From a virus (taxonomy: Duplodnaviria > Heunggongvirae > Uroviricota > Caudoviricetes), in the IMG/VR virus record IMGVR_UViG_2698536392_000015, positions 1-53,751 of that record: a stretch of 53,751 nucleotides of DNA; one strand, 5' to 3'. Under the pieces are notes generated by a model, which did not search any database, had not been told where the DNA came from, and saw nothing but the letters and a program-made list of their open reading frames with translations. This document shows, in pieces, positions 1 to 53,751 of this stretch. The position numbers and the translations under genes are program-made. How positions within the stretch are numbered: position 1 is the first letter of the stretch; each line of letters begins with the position of its first letter.

Positions 1-1976
1 GGATCGAAAAATATTGCACCTATTGAGATAATCGGGGCATCAGGATTTTTTCCCATGGTTTCAAGGTCGATCATTAGATGGTCACACGTCCTGCTGGTGG
101 ATGTGATAATGCGATGACCGTTCACCGTAATTGAGGGATCTGCCGTCTCGCCAGTTTCACTATAGCTGGCGTGGTCCTGAGCGCTGCCAGCATTCTCCTT
201 GTGTGGATGTTCAGCGCCTTCCATTTTCTCCGAATCGTCTTCCTGAACTTCAACCAGGTTCTTGTCATCGAATGTTTCCTGGTATGTTGCGTCGCCCATC
301 ACCGCGCCACAATCAGGGCAGTTGCCGCCACTCCTCTGACCGCAGGCGGTGCAGATCTTTTCCGGTTCCTGTTGCACTACTGGTTCAGGTTGTTTCGTTT
401 CTGGCTCGTTTTGTTGCGTATTTGGGCTGTTCTGTTCCGCTTTCTGGTCGTTCTGTTCCGTTTCTGGCTGATTCTGGTACACAGAATCGCGGGTCTGGAT
501 CCCCTTAATCCATTTCGGATCATTCGGGTCGCTAATCCCTTCAACAAATTCTCCGCGAGAGGCAGCCAGTAATTTGTCTGCATCGACAGGATTTTGGGGC
601 GGAATGTTTTTCCGGGCTTCATGGAGTTCTGCCCGCAGTTTCTGATATTTCGCATCAACAGAATTTATCTGTGGCTGAGCATCCATCGACTGCGTGTCCT
701 GATTATGTTCAGTTGTATCCGGTTCCACTGCTTCAGTCGTTGCCTGTTCATCTGCCATTGCGCCAGATGGCTGCGGTTTTTCTTCATCATCCTGTTTTCC
801 TTCTTTTGTTACACGCTGCGGCATTGGAGCAGAGGAGCGACCGCAGGCAATATCCACGATTTCTGGATCAGGGTTGGCATGGTCGGTTTCGGTCAGTACT
901 TTGTTCAGATATTCGGTAACACGGTGGGGAGTAGCCTCGATACCAATTGGTGCTTCTTTCACGGACGCAACCACTATCGCGCGGGAATAATCCAGGTGAC
1001 CAGGCATGGCGATGAATTTGTCACGAAAAACAGAAAAGGGCGGCTTATTCTCTGAAACGATTTCTTCAATGCGTTTGGCGTGTGCCGGATGTGGATTGTA
1101 AATATCGATGTCCATTGAACGGGCCAGAACGCCAGCGGCAACGTCACGTTCCACTGACGCATCATCGTGGACAAAACCTTCACCGCGATCGGTAAGAATT
1201 CCTCCGCCAGCATTAGCGCCGGATGGCGTGCGGCTGATGCGTAAAACACGATTTCCTTTCATCCACTCTTTTGTCAGCAGACCTCGATCGGTATAGTCAG
1301 CGTCCAGGTATGCTTCGAAAAAAGCAGTCATTAACCCCAGACTGGAATTAACGGGATTAGGGAAAACTTTGTCTGTGTCGCGTACCAGTTTGTGAAGGTC
1401 GCGAATCTCCAGCGGGTCGAGCAGCTTTGTGTTGTGGGAAATAGCCAGGGCAGTAACAGCAGGCAGTTCTTCAGCTCGTGCGATATGTAATGCCTGAAGT
1501 TCTTCCCGTGAAACGTGCGTTACCGGTTTTTCGCTGCCATGTTGCGCAAGCCAGCGAATGGGCAGTTCCTGACCGGAAATCGGCAGGAGCATATTATCCT
1601 CAATCTCAGCCATGTCTTCGCCATTGACGTTGGTATTGTCAGTGCTGGCTGGTTTGTCCTGAACTGAGGGGGAAGGCGCTATAAATATCATTGTGATGCC
1701 ATCTTCTCCGCCTTTTTCATAGCGGTTGCAGAATTCAGTATCGAACACACCTTCAGGCGGCAGGTCATTAACAATGGGCAAATTCACGCGAACAGGTTTT
1801 TTGAAATCCTCTTCGTCAAATCCAGCATCGTCCATTGCGACAACACCCCGTGATATTGCAACCGATAATTTTTTTGCTGTGCGCCAGTAAAAACCGCCTT
1901 TAATCCCAAGGCGTTTTCTGACTTTGTCATTTTTGGCTTCGTAATACAGTGCAATTTCTTCTTTATCAGTGCTCAT
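1..1976 (-). CDS. Large prophage exonuclease-like protein, 3' end outside window; possible RecE (exonuclease VIII) homologue
   Basis: Manual translation from ATG at 1976 (RBS GAGG 7 nt upstream) stays open to position 1, so it is absent from the ORF track. Contains a CxxC-x7-CxxC zinc ribbon, a Q/E/P-rich low-complexity linker and a terminal MIDLETMG...[11 protein letters not shown] stretch resembling a DEDD exonuclease Exo I motif. Sits where recE lies in Rac-like prophages. Confidence 0.55.
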
Positions 1977-2068
1977 TGATAAACCTCATAACTATTTTAA
2001 GGTTGTACGAATCCCTGCTATTGCTGGCATGCTTAATCAACGGGTATGGCGTTAATACGGCTGGCGGG

Positions 2069-2257
2069 TTATCCAGCCGGTATTTCGTTATTCAGGTACA
2101 GCGATACTTTGTTTAACGGGAGACATTCACCGGAAATTTTTTGCTCGTCTCTTGCCTGATGGCAGGATTCTTTACTGGCATAAATTCCGGTAATCACATT
2201 CTGTGGCTCACCTGTTATAAGAAAAACCGTCATCATCAGTGCAAACGCTGAACTCAC
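2069..2257 (-). CDS. Small hypothetical protein (62 aa), hydrophobic N-terminus
   Basis: Track ORF; overlaps upstream gene by 4 nt, directly upstream of the exonuclease gene in the same leftward operon. Confidence 0.35.
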   Translation of the reverse strand: MSSAFALMMTVFLITGEPQNVITGIYASKESCHQARDEQKISGECLPLNKVSLYLNNEIPAG

Positions 2258-2442
2258 TGCTGCCCTCCGAAAATGCCAAGTTCAAGAAGGGCAATTCTGG
2301 AGAGTATGGAATTATCATTGAGAAGATAAGGCTCATATTTTCTCATCCTGATGGCGTCTTCAGTAAACTCCCGGTTACTGAGCAGAATACCAATATTAAA
2401 ACACCCTTCAGACGTATTAACGTTTGGTAGTGACGTTTCCAT
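2254..2442 (-). CDS. Small hypothetical protein (62 aa)
   Basis: Internal ATG at 2442 preceded by GAGGA; the track ORF 2254..2547 starts further upstream. Confidence 0.35.
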   Translation of the reverse strand: METSLPNVNTSEGCFNIGILLSNREFTEDAIRMRKYEPYLLNDNSILSRIALLELGIFGGQQ

Positions 2443-3005
2443 TATCGCGTCCTCAACAATGAATTTTGTGATGCGGTGCCTGGTGCCTCCAGGTGACGTT
2501 AACCAGTTAACAATTAACGCCGGATACAGAGAATCCACCCATAACACTGTTTTTGGTTTTAACTGTTCCGCGTGCGCTGAGCCGCATTCACCGCATCACA
2601 AAATTCACTTTAAAAAGGGCGGCAGAGCAGCCACGGAGTAAAACTGATACCGCCAAACGTCACCAGAAAATTGATAACAGAGGGCGTTGCAGCGGGGTTG
2701 TCACTTAAGCGTATGGTCAGCCTGACAACCCGGTGTCCTCAAGGGGAAGGAATAACCCCGCCATACTTACCGCCGCGCCATTTCGCGGATTGCCACAACC
2801 AGAAGCGCACGGTCGAAGAAATTTAACGACAAGACTTATATGCAAAGGGATCTCGCCGTGCGCTTTCGTGTTATGCCCTGACTTTTCAGGGAAATATCCT
2901 TTCAGTAAACTGTCAGTACCGGATTCTTATCCGTGTCCGGCGCACGACCACACGTGACAGCGTGTTGGTCTCCATTTTTAACCCAGAACCTCAATGGAGG
3001 ATAAA

Positions 3006-3215
3006 ATGCCAAACAAAAAAAGAAATCCGCTTATTGAAAAACAGATTGAATGCCTGGTAAATCAACTCAGGCAATCAGGGTTATTAAAAACTCATTCAGA
3101 GTTGAGGCTCACAGAATCAGCATTCGACGATAAATTAAATAATGTCCTTTATAATGGCATTATTGATTTTAATCGTTCTGTTGGTCGCCGCGGCCCTGCT
3201 GGTGTTTCCTTATAA
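3006..3215 (+). CDS. Small hypothetical protein (69 aa)
   Basis: ATG at 3006 with GGAGG 5 nt upstream; AT-rich; convergent with 3216..3854. Confidence 0.35.
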   Translation: MPNKKRNPLIEKQIECLVNQLRQSGLLKTHSELRLTESAFDDKLNNVLYNGIIDFNRSVGRRGPAGVSL

Positions 3216-3854
3216 TTACCAGTCAATCCAGAGTGGACCGTGTTCAGCGTAAATATAACTGTACACATCCAGATTATATTTGTGGTCTGTTAAGAACAGG
3301 CCGCAAATACATGCCGAAGCTTCCAGTGCAGCGGCTCTGTTACTGAATAACCATGTAGCAACATTCCAGCGTTTTTCTGCATCCCAGTCTTTCTCAAGGC
3401 CTGATACCATGAAGAAACCGTTAGTGTTGCCATCAAATAATTCTGTTTCCAAATTTTTAAGCAATGCCTGATGGACTCTTGCCAGGTATTCCGCCGGAAT
3501 TTCGCCACGAATTCTGATGAGATTGTCATAAACAAACATGTTCCCCGCATATGGCGATTTTTCTTTCTTGTTTTTTAAACCAGCATCATGAGCAAACTGA
3601 TCAATTTCTTCTTCCGTTGGTTTCGTATTGATGTTTTGCGCTGTCGTTTCTGCAATTTTATTTGCCACACTCTCTGAGTCGTGTTTATTTATAGACGCAC
3701 AGAAATACAATCCGGTAAACGCATCGCGCACATTACGAGCCATATTATCAGTGTCTTTTTTCGTTACCGATTCCAATTCAAGTTCGTTCAGACGATGACG
3801 AAGTGTGTGTGCTGCAATCTCCTGGATTGAAGGAGGTAAATCTTTAAATTCCAT
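3216..3854 (-). CDS. Hypothetical prophage protein (212 aa)
   Basis: Track ORF 3216..3866; start MEFKDLPP at 3854 with GAGG RBS; stop abuts the upstream gene. Confidence 0.5.
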   Translation of the reverse strand: MEFKDLPPSIQEIAAHTLRHRLNELELESVTKKDTDNMARNVRDAFTGLYFCASINKHDSESVANKIAETTAQNINTKPTEEEIDQFAHDAGLKNKKEKSPYAGNMFVYDNLIRIRGEIPAEYLARVHQALLKNLETELFDGNTNGFFMVSGLEKDWDAEKRWNVATWLFSNRAAALEASACICGLFLTDHKYNLDVYSYIYAEHGPLWIDW

Positions 3855-3865
3855 CGTCAACCTCA

Positions 3866-4105
3866 TCAGTCAGTGTTTCTGGCTAACCAGCGACGCGCGC
3901 CAGCTTCAGTTTTAAACGTTTTGCTTTTGGTATACGTCATCGCGGTGAACGTACCGTCCTGGTTGGGGAACACGCCACATACCAGAGATTCGTTGTTGCC
4001 AAGATTGAGCGTATCCATGTTGACCTCATTTCCCCTTAACGCCGGGGTAGCGGAACAAAAACCTGCTGCATAGTTATTAAAGTTGAACCCTGCCGTCATG
4101 TTCAT
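3866..4105 (-). CDS. Hypothetical prophage protein (79 aa)
   Basis: Track ORF in the leftward operon downstream of the toxin gene. Confidence 0.4.
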   Translation of the reverse strand: MNMTAGFNFNNYAAGFCSATPALRGNEVNMDTLNLGNNESLVCGVFPNQDGTFTAMTYTKSKTFKTEAGARRWLARNTD

Positions 4106-4309
4106 ACGCCTCGGGCTGGCTACTTAACCCCTGACCACTGCCGGGTAACTCGAAGTATTTCCCTGCGTTCTGTGGGGCGGGGTGGGTTGGTATTTTTAGT
4201 TTAATAAACATTAAACTTAAGTCAAGTAAAAACCAAACCGCGGGACATAACAAACACAACGCTTTTGATAAAGTCGTTGCGGTTGTTATGTTTCTATTGG
4301 TAGTGAAAG

Positions 4310-4588
4310 TTAGGGAAACTGGCGTCTTGCGTGGATCACGTTTACTACTTCAACGCTTGATGTTGTTACGCGGTATAGAATTATATAGTTAGGGTGGGCT
4401 ACAATCTCACGCAAGCCAGGTACTCTGTCGCTTGGTGGGTATAAATACGGATGTTCGGATAACGGCAGCACACAACCCCTTAATCGCTGCCATAAGCGTT
4501 CAGCCGCATCTATGTCGAAACGAGCAATATAACTAGTTATATCATCTAGGTCGGTATCTGCGCTTTCAAGCCATAACACGGGTAACAT
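4310..4588 (-). CDS. ParE/RelE-family type II toxin
   Basis: C-terminal ...NYIILYRVTTSSVEVVNVIHARR pattern typical of ParE/RelE toxins; ATG at 4588 lies 1 nt after the antitoxin stop. Confidence 0.7.
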   Translation of the reverse strand: MLPVLWLESADTDLDDITSYIARFDIDAAERLWQRLRGCVLPLSEHPYLYPPSDRVPGLREIVAHPNYIILYRVTTSSVEVVNVIHARRQFP

Positions 4589-4589
4589 T

Positions 4590-4781
4590 TTACTGCTTGC
4601 TCCGTTCCTTGCGCATCTTAGCAAAGCGTTCTGCCATTCTGCGCTCAACTTCGTCATGGGGAATTGCTGGGCGCGGATCTGCAAGGCTCGTTGCTACTTT
4701 CGCACGCAGCCATTCGTTGTAACTGTTTTCTTGTTCAATGGTTTCAAATTCAGAAACCATTGGTGAAAGGGCTCTATTCAT
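4590..4781 (-). CDS. Cognate antitoxin (ParD-like), 63 aa
   Basis: Start MNRALSP at 4781 preceded by GGAGGA; small, directly upstream of and coupled to the toxin. Confidence 0.6.
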   Translation of the reverse strand: MNRALSPMVSEFETIEQENSYNEWLRAKVATSLADPRPAIPHDEVERRMAERFAKMRKERSKQ

Positions 4782-4801
4782 GTTTCCTCCGGTTTTATAA
4801 C

Positions 4802-5173
4802 TCAGGCGCGGCGGCATTTTTGCGCCGCAATCCATCTCGCTATGAGATCTTCCATTGATTCTTTTTTCTGCTTTAACTCGCTGATTATCTGGCGTTGCTC
4901 ATCCTCAGGGAAGGCTGAAAAAATCTGCAATAATTCCAGTTGATTAGACGTTAACCCTGCATGTGGTGGAGAACCCCCCGGTTGTTCTGCGTATTCCGCA
5001 TCCAGATACCCTTCCGGCATCCCGTATGTTTGCTCTATTCTTCTGGCAGCCTTTTCTCCAAACGAGGCTCTCCCACTCATTAGTTGAGATAGGTAGCTCT
5101 TCTCTTTGGGTGGCAGAGTTTTATCTTTAAACCACTCCTTGAGACGTAAACGGCGAATTTCTTTTTTTTGCAT
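4802..5173 (-). CDS. Prophage immunity repressor, DicA-like HTH protein
   Basis: HTH region (SYLSQLMSGRASFGEKAARRIE) and C-terminal LELLQIFSAFPEDEQ resembling DicA as recalled; divergent from a Cro-like gene. Confidence 0.65.
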   Translation of the reverse strand: MQKKEIRRLRLKEWFKDKTLPPKEKSYLSQLMSGRASFGEKAARRIEQTYGMPEGYLDAEYAEQPGGSPPHAGLTSNQLELLQIFSAFPEDEQRQIISELKQKKESMEDLIARWIAAQKCRRA

Positions 5174-5270
5174 GTGGTAATTATCTTTAGTAATCACTAA
5201 ACAAGCAAATACTTGACTTAATGGTTTATCAAACACTAAACTCGCAAAAAAACACTAAACCGAGGAAGGT
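5174..5270. promoter_or_regulatory. Divergent promoter/operator region of the immunity switch
   Basis: Three CACTAAAC repeats (5193, 5232, 5250) and an inverted repeat TTTAGT-N4-ACTAAA (5179-5194) between divergent repressor and Cro-like genes. Confidence 0.5.
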
Positions 5271-5573
5271 ATGACATTAAAAGAGTTTATTAAATCATTA
5301 AGGGTTGGTGATGCTAAGAAATTCGCGGCCAGACTTGGTGTATCGCCATCTTACTTATCGCAAATGGCGTCTGGACGAACAGCTATATCTCCAACCCGCG
5401 CCCTTATGATCGAATCTGCGACGGAAGGCCAAGTAAGTAGGGCGGAGCTACGACCCCATGATTGGGAGCTTATTTGGCCTGAGTATGCGAGCGGCATTCG
5501 TTTGGGGCAAACACATGTAGTTCATGCTGAAGGTGATTGTAGTGCATGCTTATCTGATGGAGTTGATTCATGA
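5271..5573 (+). CDS. Cro/YdaS-like HTH regulator
   Basis: HTH motif (AARLGVSPSYLSQMASGR); divergent from repressor; RBS GAGGAAGG. Confidence 0.6.
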   Translation: MTLKEFIKSLRVGDAKKFAARLGVSPSYLSQMASGRTAISPTRALMIESATEGQVSRAELRPHDWELIWPEYASGIRLGQTHVVHAEGDCSACLSDGVDS

Positions 5574-5995
5574 AAATCAAGCATGAACACATCCGCATGG
5601 CGATGAATGTCTGGGCGCATCCGGACGGCGAAAAAGTACCGGCTGCGAAAATTACCAAAGCGTATTTCGAGCTGGGAATGACGTTCCCGGAACTGTACGA
5701 CGACAGCCATCCGGAAGCCCTGGCCCGTAATACCCAGAAAATTTTCCGCTGGGTGGAGAAGGACACCCCTGATGCTGTTGAAAAAATTCAGGCTCTGTTA
5801 CCGGCGATCGAAAAGGCGATGCCGCCTTTGCTGGTGGCCCGTATGCGCAGCCACAGTTCTGAATATTACCGTGAGATCGTCGAACGGAGGGATCGGCTGG
5901 TGAAGGATGTCGATGATTTTGTTGCGTCAGCGGTTGTTTTGTATGACCAGATGAATCGCGGCGGCCCGGCAGGGAATGCTGTGGTGATGCACTAA
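5570..5995 (+). CDS. YdaT-like prophage protein (141 aa)
   Basis: N-terminal MKIKHEH and size match my recollection of Rac YdaT; position after the Cro-like gene. Confidence 0.45.
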   Translation: MKIKHEHIRMAMNVWAHPDGEKVPAAKITKAYFELGMTFPELYDDSHPEALARNTQKIFRWVEKDTPDAVEKIQALLPAIEKAMPPLLVARMRSHSSEYYREIVERRDRLVKDVDDFVASAVVLYDQMNRGGPAGNAVVMH

Positions 5996-6002
5996 AAGCA
6001 CG

Positions 6003-6980
6003 GTGTTCGGGGGTTTTATGAGCAGCAAGCTTCATGGTCTTGTCTGGGAAGGGTGCGCCTTCACCGGCATGATCTTATCCAGGGTGGCGGTTATGGCCCG
6101 TCTTGCAGACTACAGCAATGACGAGGGCGTGTCATGGCCTGCCATTGAAACTATCCGGCGTCAGATCGGTGCAAGAAGTGAATCCACAGTGAAATCGGCT
6201 ATTGCAGAACTGGCGAAAGAGGGCTGGCTGACGAAGGAAGAGCGTAAGGTCGGTGGGCGTAATGTAAGCAATATCTATCGGCTTAATGTGGAAAAACTCG
6301 AAGCAGCTGCGGCGGCGGCGCGTGAGTCATATAAACCAAAAAGAAAAATTAGCCCGGCAAAAAATGACCCGTTAACAGTTGACCCGTCAAATATTGACCC
6401 CTCAACGGTTGACCCGTCAAATTTTGATGGATCAACTGTTGATAAAAAACTGCCGATTAGGGGGGCGATGATTGACCCCGATCCGTCAGTATTAAAACCT
6501 GATCCGTCAGATAAAAGATCTTCTTGTCCGGACGCTTCGCAACCGGACCCGCAGACGGCTGAACAGGATTTTTTAACCCGACACCCTGACGCGGTTGTGT
6601 TCAGTGCGAAAAAACGCCAGTGGGGAAGTCAGGAAGATTTGGTGTGCGCACAGTGGATCTGGGGACGAATCGTGAGTCTTTACGAGCAGGCGGCCAGCTA
6701 TGATGGCGAGATCACTAGACCGAAAGAACCCAACTGGACAGCATGGGCCAATGACGTTCGCACAATGCGGATGCTGGATGGCAGAACTCACAGACAAATT
6801 TGTGAAATGTTTGGGCGTCTCCAGCGGGATTCGTTCTGGGTAAAAAACATCATGAGTCCGGCAAAACTCCGGGAAAAATGGGATGAACTGGTTATCCGCC
6901 TGGGGCGTTCGCCTGCGCAGCGTTGCGTGAATCACATTTCTGAACCGGACACTGAAATTCCGCCGGGCTTCAGGGGGTAA
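6003..6980 (+). CDS. Putative replication initiator / replisome organiser (O-like)
   Basis: N-terminal winged-helix-like region; coding sequence contains iteron-like direct DNA repeats; lies in the replication-gene position. Confidence 0.5.
   Translation: MFGGFMSSKLHGLVWEGCAFTGMILSRVAVMARLADYSNDEGVSWPAIETIRRQIGARSESTVKSAIAELAKEGWLTKEERKVGGRNVSNIYRLNVEKLEAAAAAARESYKPKRKISPAKNDPLTVDPSNIDPSTVDPSNFDGSTVDKKLPIRGAMIDPDPSVLKPDPSDKRSSCPDASQPDPQTAEQDFLTRHPDAVVFSAKKRQWGSQEDLVCAQWIWGRIVSLYEQAASYDGEITRPKEPNWTAWANDVRTMRMLDGRTHRQICEMFGRLQRDSFWVKNIMSPAKLREKWDELVIRLGRSPAQRCVNHISEPDTEIPPGFRG
6362..6515. repeat. Iteron-like direct repeats (candidate replication origin) inside the replication gene
   Basis: TTGACCCGTCAA-like 12-13 bp units repeated at about 6378, 6393, 6408 and 6423, with degenerate copies to about 6510, followed by an A-rich stretch. 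Confidence 0.45.
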
Positions 6981-7020
6981 GTGTTAATTTCTGGTCATGA
7001 GGTAATTTTCAGGAGGGCTT

Positions 7021-7242
7021 GTGGCAAAAGTTTTTACACAAGAAGAGCGGGAAAAAATTAAAGGGCAGGTTGTTGAACTCGTACGCCAGAGTGGGCGCGA
7101 GACGTTACGACAACTGGAAACTAAAACTGGGGCAACAAGATATCTGATAAGCGTTCTGGCCAGAGAGCTGGTTGCCAGTGGCGATGTATACAACTCTGGT
7201 TACGGGTTATTCCCGTCTGAACAGGCGCGTAAGGACTGGTAA
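7021..7242 (+). CDS. Hypothetical small protein (73 aa)
   Basis: Track ORF; coding-like sequence continues in frame after the TAA stop. Confidence 0.3.
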   Translation: MAKVFTQEEREKIKGQVVELVRQSGRETLRQLETKTGATRYLISVLARELVASGDVYNSGYGLFPSEQARKDW

Positions 7243-7439
7243 AATGCCCGTAAAAAGCTCTCAAGGGCAAAGCCGAAGAAACCATCTGCGGTTGATCCGG
7301 ACCTTATCTGGTCATTACCAGATGGCGAAATACGCCGCTACGACAGGCGTCTGAACATAATCTGTCTCGAGTGCCGGAAGGGCGAAGTTATGCAGCGCGT
7401 ACTGGCGTTTTATCAGGGGAATTTTGAGGAGGTGGTGCG

Positions 7440-7694
7440 GTGAGTGAATCAAAATGCCAGGTTAATGGCAACAAGATAGAACCATGTGCAGCACTGGCAA
7501 AGTCCCTTGAGCATGATGCTGAATACACGATGCGAAAAGGTCTGTTGATATACAAAATCTGGAATGAGAGTTTAACTCGCGGTCCTGATTTTGTGATGTT
7601 GCGTTCCGGTGAATTTTCTAAATTACCAGTTCGGGTTTCATTTTGTCCGTTCTGTGGTGAAAGTCTGAAAACGTGGGAGAACAGAAATGAATGA
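7440..7694 (+). CDS. Hypothetical small Cys-containing protein (84 aa)
   Basis: Track ORF; C-terminal CPFCGE motif. Confidence 0.4.
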   Translation: MSESKCQVNGNKIEPCAALAKSLEHDAEYTMRKGLLIYKIWNESLTRGPDFVMLRSGEFSKLPVRVSFCPFCGESLKTWENRNE

Positions 7695-7998
7695 AATCAA
7701 AGAAATACCAGTAGTACGTGATGAATATGGCTGCTGGACGCATCCTGAATATGAAAAATTCTGTGACGGTCGGGAATATATTTCAACGGAAGAGTTTAAC
7801 GCCTGGATGGAGGAAAATAATCTTCAATACGTCCTCTGCTTCAGAGATGAAGGATGTGCTGACCTTGATGCGTGTGATGCTGATATTTCTGCATGGGAAC
7901 CGGAACGACCAGAGGGCAATGGATGGTTTATTGGTTCAATACATGACACCGAAGATGGCCCGGTTTGTGTATGGCTGAGAAATAAGGCCGAAGCATAA
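7687..7998 (+). CDS. Hypothetical nin-region protein (103 aa)
   Basis: Track ORF overlapping the previous stop. Confidence 0.4.
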   Translation: MNEIKEIPVVRDEYGCWTHPEYEKFCDGREYISTEEFNAWMEENNLQYVLCFRDEGCADLDACDADISAWEPERPEGNGWFIGSIHDTEDGPVCVWLRNKAEA

Positions 7999-8130
7999 AG
8001 GCTATAAACCGACTAACAACTAAATACTGAAGATTTAAATCAGAAACGATTTTTATTAAATCCTTAACCGGAGGGATTCCTGCACCCTCAAATCATCAGG
8101 AGGCCGCCCGAAAGGGCGGTGGAGATAATA

Positions 8131-8652
8131 ATGGGAATAACTAAAGAACGATTGTTGGAAATAGCAAACCTTAGTGATTGGGCATTAAGTGATGAGAGAA
8201 TTGTTTCTCCTCATGCTTATGAGTCAGTTACAAGTATAGAAATAACAACAATGGCTAGAATGCTGCTTGGTTATTTCAAAATAGAAAATAAAAAACAGAT
8301 GGATAGTAATGTTGATATATGTGAGATTTTAGACGATTGGGGGGCTTGGGTTGTGGCTGGTAATAGTTCTATTGATTGGCAGGAAATAGCTGATAAATAT
8401 AAAAATGTTGTTCCTCATGGTAAAAAATCACGTCGTCAGTGCAGCAATGATGAAGGGCGAATTATTGACATTAGTATCCTTAGGTTAGAAAGATATAAGC
8501 AACAAGAATATGAGTTAATTGTTGCTCATTTCGTGATTGGTTTATCTCTTCGTGCTATTGCAAAGCAACAAGGATGTTCAGATGGAACAATTCGTAAAAG
8601 ATTGCAAAAAGCCTTAGGTTTTTTGACTGGATATATAGCAATTACCAGTTAA
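8131..8652 (+). CDS. Late antiterminator Q-like protein
   Basis: WGAW motif, conserved RRQC stretch and C-terminal HTH-like ...SDGTIRKRLQKALG pattern resembling phage-82-type Q as recalled; ATG 8131 with GGTGGAG RBS. Confidence 0.6.
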   Translation: MGITKERLLEIANLSDWALSDERIVSPHAYESVTSIEITTMARMLLGYFKIENKKQMDSNVDICEILDDWGAWVVAGNSSIDWQEIADKYKNVVPHGKKSRRQCSNDEGRIIDISILRLERYKQQEYELIVAHFVIGLSLRAIAKQQGCSDGTIRKRLQKALGFLTGYIAITS

Positions 8653-9290
8653 GAGTCAGCGGTTTTTTTACCAGTGTAATGGTATAAGGATACTCCCATG
8701 TGTCTTACATGATATGGAAGCGCTGTTGCTGGATGCTTTGTGATACTCTTAAAGCGGAGGGGAGAGCCTTCCGCTTCAATTTCTGCGTCCGAAACGGTCG
8801 TAGAGAAAAATTCTTTCCATTCATTGAATTTTACTGCTGATTTGTCAGACTTTATATAAATTAGAATTCCTCCATGATCGTCACGTGACGTACCCGTGCC
8901 GTAACGTTCGGTTAGCTGAATCCAGCCATTATGAATAGATTTGGGGCCTCTCCATAATTTTGCTTCACCGATCCATTCGAATTTTCCGAATTGATGTTTA
9001 ACTAATAAATCAACGTGACCGCCATGTTGAGTATCATGTTCAACATCATAAAACCTACCTTTCAGGAAATTTTTGATCGACGCTGTTAGCTCGTCCTCTC
9101 CCCACTTAGCATCTTGATAGAAGTGTTTGTCATTTTCTAAATTCTGAATAGCGTCGTCTAAATCTTCATAGAGTTGCTTTACAAAAATATTTTTGTCTGC
9201 AGCTAATTTTCTTTGAACCATTCCCCTAAATTCAGGATCCATTCTAATTAATGATTGAAGGTCTGCAGTACAGATGTTTACATCACTCAT
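8649..9290 (-). CDS. Hypothetical protein with PD-(D/E)xK nuclease-like motif, gene 3 of a three-gene operon
   Basis: GHVDLL...GEAK spacing compatible with a PD-(D/E)xK core; start MSDVNIC at 9290 with GGAGAG RBS; overlaps the upstream gene stop. Confidence 0.5.
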   Translation of the reverse strand: MSDVNICTADLQSLIRMDPEFRGMVQRKLAADKNIFVKQLYEDLDDAIQNLENDKHFYQDAKWGEDELTASIKNFLKGRFYDVEHDTQHGGHVDLLVKHQFGKFEWIGEAKLWRGPKSIHNGWIQLTERYGTGTSRDDHGGILIYIKSDKSAVKFNEWKEFFSTTVSDAEIEAEGSPLRFKSITKHPATALPYHVRHMGVSLYHYTGKKTADS

Positions 9291-9711
9291 GCAGACTCTC
9301 CAAAAGACTCGAAGGAGTAAAGTATGGATAAAGATACTGGCTAAAATTATCAACCAATTCGCCAGTTTCTGGATGGTAAAAACTTCCTGTGTCTAAAGCA
9401 TAGGAAATAAGATCATCTTCAACTGGTATTGGTTCTTCCGTTAAATTATCAATGTATTGAAAATGCATATCCAATAGATGTGCTTTATAGCTAGATAAAT
9501 AATCAGTTGCTTTTATTAGCAGGATATAGTCATCTTTCGTATCAGTTAGATAGGTTAAACCATTGATAAGGGTTTTGTATGTAAAGTGATTGATATTTTT
9601 AGCATCTTTACTAACCAGAAAAAGAAAAAGATCACGACACACACTGCGAACAGGATCATTAAAATCCTGCTCTATTTGCGTGATAATGTCGTGATATATA
9701 CTCTTTTTCAT
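9283..9711 (-). CDS. Hypothetical protein (142 aa), gene 2 of the operon
   Basis: ATGA start/stop overlap with gene 1; AT-rich; no recognisable motif. Confidence 0.5.
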   Translation of the reverse strand: MKKSIYHDIITQIEQDFNDPVRSVCRDLFLFLVSKDAKNINHFTYKTLINGLTYLTDTKDDYILLIKATDYLSSYKAHLLDMHFQYIDNLTEEPIPVEDDLISYALDTGSFYHPETGELVDNFSQYLYPYFTPSSLLESLHE

Positions 9712-10799
9712 TTATGGCCTGATGATCTCGCTCTTCTTTTCTCTTCACAGGACTTAACAGAATCCAATATTTTTTCAACAATAAATATAATCGAATCAAT
9801 GTTGTTACAGTTCTTCGCAATTGCTTCATGCAACCTAATTCTAGGATTATCAAGCATTGTCCTTTTTCCTGGTAATATTAACTCTACTGATAAAATATGT
9901 GAAGAACTTTGTGGTAAATCCCAAATTTTTCCCAACTTAAACTTTGTCAATATTGGGCTTGCGGACTCTCCACTATGATGGTAAACATCTTGACGCAAAC
10001 ACTTTTGACTTGGTTTGAGTTTTAAAGAACTTGTATTGCCATCTGAGGTGATAAAAGATACATGAGAAATTCTGCCATCTACTTTTTCGTAAAGAACTTG
10101 TATTGAACCAAATAATTCAAGAGGATTGTTTAAAATAACGCCAGCTTCTTTTTTTATAAATTTAGCCACAAGGTATTGTTGAGGCTGTGATTCACTTCTT
10201 GGAAGGATAGATAAATCAATCGTAAGAATTAATATTTTTTCTGCAGGCATTAGCATGATGGTATTAAAGCATTGCGTGACTTGGCGTGTTTTGCATTTTA
10301 TTTCTCCACCATTAGCACGTAATTCCATACCCGCATCGCTAAGATGTGTTGGGTCAAGCTCTATCACTTCAGTGTAATACGCTTTGGATAAAAAAACAGC
10401 AGTGTCAATTTGTTTATCACGAATGATATCTTGACGTAGTTCAGCAAAATGCAGCTCAGTATCAGCAACTAACAGCTCCTCTCTGGATAAAGGAGTTGGG
10501 TATTTTTCTGAGAAGGGGCTATTGTCCTTTTTCTGATTTGTGAAAATTGTTTGTAATTTTGCTACGTCTTCATCGGTGATTCTATAAATAGAAAGTAATC
10601 GATTCCCGCTAAAAATTAAACCTTTCCAGAAATCGTCGATTCTGTCTTTTAGGTCGGGATTATGCTGAACTACACTATTTACACGTTCAATAAAAAGGGG
10701 TAATCCTTGGGCCGTTACACCCAGTGATGAACCAAGAAGCTTACGGGTGTTGCGCCAGCCAAAGCGTGAATTGATGTTTTTTACTGTTTGCTCAAGCAT
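9708..10799 (-). CDS. Hypothetical protein (363 aa), gene 1 of the operon
   Basis: ATG at 10799 with AGGAAG RBS 5 nt upstream; no nucleotide-binding or other recognisable motif. Confidence 0.5.
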   Translation of the reverse strand: MLEQTVKNINSRFGWRNTRKLLGSSLGVTAQGLPLFIERVNSVVQHNPDLKDRIDDFWKGLIFSGNRLLSIYRITDEDVAKLQTIFTNQKKDNSPFSEKYPTPLSREELLVADTELHFAELRQDIIRDKQIDTAVFLSKAYYTEVIELDPTHLSDAGMELRANGGEIKCKTRQVTQCFNTIMLMPAEKILILTIDLSILPRSESQPQQYLVAKFIKKEAGVILNNPLELFGSIQVLYEKVDGRISHVSFITSDGNTSSLKLKPSQKCLRQDVYHHSGESASPILTKFKLGKIWDLPQSSSHILSVELILPGKRTMLDNPRIRLHEAIAKNCNNIDSIIFIVEKILDSVKSCEEKRRARSSGHK

Positions 10800-11145
10800 T
10801 AACACTTCCTTAATTTTCCCTTAACAATTTAGGGTGCTAAACTTTTTTGCGCAGTTTACATAAAAAAATAGTGCGTACGCAAAAACTATCTAACATGATG
10901 AGCTTTAACCGGGAAATTTGTATATGTTGTGAGCATAAAGTTGGCTGAGAAATCTAAAACGGGTAGAATGACTGCGGGTGCTTGAGGCTATCTGTCTCAG
11001 GCATGAACACCAAAAGGCAGATAGAGAAAAGCCCCAGTTAACATTACGCGTCCGGCAAGACGCTTAACATTAATCTGAGGCCATATCTATGCTCTACACA
11101 CGTAGGTTAGCCTCTTACGTGCCGAAAGGCAAGGAGAAGCAGGCT

Positions 11146-11301
11146 ATGAAGCAGCAAAAGGCGATGTTAATCGCCCTGATCGTCATCTGTTTAACCGTCA
11201 TAGTGACGGCACTGGTAACGAGGAAAGACCTCTGCGAGGTACGAATCCGAACCGGCCAGACGGAGGTCGCTGTCTTCACAGCTTACGAACCTGAGGAGTA
11301 A
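11146..11301 (+). CDS. hokD: Hok-family membrane toxin
   Basis: Protein MKQQKAMLIALIVICLTVIVTALVTRKDLCEVRIRTGQTEVAVFTAYEPEE matches HokD/RelF as I recall it; AAGGAG RBS; upstream in-frame extension is mok-like. Confidence 0.85.
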   Translation: MKQQKAMLIALIVICLTVIVTALVTRKDLCEVRIRTGQTEVAVFTAYEPEE

Positions 11302-11370
11302 GAGACCCGGCGAGGGAGAAATCCCTCGCCACCTCTGATGTGGCAGGCATCCTCAACGCACCCGCACTTA

Positions 11371-11398
11371 ACCCGCTTCGGCGGGTTTTTGTTTTTAT
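11371..11398 (+). terminator. Rho-independent terminator after hokD
   Basis: Hairpin ACCCGCTTCGGCGGGT followed by a T-run. Confidence 0.6.
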
Positions 11399-11517
11399 TT
11401 TCAACGCGTTTGAAGTTCTGGACGGTGCCGGAATAGAATCAAAAATACTTAAGTAGCGCGCAGGGATAAGAGGGATGGTCCCTTAAAGGGGAGAGCTAAT
11501 TATCCGGAAGGATTCTG

Positions 11518-11769
11518 ATGATGAACATCGAAGAACTGCGTAAAATTTTTTGTGAAGATGGCCTCTATGCTGTGTGCGTTGAAAATGGAAATCTTGTTAG
11601 TCATTACCGCATTATGTGTTTGCGAAAGAATGGGGCTGCGTTAATTAATTTTGTGGATGCTCGGGTCACGGACGGATTTATCTTGCGCGAAGGTGAGTTT
11701 GTCACTTCATTACAGGCATTGAAAGAGATCGGAATAAAAGCTGGCTTTTCTGCTTTTTCAGGAGAATAA
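11518..11769 (+). CDS. Rem-like small protein (83 aa)
   Basis: Track ORF; size and position after hokD match rem of Qin-like prophages (positional inference only). Confidence 0.45.
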   Translation: MMNIEELRKIFCEDGLYAVCVENGNLVSHYRIMCLRKNGAALINFVDARVTDGFILREGEFVTSLQALKEIGIKAGFSAFSGE

Positions 11770-11835
11770 ACTCATCTACAATCTTGCGCGGGGCTGAACT
11801 CCCGCTGAGTAACACCGTGCCACCGGAGAAAACCG

Positions 11836-12114
11836 ATGGCACGCAACGCAAAATATTACAATTCTGATAATTCGCCCGTTCTTGCCTGCACGCACGGGCG
11901 GTATTCTCACGCATTCAAGTCTGAATGGTTCCAGCACCCTCCATGCACTGCAGAACAGGCCGAATGGCTGATTCATTCTTACCGCAGGCGCGGGTTCGAG
12001 GTTAAGAAAGCTCTCAGTCTCGACTATCGGCACTGGATAATCTCTGTCAGGCTGCCTTATTCCGACCGCCCACCACGTGCGTCCCGCACTTTCCAGCAAC
12101 GGATCTGGAGGTAA
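11836..12114 (+). CDS. Hypothetical ORF, possibly a frameshifted 5' part of the next coding region
   Basis: Coding-like for most of its length; overlaps 12077..12433 in another frame. Confidence 0.3.
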   Translation: MARNAKYYNSDNSPVLACTHGRYSHAFKSEWFQHPPCTAEQAEWLIHSYRRRGFEVKKALSLDYRHWIISVRLPYSDRPPRASRTFQQRIWR

Positions 12115-12430
12115 CGTGCGGGTATTACTTAGACCTGTTCTGGTGCCTGAGCTTGGGCTGGTGGTCCTTAAGCCGGGCCGTGAATCCATACAGATATTTC
12201 ATAATCCTCGAGTGCTGGTGGAACCGGAACCAAAAAGCATGCGTAATCTGCCATCCGGAGTCGTTCCTGCCGTTCGCCAGCCGCTGGCGGAAGACAAAAC
12301 ATTGCTGCCGTTTTTTAGTAACGAACGGGTGATTCGTGCTGCTGGCGGCGTTGGCGCATTGTCCGACTGGCTATTACGTCATGTTACATCCTGCCAGTGG
12401 CCTAATGGCGATTACCATCATGTAACCAAG
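12077..12430 (+). pseudogene. Coding-like ORF running into the Mu-like left end, probably a host prophage gene disrupted by the insertion
   Basis: ORF stays open up to the junction and stops just inside the Mu-like end; C-terminal region is protein-like. Confidence 0.35.
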
Positions 12431-12600
12431 TGAATCATTTGATACCGACAAGGGTTTTAGTGAAAGGAGGTGAAATCACCTGTAAGATGCTGAAATAAAA
12501 CAGGTGATGTATAGTTCGGACGGAAAACTCTTTTTGATACCGACTGCTCAACAAATAGTCAAAAGATCAAAAAACGGCGACACATTTGATACTGCTAATT
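12431..12600. repeat. Left-end transposase-binding repeats (attL, L1-L3 like)
   Basis: TTTGATACCGAC at 12438 and 12533, TTTGATACTGC at 12585; spacing resembles Mu L1/L2/L3. Confidence 0.6.
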
Positions 12601-12776
12601 TACCCTTAAAATCTTCTTCAAAACATCTTCAAACTGCCAAAATGCTCACATAATCGATCTAACTATAATCAGTATGATAATCATCATGAATTACTATTCA
12701 ATAGCGTGATTATCTTGGGATGAGTCATATGATCTCTATATGTATTTACAGCACCACCTCATGATAGCGATGGCGC

Positions 12777-13388
12777 TTAACCAACAACATTTTTCTTTAC
12801 TGTCACTGCCCCTGATTCCTGGGTGGCGTTATTGCTCGAGTTGTACTTCTCAATAACGCGCAAAATCTCTTTGTCTGTTTCTTCACTTCCCGCCATTCCT
12901 ATCTTTATTGCATTTTTTAGTACGGGACGTAATGGCAAGGCATCAATGATGCTTTCTACCGCATCCTGGCTGATTGTAGATGTATTCATTGCTGCCAGCC
13001 TGACAAGGTTGTTAGTACCTTCTCGCCTGATGAATGTAAGGATTAATTGCTTCTCTTGGGGGCTTAGAGAGCTAAGCGCCTGATCAATACCCGAACCTGA
13101 ATCGCAATTATTTTCGATTTTTCCGCATTCATCTTCGTTCTTGCCTGTGGCCAACCATTCGAGTGAACAATTACAGGCTTTAGCTATTAAGGCCAGTTTA
13201 TCCAAAGGAGGGAAGTTTTTCCCCTTCCTGTAATTTCTTACTGTGGCTTCAGATAGTCCACAAAGGGTCGCCAGTTCGACGTTTGTCATGTCTCCCATAG
13301 CCATAGCTAAGCGTTCTGAAAATCGGTTTATTCCTTCCATATCAATAAACCGTTCCGCACTGGATACGGTTTTTTCTGCCTTATCCAT
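12777..13388 (-). CDS. Mu-like prophage repressor (XRE-type HTH)
   Basis: HTH (MTNVELATLCGLSEATVRNYRKGK); leftward gene at the left end, divergent from ner. Confidence 0.7.
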   Translation of the reverse strand: MDKAEKTVSSAERFIDMEGINRFSERLAMAMGDMTNVELATLCGLSEATVRNYRKGKNFPPLDKLALIAKACNCSLEWLATGKNEDECGKIENNCDSGSGIDQALSSLSPQEKQLILTFIRREGTNNLVRLAAMNTSTISQDAVESIIDALPLRPVLKNAIKIGMAGSEETDKEILRVIEKYNSSNNATQESGAVTVKKNVVG

Positions 13389-13544
13389 ATAACCCCCTAT
13401 AAAACAAAGAAATTATCGATATCGCATTTAATTTCGATGCGCTCGCAAAAAACCGTTGATATCGAATTATTTTGCGATTATGATTTACCTAAATCGATAA
13501 CCGGTTTTGATTATCGGTTCAGGTAAACATGAGAGGATCACACA
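13389..13544. promoter_or_regulatory. Operator/early promoter region between repressor and ner
   Basis: Multiple CGATA/TATCG-centred repeats (ATCGATATCG, TTGATATCGAAT, AATCGATAACC, GATTATCGG). Confidence 0.5.
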
Positions 13545-13811
13545 ATGAGGGTATCCAGACAAGCATCGAATAATTTGTTTGTTCGAGAGGGGTGTGACTG
13601 GTCTGCTAAAGCGGTATATGCAGCCCTTGAAAACAAAGGCACAGACCTCCCTGAACTGGAAAGGGAGTTAGGATTAAAAAGCGGATCAATGCGCAATGTG
13701 TTTTACCGCCAGTGCCGTAAATACGAAGCCGCCATCGCCGAAAAAATAGGGGTTGAACCTGCTGTAATCTGGCCCAGCAGATACCAGGTGGACGCCAGAG
13801 AAGTGGCTTGA
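13545..13811 (+). CDS. ner: Ner-like DNA-binding protein
   Basis: C-terminal ...AVIWPSRYQ motif as in Mu Ner; position between repressor and transposase. Confidence 0.7.
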   Translation: MRVSRQASNNLFVREGCDWSAKAVYAALENKGTDLPELERELGLKSGSMRNVFYRQCRKYEAAIAEKIGVEPAVIWPSRYQVDAREVA

Positions 13812-13821
13812 TGGGGGATGT

Positions 13822-15912
13822 ATGTGGGTAACAGCAAAAGAATGTGTTGGTCTTCCTGATTTACCAATGATGGAACATAACATTCGCCATCGACTCACAA
13901 AAGCAGCTGCGGGAAATGCAGCCATGTTACGCAAACGTAAGGGGACAAAAGCAATCGAATTTAATATCGATTGTTTGCCTTCTGGCGCGCAACAAGTATT
14001 GCGTGAACGTTATGCCCTTCAACTGATGACGCAAAAAGCCGATGAATCACCGGCTCCGGTGGTGACAAAGGCCAGACGCTCGCCTGCCGTGGTTGATGCG
14101 GTGGAGGCATATCGCGGATCACCACAACTGATGGTTGAACGCCTTAATGCCCTGACTGAAAACCAGCGCCAGGTGGCTGATGCACGAATCGCGATCGTCA
14201 GCGAAGTGATGAAAGTCGCGCAACAACCCGGTTTCAGCTGTGCGAAAGCTATCCGGTTTATCGTTGACAACCTGGCACGTTCGCAGCTGGACGAGCGCAT
14301 TGTGGCAATGGTTGAGACGGCGAACGCCAAAAAGGGAAACAGCCGCGCGTTGAGTGAAATCACGCTGAAACGCTGGATTGCAGCCTTTAACAAGGCGCAG
14401 AACGCCGCCGAACGCCTGCTTTTACTGGCACCGGGTAAGCGCCAGGAAATAAAAGCCGAAGATATTAACTGGCTGCCCGAATTTCTGGCGCAGTATCGCC
14501 AGTCAAACGGCCGACCAATGACCGAGGCTTACGAGGATTTTGTCGCTGAATGGCAGCACCGGCACGCTGATGAGCCTTATATGCTCGATATCATGCCGTC
14601 TTATGACACCATTCGCCGCGCAATGAAGAAACTGCCGGAAGTGGTGAAACAAAAAGGCCGGGTGACCGGCAGTGAATACCGCCAGCTTGAGGGATTCACG
14701 CGCCGCGACTGGTCAAAAATGCCGGTGAATTATGTCTGGATTGGTGACGGTCACGGCATGAAGCTGAAATGCGCACACCCGGTTCACGGTCGGCCATTTG
14801 CACCGGAAGTGACCTTTGTTATCGACGGTGGCACGCGCTTTGTGGTGGGCTGGAGCCTTGACCTGGCTGAAAATGTTTTCGCCGTAGCCGGTGCCATACA
14901 GCACGGCATTCGCCATCACGGCAAACCGTTTCTGTATTACTCGGATAACGGCTCCGGGGAAACCGCCGACATCCTGGATAAGGAGGTTGTGGGGATACTG
15001 CCGCGACTGGGGATTAATCACCCGACCGGGATTGCCGGTAATCCGCAGGGACGAGGCATTATCGAACGGCTTAACCGCACATTACCGATGCGCATAGCCC
15101 GTAAATACCGCACCTATTTCGGGAAAGGTGCAGATCGCGAGACGTTACGCAAAACCAACCGCGATTTACGCTCGGCATTTACTGCCCTGCAACAGGGCAA
15201 ACGGCTGAACGCCCGGCAGCAGTCAGCGATGCGTGATTTACCGTCCTGGTCTGAACTGATTGATGCCATTCGTGACGGTGTTGAGTGGTACAACAACCGG
15301 CCGCACGATGAATTACCCATGAAGCCGAACGGGAAACATTACAGCCCGGCGGAGTTCAGAAAAAAACGCCTGGCGGAAGAGGACACTGAAATTGAATGGC
15401 TGTCCGATGTTGAGCTGCGGGATATGTTCCGGCCGATGGTGGAACGCCCTGTAAGACGCTGTGAAATACGCTGGCTGAATAATATTTACTACGCGCCCGA
15501 GCTGCGTGACGAGCATGGCCGCAAGGTGCTTATCAGCTATGACATTCATGATGCCGAACGAATTACCGTTCGTCGCCCGGATGGCAGCGTGATTTGCGAG
15601 GCGGTATGGGACGGCAATAAACGCGAAGCCTTCCCGGTCAGCGCGGAATACTACAAACAGCAGCAGCGCCTTAAAGGTATGCGTAAACGCGCAGAGGAAA
15701 AAATCCGTGATGCCGAGGATGAGGTTGTCAACGTGCTGGAGCACAAGCCGCAGGAGCCATGGCTGGAAAACATATACCGCCCTGTGGGTAATACGGTGAC
15801 CGTTCAGCGACCAGCCGTTGATGATGAACCTGATGAAGAATACGAGCGTAATTTCCAGCGGGGATTGCAGTTGCTGGAAGCGAAATTAAAAGAAAATGAC
15901 CCGCTGGCCTGA
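13822..15912 (+). CDS. Mu-type DDE transposase
   Basis: 696 aa; N-terminal WVTAKECVGLPDLP resembles the MuA N-terminus; position and size match MuA. Confidence 0.9.
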   Translation: MWVTAKECVGLPDLPMMEHNIRHRLTKAAAGNAAMLRKRKGTKAIEFNIDCLPSGAQQVLRERYALQLMTQKADESPAPVVTKARRSPAVVDAVEAYRGSPQLMVERLNALTENQRQVADARIAIVSEVMKVAQQPGFSCAKAIRFIVDNLARSQLDERIVAMVETANAKKGNSRALSEITLKRWIAAFNKAQNAAERLLLLAPGKRQEIKAEDINWLPEFLAQYRQSNGRPMTEAYEDFVAEWQHRHADEPYMLDIMPSYDTIRRAMKKLPEVVKQKGRVTGSEYRQLEGFTRRDWSKMPVNYVWIGDGHGMKLKCAHPVHGRPFAPEVTFVIDGGTRFVVGWSLDLAENVFAVAGAIQHGIRHHGKPFLYYSDNGSGETADILDKEVVGILPRLGINHPTGIAGNPQGRGIIERLNRTLPMRIARKYRTYFGKGADRETLRKTNRDLRSAFTALQQGKRLNARQQSAMRDLPSWSELIDAIRDGVEWYNNRPHDELPMKPNGKHYSPAEFRKKRLAEEDTEIEWLSDVELRDMFRPMVERPVRRCEIRWLNNIYYAPELRDEHGRKVLISYDIHDAERITVRRPDGSVICEAVWDGNKREAFPVSAEYYKQQQRLKGMRKRAEEKIRDAEDEVVNVLEHKPQEPWLENIYRPVGNTVTVQRPAVDDEPDEEYERNFQRGLQLLEAKLKENDPLA

Positions 15913-15983
15913 AATAAAAAAATAACCCGAGCGGCGACTCAGGTTATTTGATTAAACAAGGTATCAAATGAGAGGTTAATAAT

Positions 15984-16916
15984 ATGACTGATATTAACGA
16001 TGTAATCAAGACCATTGATGAACTTATTGATGGCGGCGTACTGACGCAGTATGCCATCGCCAGAGAGGCGGGAATTTCCGACGGCACATTATCGGCTTTC
16101 CGTAAGGGAAAATATAAAGGCGATAACGCTGCTGTGGCTGCTTCCCTGTGTTCCTGGTATGAGAACTGGAATAAACAAAGCGCACTGCCGGAACCGCCGC
16201 AGTTTGTGGAAACGCAGACAGTCCAGGAGCTGCGCGCGCTGTTTCAGGCGGTTCGCCTGATGGGCTGTATTAACGTTATTGTGGGCGTGCCGGGGGTAGG
16301 TAAAACGGCCACCGCCCGTAATTACTGCCAGGAGCAACCAAACACCTGGATGATCACCCTGTCTCCCGCGCATTCCAGCGTCACGGAGTGTCTGCTGGAG
16401 CTGGCCGATGCGCTGGGGATTGATTACACCCGCGCGAACAAGGGGGCATTATCCCGCGCCATCCGCCGTCGCCTGATGGGAACGCGTGGACTGGTGATTG
16501 TGGATGAGGCGGATCATCTTGGTATTGACGGTCTGGAGCAACTCCGGGCAATTCAGGACGCCACGGGGATCGGGATGGTGCTTATTGGTAACCCGCGCGG
16601 ATTGTTTAAAGGTGGACGCCGCGCCTTTGATGATTTATCGCGCCTGTTCAGCCGTCTTGCCCGTACAAAACAACTTCGCAAGGCCAAAAAGGCGGATGTG
16701 CTGGCCATTGCCAGGGCGTGGGGTATCAGTGGTGAGGCCGAGCTGGCTGTCATGCAGGCTATCGCTGAAAAACCGGGAGCATTACGTGTTTTGACGCATA
16801 CGCTTAACCAGGCGTGGATCACCGCCAGCGGTGAAGGTGCGGCGCTGACAGAAAAACATATTAATGCGGCTTTTAAAGAGGTTTACACCAACCCTGAATT
16901 ACTCTCGCAGGTGTGA
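15984..16916 (+). CDS. MuB-like AAA+ ATPase transposition protein
   Basis: Walker A GVPGVGKT, Walker B LVIVDEAD; follows the transposase gene. Confidence 0.9.
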   Translation: MTDINDVIKTIDELIDGGVLTQYAIAREAGISDGTLSAFRKGKYKGDNAAVAASLCSWYENWNKQSALPEPPQFVETQTVQELRALFQAVRLMGCINVIVGVPGVGKTATARNYCQEQPNTWMITLSPAHSSVTECLLELADALGIDYTRANKGALSRAIRRRLMGTRGLVIVDEADHLGIDGLEQLRAIQDATGIGMVLIGNPRGLFKGGRRAFDDLSRLFSRLARTKQLRKAKKADVLAIARAWGISGEAELAVMQAIAEKPGALRVLTHTLNQAWITASGEGAALTEKHINAAFKEVYTNPELLSQV

Positions 16917-17140
16917 TTATGGCGGTATTTAATATTCCTGATATTTACGGGCGCTTTTACCTGGTTAATTTCGATAACGTCAAAGCAGTCTCCATGTCTG
17001 ACAGTGAAGAATGTGGCGATTTACTCTTTGAATTTAATGATCGCACCCGAATGGCAATATCGGCAGGGCTTGATCGTGAAGGTGCGAAAGAAGCTTACAG
17101 CAATATTTGTCGCTTTATCGGTGCAAGACGGGTTAGTTAA
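16913..17140 (+). CDS. Hypothetical early protein (75 aa), in the position of Mu kil
   Basis: Track ORF overlapping MuB stop; positional inference only. Confidence 0.4.
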   Translation: MIMAVFNIPDIYGRFYLVNFDNVKAVSMSDSEECGDLLFEFNDRTRMAISAGLDREGAKEAYSNICRFIGARRVS

Positions 17141-17152
17141 ACGAGGTGTTAT

Positions 17153-17575
17153 ATGAATACGCAGATACAGCAGGAAATTAATGCTCTCCATCACTTTCAC
17201 AGGCAGAACGACAATGCCGGAGTGGTTTGTGATTATATCTGGACGTCGATAAACAGAAGCACTGGCGTATGTTTCCTGTGTCTGGACGTATATCAGTTGT
17301 ATGCCGACCTGCAACCTGAATCCATCCGGCGCCGTTTTAATGGTGAGTGCTTTAATGAGGATGTCTGGGAAGGCCTGCGCTTTGGTTTTCTGATTATGGA
17401 TGATTATCGCCAGGGGTGGCGACATAGTTACTCCATTCTTCGGGCAATCATGCGTGGCGAAACCCGAAAAATGCCGGGGATGGGTAAGGTTAATCGCGGC
17501 CTCCTGTTAGAGATAGCAGCAGCGCACATGAATCCATTACTGATACAACCGGAGTTTACTTATGAATTTGTTTGA
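17153..17575 (+). CDS. Hypothetical early-region protein (140 aa)
   Basis: Track ORF. Confidence 0.4.
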   Translation: MNTQIQQEINALHHFHRQNDNAGVVCDYIWTSINRSTGVCFLCLDVYQLYADLQPESIRRRFNGECFNEDVWEGLRFGFLIMDDYRQGWRHSYSILRAIMRGETRKMPGMGKVNRGLLLEIAAAHMNPLLIQPEFTYEFV

Positions 17576-17792
17576 TTCACTGAATAACGCCCGTCGCCTG
17601 ACCGAGCTTGCCGGTGCGGTACTGGAACGCAGTAAGCGCTATCCGCAACGTTTTGCACTGAAAACCACGCCGCCGGTAGGCGAGGTTCAGGGGAGTGGTG
17701 AAGAAATTGAAATCACCGTTAAGACCAACGGCCTGCGCCGCCGTGTGAAGGCCACCCGCATAAGCGGATGCACGGTTTACTGGGAAGTATGA
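17562..17792 (+). CDS. Hypothetical early-region protein (76 aa)
   Basis: Track ORF overlapping the previous stop. Confidence 0.35.
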   Translation: MNLFDSLNNARRLTELAGAVLERSKRYPQRFALKTTPPVGEVQGSGEEIEITVKTNGLRRRVKATRISGCTVYWEV

Positions 17793-17866
17793 AGTTACTT
17801 CATGGTTCGGCTCTGTCATCAGGCCAGACGCCGGGTCAGTTATCCGAACAAAACGAGGACCAGAGG

Positions 17867-18139
17867 ATGAGTAAAGTCGTACGCATTATTTTCGAATACA
17901 AGGAAGATGTTATCTGCAAAAACTCTGATGGCAGCACGCACAGAGGGGTAAGTCTGGATATACGTTCAACCGGAATAAAGAAGAAAGATAATGGACCCGC
18001 CATGATTTTTGGGGTGGTTATGCTGGCAGAAAGCAGAAACTTCGCAGAGCTTGTGGCAATGAAAGCCAGTGCATTCATGAAAGACAGGGGTATGGCTTCC
18101 GGGGTTATTAACGGTAATGAATTTAATCAGCAGGGGTAA
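17867..18139 (+). CDS. Hypothetical small protein (90 aa)
   Basis: ATG 17867 with GAGGA RBS; N-terminus MSKVVRIIFEY resembles the next gene. Confidence 0.4.
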   Translation: MSKVVRIIFEYKEDVICKNSDGSTHRGVSLDIRSTGIKKKDNGPAMIFGVVMLAESRNFAELVAMKASAFMKDRGMASGVINGNEFNQQG

Positions 18140-18143
18140 TTCC

Positions 18144-18437
18144 ATGAGCAAAGTACGCGTTATTTTTGAATTTGAGCATGTTTCGCATGACGAAAAGCTG
18201 GCAGGCAATGACTGTGTTGAAGTGCATGAAAAGATTGGAGTGAATGTGAAAACAGAACGTGATACGGAGAACAGCCCGACGTCACTCTGTGATGTTTATG
18301 CAAGTATTCTCCAGTATCACAGTCCTGTAATTATTCAGTTTCTCTCAGCGGAATTTCAGGCATCTGTACAGGCTTTTGGGGCGGATGCCATCATTAAACG
18401 CCACCGTGTGCATAAAGCATCAGGCACACTGCAATAA
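18144..18437 (+). CDS. Hypothetical small protein (97 aa), possible paralogue of the previous gene
   Basis: ATG 18144; N-terminus MSKVRVIFEFE. Confidence 0.4.
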   Translation: MSKVRVIFEFEHVSHDEKLAGNDCVEVHEKIGVNVKTERDTENSPTSLCDVYASILQYHSPVIIQFLSAEFQASVQAFGADAIIKRHRVHKASGTLQ

Positions 18438-18447
18438 GGAAAACAAA

Positions 18448-18978
18448 ATGGTTAAACGTGTTACAAAATTAAAGGCCGCAGCCGAGGCTGCACCGCAGAC
18501 CCGCGAAGAAGTCAGCCGCGATATCCGCACCCTGGGCGATATTCAGCGAGAGGCGCTGCGCCTGGAAACGGCAATGAATGATGAAGTGGCAGAAATCACC
18601 GCCCGTTATACGCCGCAGATTGAAAACCTTAAAAAAGAAATCAAAGTGCTTTTTAAAGGGATTCATGACTGGTGTAAAACCAACCGCAATGAGCTGACGA
18701 ACGGCGGCGAAACCAAAACTGCCAATCTGACCACCGGAACGGTGTCATGGCGGCTGGGAAATCCATCATGCAGCGTCAGTCGTGATGTGGAAGGTGTGAT
18801 TGAAATGCTGCGTCGTATGGGGCTTGAGCGCTTCATCCGCACGAAAGAGGAAGTGAATAAGCAAGCTGTCCTGGCAGAGCCGGATGCGGTGAAAGGGATT
18901 GCTGGTATTAAGGTGAATAAAGGCGCTGAAAGTTTTCATGTCGAGCCTTTTGAACAGGACGCCGGACTGAATAAATAA
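18448..18978 (+). CDS. gam: Host-nuclease inhibitor Gam (Mu-type)
   Basis: Strong resemblance to Mu Gam as recalled (GDIQREALRLETAMND, ELTNGGETKTANLTTGTVSWR, RFIRTKEEVNK); RBS AAGGAA. Confidence 0.85.
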   Translation: MVKRVTKLKAAAEAAPQTREEVSRDIRTLGDIQREALRLETAMNDEVAEITARYTPQIENLKKEIKVLFKGIHDWCKTNRNELTNGGETKTANLTTGTVSWRLGNPSCSVSRDVEGVIEMLRRMGLERFIRTKEEVNKQAVLAEPDAVKGIAGIKVNKGAESFHVEPFEQDAGLNK

Positions 18979-19050
18979 CACCGCATTAAATCTTTAAATA
19001 TCACATCGTTTTAATTATGGCGCTTGCGTCAGGGGACTGCTCGCGCCTGA

Positions 19051-19641
19051 ATGAGGCATATCATGAGTATAAAATATCGTTATTTTAAAATGAATGAGCG
19101 CGATTCCCGTCATTATCACAGGGAATGGCTTGATTGCGCTGGCAGGGAGCGCCAGAAATTGATTGATGATTTTCTCAGTAATCAGAATGCCAGAGGGTAT
19201 TGTTGTTCCTGGTATTGTGGGGATTTTTTTGTCAAATCAATACTGGTGCATGAGGATGTTGATGTCGGAAGAAATAAGCGGGTGCTGTCTGATAAATTTG
19301 ATGAAGATGGCCGCGTTTTATTTTCAGTTAAGCCCGACCGCAGATTCAGAGAGGGAAAAAAACTGAACAAAGCACTGAATATCTTAAACGAGAAGTTAAA
19401 ACAGCTTCCGTCATTCAGTACCTGGATGGTTAATAAACTGGACTGCTATTTTGAGGTTTTTGGTGTCAGCAACGGCCGCACAGTTATGGCGTGCTCTTCT
19501 GCCGGGTTCTATGGCGACAAAGGGGCTGTTGTGGTTCGTATTCCTGTCGGTGAATCAGATAATGCCTTTTCACCTGAAAAGCTGCATCCGTCATTGATGG
19601 CAATCAAGCATTCCGAATTCATCGCAATAACGGAGGAATAA
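19051..19641 (+). CDS. Hypothetical early-region protein (196 aa), AT-rich
   Basis: Track ORF. Confidence 0.4.
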   Translation: MRHIMSIKYRYFKMNERDSRHYHREWLDCAGRERQKLIDDFLSNQNARGYCCSWYCGDFFVKSILVHEDVDVGRNKRVLSDKFDEDGRVLFSVKPDRRFREGKKLNKALNILNEKLKQLPSFSTWMVNKLDCYFEVFGVSNGRTVMACSSAGFYGDKGAVVVRIPVGESDNAFSPEKLHPSLMAIKHSEFIAITEE

Positions 19642-19644
19642 TTC

Positions 19645-20178
19645 ATGATTGATGCAAAAGTGCTTGAAGGGGTTAAAAACTGGCTGCGTTTTTCTGGCCG
19701 TCTGACCAGTCGTTCTCTGGCTGAAAAAATGAATATGCCGCTATCCTCGATGGTTTATTTTCTGCGTGATGCGGTTGATGCCGGGGTGCTGACGGAATGT
19801 AACGGTTTTTATGATATTCCGCGTCCCCGCCCGGTGCAGCCGGTTCGTCGCAAATGCAGCCAGGAAGGTGCGGCTGATGATGTTCAGTGGTGCAGCTTCA
19901 GAAAATCCCTGCCGTGGATTGAAGGGCATGATATTCCGTCGATGGCGTGGGAATTTGCTCAGGGCGTACTGACCTGTGAAACCGTTTATGTGGTGGCTGA
20001 AGTTGATGAGCAGGCCATGAAAGAAGGCGTGCCCCAGTTTGTGATGGCGTATATCGACATTCGCCTGGGTGTCATTATCTGCGGTTTAAGCGGCTGGAAT
20101 ATCACCGAACATGTTCTGCGTTACCTGATTGTTGACCGGACGGCTGCGCCTGCCGGGATATCTGCGGAGGTGGCGTAA
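19645..20178 (+). CDS. Hypothetical early-region protein (177 aa)
   Basis: Track ORF. Confidence 0.45.
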   Translation: MIDAKVLEGVKNWLRFSGRLTSRSLAEKMNMPLSSMVYFLRDAVDAGVLTECNGFYDIPRPRPVQPVRRKCSQEGAADDVQWCSFRKSLPWIEGHDIPSMAWEFAQGVLTCETVYVVAEVDEQAMKEGVPQFVMAYIDIRLGVIICGLSGWNITEHVLRYLIVDRTAAPAGISAEVA

Positions 20179-20693
20179 TGTTCTTTAAAACATCAAACCC
20201 TTCCGCGCTGGCTGCGTGGCAAAAATACCAGCAGGACTACAAGAAAGTTAAGGATGAGGCAAAACGTCTTGAGGCCGTGCTGAATGTTGATTGTCGGTCG
20301 GTATTTGTATCCGGTATCAATGGTTTTTATTTTAAAGGACTGCGTTTTACGGATAACAAATATCCTTTTCATCGCGACTTATGGCGAAAACCGACCGCGT
20401 CGAATGGCTGGAGCTGCACGCCGCGCACATCGTGTATTCCCAAAGCCCTGTGCGCTGCCTCTGACGAACTTAACAGTCTGTGGCGTGAATATTCGCCCGT
20501 CACGTATGCCAGAACCGATGCACTGTTGTTCTGGCTGGGCATTGACTTCTCAGCAATATTGCATGGTCCCGTGAAGTGGTTCTGCGTTGATGATGTGATT
20601 TACCTTCAGTGTGGCGTACAACCTGAAAAACAGAGAATGACCGAAATTCTGTCTGATGAGTTTTATGCTGCTGAAAAGCGAGTCAGGGGGTGA
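20178..20693 (+). CDS. Hypothetical early-region protein (171 aa)
   Basis: Track ORF, start overlaps previous stop. Confidence 0.45.
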   Translation: MFFKTSNPSALAAWQKYQQDYKKVKDEAKRLEAVLNVDCRSVFVSGINGFYFKGLRFTDNKYPFHRDLWRKPTASNGWSCTPRTSCIPKALCAASDELNSLWREYSPVTYARTDALLFWLGIDFSAILHGPVKWFCVDDVIYLQCGVQPEKQRMTEILSDEFYAAEKRVRG

Positions 20694-20696
20694 TGT

Positions 20697-21248
20697 ATGA
20701 TGATTTTACAACCCATGGGGCGAAAAGGTCGTGCACCCGCTCATGTCCGTCCGTGGACACCTGAAGAAGATGCGCTGCTGATTGCGCTTTATCCATCCAC
20801 CCCGGTTAAGGATATTGCTGTCAGGGTAAAAAGAAGTTTCTGGGGTGTACATAACCGGATTGTTTTATTACGCGGTACTTACCCGGAGTTGCTCAAATGC
20901 AAACGCCTCAGATTTAAACCTGATGAAGATAAATTTATCCGAAAAAATGCCAGGACGATGACCGGTAAGCAAATAGGAGAATATCTGGGGCGAGACCGGG
21001 ACTCTGTCCACAATCGGGCGCGATATATTGGCGTAAGCATGAAAAAATACGGAGAGTTGCTGCCCTTCACCCGCATACCTGACGATGATGTTCGTCTTAT
21101 TCGTGAATTACGGGATGCTGAATCACCACGGCGTCTTACCTTTAGGGAAATCGGCGAGAAATTTGAATTATCCGAGGGCACGGTGAGTTTTATTTATCAC
21201 CGTCGTCGGACTGCCGAAGATGTTGTATTACGGGAGTTAATGTCATGA
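20697..21248 (+). CDS. Hypothetical protein with HTH-like repeats (183 aa)
   Basis: Two HTH-like segments (WTPEEDALLIALY; GKQIGEYLGRDRDSVHNRARYIG). Confidence 0.45.
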   Translation: MMILQPMGRKGRAPAHVRPWTPEEDALLIALYPSTPVKDIAVRVKRSFWGVHNRIVLLRGTYPELLKCKRLRFKPDEDKFIRKNARTMTGKQIGEYLGRDRDSVHNRARYIGVSMKKYGELLPFTRIPDDDVRLIRELRDAESPRRLTFREIGEKFELSEGTVSFIYHRRRTAEDVVLRELMS

Positions 21249-21577
21249 TAACGACATTATTTGTTGAATCAGATGAACCCCTTGTGTGTGCCGCCGGAAT
21301 GCCGGTCTGTGGCGGAACGCTGACCGGTGTTTATTTCGGGGATTTGCGCGGTTATCCCTGGCATTCACTGAATGATGCTTTCCCGCCTGATATGGAGGCT
21401 GTCGTGCTGATTGTTCAGTATGGTCACAGGCAGGAACTGCGCATCGGCCATATGGGGTATGAAGGCTTTTTTATTGATGAAGAAACTGGATCCTGCCTTG
21501 AAGATGAGGACGGACAGGTGACGCACTGGTGCCATATTTCAGCTTTACCGGAATTACAGGAGACGCCCAATGGATGA
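21245..21577 (+). CDS. Hypothetical protein (110 aa)
   Basis: Track ORF. Confidence 0.4.
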   Translation: MITTLFVESDEPLVCAAGMPVCGGTLTGVYFGDLRGYPWHSLNDAFPPDMEAVVLIVQYGHRQELRIGHMGYEGFFIDEETGSCLEDEDGQVTHWCHISALPELQETPNG

Positions 21578-21710
21578 TCAAATAGTTGAATGTCCCACCT
21601 GTGGAAATGAAGCCCCGGAGTATCTGAAAGAGTGCCCACATTGTGGTGAGGTAAAATGTAATCACTGCGATATGGGCGACGACACTGCATGTATGAATTG
21701 TGAGGATTAA
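21570..21710 (+). CDS. Small zinc-ribbon protein (46 aa), below the ORF-track cutoff
   Basis: Manual translation MDDQIVECPTCGNEAPEYLKECPHCGEVKCNHCDMGDDTACMNCED with four CxxC motifs. Confidence 0.35.
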   Translation: MDDQIVECPTCGNEAPEYLKECPHCGEVKCNHCDMGDDTACMNCED

Positions 21711-22002
21711 TAATATGGAAAAAGAAATCAAATTTGCGCCTAAAGATATCGACGAAGAACTGGCTAAAATCGGCATGCTTGAGCGTATGCGGGACATTAT
21801 CGAATATGCGATAAAAGAAAATCTTGCAGCCAGAGAAGCCCTTTTGATAATGGAGCGGGAGATTAACCTGATTAAGGATGCTGTATCTCTGGATAATAAA
21901 ATAGCCCGCGAGGAATACGTTCGCCGCAGGCTCGGTGTTGATGGTTCAGCAATTCTTACATCTGAACATTATGCAAAAATCTTTAATCTTTTTTCGCGGT
22001 AA
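21700..22002 (+). CDS. Hypothetical protein (about 95-100 aa)
   Basis: Track ORF; likely start MEKEIKF at 21715. Confidence 0.35.
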   Translation: MRINNMEKEIKFAPKDIDEELAKIGMLERMRDIIEYAIKENLAAREALLIMEREINLIKDAVSLDNKIAREEYVRRRLGVDGSAILTSEHYAKIFNLFSR

Positions 22003-22222
22003 TGCCCATGCAGGCCCGGAGATTGTCGAAATGCCAGTTTGTATTAATATATGAGCCATCCTGGTGTCCCTCTGCGCTTTGGGGTGCGGCACTTTTTTGA
22101 GCAATATTGATAATATGTGTTGCCTCCTCACGGGAAATAACCCCCTTATCGAACAGGGTTACCATAAGATTTCCAGCCATTGTGAATGCGGCAACATCAA
22201 GGGCATTTTTTATATCTGACAT
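21983..22222 (-). CDS. Hypothetical protein (79 aa) on the opposite strand within the Mu-like early region
   Basis: ATG preceded by AAGGAAAAA; convergent with the upstream plus-strand gene. Confidence 0.4.
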   Translation of the reverse strand: MSDIKNALDVAAFTMAGNLMVTLFDKGVISREEATHIINIAQKSAAPQSAEGHQDGSYINTNWHFDNLRACMGITAKKD

Positions 22223-22242
22223 AGATTTTTCCTTTTATGTTA

Positions 22243-22272
22243 ATTGACATGGCGGTGCGGTAACACCGCCCA
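22243..22272 (+). terminator. Hairpin plus T-run upstream of the GemA-like gene
   Basis: GGCGGTGCGGTAACACCGCC followed by CATTTTTTAT. Confidence 0.4.
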
Positions 22273-22292
22273 TTTTTTATGGAGCCACGATA

Positions 22293-22805
22293 ATGAATCG
22301 CGCTTCCCTGATTACCTTAATACATGTCGCAAAACGCGATCTACAGCTTGACCGGGAGACCTATATATCCGCGCTGCTGGCAGCCACCGGCAAAACCAGC
22401 TGCCGGGATATGTCACCGGATGAGTTATCCCGCGTGCTGGATGTTTTCAAAAAACGCGGTTTTAAAGTGCGCCAGAAGCCGGTTAACCGGGCCTTAAAAC
22501 CGGGTACGGTGACCGCCAAAATTCGTGCCATCTGGAAGGTAATGCACCGGCAGGGCTTTATCTCTGATGGTGCGGAAACCGCCCTTAACCGCTGGGTGAA
22601 ATCGCAGACGGCCGCGCAGAACGGCGGCGAAGGTGTGGCAAACTGGCAGTGGCTGGAGCAACACCCCGCCCTGGCCTCAGATGTGCTGGAGCGTCTCAAG
22701 CGATGGCACCGCCGCAAAATGCTGGCCGCGATGGGAATGCCCGAACGCACGCTGATGGGGTATGACGCCGTTTGCAGGCAGTATGAAAAATCACTTCCCC
22801 GTTAA
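22293..22805 (+). CDS. GemA-like regulatory protein
   Basis: N-terminal pattern (LITLIHVAKRDLQLDRETYISALL...TGKTSCRDMSPDEL) resembling Mu gp16/GemA as recalled. Confidence 0.6.
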   Translation: MNRASLITLIHVAKRDLQLDRETYISALLAATGKTSCRDMSPDELSRVLDVFKKRGFKVRQKPVNRALKPGTVTAKIRAIWKVMHRQGFISDGAETALNRWVKSQTAAQNGGEGVANWQWLEQHPALASDVLERLKRWHRRKMLAAMGMPERTLMGYDAVCRQYEKSLPR

Positions 22806-22874
22806 CCCCAAATCCCGCCACAACGCGGGATTTTTATTTTAAACTTACCGGGAACGCGAGAACCGGAGGCTGAT

Positions 22875-23300
22875 ATGGCAGAAACTCAGATGAGCATGTT
22901 TGGTGGTGACAGTGAGCAACAGCACGCCCTTATCGACCGCCTTGATGACATCCCTGATGATGTTCTCAAAAAGAACTGGCCGCGGACCCTGTCTGAACTG
23001 GTTGAAGTCACCGGCGCAGAACTTCAGCGTCAGGGGATTGAGCCGGTACTGGCCGGTAAACTGGCACGCAAGGTGGCTGCGGCTCAGGCAGCCTATATGG
23101 GCGGACGGGGTTATTACCTGCCGGTCGGGGAATCTCTCTTTGCCGAGCTGCGAAACAATGAGATATTTTCGCGCTGGGACCGGGGCGAGAAAATTGAATC
23201 CCTTCGCCGCCATTACCGGATGTCAGAAACCCAGATTTATACCGTCATACGCGAACAGCGCCGTCTGCATCTGGCAAGAACGCAACCGCCACTTTTCTGA
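22875..23300 (+). CDS. Mor/C-family transcriptional activator
   Basis: C-terminal HTH ...LRRHYRMSETQIYTVIREQRR and YYLPVGESLF pattern typical of the Mor/C family; GGAGG RBS. Confidence 0.7.
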   Translation: MAETQMSMFGGDSEQQHALIDRLDDIPDDVLKKNWPRTLSELVEVTGAELQRQGIEPVLAGKLARKVAAAQAAYMGGRGYYLPVGESLFAELRNNEIFSRWDRGEKIESLRRHYRMSETQIYTVIREQRRLHLARTQPPLF

Positions 23301-23371
23301 TATTCCGCAAAGCCTGCCGCCTTTCCTTCACCGTTACGCTGACTCAGAGAACATCATGAGACAGCGTAACA

Positions 23372-23872
23372 ATGCCAAAACTCCCCGCACCACTGCGTAA
23401 AAAGCTGATTGCCCTTGTTCTGGCCGGTGCCGGGACGTTCACGATTGCCACGCATTACACCGGTTACTGGGAAGGGAAAGAAAACTCCACGTATATCGAT
23501 CCCACCGGTACACCCACCATCTGTTACGGCCATACCGGCCCGGATGTGAAACCGGGTATGACCCTGACGGATGAAGAATGCCTGGAACTGCTGGAAAAGG
23601 ACATGAAATGGGCCTTTGCGGCCATTGATCGGCGTGTTCAGGTGCCGCTTACCCGTGGTCAGACGGTGGCGCTGGCTTCGTGGATCTTCTGGGCCGGTGA
23701 AACGAACTTTCGCAACTCCACGCTTCTGCGCCTGATCAATGCCGGGCAGATGCCCGCGTCCTGTAAGCAGTATATCCGCTGGATTTATTCAAAGGGGGTG
23801 AAACTCCCCGGCCTTGAGGCCCGCCGTTCGGCGGATGAATGGTTATGTCGATACGACTTGCCGAAAGTCTGA
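23372..23872 (+). CDS. Endolysin (lysozyme-like) with N-terminal signal-anchor
   Basis: Hydrophobic N-terminus, then WEG...IDP...GTPT...CYGHTG spacing like a T4-lysozyme-type catalytic triad. Confidence 0.65.
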   Translation: MPKLPAPLRKKLIALVLAGAGTFTIATHYTGYWEGKENSTYIDPTGTPTICYGHTGPDVKPGMTLTDEECLELLEKDMKWAFAAIDRRVQVPLTRGQTVALASWIFWAGETNFRNSTLLRLINAGQMPASCKQYIRWIYSKGVKLPGLEARRSADEWLCRYDLPKV

Positions 23873-23946
23873 ACCGCTTCTGGCGACCGCTCATGATAGC
23901 GCTGCTGTGTGCGGTACTGCTGTTACGGGGTGTCCTGTGGCTGCGG

Positions 23947-24335
23947 TGAATAATGCCTTACCGGCCCTGATTGCCGGGGCGTGCATGGCGGCGCTGGGGA
24001 TTATCGCTGTACTGGTTGCCGCGATATGGGGAATGCACCAGAAGACACAGCGCCTTGAAGACAATAATCAGGTGCTTGTGCGTGAGCGGGATGAGGCGCG
24101 TCAGGTGCTGGCAAATCAGCAGCACACCCTGCAACTCATTTCACAAATCAGTGAGGCGGCCACGAATGAAAAGCAACAGAACATTCAGCACAGCGAGGAG
24201 CAGCAGAGCGTTGTCCGCCGGTCGCTGGCAGCAGTGCCTGCGGCCTCTGTCCCTGTTCCTGATGATGTGGCTGACCGGGTGCGCCGGGCCGTCTGTGAAA
24301 TACGTGCCTGTGAAGCCGGTGCCGATCCCCGCTGA
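23947..24335 (+). CDS. Putative i-spanin (Rz-like); start uncertain
   Basis: TM segment ALPALIAGACMAALGIIAVLVAAIWG followed by Q/R-rich coiled-coil-like region; track ORF 23814..24335. Confidence 0.4.
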
Positions 24336-24537
24336 ATGGCTGGCTGACTGCCTGGTCCCTCCTGCGCCGGAGCCGTTCACGTTTGGGGCATCGGTCACTT
24401 ACAACCTGCAACTGCTGGCGGTGATCAAGAACTGCAACGTGGATAAGGCCAGTATTCGTCGTCTGGAGGCGCGGCGACAACATGAATTTACTGATATGGC
24501 CGGAACGCCTGCTGTTCCGGCAGGAAAGACGAAGTAA
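24166..24537 (+). CDS. Putative o-spanin lipoprotein (Rz1-like) overlapping the i-spanin in another frame
   Basis: Lipobox-like LTGC after a hydrophobic stretch, proline-rich mature region; track ORF 23971..24537. Confidence 0.4.
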   Translation: MKSNRTFSTARSSRALSAGRWQQCLRPLSLFLMMWLTGCAGPSVKYVPVKPVPIPAEWLADCLVPPAPEPFTFGASVTYNLQLLAVIKNCNVDKASIRRLEARRQHEFTDMAGTPAVPAGKTK

Positions 24538-24547
24538 GGAAAAAGGT

Positions 24548-24775
24548 ATGGATGATTCAGATCGTGCTCAGGCTGTGATGGAGCGGGGATCAGAACGCGC
24601 CCTTTGTAACCGGCTGACACGTAAGCGCCGGGCAGTGGATGCTCCGGGCAGACGTGTCTGCGCGGACTGTGGCGGAGAGATCCCCGCCGCACGTCTTGTT
24701 GCTGTGCCGGATGCCATCCGTTGTGTGAACTGCCAGAACATCATGGAGGCCCGTCATGTGGGTCAGCATCGTTAA
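24548..24775 (+). CDS. TraR/DksA-type C4 zinc-finger protein
   Basis: CADCGGEIP...CVNCQ motif; ATG 24548 after AAGGAAAAAGG. Confidence 0.6.
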   Translation: MDDSDRAQAVMERGSERALCNRLTRKRRAVDAPGRRVCADCGGEIPAARLVAVPDAIRCVNCQNIMEARHVGQHR

Positions 24776-25064
24776 AGATTATGTTGTGCCGATCCTTTCG
24801 GCGACGGCAACCGCTGGCGGGATATTCATGGCGCTGATGCGCAAAACGTTTGTCCCCCGCGAGGCCTTTGAAAAACTCTCCGACCGCGTTGAGAAGGTGG
24901 AAACCCGCCTGTCGTCACTGCCGACGGAAGCCGAGGTCAACCGTCTGAATGTGGAAATCGTGACCCTGCGGGGCGAACTGAAAACCACGAACGCCACGCT
25001 CCGCTCTGTCTCCTATCAGAACGAACTGCTGCTGGAGCAGGCTGTAAGGAAAAAAACGCAATGA
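24756..25064 (+). CDS. Small membrane protein (102 aa)
   Basis: ATG 24756 with GGAGG RBS; one predicted TM helix. Confidence 0.45.
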   Translation: MWVSIVKDYVVPILSATATAGGIFMALMRKTFVPREAFEKLSDRVEKVETRLSSLPTEAEVNRLNVEIVTLRGELKTTNATLRSVSYQNELLLEQAVRKKTQ

Positions 25065-25351
25065 GTGATTTCATTACTGAAGATCAGCGTCTGGTCATTC
25101 TGCGGTCGCTGGCAGATTACAACGGTGAACTGGGTGAATCCGTGCTCCAAGACTGTCTGGATGATTACGGCCACCGCGTGTCCCGCGACACCGTTCACAC
25201 CCACATTGCCTGGCTTGCCGAGCAGGGACTGGTGCGCAAACGCGTTCTGATTAACGGTTATTTCATCGCGGAACTGACCGGTCGTGGGCAGGATGTGGCG
25301 GAAGGCCGGGCCTGCGTTCCGGGTGTGAAGAAACCACGCGCAAGGGGGTAG
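25061..25351 (+). CDS. Hypothetical late protein (96 aa)
   Basis: Track ORF upstream of terminase genes. Confidence 0.45.
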   Translation: MSDFITEDQRLVILRSLADYNGELGESVLQDCLDDYGHRVSRDTVHTHIAWLAEQGLVRKRVLINGYFIAELTGRGQDVAEGRACVPGVKKPRARG

Positions 25352-25353
25352 CG

Positions 25354-25935
25354 ATGGACAAGCCGACGCGTGGCCGCGTGCGCAAGGTGGATTTGCTCCC
25401 CGACAGCATCCGTAAGCCGCTGCTGGAAATGCTGCGTGAAAAACGTCTGACGCAGGTCCAGATCCGCGAGGAAATCAACCGTCTGATCCGCGAGGCAGGC
25501 CTGCCGGAAGAGCAGCAGCTTTCACCGGCGGCCATCAGCCGGGAAGCCTCCCGTAATGAGCTGATTGCCCGTAACCTGCGTGATTTACGCGAGCAGACAA
25601 AAGCCATGATGGCCGAACTGGGGGACAAGCCGACCGGTGAAACCACGGCACTGATTCTGGAGATGTCCCGCGCCCTGATGTACCGCCGTCTGCGTGCCGC
25701 GACCGAATCCCTGAACAGTGACAGCGACGTGGATATGCGTCTTATTAAGGACATCCTCCTGTCAGCACAGCGTGCGGAAAGTGCCGCCGAGCGCAGCATT
25801 AAACGTGAAAAAGAAATCCGGGCTGCATTTGCTGAAGAGATGGCAAACGCCGTCACCGACGAGCTGCGCGGCGTGGACGGGATGAGTGAACAGCTTGAGT
25901 CCCGTATTAAGGGAATTCTGTTGGGTAAAGCCTGA
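25354..25935 (+). CDS. Putative terminase small subunit (Mu gp27-like)
   Basis: Position immediately upstream of the large terminase; charged helical protein. Confidence 0.5.
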   Translation: MDKPTRGRVRKVDLLPDSIRKPLLEMLREKRLTQVQIREEINRLIREAGLPEEQQLSPAAISREASRNELIARNLRDLREQTKAMMAELGDKPTGETTALILEMSRALMYRRLRAATESLNSDSDVDMRLIKDILLSAQRAESAAERSIKREKEIRAAFAEEMANAVTDELRGVDGMSEQLESRIKGILLGKA

Positions 25936-27599
25936 TGAATAACGCCGAAGAACTCTCCCCCTTACTGACGAATACCGTCTCCACCCGCAAAATTGATCTG
26001 GCCGGTGAAAAAGCCCTGCTGGGCGTGGATGTGCCGGACAGCCTTGATTTGCCCGGTGATATGCCGGTGTTTCTGGATTATCAGGCCCGCTGGTTTGAGG
26101 ATGAAAGTGAGGTCTGCATCGCGGAAAAATCCCGCCGCACCGGGCTTACCTGGGCGGAAGCCGGGCGTAACGTCATTACCGCTGCAAAACCGAAGCGGCG
26201 TGGTGGCCGTAATGTGTTTTATGTGGGGTCAAAGCAGGAGATGGCGCTGGAATATATTTCTGCCTGCGCACTGTTCTCCCGTGCCTTTAACCAGCTGGCC
26301 GATGCTGATGTGTATGAGCAGACCTTCTGGGATCGGGATAAAAAAGAAGAAATTCTGACCTACATGATCCGCTTTCCGAACAGTGGATTCAAAATTCAGG
26401 CACTGTCTTCCCGTCCGTCAAACCTGCGCGGCCTTCAGGGGGATGTGGTGATTGATGAAGCCGCGTTCCACGAGTCACTGGATGAGCTTCTCAAGGCGGC
26501 AATGGCGCTCACCATGTGGGGCGCGCGCGTGCGTATTATCTCCACGCATAACGGCGTCGATAATCTGTTTAATCAGTACATTCAGGAAGCCCGCGAGGGA
26601 CGCAAGGATTACAGTGTCCACCGCATAACCCTGGATGATGCCATTGCGGACGGGCTGTACCGTCGTATCTGTTATGTCACCGGCCGCGAATGGTCACCGG
26701 AAAGCGAGCAGAAGTGGCGTGATGATCTCTACAAAAACGCCCCGACCCGTGAGGATGCCGACGAGGAATACGGCTGTATCCCGAAAAAATCCGGCGGTGC
26801 CTATATTCCTCACGCGCTTATTGAAATGGCGATGATCCGCGACATCCCGATTCTGACGTTTGAAGCCCCGGACGACTTCATCAGCCGTGCCGCATGGCTG
26901 CGTGAATCGGAGGTTTTAACCTGGTGTGAAGAACATTTAAAACCGCTTTTAGAGGCGTTAAATCCCCGTTCCCGCTTCAGCTTCGGGGAAGACTTTGCCC
27001 GCACCGGTGACCTCTCCTGCTTTGTGCTGCTGGAAATCACTGAATCCCTGGCAAAACGCGAGGTGTTTCGCGTGGAGCTGCGCAACCTGCCGTTTGCCCA
27101 GCAGGAGCAGGTGATGATGTACATCCTGACCCGCGTTCCGGCGCTGGTCGGTGCGGCGTTCGACGCCACCGGTAACGGCGGCTATCTGGCCGAAGCCGCG
27201 CTGCTGGCCTTTGGCCCGGACATCATCGACTGCGTGATGTTATCGCCGAAGTGGTACGGCGAGTGGATGCCAAAACTGAAGGCCGAGTTTGAGGATCAGA
27301 ATATCCTCATCGCCCGCCATCAGACCACGCTTGATGATTTGCGCCATGTGAAGGTGGTGAACGGTATCCCGCAAATCGACAAGGGGCGCACGAAGGACCA
27401 GAACGCAACGGCTGTGAACGCCCGCCGCCATGGCGATTTTGCCGTGGCGCTCTGTATGGCAAACCGGGCGTCATACATGGAGGGCTTCATCCTGGATGAA
27501 TCAGCCTGTCAGGCGCTGCCGGAGCGGTCGCGGGCAATGGAGGGCGGTTATCGTGATGACGATGAGGCATATCATGAATTTGATCGGGGGTGCTGGTAG
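25935..27599 (+). CDS. Terminase large subunit (Mu gp28-like)
   Basis: 554 aa, position and size; Walker-B-like VVIDEAAF. Confidence 0.8.
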   Translation: MNNAEELSPLLTNTVSTRKIDLAGEKALLGVDVPDSLDLPGDMPVFLDYQARWFEDESEVCIAEKSRRTGLTWAEAGRNVITAAKPKRRGGRNVFYVGSKQEMALEYISACALFSRAFNQLADADVYEQTFWDRDKKEEILTYMIRFPNSGFKIQALSSRPSNLRGLQGDVVIDEAAFHESLDELLKAAMALTMWGARVRIISTHNGVDNLFNQYIQEAREGRKDYSVHRITLDDAIADGLYRRICYVTGREWSPESEQKWRDDLYKNAPTREDADEEYGCIPKKSGGAYIPHALIEMAMIRDIPILTFEAPDDFISRAAWLRESEVLTWCEEHLKPLLEALNPRSRFSFGEDFARTGDLSCFVLLEITESLAKREVFRVELRNLPFAQQEQVMMYILTRVPALVGAAFDATGNGGYLAEAALLAFGPDIIDCVMLSPKWYGEWMPKLKAEFEDQNILIARHQTTLDDLRHVKVVNGIPQIDKGRTKDQNATAVNARRHGDFAVALCMANRASYMEGFILDESACQALPERSRAMEGGYRDDDEAYHEFDRGCW

Positions 27600-29188
27600 T
27601 GGGACGCATAATTGATCTTGACGGAAAACCTTTCTCCTTTGACCCGGAGATGCAGAGTGCCGTGCTGGATATTCCGCAGATTGCCAGCCGTTATATTGAA
27701 CATCCGGCCTCGGGTATCACCCCGAACCGGGCGGCGCAGTGCCTTCGCGGGGATGAACGTGGCGATCTGATTGCCCAGTCCGATCTGGCGGCTGACATTG
27801 AAGAAAAGGATACCCACCTTTTTGCAGAGCTGGGCAAGCGACGTCTTGCCATTCAGGGCGTGCCCTGGAGTATTGAGCCGCCACCGAACGCCAGCGCGAA
27901 TGAGAAAAAGGACGCGGAAATGCTCGACGAATATCTGCATTCCGCCGACTGGTTTGATGCCATGCTGTTTGACGCCACGGATGCCATCCTGAAGGGCTAT
28001 TCCTGCATGGAGATTGAGCACGGGATGCTCGGTAAAATGCACATCATCCGCGCCATCCGCTGGCGTGACAGCGGGCATTTCTGCCTTAACCCGGATGATT
28101 TGAGCGAACTGCGGCTGCGTGACGGCAGCCATGCCGGGGTGGCGTTTCAGCCCTTTGGCTGGATAGTGCATCAGTCACGTTCACGCACCGGTTACGGCGG
28201 CGCAACAGGGCTTGTCAGAACGCTTATCTGGCCGTTCATTTTCAAAAACTATTCCGTGCGCGATCTGGCTGAATTTCTGGAGGTGTACGGCCTGCCGATG
28301 AAGGTCGGTAAATACCCCTCCGGGGCAACACCGGAGCAGAAAAGCGCCCTGATGCGGGCGGTGATGGATATCGGGCGACGTACAGGCGGGATCATCCCGG
28401 CCGGGATGTCGCTGGAGTTTCAGGCGGCCGCGAACGGTCAGGCCGATCCGTTTGAAACCATGATTTCGTGGGGGGAGCGTTCCATCTCCAAAGCTATCCT
28501 CGGCGGCACGCTGACCACGGAAGCCGGAGACAAGGGCGCGCGCTCGCTGGGTGAAGTGCATAACGAGGTGCGCCGGGAAATCAGGGATTCTGATTTACGT
28601 CAGCTGGCCGCCACGCTGAACCGCGATCTGGTGTATCCGCTGTATGCCCTGAACACCGCCCACGCCATAGATATCCGTCGCCTGCCGCGTATCTGTTTCC
28701 AGACAAAAGAACCGGGGGATATCACCAAAATCACCAGTGCGGTGATGCAGCTCAGTACGGGGATGGATATTCCTGATCCCTGGGTACGGGACCAGACCGG
28801 TATTCCACAGCCTGCCCCCGGTGAAGCCATCTTCCGTGTCCGTCAGAGTGGCAATGAACCTGCTCAGACAGACAAAGAGATGCCACCGGAAAAACAGGAA
28901 AAGACAGAGCAGACGGCGCTGTCAGCCCGACTGCCGGAAGCGAAAAGCAGCCCCCGTGATGAACTGGACGATATGGGGGATGCGGTGCCTGCCCGCCGGT
29001 TACAGGACGCTATCGACCCGCTGCTGGAGCCGGTCATTGATGCCATCAGAACGCGGGGGCTGGCGGATGCGCTGGCAGACCTGCCTGCCCTTTACCGTGA
29101 AATGGATGATTCCCGCCTGATGACGCTGCTCAGTGATGCCATGTTTGCTGCGGAAATGAAGGGGATGATGGATGGCACAGGGGATTGA
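27590..29188 (+). CDS. Portal protein (Mu gp29-like)
   Basis: 532 aa following terminase; size and order as in Mu-like phages. Confidence 0.8.
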   Translation: MLVVGRIIDLDGKPFSFDPEMQSAVLDIPQIASRYIEHPASGITPNRAAQCLRGDERGDLIAQSDLAADIEEKDTHLFAELGKRRLAIQGVPWSIEPPPNASANEKKDAEMLDEYLHSADWFDAMLFDATDAILKGYSCMEIEHGMLGKMHIIRAIRWRDSGHFCLNPDDLSELRLRDGSHAGVAFQPFGWIVHQSRSRTGYGGATGLVRTLIWPFIFKNYSVRDLAEFLEVYGLPMKVGKYPSGATPEQKSALMRAVMDIGRRTGGIIPAGMSLEFQAAANGQADPFETMISWGERSISKAILGGTLTTEAGDKGARSLGEVHNEVRREIRDSDLRQLAATLNRDLVYPLYALNTAHAIDIRRLPRICFQTKEPGDITKITSAVMQLSTGMDIPDPWVRDQTGIPQPAPGEAIFRVRQSGNEPAQTDKEMPPEKQEKTEQTALSARLPEAKSSPRDELDDMGDAVPARRLQDAIDPLLEPVIDAIRTRGLADALADLPALYREMDDSRLMTLLSDAMFAAEMKGMMDGTGD

Positions 29189-30503
29189 TTTAGGTTATGC
29201 CGCCACCCTTCCCTCAAAAGAGGCGGTGGCATACTTCCGCGCCAAAGGGGCGCGTATCAGCTGGAACTGGTTCGAAACAAACGCAGATGTTCATGCCCGA
29301 TCGTTCACGGCGGCAAAAGCGGCACGCCTGGACGTACTGACCACACTACAGGCGGAAGTGCAACGGGCCATTGATGAGGGGATTTCACAGAAAGCATTTA
29401 TCCGCACACTGACACCCCGCCTGCAAAAGCTGGGATGGTGGGGGAAGCAGATTGTGGTGGACAGAGCCGGTAACGCAGAAGAAGTACAGCTGGGCAGTCC
29501 CCGCCGTCTGGCGCTGATTTACAACGTGAACACCCGCGTGGCTTACAATGCCGGGCGTTACACGCAGATGATGAACAACACGGACACGCATCCGTTCTGG
29601 CAGTATGTGGCGGTCATGGACAGCCGTACCCGCCCGTCGCATTCCGCCCTTAACGGTCTGGTATTCCGCTATGATGATCCGTTCTGGAAAACACACTACC
29701 CACCCAATGGCTGGAACTGCCGCTGCCGTGTGCGGCCATTGTCTCAGGCCCGTCTGGATGCAATGGGGTTATCCGTTTCATCCGGTGAGGATCATCTCTC
29801 CACCCGCAATGTTGAGGCTGGCGTGGATAAACAGACCGGAGAAGTCAGAGAAATGCCGGTGACCACATATTCAGATGGCACCAGAACCATGACACCGGAT
29901 GTGGGCTGGTCATATAACCCCGGTTCGGCGGCGTTCGGCACAGACCAGGCGCTGATCCGTAAACTGATCGAGGTGAAAAGCCCGGCGTTACGGGAAATGG
30001 TGGTTCAGGAGATGAACAACAGCCCGGAGCGGCAGCTGGCGTTCCGCATCTGGGCAAAAAACATCATGAAAACCCGGCGAGGCGGTAACGATATCCGCAC
30101 GCTGGGCTTTATGACCGAAAGTATTGCGCAGGCGGTGGAAAGCCGGACAGGAACGCCACCGGCCCGCCTGCTGGCGATGAGCGGTAAAAATGTGCTCCAT
30201 GCGGACAGCATGAAACATCAGAATGACGGTATCGCCCTGACGCCGGAGGATTTCGGGCGATTACCGGCAATGCTGGCAACGCCAAAAGCGGTACTGTGGG
30301 ATAAACGCCACAACAATCTGATGTATATCGTGGAAAGTAAGGATGGCAGTGTGCAGATTGCCGTTAATGCGCCGTACAGCCTGAAGCGTCAGCCGGATAA
30401 ACTGGATGTGATTGTGAATGCTTACCGGGTTATCAATATGGATAAGCTGAAATCGGATATCCGGGGCGGAATGCTTGAGGTACTGGAAGGCGATATTGAT
30501 TAA
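29172..30503 (+). CDS. Head morphogenesis protein (Mu F-like)
   Basis: 443 aa after portal; conserved order. Confidence 0.75.
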   Translation: MAQGIDLGYAATLPSKEAVAYFRAKGARISWNWFETNADVHARSFTAAKAARLDVLTTLQAEVQRAIDEGISQKAFIRTLTPRLQKLGWWGKQIVVDRAGNAEEVQLGSPRRLALIYNVNTRVAYNAGRYTQMMNNTDTHPFWQYVAVMDSRTRPSHSALNGLVFRYDDPFWKTHYPPNGWNCRCRVRPLSQARLDAMGLSVSSGEDHLSTRNVEAGVDKQTGEVREMPVTTYSDGTRTMTPDVGWSYNPGSAAFGTDQALIRKLIEVKSPALREMVVQEMNNSPERQLAFRIWAKNIMKTRRGGNDIRTLGFMTESIAQAVESRTGTPPARLLAMSGKNVLHADSMKHQNDGIALTPEDFGRLPAMLATPKAVLWDKRHNNLMYIVESKDGSVQIAVNAPYSLKRQPDKLDVIVNAYRVINMDKLKSDIRGGMLEVLEGDID

Positions 30504-30624
30504 CGGTCAGTGGCGGGGGTCGAACCCGCATACATGATCCACCCGGAGGCAGGCACCGACTTTACCAGTTAAGCGTACACTGACCGCCTGTTTATTTTAT
30601 ATTCATCCTTTATGCGGAGGCAAT

Positions 30625-31098
30625 ATGTCATCCATTGATGCCGCTGTCGTTGTTGACGTTACGCGTCTCCAGCGGGTCTTTGCCCGGCTTCAGTTTGTGG
30701 GTGGCGGGAAAGACCTGGCCCGCAGTGTGGCGTCCAGCCTTCTGTCATCCTCAGAAATGGCGTTTGAACAGGAAAAAGAGCCGGACGGCGAACGCTGGCA
30801 TGACTGGTCAGATCCTTACCGCAAGTGGCGTACCCGTAAGGGATACATGCCCGGCAAAATCCTGACGCTGAACGGCGATCTGGCCCGACGCCTGACCACG
30901 GATTATGGCGATACCTGGGCGCTGATTGGATCAAATGAGCCTTATGCGGCCATTCATCAGTGGGGTGGCCTGCCAGGTATGCCGCCTGGACCGGCGGCCA
31001 TTGGTGCACGTCCGTATATGGGTTTTGATCAGGTGGCAGAGCAGGAGATCATGGACGAAATCAGAAAACGCTTTAAAAAGGCCACAGAAACACCTTAA
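30625..31098 (+). CDS. Virion morphogenesis protein (Mu G-like)
   Basis: 157 aa; position between F-like and I-like genes. Confidence 0.7.
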   Translation: MSSIDAAVVVDVTRLQRVFARLQFVGGGKDLARSVASSLLSSSEMAFEQEKEPDGERWHDWSDPYRKWRTRKGYMPGKILTLNGDLARRLTTDYGDTWALIGSNEPYAAIHQWGGLPGMPPGPAAIGARPYMGFDQVAEQEIMDEIRKRFKKATETP

Positions 31099-31273
31099 TT
31101 GTTTAAGGTATGCAAATGCATTACCTTACCCCCTTCAGGCGCGTGTCGTGATTTTCTAACCTGTATTTAACGGGCTTTAAAATCTGCGTGAAGCGCCTTT
31201 GCATTTTTCCCTGAAAATACTTCCTGAAATCCCGCAAAACCCGCCCTGAAAATTCCCGGCTTATGCTGCCGGT

Positions 31274-32407
31274 ATGAAGACAGAAAATCACCCAAAAGAC
31301 GCAAATCGCCCCTCTGGTTTAGCCGTGCTTTCAGCTTCGCTGACTGCATCCGGCGACGGATGGTGTCAGTTACTGCCAGCAGGCAGGGTAAAGGCCCGTG
31401 ACGGTCGCCCGGAAAAACCGGCTGAAGGCTGGCTGATTAACGAATCCGCCTGTAACCGGATGAAAGCCGGGCTTTCCGCCCTGAATCAGCCGTTACTGAT
31501 TGATTATGACCATCACTCCATGAATGCGCAGAAAAACGGATTCAAGGCCATTGCCGCAGGTTGGGTTAAGCCGGAAAACATCGAATGGCGTGAGGGGCAG
31601 GGGATTTTCATTAAACCTGAATGGACGCCGCAGGCCCAAAAACATATTGATGACCGTGAATATGCCTATCTGTCTGCGTATATGCATTATTTCGCTGACA
31701 CCGGGGAACCCTACCTGTTGCGCATGGCTTCCCTGACGAATGATCCAGGTATTACGGGTATGAACCCTGTCGCAGCACTCAGTGCTGACGATCTCTATGT
31801 AGTTTCCCCTTCTCAGGAGCAACACCCCATGAATGAGCAATTACGCCAGTTGCTGACGGCGCTCGGTCTGACCGTGGCTGACGGTGACGAATTTACGCCG
31901 GAGCTGGGCACGGCGGCGCTGTCTGCCCTCACCGGGATCAAAACCCGTGCGGATGCACACGACAACCTGAAAACACAGGTCGCCAGTCTGTCGGCAGAGC
32001 TGGAAACCGCAAAAGGCACACCGGCTGGCGGCAGTATTGATCTGACGAAATACGTGCCCGTTGAAACGTATAACGCCCTGCGTACCGAATACGTTGCACT
32101 GTCGGCGCAGCACGGCAGCACCACGCTGGAGCAGGTGCTGGACAAGGCTGAATCCGAAGGGCGCATCTTCAAAAGCGAACGCGGCTATCTGGAACAACTG
32201 GGTGGGCAGATTGGTGTTGCTGCACTTTCTGCACAGCTTGACGCCCGACAGCCGGTTGCGGCCCTGACCGGCCTTCAAACCGACACCGTGACCGTGCCGG
32301 ATAAAAAGACTGCCACCGCTGTGCTGTCGGCTGAAGATATCGCGGCCGCCAAACTGCTGGGTAAAACCGAAGCCGAGTTCCTGAAAATGAAAGAGGAAAT
32401 GCAATAA
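31274..32407 (+). CDS. Head protease/scaffold (Mu I-like)
   Basis: 377 aa directly upstream of the major head gene. Confidence 0.75.
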   Translation: MKTENHPKDANRPSGLAVLSASLTASGDGWCQLLPAGRVKARDGRPEKPAEGWLINESACNRMKAGLSALNQPLLIDYDHHSMNAQKNGFKAIAAGWVKPENIEWREGQGIFIKPEWTPQAQKHIDDREYAYLSAYMHYFADTGEPYLLRMASLTNDPGITGMNPVAALSADDLYVVSPSQEQHPMNEQLRQLLTALGLTVADGDEFTPELGTAALSALTGIKTRADAHDNLKTQVASLSAELETAKGTPAGGSIDLTKYVPVETYNALRTEYVALSAQHGSTTLEQVLDKAESEGRIFKSERGYLEQLGGQIGVAALSAQLDARQPVAALTGLQTDTVTVPDKKTATAVLSAEDIAAAKLLGKTEAEFLKMKEEMQ

Positions 32408-33354
32408 TGCCTACCCCGATTACACCGGCGATGATCACCGCCCTGATGACGGGCTACCGTTCTGATTTTCAGGCCGGGATGTCCATGGCCCCGTCGCAGT
32501 ACAAAAAAATTGCGATGACCGTGCCCTCCACATCGAAATCCAACACCTACGGCTGGCTGGGGCATGCGCCTCATTTTCGTGAGTGGATTGGTTCTCGTGT
32601 GATCCAGAAAATGAAAGCGCACGGTTATTCCATTGTAAACAAGACCTGGGAAGATACCGTCCCTGTTAATCGTGATGATTTTGAGGACGATAATCTCGGT
32701 ATTTACTCGCCTTTATTTCAGGAGCTTGGTCGTGCCGCTGCTGTTCAGCCGGATGAGCTTGTATTTGCTGCTCTGCGTGATGGTCTGAAAAGTGCGTGTT
32801 ACGACGGTCAGAACTTCTTTGATACCGAACACCCCGTCTACCCAAATGTGGATGGTACCGGTGATGTGGCGCTGGTCAGCAACATGTTTGTGGCAAAAAC
32901 CGGCTCTGTCGGTGCACAGGCGGATTACAGCGGACCGGCCTGGTATCTGCTCGACTGCTCCCGTGCAATAAAACCCATCATCTATCAGAGCCGCCGCAAG
33001 GTTGAACTGGTTGCACAGACCAAAATTGATGAAGGTCGCGCATTCACTGATAACGAGTTTGTGTTCGGTGCATCCGTTCGTCACAACGTGGGCTACGGCT
33101 TCTGGCAGATGGCCTACATGATGCAGTCACCGCTGACGCTGGATGCGCTGTGGCATGGCTGGTCCGCCATGCGTGAGTTTACCGCTGACGGTGGCCGCAA
33201 ACTCGGCATCAAACCTACCCATATTGTTGTCCCCACCTCGCTGGAAAAACAGGCGGTGCAGCTGCTGGAGCGTGAACTGTTCGCAGACGGTAACGCCACC
33301 GTCTCTAACGAGATGAAGGGCAAGCTGGAGCTGGTTGTCGCGGATTATCTGTAA
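32407..33354 (+). CDS. Major head subunit (Mu T-like)
   Basis: 315 aa; position after protease/scaffold. Confidence 0.8.
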   Translation: MPTPITPAMITALMTGYRSDFQAGMSMAPSQYKKIAMTVPSTSKSNTYGWLGHAPHFREWIGSRVIQKMKAHGYSIVNKTWEDTVPVNRDDFEDDNLGIYSPLFQELGRAAAVQPDELVFAALRDGLKSACYDGQNFFDTEHPVYPNVDGTGDVALVSNMFVAKTGSVGAQADYSGPAWYLLDCSRAIKPIIYQSRRKVELVAQTKIDEGRAFTDNEFVFGASVRHNVGYGFWQMAYMMQSPLTLDALWHGWSAMREFTADGGRKLGIKPTHIVVPTSLEKQAVQLLERELFADGNATVSNEMKGKLELVVADYL

Positions 33355-33397
33355 ACGGTGAGCCGGGCTTACGGCCCGGCCCCTGCGGAGGGCAAAT

Positions 33398-33781
33398 ATG
33401 AATGAACATCACACTGTGGCAGCAACAGATGATTCAGGTCTTCAGGTCAGTGGTGACAATTCTGTCACGGTGCTGGCAGAAGTGCGTTGCAGTCGTTCGG
33501 CGTTTCGTCGTGCGGGGTTCCTGTTCACGCGTGGACGTCAGCAGGTTGAGGTCACCCCGGAGCAGCTTGCCCGACTGGAGGCGGAGCCATGCCTCACTGT
33601 GCGAATACTACAGACGCCTGCTGATGATGCGGGGAGCGTGGCGGGTGTGGTTCATGCAGTGGCCGGTACAGATTTAGCCGAAGCCGAAGCCGAAGCCGAA
33701 GCCGAAGCCGAAGCCGGACAGGATGCTCCCCGGAAAAAGACCGGTAACAAAGCGAAACAGGCGAAAAAGGCCCGCGCATGA
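33398..33781 (+). CDS. Hypothetical head-region protein with (AE)n repeat and basic C-terminus
   Basis: Track ORF containing a GCCGAA hexanucleotide repeat tract. Confidence 0.5.
   Translation: MNEHHTVAATDDSGLQVSGDNSVTVLAEVRCSRSAFRRAGFLFTRGRQQVEVTPEQLARLEAEPCLTVRILQTPADDAGSVAGVVHAVAGTDLAEAEAEAEAEAEAGQDAPRKKTGNKAKQAKKARA
33677..33718. repeat. Hexanucleotide tandem repeat (GCCGAA) x6 plus one imperfect unit
   Basis: Direct reading of 33677-33718; encodes AEAEAE... in frame. Confidence 0.9.
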
Positions 33782-34197
33782 ATTACGCCACTGAAACCGA
33801 TATGCGGGCGCGTTACCGCGAGGATTTGCTCAGGCCGTTACTGGCTGTGCCCCGTTCGGATGAGCCGGACACGCGCAAGCTGAACCGGGCGCTGACAGAT
33901 GCGTCAGCTCTTATCGACAGCTATCTGTCCGCCCGTTACACGCTGCCGCTGGAGGTTATTCCGGCCGTTCTTGTTCAGCACTGTTGCGCGATTGCCTTTT
34001 ATTACCTGTGCGATCAGCGAGCCTCCGATCAGGCGCGTGACCGTTACCGTGAAGCGCTGGCCTGGCTGAAAGATGTCATGAACGGCAATGTGCCGGTCGG
34101 TGTGGATACGAACGGTGCGGCCCCTGAATCCGGGGATTTACCGCAGGTTCAGTCTGATGCAGCGGTATTCGGGCGCAACCAGAAGGGCTTCGTATGA
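33778..34197 (+). CDS. Head-tail joining region protein (Mu gp36-like)
   Basis: Position and size. Confidence 0.55.
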   Translation: MNYATETDMRARYREDLLRPLLAVPRSDEPDTRKLNRALTDASALIDSYLSARYTLPLEVIPAVLVQHCCAIAFYYLCDQRASDQARDRYREALAWLKDVMNGNVPVGVDTNGAAPESGDLPQVQSDAAVFGRNQKGFV

Positions 34198-34757
34198 TTA
34201 CGGAAACCGAACAGGCATACATCGCCCGTATCCGTGAGTATTTCGGGAATGAACTGGTGTCTGTTGACACGCATCCCGGCGACTGGAGCGACAGCGTACT
34301 GCGCACCATGCTGATTAACGCCCCGGCGATCTACGTTGCCTGGCTGGGTGCCGGTGAAGGCCGTACCCGTGGTCGCCTGGTCAGTCACTGGGTGTTCTAC
34401 GTCATCGGCGACATGCTCAACGGGCGTGAGGCCAGCCGTCCCGGACTGTATCAGATTGTGGCCCGGCTGATTGCCGTGCTTAACGGCTTCAGAACAGAAA
34501 AAACCTCACCGCTTTACTTTGAAAAGGCGGTCAACGGTTACACCGAAACCCAGGCAGACAGTGGTGCGGTGATGTATGCGCTTTATTTCTCCTGCGAGGA
34601 AATGATCGCACCGCTGACCGATATCAGCTCGCTGGATGATTTCCTGCGCCATTACGAAACCTTCACCGAACCGGAAGGTACACCGGCATTTGAGGCACAC
34701 ATCAGCCTGCCTGGTGCAACCGCCGCCGGTGAAAAAGCCGGACCGTCAGAGGAATAA
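34194..34757 (+). CDS. Mu gp37-like virion protein
   Basis: Position and size. Confidence 0.55.
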   Translation: MITETEQAYIARIREYFGNELVSVDTHPGDWSDSVLRTMLINAPAIYVAWLGAGEGRTRGRLVSHWVFYVIGDMLNGREASRPGLYQIVARLIAVLNGFRTEKTSPLYFEKAVNGYTETQADSGAVMYALYFSCEEMIAPLTDISSLDDFLRHYETFTEPEGTPAFEAHISLPGATAAGEKAGPSEE

Positions 34758-34760
34758 CAG

Positions 34761-34991
34761 ATGACAACCATTTTTATCAAACCCGCGCCGGGATGCCTGA
34801 TTCGTGATCCCGACACAATGCGCCCGCTGGCACAGGAGGGGGAGGAAAAGCCCTTCACGCCGTTCTGGTGTCGGCGTCTTGATGACGGCGATGTGATTGA
34901 GATTGAAAAAACAGCCGGTTCTGCGGATGCACCGGCAGAAAAACCCGCAGCGACTGTAAAACCCGTGGCATCTGACAAGGAGGCTTCCTGA
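34761..34991 (+). CDS. Mu gp38-like small protein
   Basis: Position upstream of sheath. Confidence 0.5.
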   Translation: MTTIFIKPAPGCLIRDPDTMRPLAQEGEEKPFTPFWCRRLDDGDVIEIEKTAGSADAPAEKPAATVKPVASDKEAS

Positions 34992-36472
34992 TGATCAACT
35001 TTGATTCCATCAGTAATACAAACCGTATTCCGCTTTTTCAGGCGGAATTCAATAACTCCATGGCGGTAACCGGTACTCCGCCACAGCGTCAGTGTGTCCT
35101 GTTGTTCGGACAGAGAAGTTCTTCTGTTGGTGGTGCTATTAACGTTCCGTACCGTATCACAAGGGCAGAACAGGCCGCCGAGCGCTGGGGAAGAGGCTCC
35201 ATGATTGCCCGCATGGTGGCTGAATTTATTGCCATCAATCCTGATACAGAACTGTATGCCATCGCACAGGATAACGGGACAGGCAAAAACGACGCCGGAA
35301 CGATTACGATGAGCGGAACATCCGTTGTTGACGGTGTGCTCAGTATTTATATCGCCGGTAAGGGGTATCCGGTGGCTGTCAGCAAAGGAGAAAAAGCGGC
35401 GGATGTTGCCGGAAAACTGGCTCTGCTCATAAATCAGGATCTGGATGCGCCTGTTGCTGCTGTGGCAAACGCCCCGTCAGACAATAGTGATGCCACAAAA
35501 AAAGTTATCGCACTGTCAGCAAAGTTCGTCAGCGAGTGTGACCATGATGTCCGGCTGAATTATTACCCGGAGGATGTTACTCCGCTTGGGATTACCGTGA
35601 TCATCTCCGGTCGCTCAGCCGTCCCAAAAAACCCGGATATCACCCGCAGCGTGGCTGCGATGGGAGATCGGCAGTACAACTATATCGTCATGCCGTATAA
35701 AGATGCAGCCAATCTGAAGATTCTGGCGAACGAACTGCTGACGCGCTGGGGACCGGAAAAAATGAATGATGGTATGGTCTGGATGGCGCATACCGGTACG
35801 TTTGGTAATGTGTCCAGCTTCGGGGAGTCCAGAAATGATTTTCTGTTTACCTGTACCGCGATCCCAAAAGCACCGGAACCGGATTATATCTGGGCAGTCA
35901 CCCTGTGCGCCACCTGTGCGCCGTCTTTATCAGTCGATCCGGCACGACCTCTGCAATCTCTGGCATTGCCTTCCCGACTGGCTCCGGCATTGTCTGCCCG
36001 CCTTACAAATGAGGAACGAAACAGTCTGTTGTATACGGGTATTTCCACGGTAACGGTGGGAGCCGGTGATGTGATGCAGATTGAGCGTCAGGTAACCATG
36101 TATCGCCAGAACGCATACGGCGAAAGCGATCCCAGCTATCTGGATGTGGAAACCATCTACACCCTGTCATATCTGCGTTACTCCCTGCGGGTATTCATTA
36201 CACAGCGTTTCCCCCGCCATAAGCTGGCAGATGACGGAACGCCTGTTGGTCCCGGACAGTTCATTGTGACACCGCAGATCATGAAGCTCCAGTTGATTGC
36301 TCTGGGTGAAGAGTGGATTGAACAGGGGCTGGTCGAGAATATGGAGGTATTTAAAAACAATCTGCTTGTGGAGCGTAACGCAACTGATCGTAACCGTCTG
36401 GATGTGATGTGTACACCGGACCTGGTTAACCAGTTCCGCTTCATGGCAGCGCAGATCCGTTTCATTTTGTGA
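34991..36472 (+). CDS. Contractile tail sheath protein
   Basis: 493 aa followed by a small tube gene. Confidence 0.85.
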   Translation: MINFDSISNTNRIPLFQAEFNNSMAVTGTPPQRQCVLLFGQRSSSVGGAINVPYRITRAEQAAERWGRGSMIARMVAEFIAINPDTELYAIAQDNGTGKNDAGTITMSGTSVVDGVLSIYIAGKGYPVAVSKGEKAADVAGKLALLINQDLDAPVAAVANAPSDNSDATKKVIALSAKFVSECDHDVRLNYYPEDVTPLGITVIISGRSAVPKNPDITRSVAAMGDRQYNYIVMPYKDAANLKILANELLTRWGPEKMNDGMVWMAHTGTFGNVSSFGESRNDFLFTCTAIPKAPEPDYIWAVTLCATCAPSLSVDPARPLQSLALPSRLAPALSARLTNEERNSLLYTGISTVTVGAGDVMQIERQVTMYRQNAYGESDPSYLDVETIYTLSYLRYSLRVFITQRFPRHKLADDGTPVGPGQFIVTPQIMKLQLIALGEEWIEQGLVENMEVFKNNLLVERNATDRNRLDVMCTPDLVNQFRFMAAQIRFIL

Positions 36473-36480
36473 GGTAAGAC

Positions 36481-36846
36481 ATGAGCGGAAAACAGTATCA
36501 GGGCACGGCCACTATCCGTGTGAACGGTCAGGAATACTCCACCCTTGAGGGGGCCACGTTCTCCCCGTCCGGCTTTGAGCGTGAAGTGGTGAAAGGCGCA
36601 AAAGTCTATGGCTATCGCGAGAAACCACGTGAAGCGACGCTGGACTGCAAATTTCCGGCAGGCGGAGACGGTTCACCGGCCGCTGATGAAATCAACACTT
36701 GGACTGCGGTCACTATCGAGTTTGTGGCGGACACCGGCGAAGTCCACATGATGACGAAGGCCTGGAGCAGTGAACCGGCCTCACTTGACGGTGGCGGGGA
36801 GATCTCCGCGAAGTTCGCCAGTGCCACCAGTACCCGTGTCCAGTAA
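36481..36846 (+). CDS. Tail tube protein
   Basis: 121 aa directly after sheath. Confidence 0.8.
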   Translation: MSGKQYQGTATIRVNGQEYSTLEGATFSPSGFEREVVKGAKVYGYREKPREATLDCKFPAGGDGSPAADEINTWTAVTIEFVADTGEVHMMTKAWSSEPASLDGGGEISAKFASATSTRVQ

Positions 36847-36860
36847 TCAGGAAAAATAAA

Positions 36861-37337
36861 ATGACCACACGTAAGAAAAAAACAGCGGTTTCTGACGAAG
36901 CCGTTATTGAGGCTATCCGTGATGCACTTGAGGACGGCGATCCACGCACCGCCGGTCTGGCTGAACAACTGGCGAAAGGCTATGTGGATCTGCTCGACGG
37001 TCTGCCGTTCGGGGAATCCCGTGAATACCGCGTCACCTTCCGTGAACTGACGGCGAAAGACAGCATTGATGCGGAAACCGATGCTGAACGTCTTATGGAA
37101 ACCCGAAATGGCCCGGTTCTGGTGGCATCACCGGCCCTGCGCGGTATTGCGCTGCTGCGTCGCCAGATTGCCGCTGTCGGTGACATTCAGGGGCCGTTGT
37201 CACAACGCCAGATTGGACAGTTAAGCGAGCGCGATCTCTCCCGTCTGATGGCAGCGGTCAGCCTGCTGGATACAGCACTTGCCGGAAAGCTGGCGGCTGA
37301 ACGGGGGCGAGCAGGCGCAGTGTCGGGCGCAGATTGA
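36861..37337 (+). CDS. Tail assembly chaperone-like protein (Mu gp41-like)
   Basis: Position between tube and tape measure; an open +1 frame overlaps its 3' end. Confidence 0.55.
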   Translation: MTTRKKKTAVSDEAVIEAIRDALEDGDPRTAGLAEQLAKGYVDLLDGLPFGESREYRVTFRELTAKDSIDAETDAERLMETRNGPVLVASPALRGIALLRRQIAAVGDIQGPLSQRQIGQLSERDLSRLMAAVSLLDTALAGKLAAERGRAGAVSGAD

Positions 37338-37464
37338 AGAAGCGGCAATAGTGCTGGGGATGGTGACCAGAAGCGGCCCGGAATGGGCACTTAACCTCCC
37401 CTTATCGCAACTTTACCGGCACTGCCAACAAACGGAAAAAATTCTCAGAACGAAGCAGTAATCC

Positions 37465-39519
37465 ATGGCAAAAAACCTGAAAGCCTCCCTGATTGTCGAT
37501 TTACTCGGCAATGTTTCCGCCAAATCCCGCCAGTGGTCACAGGAGCTGGGAGCGTTCTCCCGCGTCGGCAGGACGGGGCTGGGTGGTATTGGAAATGCAG
37601 CCCGCCGTGCCGGTCAGGAGACAGAGCTTGTCGGCTCCCGTATGCAGCGTACGCTTGCCGGTGTCCGTGGCAGTATCCGCACGGTAACGTCGGATTTTGA
37701 CCGTCTTCAGGGCAGTATTACCGGCACACTGGGACGTCTCAGCAACCTTTACGGGATGCTGGCAGGAGGGGCTGCGGTCTACGGTTTTAATAAAGCCTTT
37801 ATCCGCCCGGCCGCAGAGATGGAGAACTATATTCTGCGTCTCAATGCCATTAATCATGGCGATACGGCAAAAACGGAAGCAGTGAAAGCCTGGGCGGTAC
37901 AGAACGCAAAGGAAACCACCTGGGGGCTGGCGGGGGTTATGCAGGAATACGCCTCCAGTCGCGGGTTCGGTATGAGTGACAGGGAAGCCCGCCGCTTTAT
38001 TACCATGCTTCAGGATCAGGGCGGCTATCACGGCTGGTCACTGTCAGATGCACAGGGTGCGTCCCTGCAACTCAAACAGATGTTTTCCCGCCAGAGTATC
38101 CAGGCCGCAGACGCCAATATCCTGACCGGATACGGGATAAACGTTTACCAGTTGCTGGCCGATAAACTGGGTGTAAACCAGAAGATCATCCGTGAGAAAG
38201 GCGAGAAAGGAAAACTGGGATCGGACAGCATTCGGCTGTTATTTCAGGTGATGGCCGAACAGGCAAAAGGTGCCCAGAAAAACGCCATGAACTCATGGAC
38301 AGGGATGACATCCATGATGGGCGACGTCTGGGACGGATTTGCCCGTGAAGTAATGGCAAAAGGGCCATTTGACAGCCTGAAAAAGAGCCTGAAAGGCTTC
38401 CTGGATTATGCCGATGCGGCACAGAAAAGCGGCTTACAGGACAAGCTGGCCACACAAACAGCCTCAGCCCTGAATCAGGGGTTTGAGTATGCCAGAGACG
38501 CAGCGACGGGTTTTTACCGGGCCATTCAGAAAGTCAGGGAAACGCTTCAGGCATTGCGTGACGCTGGTTATGGCGATGCGCTGAATCGCATTGGTCAGGG
38601 CGCACAGACCGCCGCGAAATATCTCCTGTATATGTATCTCGCCACCCGTGCGCTGAAGGCTGTCCGCGCCATAGGTCTTGGGGTGCTGCGACCGGGGGCG
38701 GTATTGTTGGGGTACGGGTTATCCACGGCCGCTGTGCTGACCTCACCTTTTCGTAAACCGCAGACCACCGTTCCGGGCACGCAGCCAGGACGTGGCCAGC
38801 GTTTTATGAACTTTCTTACCGGGGTAAATCCTGCTGCCGTTCAGCCCGTACTGGTCACCAACTGGCCTGCGGGTGGTCTGGCATCAGGTGGCGGGGATGT
38901 GCTGGTCAGCGGTGACGGCAAAACCGTGCGCGGTCGTAAAAAACGCGGCCCCGGACGTGGGCGGGGTGTTTCGACCGTTGTGACCGCAGGCGAACAACTG
39001 GCAGAGAGTGCCGGTAAACAGGGCTTCTTCGGTCGAATGATGAGCCGTGCCGGTGGTCTGCTTTCGGCTGCCGGAAACCGCATGGGACTGGGGCGTTTTG
39101 CCGGGCTTTTCCGTGGTGCTGGTCGGCTGGGTGGTGGTGCCCTGTGGGCCGGTGCCATGGCGGCTCCTGTACTGCTGGACAGCAGTGCCAGTGCCGTTGA
39201 TAAAGCCGGTGCCGTGGGTTCCCTTGCCGGAAGTATCGCCGGTGGTGCGCTGGGGGCTGCCGCCGGTCCGGTCGGGGTTGCCATTGGTTCCACGGTGGGC
39301 AGTTATCTCGGTGATTATCTGGGGGGATGGCTGACCGAAGCCTGGCAGAAATTACGGGGCAGTGATGAAAATGGCGGACAGGCCACCGCGAAAACCGCCG
39401 CACGGGTGGAGCTTGTGGCCCCTGAAGGCTGGCGGGCACGCAGTATTGATGTGGATGATACCGCACAGCATGGCCTGGATGTGAACGTCTGGAACGGAGG
39501 GAACTATGGCCTCTACTGA
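37465..39519 (+). CDS. Tail tape measure protein
   Basis: 684 aa, Gly/Ala-rich C-terminal region, position after the chaperone. Confidence 0.8.
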   Translation: MAKNLKASLIVDLLGNVSAKSRQWSQELGAFSRVGRTGLGGIGNAARRAGQETELVGSRMQRTLAGVRGSIRTVTSDFDRLQGSITGTLGRLSNLYGMLAGGAAVYGFNKAFIRPAAEMENYILRLNAINHGDTAKTEAVKAWAVQNAKETTWGLAGVMQEYASSRGFGMSDREARRFITMLQDQGGYHGWSLSDAQGASLQLKQMFSRQSIQAADANILTGYGINVYQLLADKLGVNQKIIREKGEKGKLGSDSIRLLFQVMAEQAKGAQKNAMNSWTGMTSMMGDVWDGFAREVMAKGPFDSLKKSLKGFLDYADAAQKSGLQDKLATQTASALNQGFEYARDAATGFYRAIQKVRETLQALRDAGYGDALNRIGQGAQTAAKYLLYMYLATRALKAVRAIGLGVLRPGAVLLGYGLSTAAVLTSPFRKPQTTVPGTQPGRGQRFMNFLTGVNPAAVQPVLVTNWPAGGLASGGGDVLVSGDGKTVRGRKKRGPGRGRGVSTVVTAGEQLAESAGKQGFFGRMMSRAGGLLSAAGNRMGLGRFAGLFRGAGRLGGGALWAGAMAAPVLLDSSASAVDKAGAVGSLAGSIAGGALGAAAGPVGVAIGSTVGSYLGDYLGGWLTEAWQKLRGSDENGGQATAKTAARVELVAPEGWRARSIDVDDTAQHGLDVNVWNGGNYGLY

Positions 39520-40864
39520 CACGCCGGGGCGTGGCTCCTTTCGTGGTGTACCGTTTCTGGTTTATCAGGAACAACGGGAACGGGGCGGACGTAACATTGT
39601 ACGCCGTGAATATCCTCTGCGGGAAAGCGGCGGCGCGGATGATTTGGGGCCAAAACTCCCGGAGTTTACATTCACGGCTCTTGTGATCGGCGATGATCTT
39701 CAGACGCAGCGAAGCCGCCTGCGGGATGCGCTGCGGGCACCCGGTGCCGGTGAACTGATGCACCCGGATTACGGCACCTTAAACGTGCTGATAAACAGCT
39801 TTGAAAGCCGTTATAACGCCAGCGAACAGGGAACGGTTGAGTTCACAATCAACGTGATCCCCGCCTGTGATGATACCGCACCGGCGGTGGCTGAAGACAC
39901 GGCTGCCGTTCTGGAGCAGAAAAGCGGTTCAGCAATGAATCAGTTGTTTAACACGCTTTCAGACGGCTGGACAGTGATTTCAGACGGCCTGCATGATGTG
40001 CAGGCCATGACCGACACCATCAGCGATAAAATTGATGCGCTGGAGAATGCAGTTTCGGGAATGGGGATTGTGCAGGATATCAGTGCCTTTACGGCCAGTT
40101 TCACTGCCCTGAAAGGGAATGCTGCCGCCCTGATTAATTCGCCCCATCGCATGGCTGAATCTCTGGCCGGAATGTTTGCGGTGCTGACGGGACTGCCCGG
40201 CGATCCTTCCCTGTCACTGACCGGGAAGGCCGCAACGCCGTCCGGCAGCCTGACCACAAACCGTGACAGCATGACAGAGCAGGCAATGCCGCAACTGTAC
40301 CGCACACTTTCTTCCCTGCGTTATACCCTCAGCGGGCAGGATGATCCGCAGATCCTGATTGGTCTGACGCCTGCGGCACAGAAAAATATCTGTCTTCTGC
40401 GGACAGTCATGCAGAGCGCAACCCTGGTGTCACAGGCGCAGACGGTAGGAAAACTGCTGGATCAGGTCGTCCGGCAGAGTGCGACGCACGTTCAGGATAC
40501 TGACCGGGAGGGCGGACTGGCCTGGCTGGAAAGTTCTGCCGATGTGCAGCGGCTCAACCGGGATTTGAGTGATGCCCTGGAACAACAGGTGCTGGATTTG
40601 TCCGCACAGGGCCATACCGGAACCGCCCTTGCATTACGTGATGCCAGGCTTGCGCTGACAGAGGATTTAACAACGCGTAGCGTTCATCTTCCCGGCGCTT
40701 CTCAGGTCATGGTGCGAACCACCGAACCGGCACTGGTCACACTGTACCGTGCCACCGGCAACAGCCGCCGCTGGCAGTATTTTGTCCGCAGGAACAACAT
40801 CCCTGATCCGGTTTTTGTTCCTGGTGGTCGCAGTGTGGAGGTGATCAGTGAGCAGCATGATTGA
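39506..40864 (+). CDS. DNA circulation protein (Mu N-like)
   Basis: 452 aa after tape measure. Confidence 0.7.
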   Translation: MASTDTPGRGSFRGVPFLVYQEQRERGGRNIVRREYPLRESGGADDLGPKLPEFTFTALVIGDDLQTQRSRLRDALRAPGAGELMHPDYGTLNVLINSFESRYNASEQGTVEFTINVIPACDDTAPAVAEDTAAVLEQKSGSAMNQLFNTLSDGWTVISDGLHDVQAMTDTISDKIDALENAVSGMGIVQDISAFTASFTALKGNAAALINSPHRMAESLAGMFAVLTGLPGDPSLSLTGKAATPSGSLTTNRDSMTEQAMPQLYRTLSSLRYTLSGQDDPQILIGLTPAAQKNICLLRTVMQSATLVSQAQTVGKLLDQVVRQSATHVQDTDREGGLAWLESSADVQRLNRDLSDALEQQVLDLSAQGHTGTALALRDARLALTEDLTTRSVHLPGASQVMVRTTEPALVTLYRATGNSRRWQYFVRRNNIPDPVFVPGGRSVEVISEQHD

Positions 40865-41972
40865 GCTGTATATTGGTGGCAGTATTTTTTCCGGCTGGCT
40901 GACAGTAAGCGTCCGTCGTTCTCTGGAGCATCTGGCCGGGTCGTTTGAACTGGGGCTGATGCTGCCCGGTGAGCGCATCCCCTCAGCCCTGCGGACCGGT
41001 CAGTCCCTGACGCTCAGAATTAACGGGCAGACGGTCATCAGTGGCTGGCTGGATCAGGTCAGTCAGCGGATCAGTGCAACCCGTCATCAGATCAGCATCA
41101 GCGGTCGGGATAAAACCGGCGACCTGGTGGACTGTGCCGCCATCCATCCCGGCAGTCAGTGGCGAAACCGGACGCTGGCACAGATTGCCGCAGATTTATG
41201 TGCGCCCTTCGGAATAGCCGTGCGCTGGCAGGTTAACGACGACACGGCTGCACGCCCCTTCAGCTCTTTTACCCTGGAAAACTCAGAAACCGTGGCGGAT
41301 GCGCTGACCCGTGCGGCCCGGCATCGTGGGGTGCTGGTGACCAGTAATGCTGACGGCGATCTGGTGTTCACCCAGGCAGGAAATCAGCAGACGGACAGAC
41401 TGGTGCTGGGGGAAAACCTGCTTGATGCCGATTACAACACGGACTGGCGCGGACGATACAGCGAATACCGTGTCCGGGGGCATGGACGCGGTGGTGGCAA
41501 ACGGGGAGACAGCGAATCCGCCGCCCGGCTGGCGGCCCCTGTGGGTGTCATCAGTGATGATCAGATCGGTCGCTACCGGCCGAAAATCATCCTCGCCGAT
41601 CAACAGACAGACACCTCCGGTGCACGGCAGCGCGCCCTGCGGGAGATGCGCCGTGCGGTTGCCCGTTCAGAACGGTTTTCCGCCACCGTGCGTGGCTGGT
41701 TCCGGGATGATGGCCGGTTATGGGATGTCAATCTGCTGACCGGTGTTTCGGCCCTGCGTTTCGGTATCGAACAGACTGAACTTCTGGTCTGCCAGGTGGA
41801 GTTTTTACTGGATGAGCAGAACGGGGAAGTCACCCGGCTGGTACTGGCACCGCGTGACGGCTTTATCGTTCCGGCAGAGCCGGACAGTAAGGGGCGTGGT
41901 GGTTCCGGTGATGATGTTGATGCCTTTATTCGCCAGCAGATGAAAAAACAGGGGATCAGCTTTGATGAATGA
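40848..41972 (+). CDS. Baseplate/tail protein (Mu P-like)
   Basis: 374 aa; conserved order. Confidence 0.7.
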   Translation: MSSMIELYIGGSIFSGWLTVSVRRSLEHLAGSFELGLMLPGERIPSALRTGQSLTLRINGQTVISGWLDQVSQRISATRHQISISGRDKTGDLVDCAAIHPGSQWRNRTLAQIAADLCAPFGIAVRWQVNDDTAARPFSSFTLENSETVADALTRAARHRGVLVTSNADGDLVFTQAGNQQTDRLVLGENLLDADYNTDWRGRYSEYRVRGHGRGGGKRGDSESAARLAAPVGVISDDQIGRYRPKIILADQQTDTSGARQRALREMRRAVARSERFSATVRGWFRDDGRLWDVNLLTGVSALRFGIEQTELLVCQVEFLLDEQNGEVTRLVLAPRDGFIVPAEPDSKGRGGSGDDVDAFIRQQMKKQGISFDE

Positions 41973-42576
41973 TGAAGTGTTCAGCCGCCTGATTGCCCCG
42001 GTAACTCGCGGCATTCGCCTGCTGTTTGGCCGCGGCGTTCTGACCGGCACACATGACGAACTGAAAATGCAGAATGTGCAGCTTACCGGCATGGACGGCG
42101 AAACCTTTGATGATGTGGAGCGTCCCCAGCAGTACGGGCAGATCAGCGTTCCCCTGCCGGGTGCGGAAACCTTTTTTGCCTGTCTGGGCGGGCAGCGTGA
42201 TCAGACCGTGGTGCTTGTGGTGGAAGACCGCCGCAGTCGCCCGACCGGACTCACTTCCGGAGATACCGGCGTGTATCACCATGAGGGGCACCGTATACGT
42301 CTTACCCGCGACGGGAGGATCATCGTGACCTGTAAGACGCTGGAGATTTACGCCGATGAAGGTGTTCAGGTGGATACACCGGAAGCCACTTTTACGGGCA
42401 ATGTCACGGTGGATAAAAACCTGCATATCAAAGGTAATCTGACCATTGACGGCACAGGAAAATCACAGGGTACGTTCACGATGTCCGAGGCTGTTATTGC
42501 CGGAATCACCTATTCCGGCCATGTACATCATGATAACGGTGAAGGCAGTAAGACAGGAGCGCCGGAGAATGGCTGA
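41962..42576 (+). CDS. Baseplate spike/assembly protein (Mu gp45-like)
   Basis: 204 aa; position. Confidence 0.65.
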   Translation: MMNDEVFSRLIAPVTRGIRLLFGRGVLTGTHDELKMQNVQLTGMDGETFDDVERPQQYGQISVPLPGAETFFACLGGQRDQTVVLVVEDRRSRPTGLTSGDTGVYHHEGHRIRLTRDGRIIVTCKTLEIYADEGVQVDTPEATFTGNVTVDKNLHIKGNLTIDGTGKSQGTFTMSEAVIAGITYSGHVHHDNGEGSKTGAPENG

Positions 42577-43006
42577 TATTGCAATTGTGTGGGATAAGGG
42601 ATGCGGTTCGCTGCAACTGAACGGTGCAGACCTGCTGACAGATGACAGCCTGATGACAGCGGTTCTGATTTCACTGTTCACTGACCGCCGGGCACTGACG
42701 TCGGATGAAATCCCTGATGGCACTCGTGACCGCCGGGGATGGTGGGGAGACAGCTTTCGCCAGCGTCCCATTGGCTCCCGTCTGTGGCTTCTCAGCCGGG
42801 AAAAAACGCTGGCCTCTGTGATAAGCCGTGCCCGTGCCTACGCGGATGAGGCGCTGGGCTGGCTCAGTCAGGATGGCGTGGCGTCATCCGTGGTCTGTCA
42901 TGCAGAACGTGTGGGGCACGCGCGGCTGGCGCTTTCGGTGCGCATAACCCTGCCTGATGGTTCGGTAAGACCCATGATTTTTTATGCTGATCTTAAGGGG
43001 GAGTAA
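42569..43006 (+). CDS. Baseplate protein (gp25/GpW-like)
   Basis: Start MADIAIVW at 42569; track ORF 42446..43006. Confidence 0.65.
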   Translation: MADIAIVWDKGCGSLQLNGADLLTDDSLMTAVLISLFTDRRALTSDEIPDGTRDRRGWWGDSFRQRPIGSRLWLLSREKTLASVISRARAYADEALGWLSQDGVASSVVCHAERVGHARLALSVRITLPDGSVRPMIFYADLKGE

Positions 43007-44088
43007 TGCCTTATCAGCCTTTACCGCTGGCACAGTTAATCACGCAGACACAGCAGGATATCAGCCAGCGTCTTCCCGGTTCGCAGCCGGGCGTGAATGA
43101 AACCACCCTGAATGCCATTGCGTATGCTCAGGCAGGATTGTCTGCACAGGAGCATGAACATCTGGCCTGGATTGCACGTCAGATCATCCCGACAGAAGCC
43201 GATGAAGCCGAGTTGCTGAAGCACTGCGCTTTCTGGGGTGTCATGCGTAAACCCGCCTCACGGGGTGACGGGCCGGTTCAGCTGATGCTGACCACGGATG
43301 CGGGGATCACGGAAGGTGTGCTTCTCCAGCGCAGTGACGGCGTGGTTTACCGCATCACCTCCTCACTGACCGGTAAAGCCGGTACGCTGAATGTCAGTGT
43401 GGAGGCCGAAAGTGCCGGTCGTGCGGGAAATGCCCCGGCAGGGACGAAACTGACGTTTGTCACTCCGCAGGCGGGGATCAACCAGACGGCCACGGTGACC
43501 GGAACAGGGATCACCGGTGGTGCGGATGTGGAAACGGTGCCGGAGCTGCTTTCCCGTCTGGTTTTCCGGGTGCAGAATCCGCCGTCCGGCGGTACACAGT
43601 ACGATTTTGAACGCTGGGCGCGTGAAGTGCCGGGGGTGACGCGGGCATGGTGCCGCCCGGAATGGCCGCAGGCGGGCTGCGTGGGGGTGACGTTCGTTCA
43701 GGACAACAACCCGGACATTTTTCCCGGTGAAGGTGATGTGAAACGTGTGGCGGATTATATCCGCAGTCATGATGATCCGGCGACCGGTCAGCCTGTCGGT
43801 CAGCCGCTGGGGCCGACGGTGACCGTGTTTAAACTGACCAATAAGCCAGTGCCCTTCAGTATCAGGATCATCCCGAAAACACCGGAGAATCAGGCGGCAG
43901 TAAAACAGGCACTGACCGACCTGTTATACAACGAATCCCGCCCCGGCGGTCTGGTTCTGGCGTCGTCTTTCTGGCGTGCCGTGGCGGGGGTGAAAAATCT
44001 GGAGGATTTTGAAGTGCGCAGCCCGCTGACGTCGGTTCAGGCGGGAGACAGCGAGCTGCTGACAGTGGGGGAAATCACATGGCTGTAA
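43006..44088 (+). CDS. Baseplate J-like protein
   Basis: 360 aa; position between gp25-like and tail fibre genes. Confidence 0.75.
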   Translation: MPYQPLPLAQLITQTQQDISQRLPGSQPGVNETTLNAIAYAQAGLSAQEHEHLAWIARQIIPTEADEAELLKHCAFWGVMRKPASRGDGPVQLMLTTDAGITEGVLLQRSDGVVYRITSSLTGKAGTLNVSVEAESAGRAGNAPAGTKLTFVTPQAGINQTATVTGTGITGGADVETVPELLSRLVFRVQNPPSGGTQYDFERWAREVPGVTRAWCRPEWPQAGCVGVTFVQDNNPDIFPGEGDVKRVADYIRSHDDPATGQPVGQPLGPTVTVFKLTNKPVPFSIRIIPKTPENQAAVKQALTDLLYNESRPGGLVLASSFWRAVAGVKNLEDFEVRSPLTSVQAGDSELLTVGEITWL

Positions 44089-44639
44089 CCCTCACTCCGC
44101 ATCAGCGCGCCCTGTTGCAGTTGCTGCCTGACGGACTGGCCTGGGACAAGCGGCCGTCATCCGTACTGGCTGCGTTATGCCTTGGCCTCAGCCATTCCAC
44201 CGAACGTGTTGCATGGACGGGAAAACAACTGCTGGCAGAACGTTTCCCTGACAGTTCCCGTCTGCTTCTGGAAGACTGGGAGCGTTATCTCGGCCTTCCC
44301 GAGTGTGATATGGCCGGAGCCACCATCACAGAACGACAGCGTTATGCCGGGAATAAATACCGGATGAAGCCTTCGCTGAACCGTGAATTTTATATCAGGT
44401 TTGCGGCAGAGTTTGGTTATGAAATAGATATTCAGCCATCACCGGATTCACAGTGGGTCAGTATTGTCACGATAAACAGTGAAACCGGCTACCGGAATAT
44501 GAATGTGCTGGATGATATTCTCACGCCGCTGCGTATTTATGAGGGCGGTGCGCTGGAATGTATTCTGAATCGTTATAAGCCTGCATGGCAGACGTTTATT
44601 TACGTGTATGCAAACAGTCACGAAGAGGAGAATATTTAA
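44079..44639 (+). CDS. Tail protein (Mu gp48-like)
   Basis: 186 aa between baseplate J and fibre. Confidence 0.65.
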
Positions 44640-45550
44640 TGTTCCATGTTGATAATAATTCCGGCGTGGCGAATATGCCTGAACTGGCTCCGGCGCAGAG
44701 TAATACCACCACCTGGTTTACCGAGGGGGACGGACAAAAAGGTATCAGCTGGATTGGTCAGGACTGGCTGAATATTCTCCAGGCCGAACTGCTGAATATC
44801 CTGGATGAAGCCAGTATTCAGCCGGATAAGGCGCAGTTAAACCAGCTTACGCTGTCTATTAAAGCCATTATCGCTGCGAATGCTTTTTCCCGGAAAAATA
44901 ACCTGAAAGAAATTGCTGATGCCGGTGCGGAGGCCCAGCGTCTGGCCCGTGGTTATCTTGGTCTGGGGACGCTTGCCACAAAAAACAGTCTTGGTCCCGG
45001 TGACGTTAATGCCCTGGCGAAGGATCAGAATCTCGCCGACCTGGAGAATAAGGAAACCGCCCGTAATAATCTTGATGTTTACAGCAAGAGCGAAGGTGAT
45101 AACCGTTACCTGCGCAGGGAACAGAATGGTAAAGATATTGCGAACAAAAGTGCCTTTATCGATAACCTCGGTTTACGGGAAACGGTAAACAGGGCTGCAA
45201 ATGCCCTGCCATCGAATGGTACAGCCGTAGCGGCAAACAAGCTGTCTGCGGCACGTAAAATTAACGGTGTTGCGTTCGATGGCACAAAGGACATCACTAT
45301 TACATCCGGGATGACCCAGACTACAGCAGACGGCAGATATGTTCGTAATGTGCAACTTGGTGCTCAGAGCCGCCACTCTCCTGCGGGTAATGAAGTCACC
45401 TGGGATTATAAAACGCCAGCAGGTTGTATGCTTTCCGGTATTCATGTACAGGATACCGGCTCCCGGTCTGCGGATAATATCGGTGGGGTCTATTATCGCC
45501 CGGTTCAGATTTATATTAATAATGCCTGGAGAACGGTGAGTTCAGTGTAA
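44639..45550 (+). CDS. Tail fibre protein S (constant part plus expressed variable part)
   Basis: ATG overlaps upstream stop (TAATG); C-terminal part lies inside the invertible segment and is paralogous to the minus-strand cassette. Confidence 0.75.
45157..45190. repeat. Left recombination site of the invertible segment (gix-like)
   Basis: AACCTCGGTTTACGGGAAAC, matching the gix core as recalled; inverted copy at 46524-46556. Confidence 0.7.
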
Positions 45551-45584
45551 ACCACAGAAAAGGGTGCTGAATGCACCCTCTGAA

Positions 45585-46109
45585 TTATTCCGGTTTTTCC
45601 GGCCAGGAAATCGCCTGGTAATGCCCCTCACTGGCAATATCATTAAGGTGCATTTCTTTAAGCTGTCGGATATACGCCATCCAGCGCGTCAGCTGTAATT
45701 TATTTTCATCGCTAATCATGTCCAGTTTTAATTCCGTTTTCCAGTCATCCACAGTTTCGTTGGCTTCCTGGAGCAGCGATGAGCGGCGCTTTTCAGCAAC
45801 CGTATTCCAGTTTACCGGCACCTTTGATATCAGGCCATCAGAAAACTGCCAGTTACCGTCAATATTCACACCTTCTGGCAGTTCGTCCACTTCAACAACA
45901 GTAAAACCTGCCGGATATAAAGCAGAGACATCTTCAGCAACAGAGCAGATAATACCCGTTACAGGCGAAATACAGAGTTTGTATTTCTTTGTGAAAAGCG
46001 GGATAGATTCATAAAAATCCCTTCCGTCCTCACTCTGGAAATACTGAACATCCTCACCATAGGGTTTGTGTTCCGGGTAATATCGTTTTACGTTAATAAG
46101 CTCCATCAT
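45585..46109 (-). CDS. Tail fibre assembly protein (Tfa/U-like)
   Basis: Start MMELINVKRYY at 46109 with AAGGTGA RBS; conserved Tfa-like C-terminus (...WMAYIRQLKEMHLNDIASEGHYQAISWPEKPE). Confidence 0.75.
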   Translation of the reverse strand: MMELINVKRYYPEHKPYGEDVQYFQSEDGRDFYESIPLFTKKYKLCISPVTGIICSVAEDVSALYPAGFTVVEVDELPEGVNIDGNWQFSDGLISKVPVNWNTVAEKRRSSLLQEANETVDDWKTELKLDMISDENKLQLTRWMAYIRQLKEMHLNDIASEGHYQAISWPEKPE

Positions 46110-46185
46110 TTCACCTTGTTTTTGTTGAAAAGACAAAATCATCATATATTTATTCAGATAATCTGTTTTTTGAACTACTGCACTT

Positions 46186-46546
46186 TTATGCGCTGGAAGC
46201 TGTTTTCCACGAACCATCTATCAGAAACTGAACAGGTCGATAATATGCGGTTACCGTTGCATTACCATCACCAGCGACATCAAGCCCTGTAAGTACGCAT
46301 CCGTCAGGAACTTCAAAAATATTATATTGCATTCCAATCGTTGACCTTGAACCTCTTCGAATGCTTTGAACATAACGTAAGTCAGCCACAGACTGCGTCA
46401 TCCCCGATGTAATATTTATATCCTGCGTTCCGTCGAAAGGAACGCCATTAATATTTCTTGGTGTGGCGAGTCTGTTTGCTGCCACGGCGGTTCCATCCGA
46501 TGGCAGGGCATCAGCAGCCTTATTTACCGTATCCCGTAAACCGAGG
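46186..46546 (-). CDS. Promoterless alternative tail-fibre C-terminal cassette (S'v)
   Basis: Paralogous to the S C-terminus (...NGVPFDGTQDINITSGMTQ vs ...[19 protein letters not shown]); open frame runs up to the inverted repeat. Confidence 0.65.
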
Positions 46547-46556
46547 TTTCAGGGAT
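46524..46556. repeat. Right recombination site of the invertible segment (gix-like, inverted)
   Basis: Reverse complement reads AACCTCGGTTTACGGGATAC. Confidence 0.7.
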
Positions 46557-46610
46557 GCCGTATATCTGCTTTAAAAAGCATTTCCACCTCTTTTTAAGGA
46601 AGGTAAATAC

Positions 46611-47171
46611 ATGCTGATTGGCTATATACGCGTATCAACAAATGACCAGAACACCGGTTTACAAAGAAATGCGCTGGAATGTGCAGGATGTGAGCAGATT
46701 TTTGAAGACAAAATGAGCGGAAAAACAACGCAGCGGCCGGGACTGAAGCGGGCACTGAAGAAACTAAAACCCGGTGACACACTGATGGTCTGGAAACTGG
46801 ACAGGCTGGGGCGCAGTATGCGCCACCTTGTTGCGCTGACAGATGAATTACAGCAACAGGGGATAAATTTTCGTAGTCTTACTGACAACATTGATACGTC
46901 AACCCCCATGGGGCGCTTCTTTTTTCACATAATGGGTGCGCTGGCAGAAATGGAGCGTGAATTAATTGTCGAACGGACACGGGCTGGTCTTGCAGCTGCC
47001 CGTGAAAGGGGACGAACCGGCGGCAGACCCCGCCGTCTCACGCAGGAACAATACGAGCAGGTTGGGCGTTTACTGGCCGGGGGTGTCAGTCGAAGACAGG
47101 TGGCACTTATTTTTGATATCGGCCTTTCAACCCTTTATCGTTATTATCCTGCGAGCGTTTCGGAAAAATAA
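46611..47171 (+). CDS. gin: Serine DNA invertase (Gin/Hin/Pin/Cin family)
   Basis: N-terminal MLIGYIRVSTNDQNT...RNALECAGCEQIFEDK and C-terminal HTH match Mu Gin as recalled; adjacent to the invertible segment. Confidence 0.9.
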   Translation: MLIGYIRVSTNDQNTGLQRNALECAGCEQIFEDKMSGKTTQRPGLKRALKKLKPGDTLMVWKLDRLGRSMRHLVALTDELQQQGINFRSLTDNIDTSTPMGRFFFHIMGALAEMERELIVERTRAGLAAARERGRTGGRPRRLTQEQYEQVGRLLAGGVSRRQVALIFDIGLSTLYRYYPASVSEK

Positions 47172-47270
47172 GACGCTCCCTTTGTTGGGCCTTTACTGAA
47201 TTAACGCAAAATGGCGTTTATCGGTCTGTGGATATGATAATTCTGTTTATTCAGGAACAGGCTGATTATT

Positions 47271-49313
47271 ATGACGTCCAAATGGGTTCAACTATCATCA
47301 ATGCCCGGAAACTTTACCGTTAAAGTTTCCGGTGGTACAGCGGCATTTCTTGAGGCTCCCTTTCCTCCGGCCGAAACAAAAGGAGGAATGACATTTGCTG
47401 ACTGTCTCATCAGTTTTAATACACGGGATTGCCTGTGGGTAAGGCCAGTATCCGGTGATCCGAGTGTGGAAATTACCGGAGCGGGTATCGGTGCGGTCAT
47501 TCCGTTAAGTGCTGATGTTGCCGGTACTGCTGAACCGTCAGACTGGGATAATGCTGAAACACATACCCGTCCGTCAGGAAATGAAACTGCTTCCAGCTCC
47601 CCTTCCTGGTATTACGTGGTGGTTCTTGCTGGTCAGTCAAACGGTATGGCTTACGGTGAAGGTCTGCCACTGCCGGAGACATATGATCGCCCCGAACCGC
47701 GTATTATGCAGTTAGCCCGTCGCAGTACTGTCACGCCGGGAGGTAAAGTCTGTCAGTATAACGACATCATTCTGGCCGACCACTGTCTGCATGATGTGCA
47801 GGATATGAGTGGAAAAAATCACCCGAAAGCGGATGTGGCTAAAGGGCAATATGGCACCGTGGGTCAGGGGCTTCACATTGCCAAAAAACTGCTGCCGTTT
47901 ATTCCGGCAGATGCGGGGATTCTGCTGGTTCCCTGCTGCCGTGGTGGTTCTGCATTCACGGCGGGTGCTGACGGCACGTACAGTGACAGCATGGGTGCTT
48001 CAGAGGACTCAGCCCGATGGGGTGTGGATAAGCCGCTGTATAAGGACTTAATCAGCCGGACAAAAGCGGCACTGGCGAAGAACCCGAAAAACCGCCTGCT
48101 TGCTGTGGTGTGGATGCAGGGCGAGTTTGATATTGATGCGAAGCCGACGGAGCATTCTGCGCTGTTTCTGGCGATGGTGGAAAAATTCCGCGCAGACCTG
48201 GCTGAACAGGCGGAACAGTGTACCGGTGGCAGTGCTGCTGGCGTTCCGTGGATTTGTGGCGATACCACGTATTTCTGGAAACAGAAAAATGAACCGGCAT
48301 ACCAGGCAATCTATGGCGGCTACAAAAACAAAACAGATAAAAACATTCATTTCGTCCCATTAATGACAGATGAAAATGGCGCGAATGTACCTACCAACAA
48401 TCCGACAGAAGACCCGGATATTGAATCCATTGGTTATTACGGCTCAACGTGGCGTAACAATGCTGCCACCTGGACATCTGCGGACCGGGCCAGTCATTTC
48501 AGTGCCTGGGCGCGCCGTGGGATTATTTCCGACCGTCTGGCCACGGCTGTTCTGACTCACGCAGGGCGAACCACAGTAAAAGCCGATGTTCCATCTTCTG
48601 AAACTGATGCGCCAACGCCGTCACCTTCAGAAGCTGAAACAGTAACCACAACAACACTGCTGTCTTACCGTGCCAGTGAGTCTGAAGGGAAGCTGACCGA
48701 ACAGGGCTGGAGTGCAGGTGGAGGTAAAGCGGAAATTGTTGCCGATGAAGGTGCAACTGGTGGAACCGCGATGAAGCTGAGCAAGGAGACGGGTAAAGGA
48801 TCATGGCATCTGGAGCATGATGCCGGTACTGGCGCTGAACTGCTGAAAAATGGCGGCTTAATCAGTTGCCGCTTTAAGGCATCCGGTGAACTGGTGGCAA
48901 ATCAGTATGTCATTGCACTTTACTGGCCGGTTTCCTCTCTGCCGCAGGGTGTCACCCTGACAGGGGATGCAGGGAATAATCTGCTGGCAGCGTTCTACAT
49001 CCAGACAGACGCAAAAGACCTGAATGTGATGTACCACAATGCAAAAGTGGCGACAAATAACCTTAAGCTGGGAACCTTTGGCGCATTTGATAATGAGTGG
49101 CATACGCTGGCCTTCCGCTTTGCCGGGAATAACAGCCTTCAGGTGACGCCGGTTATTGATGGTCAGGACAGTACACCGTTCACGCTGACGCAGTCACCGG
49201 TCAGTGCATTTGCGGCGGATAAACTGCATGTGACAGACATTACCAAAAATGCGACTTACCCGGTGCTGATTGACAGCATTGTGGTGGAAGTGAAAAAAGC
49301 GGTAACAGAATAA
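47271..49313 (+). CDS. SGNH/sialate-O-acetylesterase-like hydrolase with C-terminal lectin-like domain (680 aa)
   Basis: VVLAGQSNGMAYGEG resembles the GQSN motif of carbohydrate acetylesterases; Thr/Ser/Pro linker then a beta-rich C-terminal domain. Confidence 0.65.
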   Translation: MTSKWVQLSSMPGNFTVKVSGGTAAFLEAPFPPAETKGGMTFADCLISFNTRDCLWVRPVSGDPSVEITGAGIGAVIPLSADVAGTAEPSDWDNAETHTRPSGNETASSSPSWYYVVVLAGQSNGMAYGEGLPLPETYDRPEPRIMQLARRSTVTPGGKVCQYNDIILADHCLHDVQDMSGKNHPKADVAKGQYGTVGQGLHIAKKLLPFIPADAGILLVPCCRGGSAFTAGADGTYSDSMGASEDSARWGVDKPLYKDLISRTKAALAKNPKNRLLAVVWMQGEFDIDAKPTEHSALFLAMVEKFRADLAEQAEQCTGGSAAGVPWICGDTTYFWKQKNEPAYQAIYGGYKNKTDKNIHFVPLMTDENGANVPTNNPTEDPDIESIGYYGSTWRNNAATWTSADRASHFSAWARRGIISDRLATAVLTHAGRTTVKADVPSSETDAPTPSPSEAETVTTTTLLSYRASESEGKLTEQGWSAGGGKAEIVADEGATGGTAMKLSKETGKGSWHLEHDAGTGAELLKNGGLISCRFKASGELVANQYVIALYWPVSSLPQGVTLTGDAGNNLLAAFYIQTDAKDLNVMYHNAKVATNNLKLGTFGAFDNEWHTLAFRFAGNNSLQVTPVIDGQDSTPFTLTQSPVSAFAADKLHVTDITKNATYPVLIDSIVVEVKKAVTE

Positions 49314-49459
49314 AAAAATCCCGCCGGTCATGATACGGCTGGCGGGAGCTACCTAACCCATAAAGGAAAATAAAAATACTACCGAAGGAGTAGTTATCAG
49401 TCGCTTCGATGTTTTTACCCGATAACGAATTATGTAGTCAATATCAAAGGTAAGGTTAT

Positions 49460-49642
49460 ATGACATTCGTTCATACAATGCTGCTTTATTTCTGCGCAGT
49501 GGTCAGTGCGTTATATCTGGTGAGCGGCGGTTATAAGGTCATCAGAAATTATATTCGCCGTAAAATTGATGATGCGGCAGCTGAAAAACTCAGTAAAACA
49601 GCACAGGCACCGTCATCCCCAAACGACCCGACCCCGCTCTGA
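49460..49642 (+). CDS. Small membrane protein (60 aa)
   Basis: ATG with AAGGTAAGG RBS; one hydrophobic helix. Confidence 0.4.
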   Translation: MTFVHTMLLYFCAVVSALYLVSGGYKVIRNYIRRKIDDAAAEKLSKTAQAPSSPNDPTPL

Positions 49643-49677
49643 TAACGGGGCAATATACCTGCAAAAGGAGAATATTC

Positions 49678-49923
49678 ATGCCAGAGATTAAAGGCACGGT
49701 TACTGAAGAGCTTGTCAAACAGGCACTTTATTCTGAAGAAGTGAACCGCGTGCTGAAGGCGCAGGTTCGCAAGGATTTTGAGGCACAAATCGACGCATAT
49801 GTTGATGAAGTGCTGGCCCGAATGGTTGGCCGTTCTCCGGCTGAAAACAGCACGGAAAATGAGCCTCAACCCGTAGAGCAACCAGAGCCGGTTCAGCCCG
49901 GAACTGACGGTACTATGATGTAA
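49678..49923 (+). CDS. Hypothetical small protein (81 aa)
   Basis: ATG with AAGGAG RBS. Confidence 0.45.
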   Translation: MPEIKGTVTEELVKQALYSEEVNRVLKAQVRKDFEAQIDAYVDEVLARMVGRSPAENSTENEPQPVEQPEPVQPGTDGTMM

Positions 49924-49961
49924 CAATACCGACCGGCAGGTTTCCCTGCCGGGTGAATTTG

Positions 49962-50132
49962 TTAATGCACGTTTTGTGTATTTTCCCTCCGGGGAGAACA
50001 GGCAGGACATATCAGCATCCTGAAACAGGAAGCATTTTTTGGTTTGTATGTCTTGCCATTTTGAGATCGAGAACGGCGATAGATGAGCTGTAAGGGAGTC
50101 TTACAGGCAGGGCAAACAGGCTCTTTATCCAT
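49962..50132 (-). CDS. Small zinc-ribbon protein (56 aa), divergent from the com/methyltransferase operon
   Basis: MDKEPVCPAC...CPAC; ATG preceded by AAGGAG. Confidence 0.45.
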   Translation of the reverse strand: MDKEPVCPACKTPLQLIYRRSRSQNGKTYKPKNASCFRMLICPACSPRRENTQNVH

Positions 50133-50541
50133 GATAAAGATCTCCTTTTTATGCATCTCTGCTTTACAGGAGACCGGGGAATATCATAGGATACGCCACG
50201 AGCTCGAAGTAAAGCATTGATGCAAAATTGTCTAAATCGGCCCAGAATAGTTCGCGCTATCTGGGTCGCCCTTTATGTATGTAGTATCCTGTTGATTTGA
50301 AACATACTACATATACGCGCGATCCTACCTTCACTGTATAAAAAGTCAATAAAATGATCATTTTATGATCGTTTTCACCACCTAACTCTTCGTTTTCTTT
50401 AAGTAAATAATCACCTCCCTGAATCATTGTTGATGACTTTTCAATCTATTTGTTGTATCAATTAAACAAATCGAATCGATCGTTTTTGTCGATCGATTGC
50501 ATGAGAAAGGCATCAACAACAAAGCAGGAGGTTATGCGGCC
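50133..50541. promoter_or_regulatory. AT-rich divergent control region with GATC cluster and palindrome upstream of com
   Basis: GATC at 50320, 50356, 50367, 50478, 50491; perfect 9-bp inverted repeat AATCGATCG-N7-CGATCGATT (50474-50498). Confidence 0.5.
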
Positions 50542-50727
50542 ATGTATCGAAACATACGGTGCCGACACTGCAATAAGCTACTGGCACGGGCCAGTTTCAG
50601 TTATCTGGAAGTAAAATGTCCGCGCTGCAAAACCCTCAATCAAATCACATCTCAGAGCGCCACAGAGCACCCCACATACACAAGGAAATCCTGCCGTGGG
50701 GAACAAGAAACATTACTTTCAGTCTGA
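50542..50727 (+). CDS. com: Com-like zinc-finger translational regulator
   Basis: MYRNIRCRHCNKLLARASFSYLEVKCPRCK aligns with Mu Com (MKSIRCKNCNKLLFKADSFDHIEIRCPRCK) as recalled; AGGAGG RBS; overlaps the downstream gene start. Confidence 0.8.
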   Translation: MYRNIRCRHCNKLLARASFSYLEVKCPRCKTLNQITSQSATEHPTYTRKSCRGEQETLLSV

Positions 50728-51748
50728 TAAGTCACTAACCTATGGTTCAGTATGCAGTGGTATTGAAGCTGCGACAGTAGCCTGGAGCAATCTTGGCTGG
50801 AAAGCCAGTTGGTTCAGTGAAATAGAGGACTTCCCGTCAACACTTCTTTCATATCGCTGGCCCCATATACCAAATCTTGGTGATATGGCTTTGCTTGCGC
50901 CTCGTATCAGGGATGGGCTTATTGAAGCACCAGATATTCTTGTAGGTGGAACTCCGTGTCAGGCATTCAGTATGTCAGGCAAACGAAAAGGCCTTTCAGA
51001 TCCACGGGGGCAGTTAACACTGTCTTTTGTTGAACTGGCGAATCAGATAGATACCGTTCGGGCATCGCTCAATAAATCCCCCTCAATAATCGTATGGGAA
51101 AACGTCACAGGAGTTTTAAGTAGCCATGACAATGCATTCGGTCATTTTCTTGGTGCGCTGGCCGGAGCAGGTTGCGCATTACAGCCAGCAAGGAAAAGAT
51201 GGGCAAACGCTGGTGTTGTGTCTGGACCATCGCGTATCGTCGCCTGGCGAGTACTTGATGCCCAATATTTCGGAGTCGCCCAGGCTCGCAGAAGAGTGTT
51301 TGTTGTGGCAAGTGCTGGAAAAAGGCTCGATCCCGGAAAGGTATTATTTGAGTTCCCGCCTGTGTCGCAGGGCGATAAAAACTATTACGGAAAGAAGAAA
51401 AAATCCGAATCCCTTCTTGATCAAGGCATTGAAGGAAAATTGCACCGATATTGCCTTGAAGCATTGCCAAAACGAACAGGCACAGTAATAGCTGGCTATA
51501 ACGGAACAACTAACCAGGACATGACTATGTCTGGTGGGCTCATAGTTGAAAGAGCGCCATATTCAAGGGTTCGTAGGTTGACGCCAACCGAATGCGAGAG
51601 GCTACAAGGTTTTCCCGATGGATATACAGATATTCCATGGAAAAATTCATCTCCAGCTCATCGTTATAAGGCCATTGGAAATTCAATGCCTGTACCGGTC
51701 ATGAAATGGATTGGTCGAAGAATACAGGAAGCGTTAAACGAAGTTTAA
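50696..51748 (+). CDS. DNA (cytosine-5)-methyltransferase
   Basis: C5-MTase motifs: GSVCSGIEA (I-like), GGTPCQAFSMSGKRKG (IV), IIVWENVTGVLS (VI), AQARRRVFVVA (VIII), RRLTPTECERLQGFPDGY (C-terminal); GTG start overlapping com. Confidence 0.85.
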   Translation: MGNKKHYFQSDKSLTYGSVCSGIEAATVAWSNLGWKASWFSEIEDFPSTLLSYRWPHIPNLGDMALLAPRIRDGLIEAPDILVGGTPCQAFSMSGKRKGLSDPRGQLTLSFVELANQIDTVRASLNKSPSIIVWENVTGVLSSHDNAFGHFLGALAGAGCALQPARKRWANAGVVSGPSRIVAWRVLDAQYFGVAQARRRVFVVASAGKRLDPGKVLFEFPPVSQGDKNYYGKKKKSESLLDQGIEGKLHRYCLEALPKRTGTVIAGYNGTTNQDMTMSGGLIVERAPYSRVRRLTPTECERLQGFPDGYTDIPWKNSSPAHRYKAIGNSMPVPVMKWIGRRIQEALNEV

Positions 51749-51824
51749 ACCTAAGCAAAAGACATTATGAAGTTGGTTTTTGTGCCGTTAAAAGATGTCT
51801 TTAAGGAGTGCAAAGGAAAGCGCC

Positions 51825-51918
51825 AATTTAGTATCAAAAAAGATGCTTATCGGCGCTTTTCATCGGTATCAAATGAAATGCAAATCGGTATCAAAAAAAT
51901 CGCCGCGCTATAATCACA
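51825..51918. repeat. Right-end transposase-binding repeats (attR, R1-R3 like)
   Basis: GTATCAAA at 51831, CGGTATCAAA at 51864 and 51886, inverted relative to the left-end motifs. Confidence 0.6.
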
Positions 51919-51953
51919 CTGAAACAGTCATTCACCGTTATGGTACCGGCGCA

Positions 51954-52661
51954 ATGGTGTTGTGCTGGCACTGCGACAACCAGCTGCGCGACCAGACATC
52001 TGATTCACTGGCGCAACTTGCTCAGCAGAATCTGGTTGCCTGGATGATTGACGTCATCCGTCACGCAATAAGCGGTACGCAGGAGAGGGAGTTATCGCTG
52101 GCCGAATTATCCTGGTGGGCGGTCTGCAATCAGGTGGTGGATGCACTACCTGAGGCAGTAGCGCGTCGTTCGCTGGGATTACCAGCGGAAAAAATCCGCT
52201 CAGTATACCGTGAGAGCGACATCGTACCGGGAGAGCAGACCGCCACCAGCATACTGAATCAGCGCACAAAAAATCTTGCGCCGTTGCCTCACGTCCACCA
52301 GCAACAACCCTCACCACAGGAAAAGGCGGTGGTCAGCATTGCCGTTGATCCGGAGTCTCCGGAATCTTTCATGAAGCGGCCTAAACGTCGCCGTTGGGTA
52401 AATGAGAAATACACGCGCTGGGTAAAGACACAGCCGTGCGCGTGTTGTGGAAAGCCAGCCGACGATCCCCATCACCTGATCGGCCATGGTCAGGGCGGCA
52501 TGGGGACAAAAGCCCACGATATTTTCACGCTACCGCTGTGTCGGGAGCATCACAACGAGCTTCATGCGGATCCGCTGGCGTTCGAAGAAAAGTATGGTTC
52601 CCAGGTTGATTTGATTTTTCGTTTTCTTGATCACGCCTTTGCAACAGGCGTACTTGGGTAA
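51954..52661 (+). CDS. DUF968-type (YdfU-like) prophage protein, probably the 3' portion of a gene disrupted by the Mu-like insertion
   Basis: C-terminal CACCGKPADDPHHLIGHGQGGMGTKAHD...PLCREHHNELH motif; track ORF start 51795 lies inside the Mu-like end repeats. Confidence 0.45.
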   Translation: MVLCWHCDNQLRDQTSDSLAQLAQQNLVAWMIDVIRHAISGTQERELSLAELSWWAVCNQVVDALPEAVARRSLGLPAEKIRSVYRESDIVPGEQTATSILNQRTKNLAPLPHVHQQQPSPQEKAVVSIAVDPESPESFMKRPKRRRWVNEKYTRWVKTQPCACCGKPADDPHHLIGHGQGGMGTKAHDIFTLPLCREHHNELHADPLAFEEKYGSQVDLIFRFLDHAFATGVLG

Positions 52662-52673
52662 AGGAGGTGACTG

Positions 52674-53033
52674 ATGCGTACAGAGTTTGTTTTGCCCTGG
52701 CCGCCGACGGTGAACACTTACTGGCGACGTCGTGGCAGCACATATTTTGTATCAAAAACCGGTGAGCGTTATCGCCGGGATGTGGCGCTAATTGTTCGCC
52801 AGCAGCGCCTGCAATTACATCTGTCCGGAAGGCTGGCGATAAAGATTATTGCCGAGCCACCGGATAAGCGTCGCCGTGACCTGGACAATATTCTGAAAGC
52901 GTTGCTGGATGCGCTGACGCATGCGGGAGTACTCATTGATGATGAGCAGTTTGATGAAATCAATATTGTACGTAGTCAGCTTGTTCCTGGTGGTCGGTTG
53001 GGTGTGAAGATTTACAAAATTGAGAGTGAGTGA
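52674..53033 (+). CDS. rusA: Holliday junction resolvase RusA
   Basis: VLPWPPTVNTYWRRRG...KRRRDLDNILKALLDALTHAGVLIDDEQ matches RusA family as recalled. Confidence 0.85.
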   Translation: MRTEFVLPWPPTVNTYWRRRGSTYFVSKTGERYRRDVALIVRQQRLQLHLSGRLAIKIIAEPPDKRRRDLDNILKALLDALTHAGVLIDDEQFDEINIVRSQLVPGGRLGVKIYKIESE

Positions 53034-53572
53034 GCGTAAATATGATATATCCGGAAATGACAGGCAAAAGCGGCGAACATTTACGCCTGAACACGCTGGA
53101 AGCAGTCTGGATCCAGGGGAAATTACGGATGTGGGGGCGGTGGTCGTATATCGGTGGGGGTAAATCCGGAAATATGTTTAACCGGTTACTGGTTTCGAAA
53201 AAGCTGACGAAAACAGCAGTTAATGAGGTTTTACGCAGAATGAAGAAATCCGGGCTGGAAAAACCGGAACTTGAGGCATTTTTTCGGGATATGACCAGAG
53301 GGAAGCAGAAGAGCTGGTTGTCACATTGTACAGACACAGAGGCGTTGATTATTGATCGCGTTATCAGTGAGGTGCTTGGGGAATATCCCGGGCTAATCAA
53401 TATTCTCCGGCAAAGGTACGAAGGACGGGGAATGAGTAAGAGAAAAATGGCAGAATGTTTAAATCGTACTCACCCGGAATGGTGTTTCAGCACATGTGAG
53501 AAACGTATTGCAGGTTGGTTAGCCGTGGCTGAACACATGCTTTATGTACCTATGCACGATTCATTTCGATAA
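53030..53572 (+). CDS. Putative late antiterminator (Q-like)
   Basis: Position after rusA and before a terminator; WGRW motif; family not recognised with certainty. Confidence 0.45.
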   Translation: MSVNMIYPEMTGKSGEHLRLNTLEAVWIQGKLRMWGRWSYIGGGKSGNMFNRLLVSKKLTKTAVNEVLRRMKKSGLEKPELEAFFRDMTRGKQKSWLSHCTDTEALIIDRVISEVLGEYPGLINILRQRYEGRGMSKRKMAECLNRTHPEWCFSTCEKRIAGWLAVAEHMLYVPMHDSFR

Positions 53573-53668
53573 AAAAGCTTGCTTTTTTACGCAGAAACAG
53601 CTTTAATTCCCGTAAGCTTCGCAAAGCTGTATCGCGAGGCGAAACGCAAGTTTTTTTCGCACAAGGAA

Positions 53669-53692
53669 GCCACCTGAAGGTGGTTTTTTTTG
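53669..53692 (+). terminator. Rho-independent terminator downstream of the Q-like gene (tR'-like)
   Basis: CCACCTGAAGGTGG hairpin followed by TTTTTTTT. Confidence 0.65.
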
Positions 53693-53751
53693 TGTCTGCA
53701 ATATACAGCAGCGCCATAAATTCGCTGGTGGTTATTAATACCGTTCTTTCA

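Follow-up and report, generated by a model that had tools for sequence, protein, structure and literature searches.

A Putative NanS-p-Family Sialate O-Acetylesterase with a Distinct N-Terminal Domain, Carried by a Mu-like Prophage

Introduction

What kind of enzyme does a Mu-like prophage carry between its DNA invertase gene and com, and on which glycans would it act? The question is raised by a gene for a 680-aa protein in a 53,751-nucleotide stretch of viral DNA (IMG/VR record IMGVR_UViG_2698536392_000015, positions 1 to 53,751; hereafter, the window). A first-pass annotation, made from the sequence alone, had described the product as a large esterase/lectin-like protein and suggested that it deacetylates surface polysaccharide, either as a virion-associated depolymerase or as a converting enzyme that alters the host receptor. 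Our analysis indicates instead, with a probability of roughly 0.88, that the product belongs to the NanS-p family of sialate O-acetylesterases and that its gene is accessory cargo, situated close to the right end of a Mu-like prophage of the Sp18 type. This enzyme family is already well studied; what is new here is the N-terminal architecture and the Mu-like carrier. The number of nanS-p alleles per strain has so far been discussed for lambdoid prophages, and our literature search returned no paper linking NanS-p with Mu-like prophages and none mentioning ECs4993.

Results

The gene and its surroundings are laid out as follows.

12421..51912 (+): Sp18-type Mu-like transposable prophage holding the esterase gene; matches to MuA, MuB, Portal_Mu, MuF, gpT and sheath; gpT at 32407-33354
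45164-45344 / 46368-46548: inverted repeats of an invertible tail-fibre segment, upstream of the Gin-type invertase
46611..47171 (+): Gin-type DNA invertase, directly upstream of the esterase gene; Resolvase and HTH_7 matches, phrog_125 (DNA invertase)
47271..49313 (+): probable nanS-p-type sialate 9-O-acetylesterase gene; 680 aa, ATG start, one unbroken ORF
49460..49642 (+): DUF1378 small membrane protein, syntenic nanS-p partner; Pfam E 1e-38, N-terminal TM helix
49678..49923 (+): DUF826 protein, second syntenic nanS-p partner; Pfam E 3e-15
50497-50727 (+): com homologue; Zn_ribbon_Com match, overlaps the C5 methyltransferase gene
50696-51748 (+): C5 DNA cytosine methyltransferase, where mom is expected; DNA_methylase match

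On the right, homology to copies of the element at other chromosomal sites stops at 51912, and on the left, alignment to an intact DUF968 gene puts the junction at 12421. The esterase gene truly belongs to the Mu-like element, as cargo; the element itself has transposed into a DUF968 gene in a lambdoid Stx prophage. At unrelated insertion sites the same arrangement is repeated: gin, esterase, DUF1378, DUF826, com, mom or methyltransferase, Mu end. In LC727895, the depositors' annotation likewise marks this region as a Mu-like phage insertion. Since the gene follows the fibre segment and Gin and precedes com and a modification gene, its position had been given correctly in the first-pass annotation; the modification gene, however, encodes a C5 methyltransferase and not mom, which is found at this position in Sp18 and L002. 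The com homologue and the methyltransferase gene are the last genes ahead of the Mu right end. The DUF1378 and DUF826 proteins are 53% and 45% identical, respectively, to their lambdoid counterparts, and a lambdoid phage (L003) keeps the order nanS-p, DUF1378, DUF826. The esterase gene stands outside the head and tail operons. In a promoter/terminator scan, promoter-like sites were less numerous than in shuffled sequence, and no expression signals were identified.

Among 5426 complete genomes, the esterase N-terminus was found at 246 places in 205 genomes and the head gene of the Mu-like lineage at 268 places in 228. In ~4% of complete E. coli genomes, the majority of them STEC, the Mu-like prophage provides an extra, transposable NanS-p copy.

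The domains of the 680-aa protein were delimited as follows.

47271..47504 (+): N-terminal domain, aa 1-78; small, predicted all-beta, specific to Mu-like prophages, at the DUF1737 position of lambdoid NanS-p
47505..47606 (+): linker 1, aa 79-112; Ser/Thr/Pro/Gly/Ala/Glu-rich, predicted disordered, SSSP at its end (composition; pLDDT)
47607..48560 (+): SASA/SGNH-type esterase domain, aa ~113-430 (3pt5 match, motifs)
48561..48656 (+): linker 2, aa 431-462; Thr/Pro/Ser/Glu-rich (composition; between two PDB-matched regions)
48657..49310 (+): C-terminal lectin-like jelly-roll domain (DUF6645), aa 463-680 (6yp6 match)

The three-part layout within a single ORF agreed with the first description of the gene. 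A Pfam scan of the 680-aa protein assigned aa 116-312 to SASA (PF03629; E 8e-12) and aa 525-643 to DUF6645 (PF20350; E 2e-72), and the N-terminal ~112 aa matched no Pfam or NCBIfam model; in NCBIfam, the full 680 aa, the N-domain alone and the two fragments of the adjacent reverse ORF likewise returned nothing. The SASA match supports the esterase family that a profile search had been proposed to confirm. Residues 104-428 align with the 9-O-acetyl-N-acetylneuraminate esterase NanS/YjhS of E. coli (PDB 3pt5) at 58% identity over 320 aa (E 1.5e-118), and residues 460-675 align with the C-domain of NanS-p (PDB 6yp6) at 82% identity over 216 aa (E 5e-115). Judged from these identities to solved structures, the folds of both large domains are settled, and the SGNH/sialate-O-acetylesterase-like and lectin-like assignments of the first-pass annotation held up. 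The esterase motifs are GQSN at aa 121-124 with Ser123, CCRGGS at 222-227, QGE at 283-285 and RASH with His409, so that all catalytic blocks of NanS-p are present (the GQSN Ser, the block II Gly, the block III QGE and the R(S/A)SH His); block IV of NanS and NanS-p occurs as either RSSH or RASH (motif definitions from PMC10462455). The lectin-site aromatics are also conserved: Y546, Y551, Y576 and F647 correspond to Y510, Y515, Y540 and F611 of vb_24B_21 at a uniform offset of +36. The gene is matched by 303 phage records, nearly all of Stx-converting phages. Annotations in these records read yjhS, 9-O-acetyl-Neu5Ac deacetylase or SASA esterase.

Could the enzyme instead act on the surface of its own host bacterium, de-O-acetylating LPS O-antigen or capsule and so blocking superinfection or giving the virion access to its receptor? 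Various O-acetylated sugars are possible substrates of SGNH/SASA esterases, the host-range (fibre/invertase) block adjoins the gene, and LPS deacetylation by NanS-p has been raised in PMC8065619, where it is an untested hypothesis for which there is no experimental evidence. However, the NanS-p alleles that have been assayed all use Neu5,9Ac2 and mucin glycans, the catalytic domain is closely related to NanS, a dedicated sialate esterase, the lectin site is shared with the NanS-p of phi24B, and the 680-aa protein, which has no predicted signal peptide or TM segment, bears no export signal toward the lysogen's cell envelope. We therefore regard this explanation as improbable. Modification of a surface polysaccharide or receptor, as first suggested, received no specific support; the broader idea of a phage-borne conversion gene is supported, but in tested homologues the target is the sialic acids of the host animal rather than the bacterial surface.

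Less probable still is a structural tail depolymerase or tailspike-like enzyme acting on polysaccharide during adsorption. Tail-fibre genes do lie nearby, and poor-score fold matches in BFVD include some proteins annotated as tail fibres, but the protein matched no tail-fibre, tailspike or beta-helix family, and its PHROG family (phrog_143, 1016 bits) is categorized as 'unknown function', not 'tail'. Pfam and PHROGs gave nothing resembling a tailspike or depolymerase, and that part of the first-pass annotation received no specific support. Moreover, the NanS and NanS-p structures account for both large domains, the invertase separates the gene from the fibres, and a gin-less prophage has the gene behind a different fibre set. 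Lambdoid phages carry the same enzyme body between the stx and lysis genes, away from the tail genes, and the phi24B homologue is located on the capsid and not the tail (bioRxiv 10.64898/2026.04.10.717836).

If the enzyme body is that of NanS-p, the N-terminus is not. DUF1737 (PF08410) was absent from the 680-aa protein at E <= 0.01 (Pfam), and in an alignment the N-domain showed 18% identity to a lambdoid NanS-p N-terminus. AF2, applied to the first 123 aa with a 4-sequence alignment, gave a low-confidence model (mean pLDDT 52) with beta strands across aa 6-78 (pLDDT 61-73) and pLDDT <50 from residue 72 onward. A Foldseek search with this low-confidence model against BFVD and PDB gave nothing at E <= 0.001. 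Superpositions of the model on cupin-like and small phage proteins were too weak for use. A predicted ~78-aa beta domain plus linker stands in place of the lambdoid DUF1737. Since DUF1737 is absent and a predicted all-beta N-domain is found instead, we treat the gene as a variant of NanS-p in its architecture rather than as a typical member.

In homologue searches, relatives of the N-domain were restricted to Mu-like prophages of E. coli, Shigella and Salmonella and, in contrast to DUF1737, no stand-alone homologue was found. With E. coli- and Salmonella-type N-domains as queries, tblastn against 50,697 phage records hit only two, both with a Mu-like insert. HMMER with aa 1-112 against 1.84 billion representatives gave five matches, of which four were truncated copies of the same gene; the fifth, a 1445-aa Gly/Ala/Val-rich repeat protein, was judged compositional and not a homologue. 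A pattern scan of GTDB species-representative genomes for the N-domain produced 34 matches, none of which was confirmed, and in IMG/VR the E. coli type was represented by near-identical copies only and the Salmonella type by none. The N-domain is best read as a phage-lineage-specific module.

DNA homology to lambdoid nanS-p starts abruptly at 47609, inside the ORF, with none upstream, and IS66 disrupts some copies (L007). This, together with the frameshift in the adjacent reverse ORF, would suit a decaying chance fusion, in which a fragment of lambdoid nanS-p was joined to unrelated Mu sequence, the N-extension is meaningless and little or no function is left; such an origin is very unlikely, however, as most copies have an intact, full-length ORF, every catalytic residue is present, synonymous changes account for 10 of the 17 variable sites in the N-domain, with 11 of the 17 at third codon positions (a coding pattern), homology among Mu-like prophages, the gin-less one included, already begins ~30 nt upstream of the ATG, and the equivalent locus of a Mu-like prophage in Salmonella encodes the start of SASA fused to an N-domain of 29% identity. 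From this last fusion it follows that the architecture is old and maintained. Codons 12-21 contain a perfect 12-bp hairpin; a regulatory role for it was rejected, since the Shigella and Salmonella homologues lack it and the local fold is unremarkable (z -0.8).

Among Mu-borne copies, the N-domain is 97-100% identical, the SASA domain 67-100% and the C-domain 39-100%; the C-domain in the window shows 94.5% identity to a lambdoid copy vs 85% to another Mu-borne copy. On these identities, the enzyme body recombines with lambdoid alleles while the N-domain stays conserved in Mu-borne copies. This conservation and the mosaicism between domains were observed directly, as were the family membership, the intact catalytic and sugar-site residues and the Mu-like location.

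Discussion

NanS-p enzymes take O-acetyl groups off Neu5,9Ac2 and off the mucin glycans of the host animal, on which the lysogen can then grow; every allele assayed acts on Neu5,9Ac2 and mucin glycans, with activity and growth demonstrated for lambdoid alleles only (PMC8065619; experiments on homologues are also summarised in PMC10462455). We infer the substrate, physiological role and release route of the 680-aa protein, and likewise the role of its N-domain. By analogy with close homologues, Ser123 of GQSN would be the nucleophile and His409 of RASH the general base of the SASA/SGNH-type domain, which would strip Neu5,9Ac2, either free or on host mucin O-glycans, of its 9-O-acetyl group and related O-acetyl groups, and the jelly-roll lectin domain may keep the enzyme attached to the glycan. 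The Neu5Ac so produced could then be freed by sialidases and catabolised via the Nan pathway, a potential nutritional gain in mucus for the lysogen population. Because the protein carries no export signal, it presumably reaches its substrate upon phage lysis of part of the population or bound to virions.

The second of these routes bears on the N-domain. In the lambdoid phage phi24B, gp84 is reported to be virion-associated through DUF1737, a capsid-binding domain made of an alpha helix and 3 beta strands (bioRxiv 10.64898/2026.04.10.717836). The 'virion-associated' label of the first-pass annotation therefore finds a precedent in the family, but the domain responsible is missing here. By analogy with DUF1737, the role of the N-domain is most plausibly virion attachment or assembly. 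A bolder and rather doubtful proposal is that it serves as a virion anchor for Mu-type particles, and that NanS-p proteins are built from modules: mucus-interacting enzymes displayed on virions, with an anchor exchanged to suit each phage architecture. If so, the enzyme/lectin body would form, with DUF1378 and DUF826, a functional cassette that moves between phage types. The replacement of the anchor domain, together with the exchange of the enzyme body, offers a testable handle on whether these proteins contribute to lysogen fitness, form part of the virion, or do both.

The closest characterized relatives are the NanS-p proteins of lambdoid Stx phages, i.e., z1466/L0105 of 933W and vb_24B_21 (gp84) of phi24B, with PDB 6yp6 as structure. 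The gene shares 79-85% nucleotide identity with them over aa 113-677, as well as the esterase and lectin jelly-roll domains, the catalytic blocks and the sugar-site aromatics; in both cases DUF1378 and DUF826 follow downstream and a temperate STEC phage is the carrier. In contrast, lambdoid NanS-p has DUF1737, in place of which the protein described here has an unrelated, predicted ~78-aa beta domain and a longer linker, and its gene travels on a transposable Mu-like myovirus rather than on a lambdoid phage. The lambdoid gene lies between stx and the holin/lysis genes, under Q control, whereas the gene in the window comes after gin and before the com-mom region. In the capsid-decorating type of esterase represented by phi24B gp84, the anchor to capsid hexons is DUF1737, which the 680-aa protein does not have. 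Chromosomal NanS (YjhS) is homologous throughout the catalytic domain and has the GQSN and R(S/A)SH motifs; since residues 11-331 of the 337-residue 3pt5 chain align with aa 104-428, NanS has no counterpart of either the N-terminal or the C-terminal lectin domain. The orthologue in E. coli O157:H7 Sakai is ECs_4993 of prophage Sp18, with 94% identity at the equivalent position, whose neighbours ECs_4992 (invertase) and ECs_4994-4998 also match. It differs in a ~15% divergent C-terminal domain, and Sp18 carries mom where the element in the window has a C5 methyltransferase; in the Sakai reference, ECs_4993 is annotated only as a 'hypothetical protein'.

Results

The first-pass annotation, made from the sequence alone, had described a 680-aa esterase/lectin-like protein encoded directly after gin, and ORF calling, Pfam, and PHROGs bore out this description of the ORF, its domains, and its neighbours. 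The main features are:

45164-45344 and 46368-46548: 181-nt inverted repeat pair, 76% complementary
upstream of the esterase gene: tail-fibre gene and opposite-strand tail-fibre assembly gene
46611-47171: Gin-type invertase, upstream of the esterase gene
47271-49313, + strand: esterase ORF, 680 aa, ATG start, single and unbroken
49460-49923: DUF1378 (small TM protein) and DUF826, 3' of the esterase gene in both Mu-like and lambdoid phages (5839-6304 in lambdoid phage locus L003)
50497-51748: com homologue overlapping the start of a C5 cytosine DNA methyltransferase, at the site of mom in Mu and Sp18
53030-53572: DUF1133/Q-type gene, right flank

In Pfam, aa 116-312 match the sialate-acetylesterase domain SASA (E 8e-12) and aa 525-643 match DUF6645 (E 2e-72); in PHROGs the protein belongs to phrog_143 (1016 bits), whose label is 'unknown function'. 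In the PDB, residues 104-428 are 58% identical over 320 aa to 3pt5 (E 1.5e-118), which is NanS/YjhS, the 9-O-acetyl-N-acetylneuraminic acid esterase of E. coli O157:H7, and residues 460-675 are 82% identical over 216 aa to 6yp6 (E 5e-115), the crystallised C-terminal domain of NanS-p, the prophage sialate O-acetylesterase family. Such identity to solved structures answers the question of an esterase fold, whose absence would have counted against the first-pass reading. The gene matched 303 phage records in DNA, nearly all of them Stx-converting phages, annotated as yjhS, 9-O-acetyl-Neu5Ac deacetylase, or SASA-family esterase. All catalytic motifs listed in the literature for NanS and NanS-p are present (GQSN with Ser123; CCRGGS, 222-227; QGE, 283-285; RASH with His409), and the four aromatics proposed as the sugar-binding site of vb_24B_21, the phage phi24B member (Y510, Y515, Y540, and F611), correspond at one constant offset to Y546, Y551, Y576, and F647. 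The protein is therefore a member of the NanS-p family, and its active site and lectin site are apparently intact.

The only 100% DNA matches in the phage collection were two Stx-phage records, both annotating the stretch as 'region of the inserted Bacteriophage Mu-like phage', and from ~12.4 to 51.9 kb the window encodes MuA, MuB, Mu portal, MuF, gpT major head protein, and tail sheath. At the right end, similarity to element copies at unrelated chromosomal sites ends at 51912 and DUF968 (ydfU) homology begins at 51913; when the two flanks were aligned with an uninterrupted DUF968 gene, the left junction fell at 12420/12421. The element starts TGTAACCAAGTGAATCATTTGATACCGA, with ATCA on both flanks. 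An ORF at 12077-12433 encodes the N-terminal third of a phrog_96/DUF968 protein, the rest of which resumes from 51913. The left flank is a lambdoid prophage early region with CII-like and O-like genes, and the right flank carries RusA and a DUF1133/Q-type antiterminator. Hence a Mu-like transposable prophage has inserted into a lambdoid Stx prophage, and the esterase gene belongs to the Mu-like element, 2.6 kb in from its right end.

The disrupted DUF968/ydfU-like gene (flanks 12077-12420 and 51913-52661) sits between O-like replication genes and rusA/Q (DUF1133), and a second Q-like antiterminator ORF (phrog_79) occurs at 8119-8652 in the left lambdoid flank. The insert separates the early region from the late antiterminator by ~39.5 kb, which might affect Stx phage induction.

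A recurring gene order, gin, esterase (679-685 aa), DUF1378, DUF826, reverse ORF, com, mom (or C5 methyltransferase), and Mu end, was found in Sp18 of O157:H7 Sakai (sorM insertion; ECs_4992 to ECs_4998), in a strain with the element inside a glycosyltransferase gene, within other lambdoid prophages, and in a Mu-like prophage without any gin. The Sakai orthologue, ECs_4993, is 94% identical to the window esterase and still labelled 'hypothetical protein' in the Sakai record. Of 5426 complete E. coli genomes, 205 carry the esterase N-terminal segment and leader (246 places) and 228 carry the major head gene of the lineage (268 places); therefore, the esterase is regular cargo, present in roughly nine of ten copies of the lineage. 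The window's gpT gene (32407-33354) has only ~88% DNA identity to the common Sp18 type, with 219 of the 229 records that match it at 80-90%, whereas the esterase N-terminus is at least 99% identical in 169 of 207. The element is therefore mosaic relative to Sp18.

Upstream, 44585-46548 is a G-segment-like invertible host-range region whose inverted repeats flank the tail-fibre assembly gene and an alternative fibre C-terminus, both on the minus strand. On the 3' side lie DUF1378, DUF826, a frameshifted reverse ORF, the com homologue, and the C5 DNA methyltransferase. The reverse ORF (49962-50427, minus strand) corresponds to Sakai ECs_4996, a Cys-rich hypothetical protein of 154 aa; it is frameshifted here into 64-aa and 56-aa pieces, and several other copies are frameshifted too. 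Only 6 of the 5426 genomes match at least 80% of 46600-51950, a stretch that includes the methyltransferase; sampled lower-coverage copies have mom in its place. The arrangement suggests that Com-type translational control has passed to a DNA-modification enzyme of another kind. Codons 12-21 of the esterase contain a perfect hairpin (47305-47332; 12-bp stem, 4-nt loop), which occurs in all E. coli-type copies checked and is probably incidental, because Shigella-type and Salmonella-type homologues lack it.

Lambdoid NanS-p has a three-domain layout of DUF1737, SASA, and a C-terminal lectin domain. DNA homology to lambdoid nanS-p is confined to 47609-49302 (aa 113-677); the first 112 residues have no Pfam match, align with the lambdoid N-terminus at 18% identity, and are unrelated to DUF1737. 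In six copies of this segment, 10 of 17 variable sites were synonymous and 11 fell at third codon positions, and homology to the gin-less prophage starts only ~30 nt 5' of the ATG; the segment is genuine coding sequence. An AF2 model from a shallow alignment predicted, at low confidence (mean pLDDT 52), a small all-beta domain at aa ~5-78 (pLDDT 61-73) followed by a disordered linker; Foldseek matched this N-domain to nothing at E <= 0.001 in viral and PDB libraries. When 1.84 billion representative proteins were searched exhaustively with HMMER, and a 5.8-billion-protein collection by profile, the domain turned up only in truncated copies of the esterase gene, although cluster-representative libraries may mask full-length proteins behind lambdoid representatives and taxonomic spread may be underestimated. 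The sources were E. coli, Shigella sonnei (62% identity), and Salmonella enterica (29% identity). The Salmonella copy, laid out as N-domain, Pro/Thr linker, and SASA start, occupies the same position in a Mu-like prophage as in the E. coli element, following Mu Gp45/46/47/48 baseplate genes, a fibre segment, a resolvase, and two small ORFs.

Identity among Mu-borne copies is 97-100% in the N-domain, 67-100% in the SASA domain, and 39-100% in the C-terminal domain. The most divergent values (97, 67, and 39%) belong to L005, a Mu-borne copy at 3091-5148 of NZ_CP074845.1, whose different lectin-domain type is evidence of domain shuffling within the family. For the window's own C-domain, identity is 94.5% with a lambdoid copy and only 85% with another Mu-borne one. 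Co-resident prophages swap the enzyme body, and each phage lineage keeps its N-domain. Compared with the lambdoid versions, DUF1378 and DUF826 show just 53 and 45% protein identity and no detectable similarity in DNA; the three-gene cassette is therefore an old association in both phage types. That the order is conserved in phages with unrelated backbones hints that the genes are functionally linked.

Discussion

By homology, Ser123 and His409 would cleave the O-acetyl ester of Neu5,9Ac2, whether the sugar is free or part of mucin O-glycans, with the lectin domain holding the enzyme on the glycan. Esterase activity and resulting growth on Neu5,9Ac2 have been demonstrated for lambdoid NanS-p alleles (PMC8065619). 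The protein sequence contains no signal peptide or TM segment; release might occur through lysis of a subpopulation, or the enzyme might be displayed on the virion.

The first-pass annotation had proposed a receptor-modifying or lysogenic-conversion enzyme, or a virion-associated depolymerase. Deacetylation of the bacterium's own LPS or capsule, which the literature offers only as a hypothesis (PMC8065619), sits poorly with the protein's close kinship to a dedicated sialate esterase and its lack of an export signal. The tailspike or depolymerase proposal found no family or fold support in Pfam, PHROGs, or the PDB. That the gene is a decaying fusion remnant is contradicted by its conservation, the substitution pattern of its N-terminal segment, and the Salmonella homologue.

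According to a 2026 preprint, hexamers of the phi24B gp84 DUF1737 domain sit on capsid hexons, and the esterase undergoes proteolytic processing. Since DUF1737 is swapped here for a module confined to Mu-like prophages, an attractive reading, by analogy, is that the N-domain might serve as a lineage-specific virion anchor, an unlikely role to which we would give about one chance in five.

The openly accessible literature that was searched yielded no mention of NanS-p together with Mu-like phages, or of ECs4993. Family, folds, and function are all established, and RefSeq already labels such genes DUF6645 or sialate O-acetylesterase; what differs here is that one defining NanS-p domain is replaced and that the carrier is a different type of phage.

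Follow-up and report, generated by a model that had tools for sequence, protein, structure and literature searches.

The closest described system is the com-mom operon of phage Mu, in which the gene of the translational activator Com overlaps that of the adenine-modifying enzyme Mom (PF25680), and in which the effect of Dam methylation acts through OxyR binding to unmethylated sites. Retention of com with replacement of mom is also known, as com is followed by an adenine methyltransferase (MTase) and not by mom in FluMu, Pnm1, Hia and B3, and a Com site was proposed at the 5′ end of hin1523 (PMC3299994). The unrelated MTases which occupy the mom position after com in these elements (FluMu hin1523, Pnm1 nma1821, hia5 of H. 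influenzae aegyptius and ORF47/48 of Pseudomonas phage B3) are N6-adenine enzymes, and Hia5, Hin1523 and Nme1821 have been shown to be non-specific. Here we describe a com locus in which the payload is a C5-cytosine MTase (PF00145), present in a stretch of phage DNA of 53,751 nucleotides that was analysed as a whole (hereafter the window). The com and MTase genes overlap in this locus, whereas in Haemophilus com and payload are separated by a gap of +56 nt and a GATC cluster is lacking. No com-C5-methylase pair was described in the literature covered by our full-text searches; the keeping of com during payload replacement is already published for adenine methylases, hence nothing is overturned by this locus, and it is the C5 payload that is new.

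The com/MTase pair is carried by an Sp18-like transposable (Mu-like) prophage, and this element is nested within a lambdoid prophage; Sp18-like is the name used in the literature for such elements of CC119 STEC (PMC10132054). An identical element in LC727895 is annotated in GenBank as an inserted Mu-like phage. The prophage encodes a c-type repressor, MuA, MuB, GemA, an orthologue of the late-gene activator C, an endolysin and a Gin-like recombinase. The C orthologue (Mor/C family; 22875..23300, plus strand; PF08765, 2.9e-32) has the same place as in Mu, with gemA on one side and the endolysin gene on the other, and shows 41% identity to Mu C against 27% to Mu Mor. [quoted passage not shown] The right end (51862..51912, minus strand) was assigned from the LC727895 annotation together with a repeat search, with the terminus at about 51912. 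Two exact copies of TTTGATACCGAT (51862-51873 and 51884-51895), resembling transposase-binding sites, are found near it, and query position 2013, which corresponds to window position 51912, is where most of the E. coli matches stop. The left end is ambiguous, with repeats resembling transposase sites at 12438, 12533 and 12585 and a position of about 12576 implied by the GenBank annotation.

The com gene (50542..50727, plus strand) encodes a homologue of Mu Com of 61 aa, which was matched by Pfam Zn_ribbon_Com (PF10122; E=5.8e-13, 48.5 bits against a cutoff of 22.9) and by the PHROG family “gpCom control of modification” (1.5e-13). It has 47% identity to Mu Com and carries a zinc finger of the form C-x2-C-x16-C-x2-C with cysteines 7, 10, 26 and 29, the columns of which are invariant in the alignment with Mu Com; its Shine-Dalgarno sequence, AGGAGG, is at 50526-50531. 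The MTase gene (50696..51748, plus strand; 350 aa, GTG start) shares 32 nt with com, compared with an overlap of 50 nt in Mu. In Pfam the product matched PF00145 alone (E=2e-42, profile positions 5-323 of 324), with a further match to TIGR00675 dcm (7e-40), and no start other than the GTG is possible before motif I. Motifs IV, VI, VIII, IX and X align to M.HhaI, and the segments TPCQAFS, ENV, QARRRVF, RRLTPTECERLQGFP and GNSMPVPV are invariant across 13 homologues; as judged by all its catalytic motifs, the protein is a canonical and complete C5-cytosine enzyme. Prediction of its target from solved structures was attempted and set aside, as M.HhaI (the best) and M.HaeIII align at the core motifs alone and the target-recognition region, which in this family is variable and lies between motifs VIII and IX, is therefore uninformative; none of its close relatives is a characterised enzyme. 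In an identical E. coli locus PGAP calls both genes, the first as “Com family”, with the same coordinates. A Com homologue overlapping the start of a C5-MTase, as the initial annotation had proposed from the letters of the sequence, is thus borne out by the profile score, the overlap and the PGAP calls.

The proposal that the MTase replaces mom was examined in 233 complete E. coli genomes matching the flanks of the locus, where the flank identity is about 96-100%. The MTase version was matched at full length in 8 of these 233 genomes, and in most of the others the slot is annotated as “protein mom”. In pairwise alignment with E. coli strain 113, which has the mom version, identity extends across com to the shared GTG start GTGGGGAACA and is then lost; the unrelated stretch ends at about window position 51815, some 100 nt before the prophage end, and from there on the two are identical again. 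This gives a swapped cassette at 50706..51814 (plus strand), to which the sister prophages with mom have no similar DNA. The Sp18-type com-mom prophages of E. coli O157 have the same backbone, and what they share with the window comprises the zinc-ribbon ORF discussed below, the intergenic DNA, com as far as GTGGGGAACA and the final ~100 bp of the right end, whereas the cassette is of ~1.1 kb (MTase) here and of ~0.8 kb (mom) in O157. On these alignments mom is replaced after its third or fourth codon by a C5 MTase that retains the start codon of mom, and the replacement claim stands. The MTase ORF has a GC content of 46.6% against 53.5% for the prophage. Since the swap junction falls within com, the C-terminal tail of Com also differs, reading …GEQETLLSV here and …GEQKASHIPYHQHA in the mom-carrying sisters. 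The exchange has further counterparts: a second MTase allele with 79% aa identity is present in the same E. coli backbone, an allele with 69% identity follows com in Salmonella Mu-like prophages, and another backbone pair (L172 and L173) differs solely in having MTase or Mom. All com-coupled MTases begin with an MGN start and about six extra residues. Because the exchange starts only after codon 3-4, the methylase inherits the GUG, the Shine-Dalgarno region, the start-codon hairpin and the Com motif of mom, all of which are located in the 3′ end of com.

The Com RNA-binding motif derived by SELEX is bipartite, GAGNNCC-N(2-3)-GAGNNCC (PMC6483171). An exact GAGNNCC-N3-GAGNNCC match, GAGCGCCACAGAGCACC, is found in the 3′ part of com (50655..50671, plus strand); it is the only match in the window, where 0.03 is expected, for a motif that was derived with Haemophilus Com. 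The match is directly 5′ of a predicted translation-inhibition hairpin (50670..50701, plus strand; MFE and centroid folds), in which CCCCAC (50670-50675) would pair with GUGGGG (50696-50701), that is the MTase GUG and the next codon, and the inner pairs AGG (50684-50686) and CCU (50690-50692) would cover the Shine-Dalgarno AAGGA. Mu too has a GUG-GGN start inside a CCCAC/GUGGG hairpin that is closely preceded by a CC-N3-GAG motif, and an analogous hairpin was predicted by folding in Mu and in the mom-version relative. The stability is modestly above that of shuffled sequences (z about -1.8 to -2.0). The position of the Com motif relative to the payload is alike in Mom-, C5- and N6/N4-coupled loci; these three unrelated kinds of payload all begin with GUGGG after GAGCAYCCCAC, and CCCAC...GUGGG is invariant in every enterobacterial com operon whatever the payload. 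Both arms being invariant across all enterobacterial lineages, no covariation was found in the hairpin, and as CCCAC also serves as codons for the conserved His-Pro-Thr of Com, constraint at the RNA level and at the protein level are confounded. The retained motif and the predicted hairpin support the description of the methylase as Com-coupled, and Com may bind the CC-N(2-3)-GAG site and activate translation of the MTase.

Five GATC sites are present upstream of com (50321, 50356, 50367, 50478 and 50491), in a region with 39% GC against 51% for the window, and the sites, the AT-rich DNA and a perfect 9-bp inverted repeat were all found as had been noted. This is the sole set of five GATC within 174 bp and the densest cluster in the window. 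By chance 0.55 would be expected, and the Poisson probability is 2.7e-4 for a fixed window, rising to roughly 0.1 once scanning is allowed for. The inverted repeat AATCGATCG-N7-CGATCGATT (50474..50498) encloses the last two sites, which lie 13 bp apart at distances of 51 and 64 nt before the com ATG, and its pattern does not recur in the window even when 3 mismatches are allowed. The palindrome is kept as ATCGATCG-N7-CGATCGAT in lineages of Salmonella and Citrobacter, and aligns to GATC sites 2 and 3 of Mu Pmom. A GATC pair with 13-bp spacing was found upstream of com in 45 of 48 enterobacterial lineages (background 0.47 GATC per 150 nt), the spacing being 13 bp in 38 lineage variants, and the pair is absent upstream of com in the non-enteric lineages surveyed. 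Conservation across lineages is limited to the two palindrome sites; of the three further GATC in AT-rich DNA (50321..50370), one recurs in L172/L173, a second lineage. The suggestion that the region echoes Dam-dependent control of mom is thus upheld by homology to Pmom and by the conserved pair, and we infer that the palindrome is a Dam-sensitive operator of the com promoter, for which the C orthologue would be the activator.

GATC sites upstream of com are common to both systems, while the layout differs from Mu in several points. Two promoter-proximal GATC forming a perfect palindrome are present here and three in Mu, and the last GATC lies about 48 nt from the com ATG here as against about 72 in Mu. 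The TTAT-N6-ATAA C site of Mu is not present in the com promoter region and, with just 43 nt between the palindrome and the com ATG, the promoter cannot have the geometry of Pmom. A sigma-70 consensus scan of the plus strand at 50430-50541 gave no promoter; the same scan flagged the palindrome as “terminator-like” on the minus strand, which was not credited. When the palindrome, or the 47 nt following it, was searched through the prophage for a shared C-binding site, nothing meaningful was obtained, and no sequence was common to the com upstream region and other late regions of the prophage.

Taken together, we put at roughly three in four the probability that this is a late DNA-modification operon of an Sp18-like prophage, in which mom was exchanged for a C5 MTase under inherited mom-type control. 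By homology with Mu, the operon would be silent in the lysogen, and during late lytic growth the phage C protein would switch on a weak com promoter, whose sensitivity to host Dam methylation would come from the GATC pair upstream of or overlapping it. Com would then be translated and bind GAGNNCC-N3-GAGNNCC beside the hairpin which sequesters the GUG and Shine-Dalgarno of the MTase, and its binding would open the hairpin for ribosomes so that the MTase is made. The enzyme would add 5-methylcytosine to replicated phage DNA before packaging, as a protection against restriction in the next host. Keeping the operon tightly controlled would also spare the lysogen harm, for example from McrBC-type restriction of 5mC DNA. 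What the sequence itself shows is the identity of the genes, the limits of the cassette, the retained RNA motif with a predicted hairpin, the conserved GATC pair and the C orthologue; the regulatory interactions, their timing, the activity and target of the enzyme and its anti-restriction role are presumed by homology. Methylation is expected on induced phage DNA and not in the lysogen, and since a mom-type operon is silent in the lysogen, a missing new 5mC motif there would refute nothing.

Com-less phage C5 MTases of the same subfamily, with the same motifs, are also known. Those of lambdoid prophages of Klebsiella, Citrobacter and Enterobacter and of Pectobacterium phage ZF40 have 63-70% aa identity over the catalytic core, and the C5 domain of phage P1/P7 Dmt/Dam has 47-52%. 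They are located between antiterminator Q and holin or are Dam-type fusions (in P1 Dmt the C5 methyltransferase is the C-terminal domain joined to a Dam-type domain), and they have neither the MGN leader nor the hairpin, those of Klebsiella lambdoid phages beginning directly at the conserved core. A different possibility is therefore an orphan (moron) MTase that is made in the lysogen, by read-through or under signals of its own. It would alter the host methylome, with Com being irrelevant, and its effects would be epigenetic or protective of the host chromosome or prophage. The com-less homologues in the Q-holin interval of the lambdoid prophages speak for it, and the failure of the scan to give a com operon promoter also points this way. 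However, even these com-less enzymes occupy a phage late operon. In the present locus the only possible start is the GUG in the conserved hairpin within com, with no independent promoter or start, and the junction keeps the control elements of mom to the nucleotide in several independent alleles. An orphan role is therefore improbable, and the inherited mom-type operon is preferred.

Upstream of the GATC sites, a divergent gene (49962..50132, minus strand) encodes a zinc-ribbon protein of 56 aa with the pattern CPAC-N33-CPAC, or of 64 aa if the ATG at 50156 is used, with a Shine-Dalgarno AAGGAG 9 nt upstream. The protein matched no family in Pfam, NCBIfam or PHROG, and an exhaustive phmmer search of 1.84 billion representatives gave 4 matches. 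One of these, P0175, is 47% identical with both Cys pairs retained, and its gene is likewise divergent, ~390 bp before com, in two further Mu-like prophages, of which one carries the C5 MTase and the other Mom. The gene is hence real, a small syntenic gene of another prophage lineage as well. PGAP merges its ORF into a “frameshifted” hypothetical gene of 154 aa (49962-50427) that includes three of the five GATC. This longer ORF was rejected as the divergent gene, as one extra C is needed for an intact frame, and it also extends over a variable segment in which indels of 1 and 3 nt occur and runs antisense to a conserved hairpin element; it is probably not a gene.

The conserved non-coding element (50158..50290, plus strand) consists of a box CTGCTTTACAG..TATCATAGGATA..CGAGC followed by a module TGATGC(A/G)A-hairpin-CCCTTTATGTA, the hairpin being at 50243-50267 and terminator-like. 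It is present in E. coli, Salmonella and the L172/L121 lineages with compensatory changes in the stem, and a promoter-like match TTTACA-N18-TAGGAT was obtained in it. A scan of 49400-51950 against Rfam at E<=1 gave no family for this element or for the com/MTase leader.

These features bear on a further reading, close to that of the initial annotation, in which the zinc-ribbon gene, GATC cluster, palindrome, com and MTase form one self-regulating module and the zinc-ribbon protein helps to control the promoter region. The retention of the divergent position in a second prophage lineage and the density of the five-GATC cluster are in its favour. Against it, the start codons of the zinc-ribbon gene and com are 410 bp apart with the promoter-like box and terminator-like hairpin module between them, and the zinc-ribbon gene accompanies either payload, so that the control region can hardly be called shared; the Salmonella com-MTase prophages have an unrelated 51-aa ORF in place of the zinc-ribbon gene; and the zinc-ribbon protein is without a family match. 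The term self-regulating also fails, as the control region is identical in the mom-carrying relatives with nothing methylase-specific in it, and it was therefore inherited and not tuned to the methylase. We give this reading little credence; the regulators would be host Dam (possibly with OxyR), phage C and Com. That the locus is an inert remnant, a defective prophage in which the methylase or its control no longer functions, might be read from the frameshift mark of PGAP on the neighbouring ORF and from the nesting of one prophage in another, but it is very improbable given that the marked ORF is probably no gene, that both com and the MTase gene are intact and no catalytic motif is missing, that the 90% cluster of the MTase comprises 182 sequences and that of the Salmonella allele 1584, and that the element occupies many different chromosomal sites, which implies recent transposition (E. 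coli genome matches; PMC10132054).

Com overlapping or adjoining a modification gene is the arrangement in most of the 160 com loci surveyed, where the overlapping ORF downstream is a Mom in 34, a D12/Dam-like MTase in 57, an N6/N4 MTase in 35 and a C5 MTase in 11; the 281-aa type payload of Haemophilus was also recovered (L033 cluster). The slot payloads found include Mom and two C5-methylase alleles, with an N6/N4 methylase in Salmonella, and on one prophage backbone unrelated classes of anti-restriction enzyme behave like alleles of one slot, each swap junction leaving the Com-responsive translational switch whole. This constitutes a natural experiment on the minimal Com-responsive element, at about 50655-50705. 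STEC and Salmonella Mu-like phages may be predicted to evade different host restriction systems, with the warning that such methylases would not show in lysogen methylomes.

It is tempting, though doubtful at present, to regard com with its 3′-terminal RNA switch as a conserved socket for interchangeable payloads and the C5 enzyme as one of very low specificity. [quoted passage not shown] If the socket is real, adjacency to com can be used as a handle for finding new DNA-modifying enzymes, with candidates in the com-linked ORFs of L018, L023 and L074, which gave no match in Pfam, NCBIfam or PDB; those of L018 and L023 had no similarity to the Hia5-type protein of L033.

On the other side of the zinc-ribbon gene, a GC-rich hairpin, CCGGCAGG-TTTC-CCTGCCGG (49933..49952; inverted repeat I3), was read from the sequence between this gene and a convergent DUF826 gene, and is likely a bidirectional terminator.

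The com gene (50542-50727, plus strand; 61 aa, cysteines 7/10/26/29; PF10122, 5.8e-13) overlaps by 32 nt a 350-aa C5-cytosine DNA methyltransferase (50696-51748; PF00145, 2e-42, whole profile covered), whose PCQ, ENV, QxRxR and GNS motifs line up with M.HhaI. GTG 50696 is the sole start codon upstream of methylase motif I and was also chosen by PGAP, which had already labelled both genes. The initial annotation took this methylase for a replacement of mom, and this was borne out by near-identical flanks which hold mom in the same slot with a shared GTG start. The flanks were present in 233 of 5,426 complete E. coli genomes, but only 8 of these match 80% or more of the query; in most of the others the slot is annotated as 'protein mom', and mom-type genomes match query positions 1-811 and the last ~100 bases. 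Compared with strain 113, an E. coli relative with the mom version, the window is essentially identical from the small divergent zinc-ribbon ORF through com up to GTGGGGAACA, which is the common GTG start and about three codons. Past this point the two are unrelated, and identity returns at ~51815 and continues to the prophage end. The swapped segment is ~50706-51814, and the GC content of the methylase ORF is 46.6% versus 53.5% for the prophage. The same E. coli backbone also holds a second methylase allele (79% amino acid identity), Salmonella Mu-like prophages carry a 69% allele after com (its 90% cluster has 1,584 members), and com loci L172 and L173 form a further backbone pair whose sole difference is methylase versus Mom.

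In Mu, the Com binding site is a short hairpin adjoining a translation-inhibition structure with the mom GUG within the stem of the latter, and the Com motif obtained by SELEX is CC-N(2-3)-GAG, with a bipartite form GAGNNCC-N(2-3)-GAGNNCC (PMC6483171). The bipartite motif has one match in the 53.7-kb window, at 50655-50671 (0.03 expected), and its offset is equal in Mom-, C5- and N6/N4-coupled loci. Directly 3′ of it, pairing of CCCCAC (50670-50675) with GUGGGG (50696-50701) is predicted, with inner AGG/CCU pairs covering the Shine-Dalgarno sequence; analogous folds are predicted in the mom-version relative and in Mu. The gain in stability over shuffled sequences is only modest (z about -2), the arms are invariant and hence not scorable for covariation, and CCCAC doubles as codons for the conserved His-Pro-Thr of Com. 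In enterobacterial lineages the unrelated Mom, C5 methylase and N6/N4 methylase all start with GUGGG preceded by GAGCAYCCCAC, and this is difficult to account for unless the RNA element is under constraint. Judged from these sequences, the methylase appears to keep the translational switch of mom. The N6/N4 loci (L013, L014 and L124-L154 of Salmonella and relatives, about 2608-3434) fill the same socket with a third kind of payload, a 263-268-aa DNA methylase (PF01555) with the same GUGGGG start and the same Com motif before it, and with three GATC sites upstream of com.

Relatives of the methylase with 63-70% identity were found in Klebsiella lambdoid prophages between antiterminator Q and holin, without com. 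These com-less methylases and their Citrobacter and Enterobacter relatives begin right at the conserved core, and all com-coupled methylases have an N-terminal MGN and about six additional residues; the MGN leader is a scar of fusion to the initiation region of mom. The closest proteins in cultured phages are those of Pectobacterium ZF40 (64%) and the C5 domain of P1/P7 Dmt (46-52%), neither with a defined target.

DNA methylases that take the place of mom after a com homologue are already known from FluMu, Pnm1, H. influenzae aegyptius and phage B3, and a putative Com site at the 5′ end of hin1523 has been noted (PMC3299994). Those payloads are adenine methylases (PMC3299994), whereas the payload here is a C5 methylase; the novelty here is in the class of enzyme and in a fusion made repeatedly, and exactly, at the start-codon hairpin, and no description of a com-C5-methylase operon was found in the literature searched. 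The pairing of com with modification genes is general in our survey of 160 com loci, where the payload was Mom in 34, Dam-like/D12 in 57, N6/N4 in 35 and C5 in 11 (two of them non-enteric MAGs). ORFs of ~300-390 aa overlapping the 3′ end of the com homologue in Neisseria (L018, L020, L082, L161, L170), Acinetobacter (L023) and a Methanosarcinales MAG (L074) had no match in Pfam, NCBIfam or PDB, and those of L018 and L023, the two compared, showed no similarity to Hia5-type adenine methylase; the reading frames may be mis-called, or the products may be novel enzymes of DNA modification. An unexpected partner, aspartyl-tRNA synthetase, was observed in three Margulisiibacteriota/Saganbacteria MAGs (L060, L075, L090), where its gene start has a 31-nt overlap with a com-like zinc-ribbon ORF.

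Upstream of com, five GATC sites and a perfect 9-bp inverted repeat (50474-50498) are present as first annotated. The density of the GATC cluster is unique in the window (0.55 expected per 174 bp; P about 3e-4 per fixed window) and its GC content is 39%. In alignment, the palindrome corresponds to the GATC-2/GATC-3 part of the Mu Pmom upstream region, and lineages of Salmonella and Citrobacter, although diverged in the flanks, keep it as ATCGATCG-N7-CGATCGAT. Among 116 distinct com upstream regions, at least two GATC sites within 150 nt occur in 45/48 enterobacterial ones (background 0.47), with stereotyped spacings of 13 and 18 bp, and none in Acinetobacter, Neisseria, Haemophilus and other such lineages. 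Because it is conserved across the enterobacterial regions, the proximal GATC pair would be an inherited Dam-sensing element; the three distal sites are lineage-specific, one being common to L172/L173. A C orthologue is encoded (41% identity to Mu C, 27% to Mor), and the com promoter and C site were looked for and neither was located. The last GATC lies ~48 nt from the com ATG versus ~72 in Mu, no TTAT-N6-ATAA dyad was found upstream of com, no motif common to this region and other late regions of the prophage was found, and the TATACT box which follows the palindrome in Salmonella-type lineages has no equivalent in the window. The module had also been called self-regulating, which is unsupported because the control region is identical with mom or methylase as payload. 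Mom-type operons are silent in lysogens, and therefore a lysogen versus cured-strain methylome would probably show nothing; the informative DNA is that of induced cultures or virions, rather than of the lysogen.

The divergent 56-aa CPAC...CPAC ORF exists (50132-49962, minus strand). An exhaustive phmmer search of 1.84 billion representatives gave four proteins only, three of them near-identical and the fourth a 53-aa protein of 47% identity which keeps both Cys pairs and the GKTY.PK core. Two other Mu-like prophages carry this relative ~390 bp upstream of com, likewise placed divergently, and the ORF is therefore a real small gene; it has no match in Pfam or NCBIfam and no informative PHROG match, and is lacking in Salmonella com-methylase prophages. 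The idea that it shares a control region with com is unsupported, because a conserved non-coding element (50158-50290, plus strand) separates them. Counterparts of this element occur at other com loci (L005 1940-2150, L121 ~2130-2280, L172 3700-3990, reverse complement). It has a box CTGCTTTACAG..TATCATAGGATA..CGAGC, promoter-like as TTTACA-N18-TAGGAT on the plus strand or a TATGAT -10 on the minus strand, and then one copy or two of a module TGATGC(A/G)A-hairpin-CCCTTTATGTA, with compensatory changes in the stems from lineage to lineage. A scan of Rfam gave no matching family; the element could act as a terminator that shields com from transcription entering from upstream, or it could be a small RNA. 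PGAP calls a 154-aa hypothetical protein at 49962-50427 (minus strand), 'frameshifted' in the window version; it is open only with one extra C and runs antisense across the hairpin element, and is probably an artefact, the true gene being the 56-aa ORF at its 3′ end.

The locus lies at the right-hand end of a Mu-like, transposable prophage, whose genes in the window include those of a c-type repressor (12777-13388, minus strand), MuA (13822-15912), MuB (15984-16916), GemA (22293-22805), a Mor/C-family protein (22875-23300), a Gin-like recombinase (46611-47171) and an endolysin. Two Stx-phage records in GenBank match the 1.9-kb query at 100% identity and label the segment 'region of the inserted Bacteriophage Mu-like phage', with the element ending at ~51912 of the window; the DUF968, RusA and Q genes (51795 onwards) are part of the lambdoid prophage that received the insertion. 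Mu-like insertions in Stx phage genomes of CC119 STEC were termed Sp18-like, their modification genes being undiscussed (PMC10132054). The insertion target is the nin-region DUF968 gene (51795-52661), and the 288-aa ORF called there begins within the Mu right end. This end (51862-51912) is marked by exact, transposase-site-like TTTGATACCGAT repeats; resembling sites on the left at 12438, 12533 and 12585 give several candidates for the left terminus. The interval from the Gin-like recombinase to the com region holds a Stx/lambdoid late-type module (47271-49923, plus strand) with a 680-aa SASA/DUF6645 esterase (NanS-p-like), DUF1378 and DUF826, which suggests that genes flow between the transposable phage and those lambdoid prophages that host its insertions.

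Follow-up and report, generated by a model that had tools for sequence, protein, structure and literature searches.

The 3′ end of the 53,751-nt stretch of viral DNA analyzed here (the window) very probably carries, at positions 53042–53691, the late-gene switch of a single Qin/Rac-like prophage that has been split by a Mu-like phage and that bears a further Q gene on an accessory cassette. The host element is a Qin/Rac-like lambdoid prophage of the PPompW type. The initial annotation had pointed to two Q-like genes, one at 8131–8652 (Q1) and one after rusA (Q2), and homology searches bear out both assignments: Q1 matches the antiterminator family PF06530 with 109.9 bits (cutoff 26), and Q2 matches DUF1133 (PF06576) with an E-value of 9.5e-111 (367.5 bits, cutoff 23.1). 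Because both proteins fall into Q-like antiterminator families, neither of them is a member of an unrelated family.

The open reading frame check finds the Q2 frame at 53030–53572 on the plus strand. We favor the ATG at 53042 as the start, giving a protein of 176 amino acids (53042–53572), as homologs and the Pfam model begin there and PGAP picks the equivalent ATG in the 99.9% identical locus of E. coli 90-3040; the GTG at 53030, which overlaps the rusA stop codon, is a less likely alternative. The match to PF06576 is full-length, with model positions 1–176 of 176 covered by residues 5–180 of the 180-aa GTG frame. The match to PF06530 (Phage_antitermQ; 34.5 bits, cutoff 26, over 96 residues) suggests a marginal and distant membership of Q2 in the Q21/Q933W antiterminator family. 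Q2 further matches phrog_753 ('anti-termination protein Q-like'), and a profile built from 30 Q2 homologs reaches the solved Q21 structure 6p18 (E 8.4e-5) in two segments that are collinear over nearly all of Q21. The AlphaFold2 model of Q2, calculated from a close-homolog alignment, has a mean pLDDT of 53, too poor to confirm a Q21-like fold, and Foldseek against the PDB returned only noise, with nothing at E ≤ 0.001. Compared directly, Q1 and Q2 give a BLASTP E-value of 0.37 and a profile–profile probability of 4% (E 0.01), with equivalent regions aligned; their common ancestry is deduced from the separate links of each protein to PF06530 and Q21, not from a direct match. DUF1133, the family to which Gifsy-1 AntQ belongs, is distantly related to the Q21/Q933W antiterminators. 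NCBIfam holds no DUF1133 model, and RefSeq names the Q2 family only 'DUF1133 family protein'.

The location of Q2 is the canonical one for a Q gene. It follows ydfU and rusA (52674–53033, plus strand; Holliday-junction resolvase, PF05866 E 9e-17, phrog_34), the latter being the last gene of the nin region, and lies where that region ends, ahead of the lysis and late genes. As the window stops at 53751, the late genes are deduced from the near-identical strain 90-3040, where the 99.7% identical prophage continues with tRNAs, a nanS-like esterase, holin, lysozyme and terminase; the Q2 gene of that strain has an internal stop. Homologs of Q2 are the sole annotated Q in Rac-SA53, vB_EcoS-683R6 and Klebsiella phage 1 LV-2017, where they lie between the nin genes and the lysis or toxin genes.

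Directly past the Q2 stop codon, a late promoter PR′ is predicted at 53579–53607 on the plus strand, with the −35 element TTGCTT (53579–53584), a 17-bp spacer that contains TACGCAGAAAC (53588–53598) and the −10 element TTTAAT (53602–53607). A scan for strict consensus promoters found none 3′ of Q2, because the −10 element has a T at position 2; the call is based on comparative geometry instead. The layout TTGnnn, 16–18 bp, −10, 4–7 bp, TAnnnT occurs at the stops of 27 of 35 DUF1133 genes, compared with 3.9% of random windows, and the spacing in DUF1133 relatives is exactly 17+5 in most. The last element of this layout is a second −10-like hexamer, TAAGCT (53613–53618, plus strand), 5 bp past the −10, which is a candidate sigma-dependent pause element at about +1 to +6. 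Its T1, A2 and T6 are kept among relatives (TAAGCT, TATGCT, TACGCT, TAGGCT, TAAGAT, TATCCT), and it is directly followed by a conserved initial transcribed stretch, TCGCAAAGCTGTATCGCGAGGCGA (53619–53642).

A strong terminator about 100 bp after the second Q gene, comparable to lambda tR′, had also been proposed, and this stands. The hairpin at 53664–53691 (plus strand) has the core CCACC-TGAA-GGTGG (53670–53683), which can be extended to about 11 pairs, followed by T8 at 53684–53691, and its stem begins 98 nt past the Q2 stop codon. The terminator scan reported the minus-strand reading alone of this palindromic hairpin, and the plus-strand T8 was read off the sequence. The region 53615–53693 folds with −27.8 kcal/mol (z −2.6), and none of 200 shuffles is as stable. 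Of 36 DUF1133 genes taken from phages and genomes other than this one, 33 have a terminator-like site within 200 nt of the stop, as against 17% of random 200-nt windows drawn from the same loci. The hairpin thus looks like an analog of tR′, and the conserved promoter and pause-like element are predicted between gene and hairpin; all three elements lie between Q2 and the late genes. An Rfam scan of the region 3′ of Q2 gave sub-threshold chance matches only; the region is not isrK, although isrK does follow close DUF1133 relatives of Q2. In the minimum-energy fold of 53573–53700, AAAAGCUUGC...GCAAGUUUUUUU also pair over a long range (53573–53657, plus strand), forming a hairpin that carries a U7 tract (53651–53657) and is found in the window and in one near-identical locus (L001) but is absent from the more distant relatives compared. 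This hairpin needs a transcript reading through from upstream of Q2 and might therefore terminate the early transcript, for which the modeled fold is weak evidence.

From this arrangement we infer transcription start, pausing, binding and antitermination as follows. Q2 would be expressed as part of the early rightward operon, downstream of rusA. The sigma-70 promoter would fire directly past the Q2 stop, with a start at about 53614–53616. If the analogy with lambda PR′ holds, RNA polymerase still carrying sigma would then pause close to the promoter, at TAAGCT. Without Q2, the transcript would stop about 77 nt later at 53670–53691, yielding a short terminated RNA that could be the positional analog of lambda 6S RNA, IsrK and StxS. 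Q2, binding in or near the spacer (candidate site TACGCAGAAAC), would render the polymerase terminator-resistant, and the late genes would be read. As the Mu insertion may cut Q2 off from its normal early transcription, it is possible that the switch no longer works here.

The proposed unit resembles the lambda Q/PR′/qut/tR′ system in several respects: Q is the last gene of the early rightward operon, the promoter follows directly, and a short transcript is terminated ahead of the late genes. The placement of TAAGCT matches that of the sigma-dependent pause element of lambda PR′; both hexamers lie at about +1 to +6, with a gap to the −10 of 5 bp in the Q2 unit and 6 bp in lambda. In contrast, lambda Q (PF03589) is unrelated to Q2, the lambda RNA is 194 nt long rather than the 77 nt or so predicted here, and the pause and binding site of the Q2 unit are predicted candidates.

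A closer parallel is Gifsy-1 AntQ/IsrK of Salmonella, in which a DUF1133 gene is likewise followed by a short terminated RNA. Two loci, L010 and L012, encode DUF1133 proteins 77–78% identical to Q2, 33 nt upstream of an Rfam isrK RNA, which is the layout described for Gifsy-1 antQ–isrK (PMC4825925). They differ from the window in having TTGACT-18-TATATT, no second TAnnnT hexamer and IsrK/C4 RNAs, whereas the window has a type-A unit that matches no Rfam family. Gifsy-1 AntQ was called a Q-like antiterminator on genetic, overexpression-based evidence: its overexpression is toxic, and Rho rescues the cells (PMC4825925).

Q2 could instead be another kind of DNA-binding regulator, e.g. an activator of the adjacent promoter, with the hairpin simply ending the early operon. 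The evidence for antitermination by a DUF1133 protein is indirect and genetic (AntQ), the PF06530 score is modest, Q21 is reached only via a profile, and the long hairpin with its U-run, specific to the window, could end an early transcript. However, a promoter, a −10-like hexamer and a terminator 45–75 nt later ahead of late genes constitute the signature of a Q cassette, and this layout is kept in relatives of 45% to 83% identity despite sequence divergence. An activator would have no need for a terminator between its promoter and its genes, and the Gifsy-1 homolog acts genetically as an anti-terminator (PMC4825925). We therefore regard a different regulatory role of Q2 as improbable.

The two Q genes are 45 kb apart in the window, on the same strand, which had suggested a mosaic or tandem lambdoid structure. 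What separates them is a Mu-like prophage of 39,492 bp (12421–51912, plus strand), flanked by the 4-bp repeat ATCA at 12417–12420 and 51913–51916. Its right end is 99.9–100% identical to Mu-like phages annotated inside the Stx phages LC727881 and LC727895, the annotation of which marks the end of the Mu-like element and the 4-bp duplication, and the match to the lambdoid flank stops at 12420. A 5-bp Mu target duplication was not found at the junctions, where the identical part comprises the 4 bp ATCA. The insertion interrupts ydfU (DUF968), leaving a 5′ fragment at 12116–12420 and a 3′ fragment at 51917–52661, both on the plus strand; the listed ORF at 51795–52661 is a chimera that starts within the Mu right end. 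In-silico removal of 12421–51916 restores a complete ydfU, the product of which is identical to YdfU of strain 90-3040, and thus both flanks belong to one prophage. The Mu-like element now puts 39.5 kb between the early region with Q1 and rusA–Q2. Once healed, the flank shows collinearity with the single prophages of strains 90-3040 and E2348/69. In E. coli E2348/69 and in Salmonella, unbroken prophages have the two Q genes at a distance of about 5 kb; Q1 comes first, followed by opposite-strand cargo, hok, nin genes (DUF968–rusA in E2348/69, DUF1367–YbcO in the Salmonella loci) and second Q.

Two tandem lambdoid prophages, or a prophage and a remnant, each supplying its own Q, would account for two same-strand Q-family genes at this distance; yet ydfU rejoins exactly once the Mu-like element is removed, single prophages show the same order, and between the two Q genes of the E2348/69 and Salmonella prophages there is no integrase, attachment site or structural gene that would mark a prophage boundary. 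Within the window, the interval between Q1 and Q2 likewise holds the insertion in ydfU and no such boundary. We consider a tandem arrangement extremely improbable, and the placement of both Q genes in the same flanking prophage is upheld. The term mosaic applies in the ordinary sense that a 2.8-kb low-GC cassette (8130–10963) replaces the sce7726/beta cassette of sister prophages, and in no further sense.

Q1 (8131–8652, plus strand, 173 aa) is a paralogous antiterminator of the Q21/Q933W family with a sigma70-region-4-like C-terminus; it matches the solved Q21 structure with an E-value of 6e-4, as well as phrog_79 and phrog_3323. Residues 66–175 form the Q core, which is 37–62% identical to annotated Q proteins of Stx phages, and the N-terminal 60 residues or so are an extension. 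Q1 is 37% identical to Q of VT2-Sakai and 61% to the sole annotated Q of phage Stx1_499. Long forms of Q1 are present in both E. coli and Salmonella; they are 65–96% identical, and their N-termini are strongly conserved. The AlphaFold2 model of Q1 from a close-homolog alignment has a mean pLDDT of 45. An origin of the extension by fusion with the small ORF preceding Q in Stx1_499 was considered and rejected, as BLASTP gave no match.

Both proteins may work in the manner of Q21 (6p18, 6jnx; PF06530), to which Q1 and the DUF1133 profile (E 8e-5) are each related; by this analogy, a 'nozzle' in the RNA exit channel, loaded at a sigma-dependent pause, is the likely mechanism of Q1 and Q2 (bioRxiv 10.1101/651190). 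The differences from Q21 are the very low identity and the binding element: Q21 binds a direct repeat, but the candidate site is a palindrome for Q1 and a half-site for Q2.

Q1 is the plus-strand member of its cassette, which lies in the nin region. Its stop codon overlaps a convergent gene, and no promoter was found directly after it. Three opposite-strand cargo genes follow (8649–9353, 9283–9711 and 9708–10805, minus strand), which match phrog_9664, phrog_11490 and phrog_12777, families with no assigned function; Pfam, NCBIfam and PADLOC gave nothing significant for them, and a role in defense is a guess. The GC content is 33–39% in the cargo region vs 47–53% in the flanks. The cargo genes are homologous to and collinear with the three genes after Q in Stx1_499 (33, 27 and 23% identity).

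Beyond the cargo, 2.2 kb downstream of Q1, the motif GCGTACGCAAAA is found. It belongs to a promoter motif of the Q1 type at 10872–10896 (plus strand), a candidate Q-binding element and candidate remnant late promoter: TGCGTACGCAAAA consists of the 10-bp palindrome TGCGTACGCA and an A-tract, and is followed by ACTATC and the −10-like TAACAT (10891–10896). The exact 12-mer of this motif occurs once in the window. All Q1-type cassettes have it immediately past their cargo, whichever genes this comprises, and it is absent from the sce7726/beta allele. In each of 27 viral contigs, the 12-mer follows a Q1-like gene of the same strand, at distances from 53 nt to 2.5 kb. Elsewhere, GCGTACGCAAAA marks the Q-dependent late promoter of the Q1 subfamily, either adjoining Q or separated from it by 1.3–2.5 kb of cargo. 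The mapped PR′ of VT2-Sakai (PMC7547250), part of the Q933W/PR′/StxS/tR′ system of Stx phages such as Sp5, aligns with it position for position (ACGATCGTAAAA vs GCGTACGCAAAA), each 7 nt before the −10. In VT2-Sakai, PR′ directly follows Q, whereas the Q1 lineage has opposite-strand cargo in between and the Q1 unit of the window is upstream of a second, different Q cassette. We consider it likely that Q1 arrived on a small accessory cassette bearing its own probable target site.

After the motif in the window, there is neither the conserved initial transcribed sequence TAAGAGTGGTTAC nor a terminator, and the hok/sok backbone begins about 80 nt later. Q1 could thus be a functionless passenger, its block copied from a Stx1_499-like phage with the promoter truncated at the joint, and only Q2 would matter; the unrelated cassette at the same spot in sister prophages fits such an origin. 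On the other hand, hundreds of contigs from E. coli and Salmonella hold an intact and diversified long-form Q1 with a highly conserved N-terminal extension, and the 12-bp motif is exact next to each of three different cargo sets, although the sequence on either side of it has diverged. A passenger Q1 is a real possibility, although we lean against it. The palindrome TGCGTACGCA could also serve mainly as the operator or −35 element of a leftward cargo promoter, at which Q1 would be a repressor or activator, not an antiterminator. Its sigma-region-4-like helix-turn-helix would suit this role, and minus-strand elements, read by eye, lie 45–80 nt upstream of the first cargo gene (TTGCGT-18-TAAACT for the window, TTGCGT-17-TATATT for Stx1_499). 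Yet four viral contigs lack opposite-strand cargo and have the motif 53 nt past Q, and in L094, the one of the four with listed ORFs, a terminator and structural genes follow it. The alignment with the experimentally mapped VT2-Sakai PR′ (PMC7547250) is ungapped, and in Salmonella the minus strand of the motif region offers no usable −10. This role as the main function appears unlikely, but the two roles of TGCGTACGCA could coexist.

A more far-reaching proposal, which we put forward only tentatively, is that Q1 and its distal promoter bracket a slot for opposite-strand, possibly anti-phage genes, that Q1 is a first tier feeding hok, ydfU, rusA and Q2, and that Q1 and Q2 cross-talk via the half-site TACGCARAAAC. 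In the window, this half-site occurs only at 10876–10886 and 53588–53598 (0.08 occurrences expected; none of 100 shuffles reaches two). In such an arrangement Q would act in trans at the distal promoter, so that rightward lytic transcription restarts beyond the cargo; if true, the restart would spare it antisense collision and Rho termination in the cargo, an N-terminally extended Q1 and its motif would precede the DUF1133 tier in Rac/Qin-like prophages, and the shared half-site would permit cross-talk between the two proteins. The split of Q, cargo and promoter is a modestly new variant. A limited literature search for a published Q-linked cargo hotspot found nothing relevant, which is weak evidence of novelty.

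The Q2 unit by itself is ordinary. Its family, however poorly named, is large, with hundreds of clusters in Enterobacteriaceae, and supplies the Q of LT-II toxin prophages as well; DUF1133 now has a testable layout of promoter, pause element and terminator together with a candidate binding site. In the Q1 subfamily, opposite-strand cargo of 1.3–2.5 kb, different from phage to phage, can separate gene and promoter. This bracket is found in at least one Stx1 phage, with stx1 downstream, and it can precede another Q switch of a different kind. Should Q1 be active, the expression of late genes and toxin would depend on a two-step or cross-talking antitermination circuit, and the slot would be a predictable place to seek new accessory or defense genes of prophages.

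The open reading frame at 53030–53572 (+), which follows rusA (52674–53033, +), encodes the second Q-like antiterminator of the initial annotation, here Q2. Translation likely starts at ATG 53042, giving 176 amino acids, because this is where the homologues and the Pfam model start, and PGAP chose the equivalent start in the prophage of E. coli 90-3040, whose locus is 99.9% identical. The protein covers the whole DUF1133 model (PF06576, E 9.5e-111), passes PF06530 Phage_antitermQ (34.5 bits, gathering score 26) and matches phrog_753, 'anti-termination protein Q-like'; NCBIfam has no model for it. Searching PDB with a profile of 30 Q2 homologues yielded the solved Q21 (6p18, 6jnx) as the sole significant match (E 8.4e-5), in two collinear segments covering nearly all of Q21. 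The slot is the classical Q position, as rusA itself comes after ydfU', the part of ydfU left by a Mu-like insertion. In Rac-SA53, vB_EcoS-683R6 and Klebsiella phage 1 LV-2017, a Q2 homologue is the only annotated Q, flanked by nin-type genes on one side and toxin, tRNA or lysis genes on the other.

In two loci (L010, L012), Rfam isrK RNA lies 33 nt after a DUF1133 gene 77–78% identical to Q2, the same arrangement as described for Gifsy-1 antQ-isrK. AntQ has been described as a Q-like antiterminator whose overexpression causes growth arrest, with rescue by Rho (PMC4825925), and a survey of Stx phages entered a DUF1133 protein as 'Q antiterminator (HHpred)' (PMC8136144); we found no direct biochemical test of any DUF1133 family member in the literature. 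Together, isrK and C4-antisense-like RNAs lie directly 3' of DUF1133 genes (L012 290–476 and 3588–3768; L010 3575–3776); the Salmonella locus L012 has two such occurrences in a 6.5-kb stretch. The otherwise 99.9% identical Q2 gene of 90-3040 (L001 15130–15660) is interrupted by a stop codon (GAA to TAA after ...NRTHP), so that the late switch of that prophage is probably dead.

The strong terminator expected about 100 bp past Q2 is present as a CCACC-TGAA-GGTGG hairpin (53670–53683, +), extendable to about 11 pairs, which starts 98 nt past the stop codon and is directly followed by a T8 tract (53684–53691, +); the hairpin is symmetric, and the terminator scan tool listed it on the minus strand only. 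Among Q2 homologues sampled from phage records (L003–L006) and one genome per species (L007–L037, 45–83% identity), 33 of 36 show a terminator-like site no more than 200 nt past the stop, compared to 17% of random windows. A fixed layout at the stop codon, TTGnnn, 17 bp, a -10 hexamer, 5 bp and a second hexamer TAnnnT, recurs in 27/35 homologues (3.9% of random windows), with TTTAAT, TTCAAT, TTGAAT, TTAAAT or TATCTT as the -10. In the window, the predicted promoter comprises TTGCTT (53579–84, +) and TTTAAT (53602–07, +), followed by the -10-like hexamer TAAGCT (53613–18, +). At the lambda late promoter PR', a -10-like hexamer at about +1 to +6 causes the sigma-dependent pause where Q loads; the logic of Q cassettes is summarised in bioRxiv 10.1101/651190. 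The predicted RNA from PR' to the terminator tR', about 77 nt long, has a stable fold and matches no Rfam family. In the 191–192-aa DUF1133 forms (L005, L014, L017–L033), the C-terminal coding tail contains the whole predicted -35/-10, with the stop codon falling within or at the end of the -10, a few bases 5' of the second hexamer; because of this overlap, the tail is doubly constrained. An A-rich stretch just past the Q2 stop can also pair with GCAAG, plus U7, in a long-range hairpin (53573–53657) found in the window and the near-identical 90-3040 locus and absent from more distant relatives; it would span PR' and form solely in transcripts reading through from upstream. The initial annotation of a second Q-like gene with a terminator behind it is thus confirmed, and comparative evidence supports reading 53030–53700 as Q and tR'. 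The late switch is an ordinary one, and its family already carries Q-like annotation; start site, pause, binding and antitermination at the Q switches are inferred.

Two Q genes on either side of the Mu insertion had suggested a mosaic or tandem lambdoid structure. The lambdoid flank match ends at 12420, where a 39.5-kb Mu-like prophage (12421–51912) is inserted in ydfU (DUF968) between ATCA repeats (12417–20, 51913–16). Its right end, with a C-5 cytosine methyltransferase gene (50696–51748, PF00145), is 99.9–100% identical over 50500–51912 to that of a Mu-like phage annotated inside Stx phages. With 12421–51916 removed in silico, YdfU is whole again and identical to the 90-3040 protein, and the rejoined flank aligns collinearly with single prophages of 90-3040 and E2348/69. 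The backbone is Qin/Rac-like, as indicated by DicF (2617–2668, −, Rfam 75 bits) and sok (hok/sok, 10976–11151, +, 117 bits), and also carries DicB, YdaS/YdaT, DUF977, hok, ydfU and rusA. The E2348/69 prophage, which adjoins ompW, carries in order a Q-family gene, three opposite-strand genes, hokD, DUF968, rusA, a second Q of another family, tRNAs and lysis genes; this order recurs in Salmonella prophages, with DUF1133 as the second Q. Two tandem prophages are ruled out by the restored ydfU and by these single prophages with both Q genes. The lambdoid flanks are thus read as one prophage split by Mu, and of the earlier proposal the mosaic part stands only in the usual sense of cassette exchange, the extra Q belonging to a cassette. 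The exact Mu/ydfU junction is absent from the complete E. coli genomes in the collection (no place covers at least 80% of the query). An ATG in the Mu right end opens a chimeric ORF (51795–52661, +) whose frame continues through the 3' part of ydfU, so that the entire DUF968/HNH-like domain is retained. The stretch from the methylase gene to the Mu end yielded no terminator-like site, so transcription begun in Mu might extend into ydfU'-rusA-Q2. Because of the insertion, early transcription may no longer reach Q2 in this genome.

The other Q-like gene, Q1 (8131–8652, +), is a clear PF06530 member; both proteins thus belong to Q-like antiterminator families, Q2 being a marginal and distant member of PF06530. 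Homology to sister prophages is lost after 8129 and regained at 10964, and the GC content is 33–39% versus 47–53% outside, placing Q1 in a 2.8-kb cassette with three convergent low-GC genes (8649–10805, −). These match the function-unassigned phrog_9664, phrog_11490 and phrog_12777, have no assignment in Pfam, NCBIfam or PADLOC, and are a candidate accessory or defence module. Likeness of Q1 to phage Q is confined to residues 66–175, this core being 37% identical to VT2-Sakai Q and 58–62% to short 113–120-aa forms; the N-terminal ~60 residues occur in long forms only, where they are very conserved. Long-form genes always lie between DUF977 and hok, each followed by different opposite-strand cargo: the three genes of the window, a 159-aa protein with DUF6731 (L039–L041 6531–7940), or a 406-aa protein with an NA37-like nucleoid-associated protein. 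The last pairing, its first member 395–410 aa long and matching phrog_5023 in L087, occupies this slot in Salmonella prophages as well as in a viral contig (L042–L044 6513–8881; L087 3719–5921). In sister prophages the same spot holds a 'sce7726 family'/'beta family' pair, a cassette lacking Q in 90-3040 (L001 10537–12172).

In the Stx1a phage Stx1_499, the only annotated Q has 115 aa and shares 61% identity with the Q1 core. Three opposite-strand genes come next, collinear homologues of the window cargo (33/27/23% identity), then a promoter region and stx1AB. The promoter region aligns gap-free with VT2-Sakai PR', for which mapping put the start 258 nt before tR' (PMC7547250). Seven nucleotides 5' of the -10 lies a palindrome, GCGTACGCAAAA in Stx1_499 and ACGATCGTAAAA in VT2-Sakai. 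Both phages carry a strong terminator-like hairpin, CCCGCCGATGCGCGGG followed by T7 (L047 1975–2000 in VT2-Sakai; L046 10810–10832 in Stx1_499), only about 30–55 nt past the mapped start; as the published tR' is 258 nt downstream, the early hairpin apparently does not serve as the principal terminator. The window has a single exact copy of GCGTACGCAAAA (10873–84), just past the cargo; the sequence recurs at the same position in every Q1-type cassette fetched, compared to 0 of 38 other loci. Scanning viral contigs with the 14-mer motif gave 120 loci, mostly chance matches; in all 27 with a Q1-like gene, Q precedes the motif on the same strand, the distance from the stop being 53 nt for Q proteins 29–34% identical to Q1 and 1.3–2.5 kb for those at least 48% identical. 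L087 has Q, two opposite-strand genes, motif/-10/terminator, holin, endolysin and spanin; L094 has Q, motif, terminator and structural genes. This position, downstream of Q1-like genes and before late genes, assigns the motif to the subfamily's predicted Q-dependent late promoter, where it is probably the Q-binding element. The window motif is followed by ACTATC and TAACAT; because the conserved TAAGAGTGGTTAC and a terminator are absent 3' of it, activity of this predicted promoter motif here is uncertain.

TACGCARAAAC has just two sites in the window, in the Q1 motif (10876–86) and the Q2 promoter spacer (53588–98), against a chance expectation of 0.08 and 0/100 shuffles reaching two matches. 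The shared element fits a distant kinship of the Q1 and Q2 DNA-binding domains and would allow cross-talk. We found no description in the literature searched of a Q gene and promoter bracketing opposite-strand cargo. Judged from these comparisons, Q1 is explained by such a cassette, its Q and promoter motif enclosing the cargo, and the interval between Q and promoter is a cargo slot.
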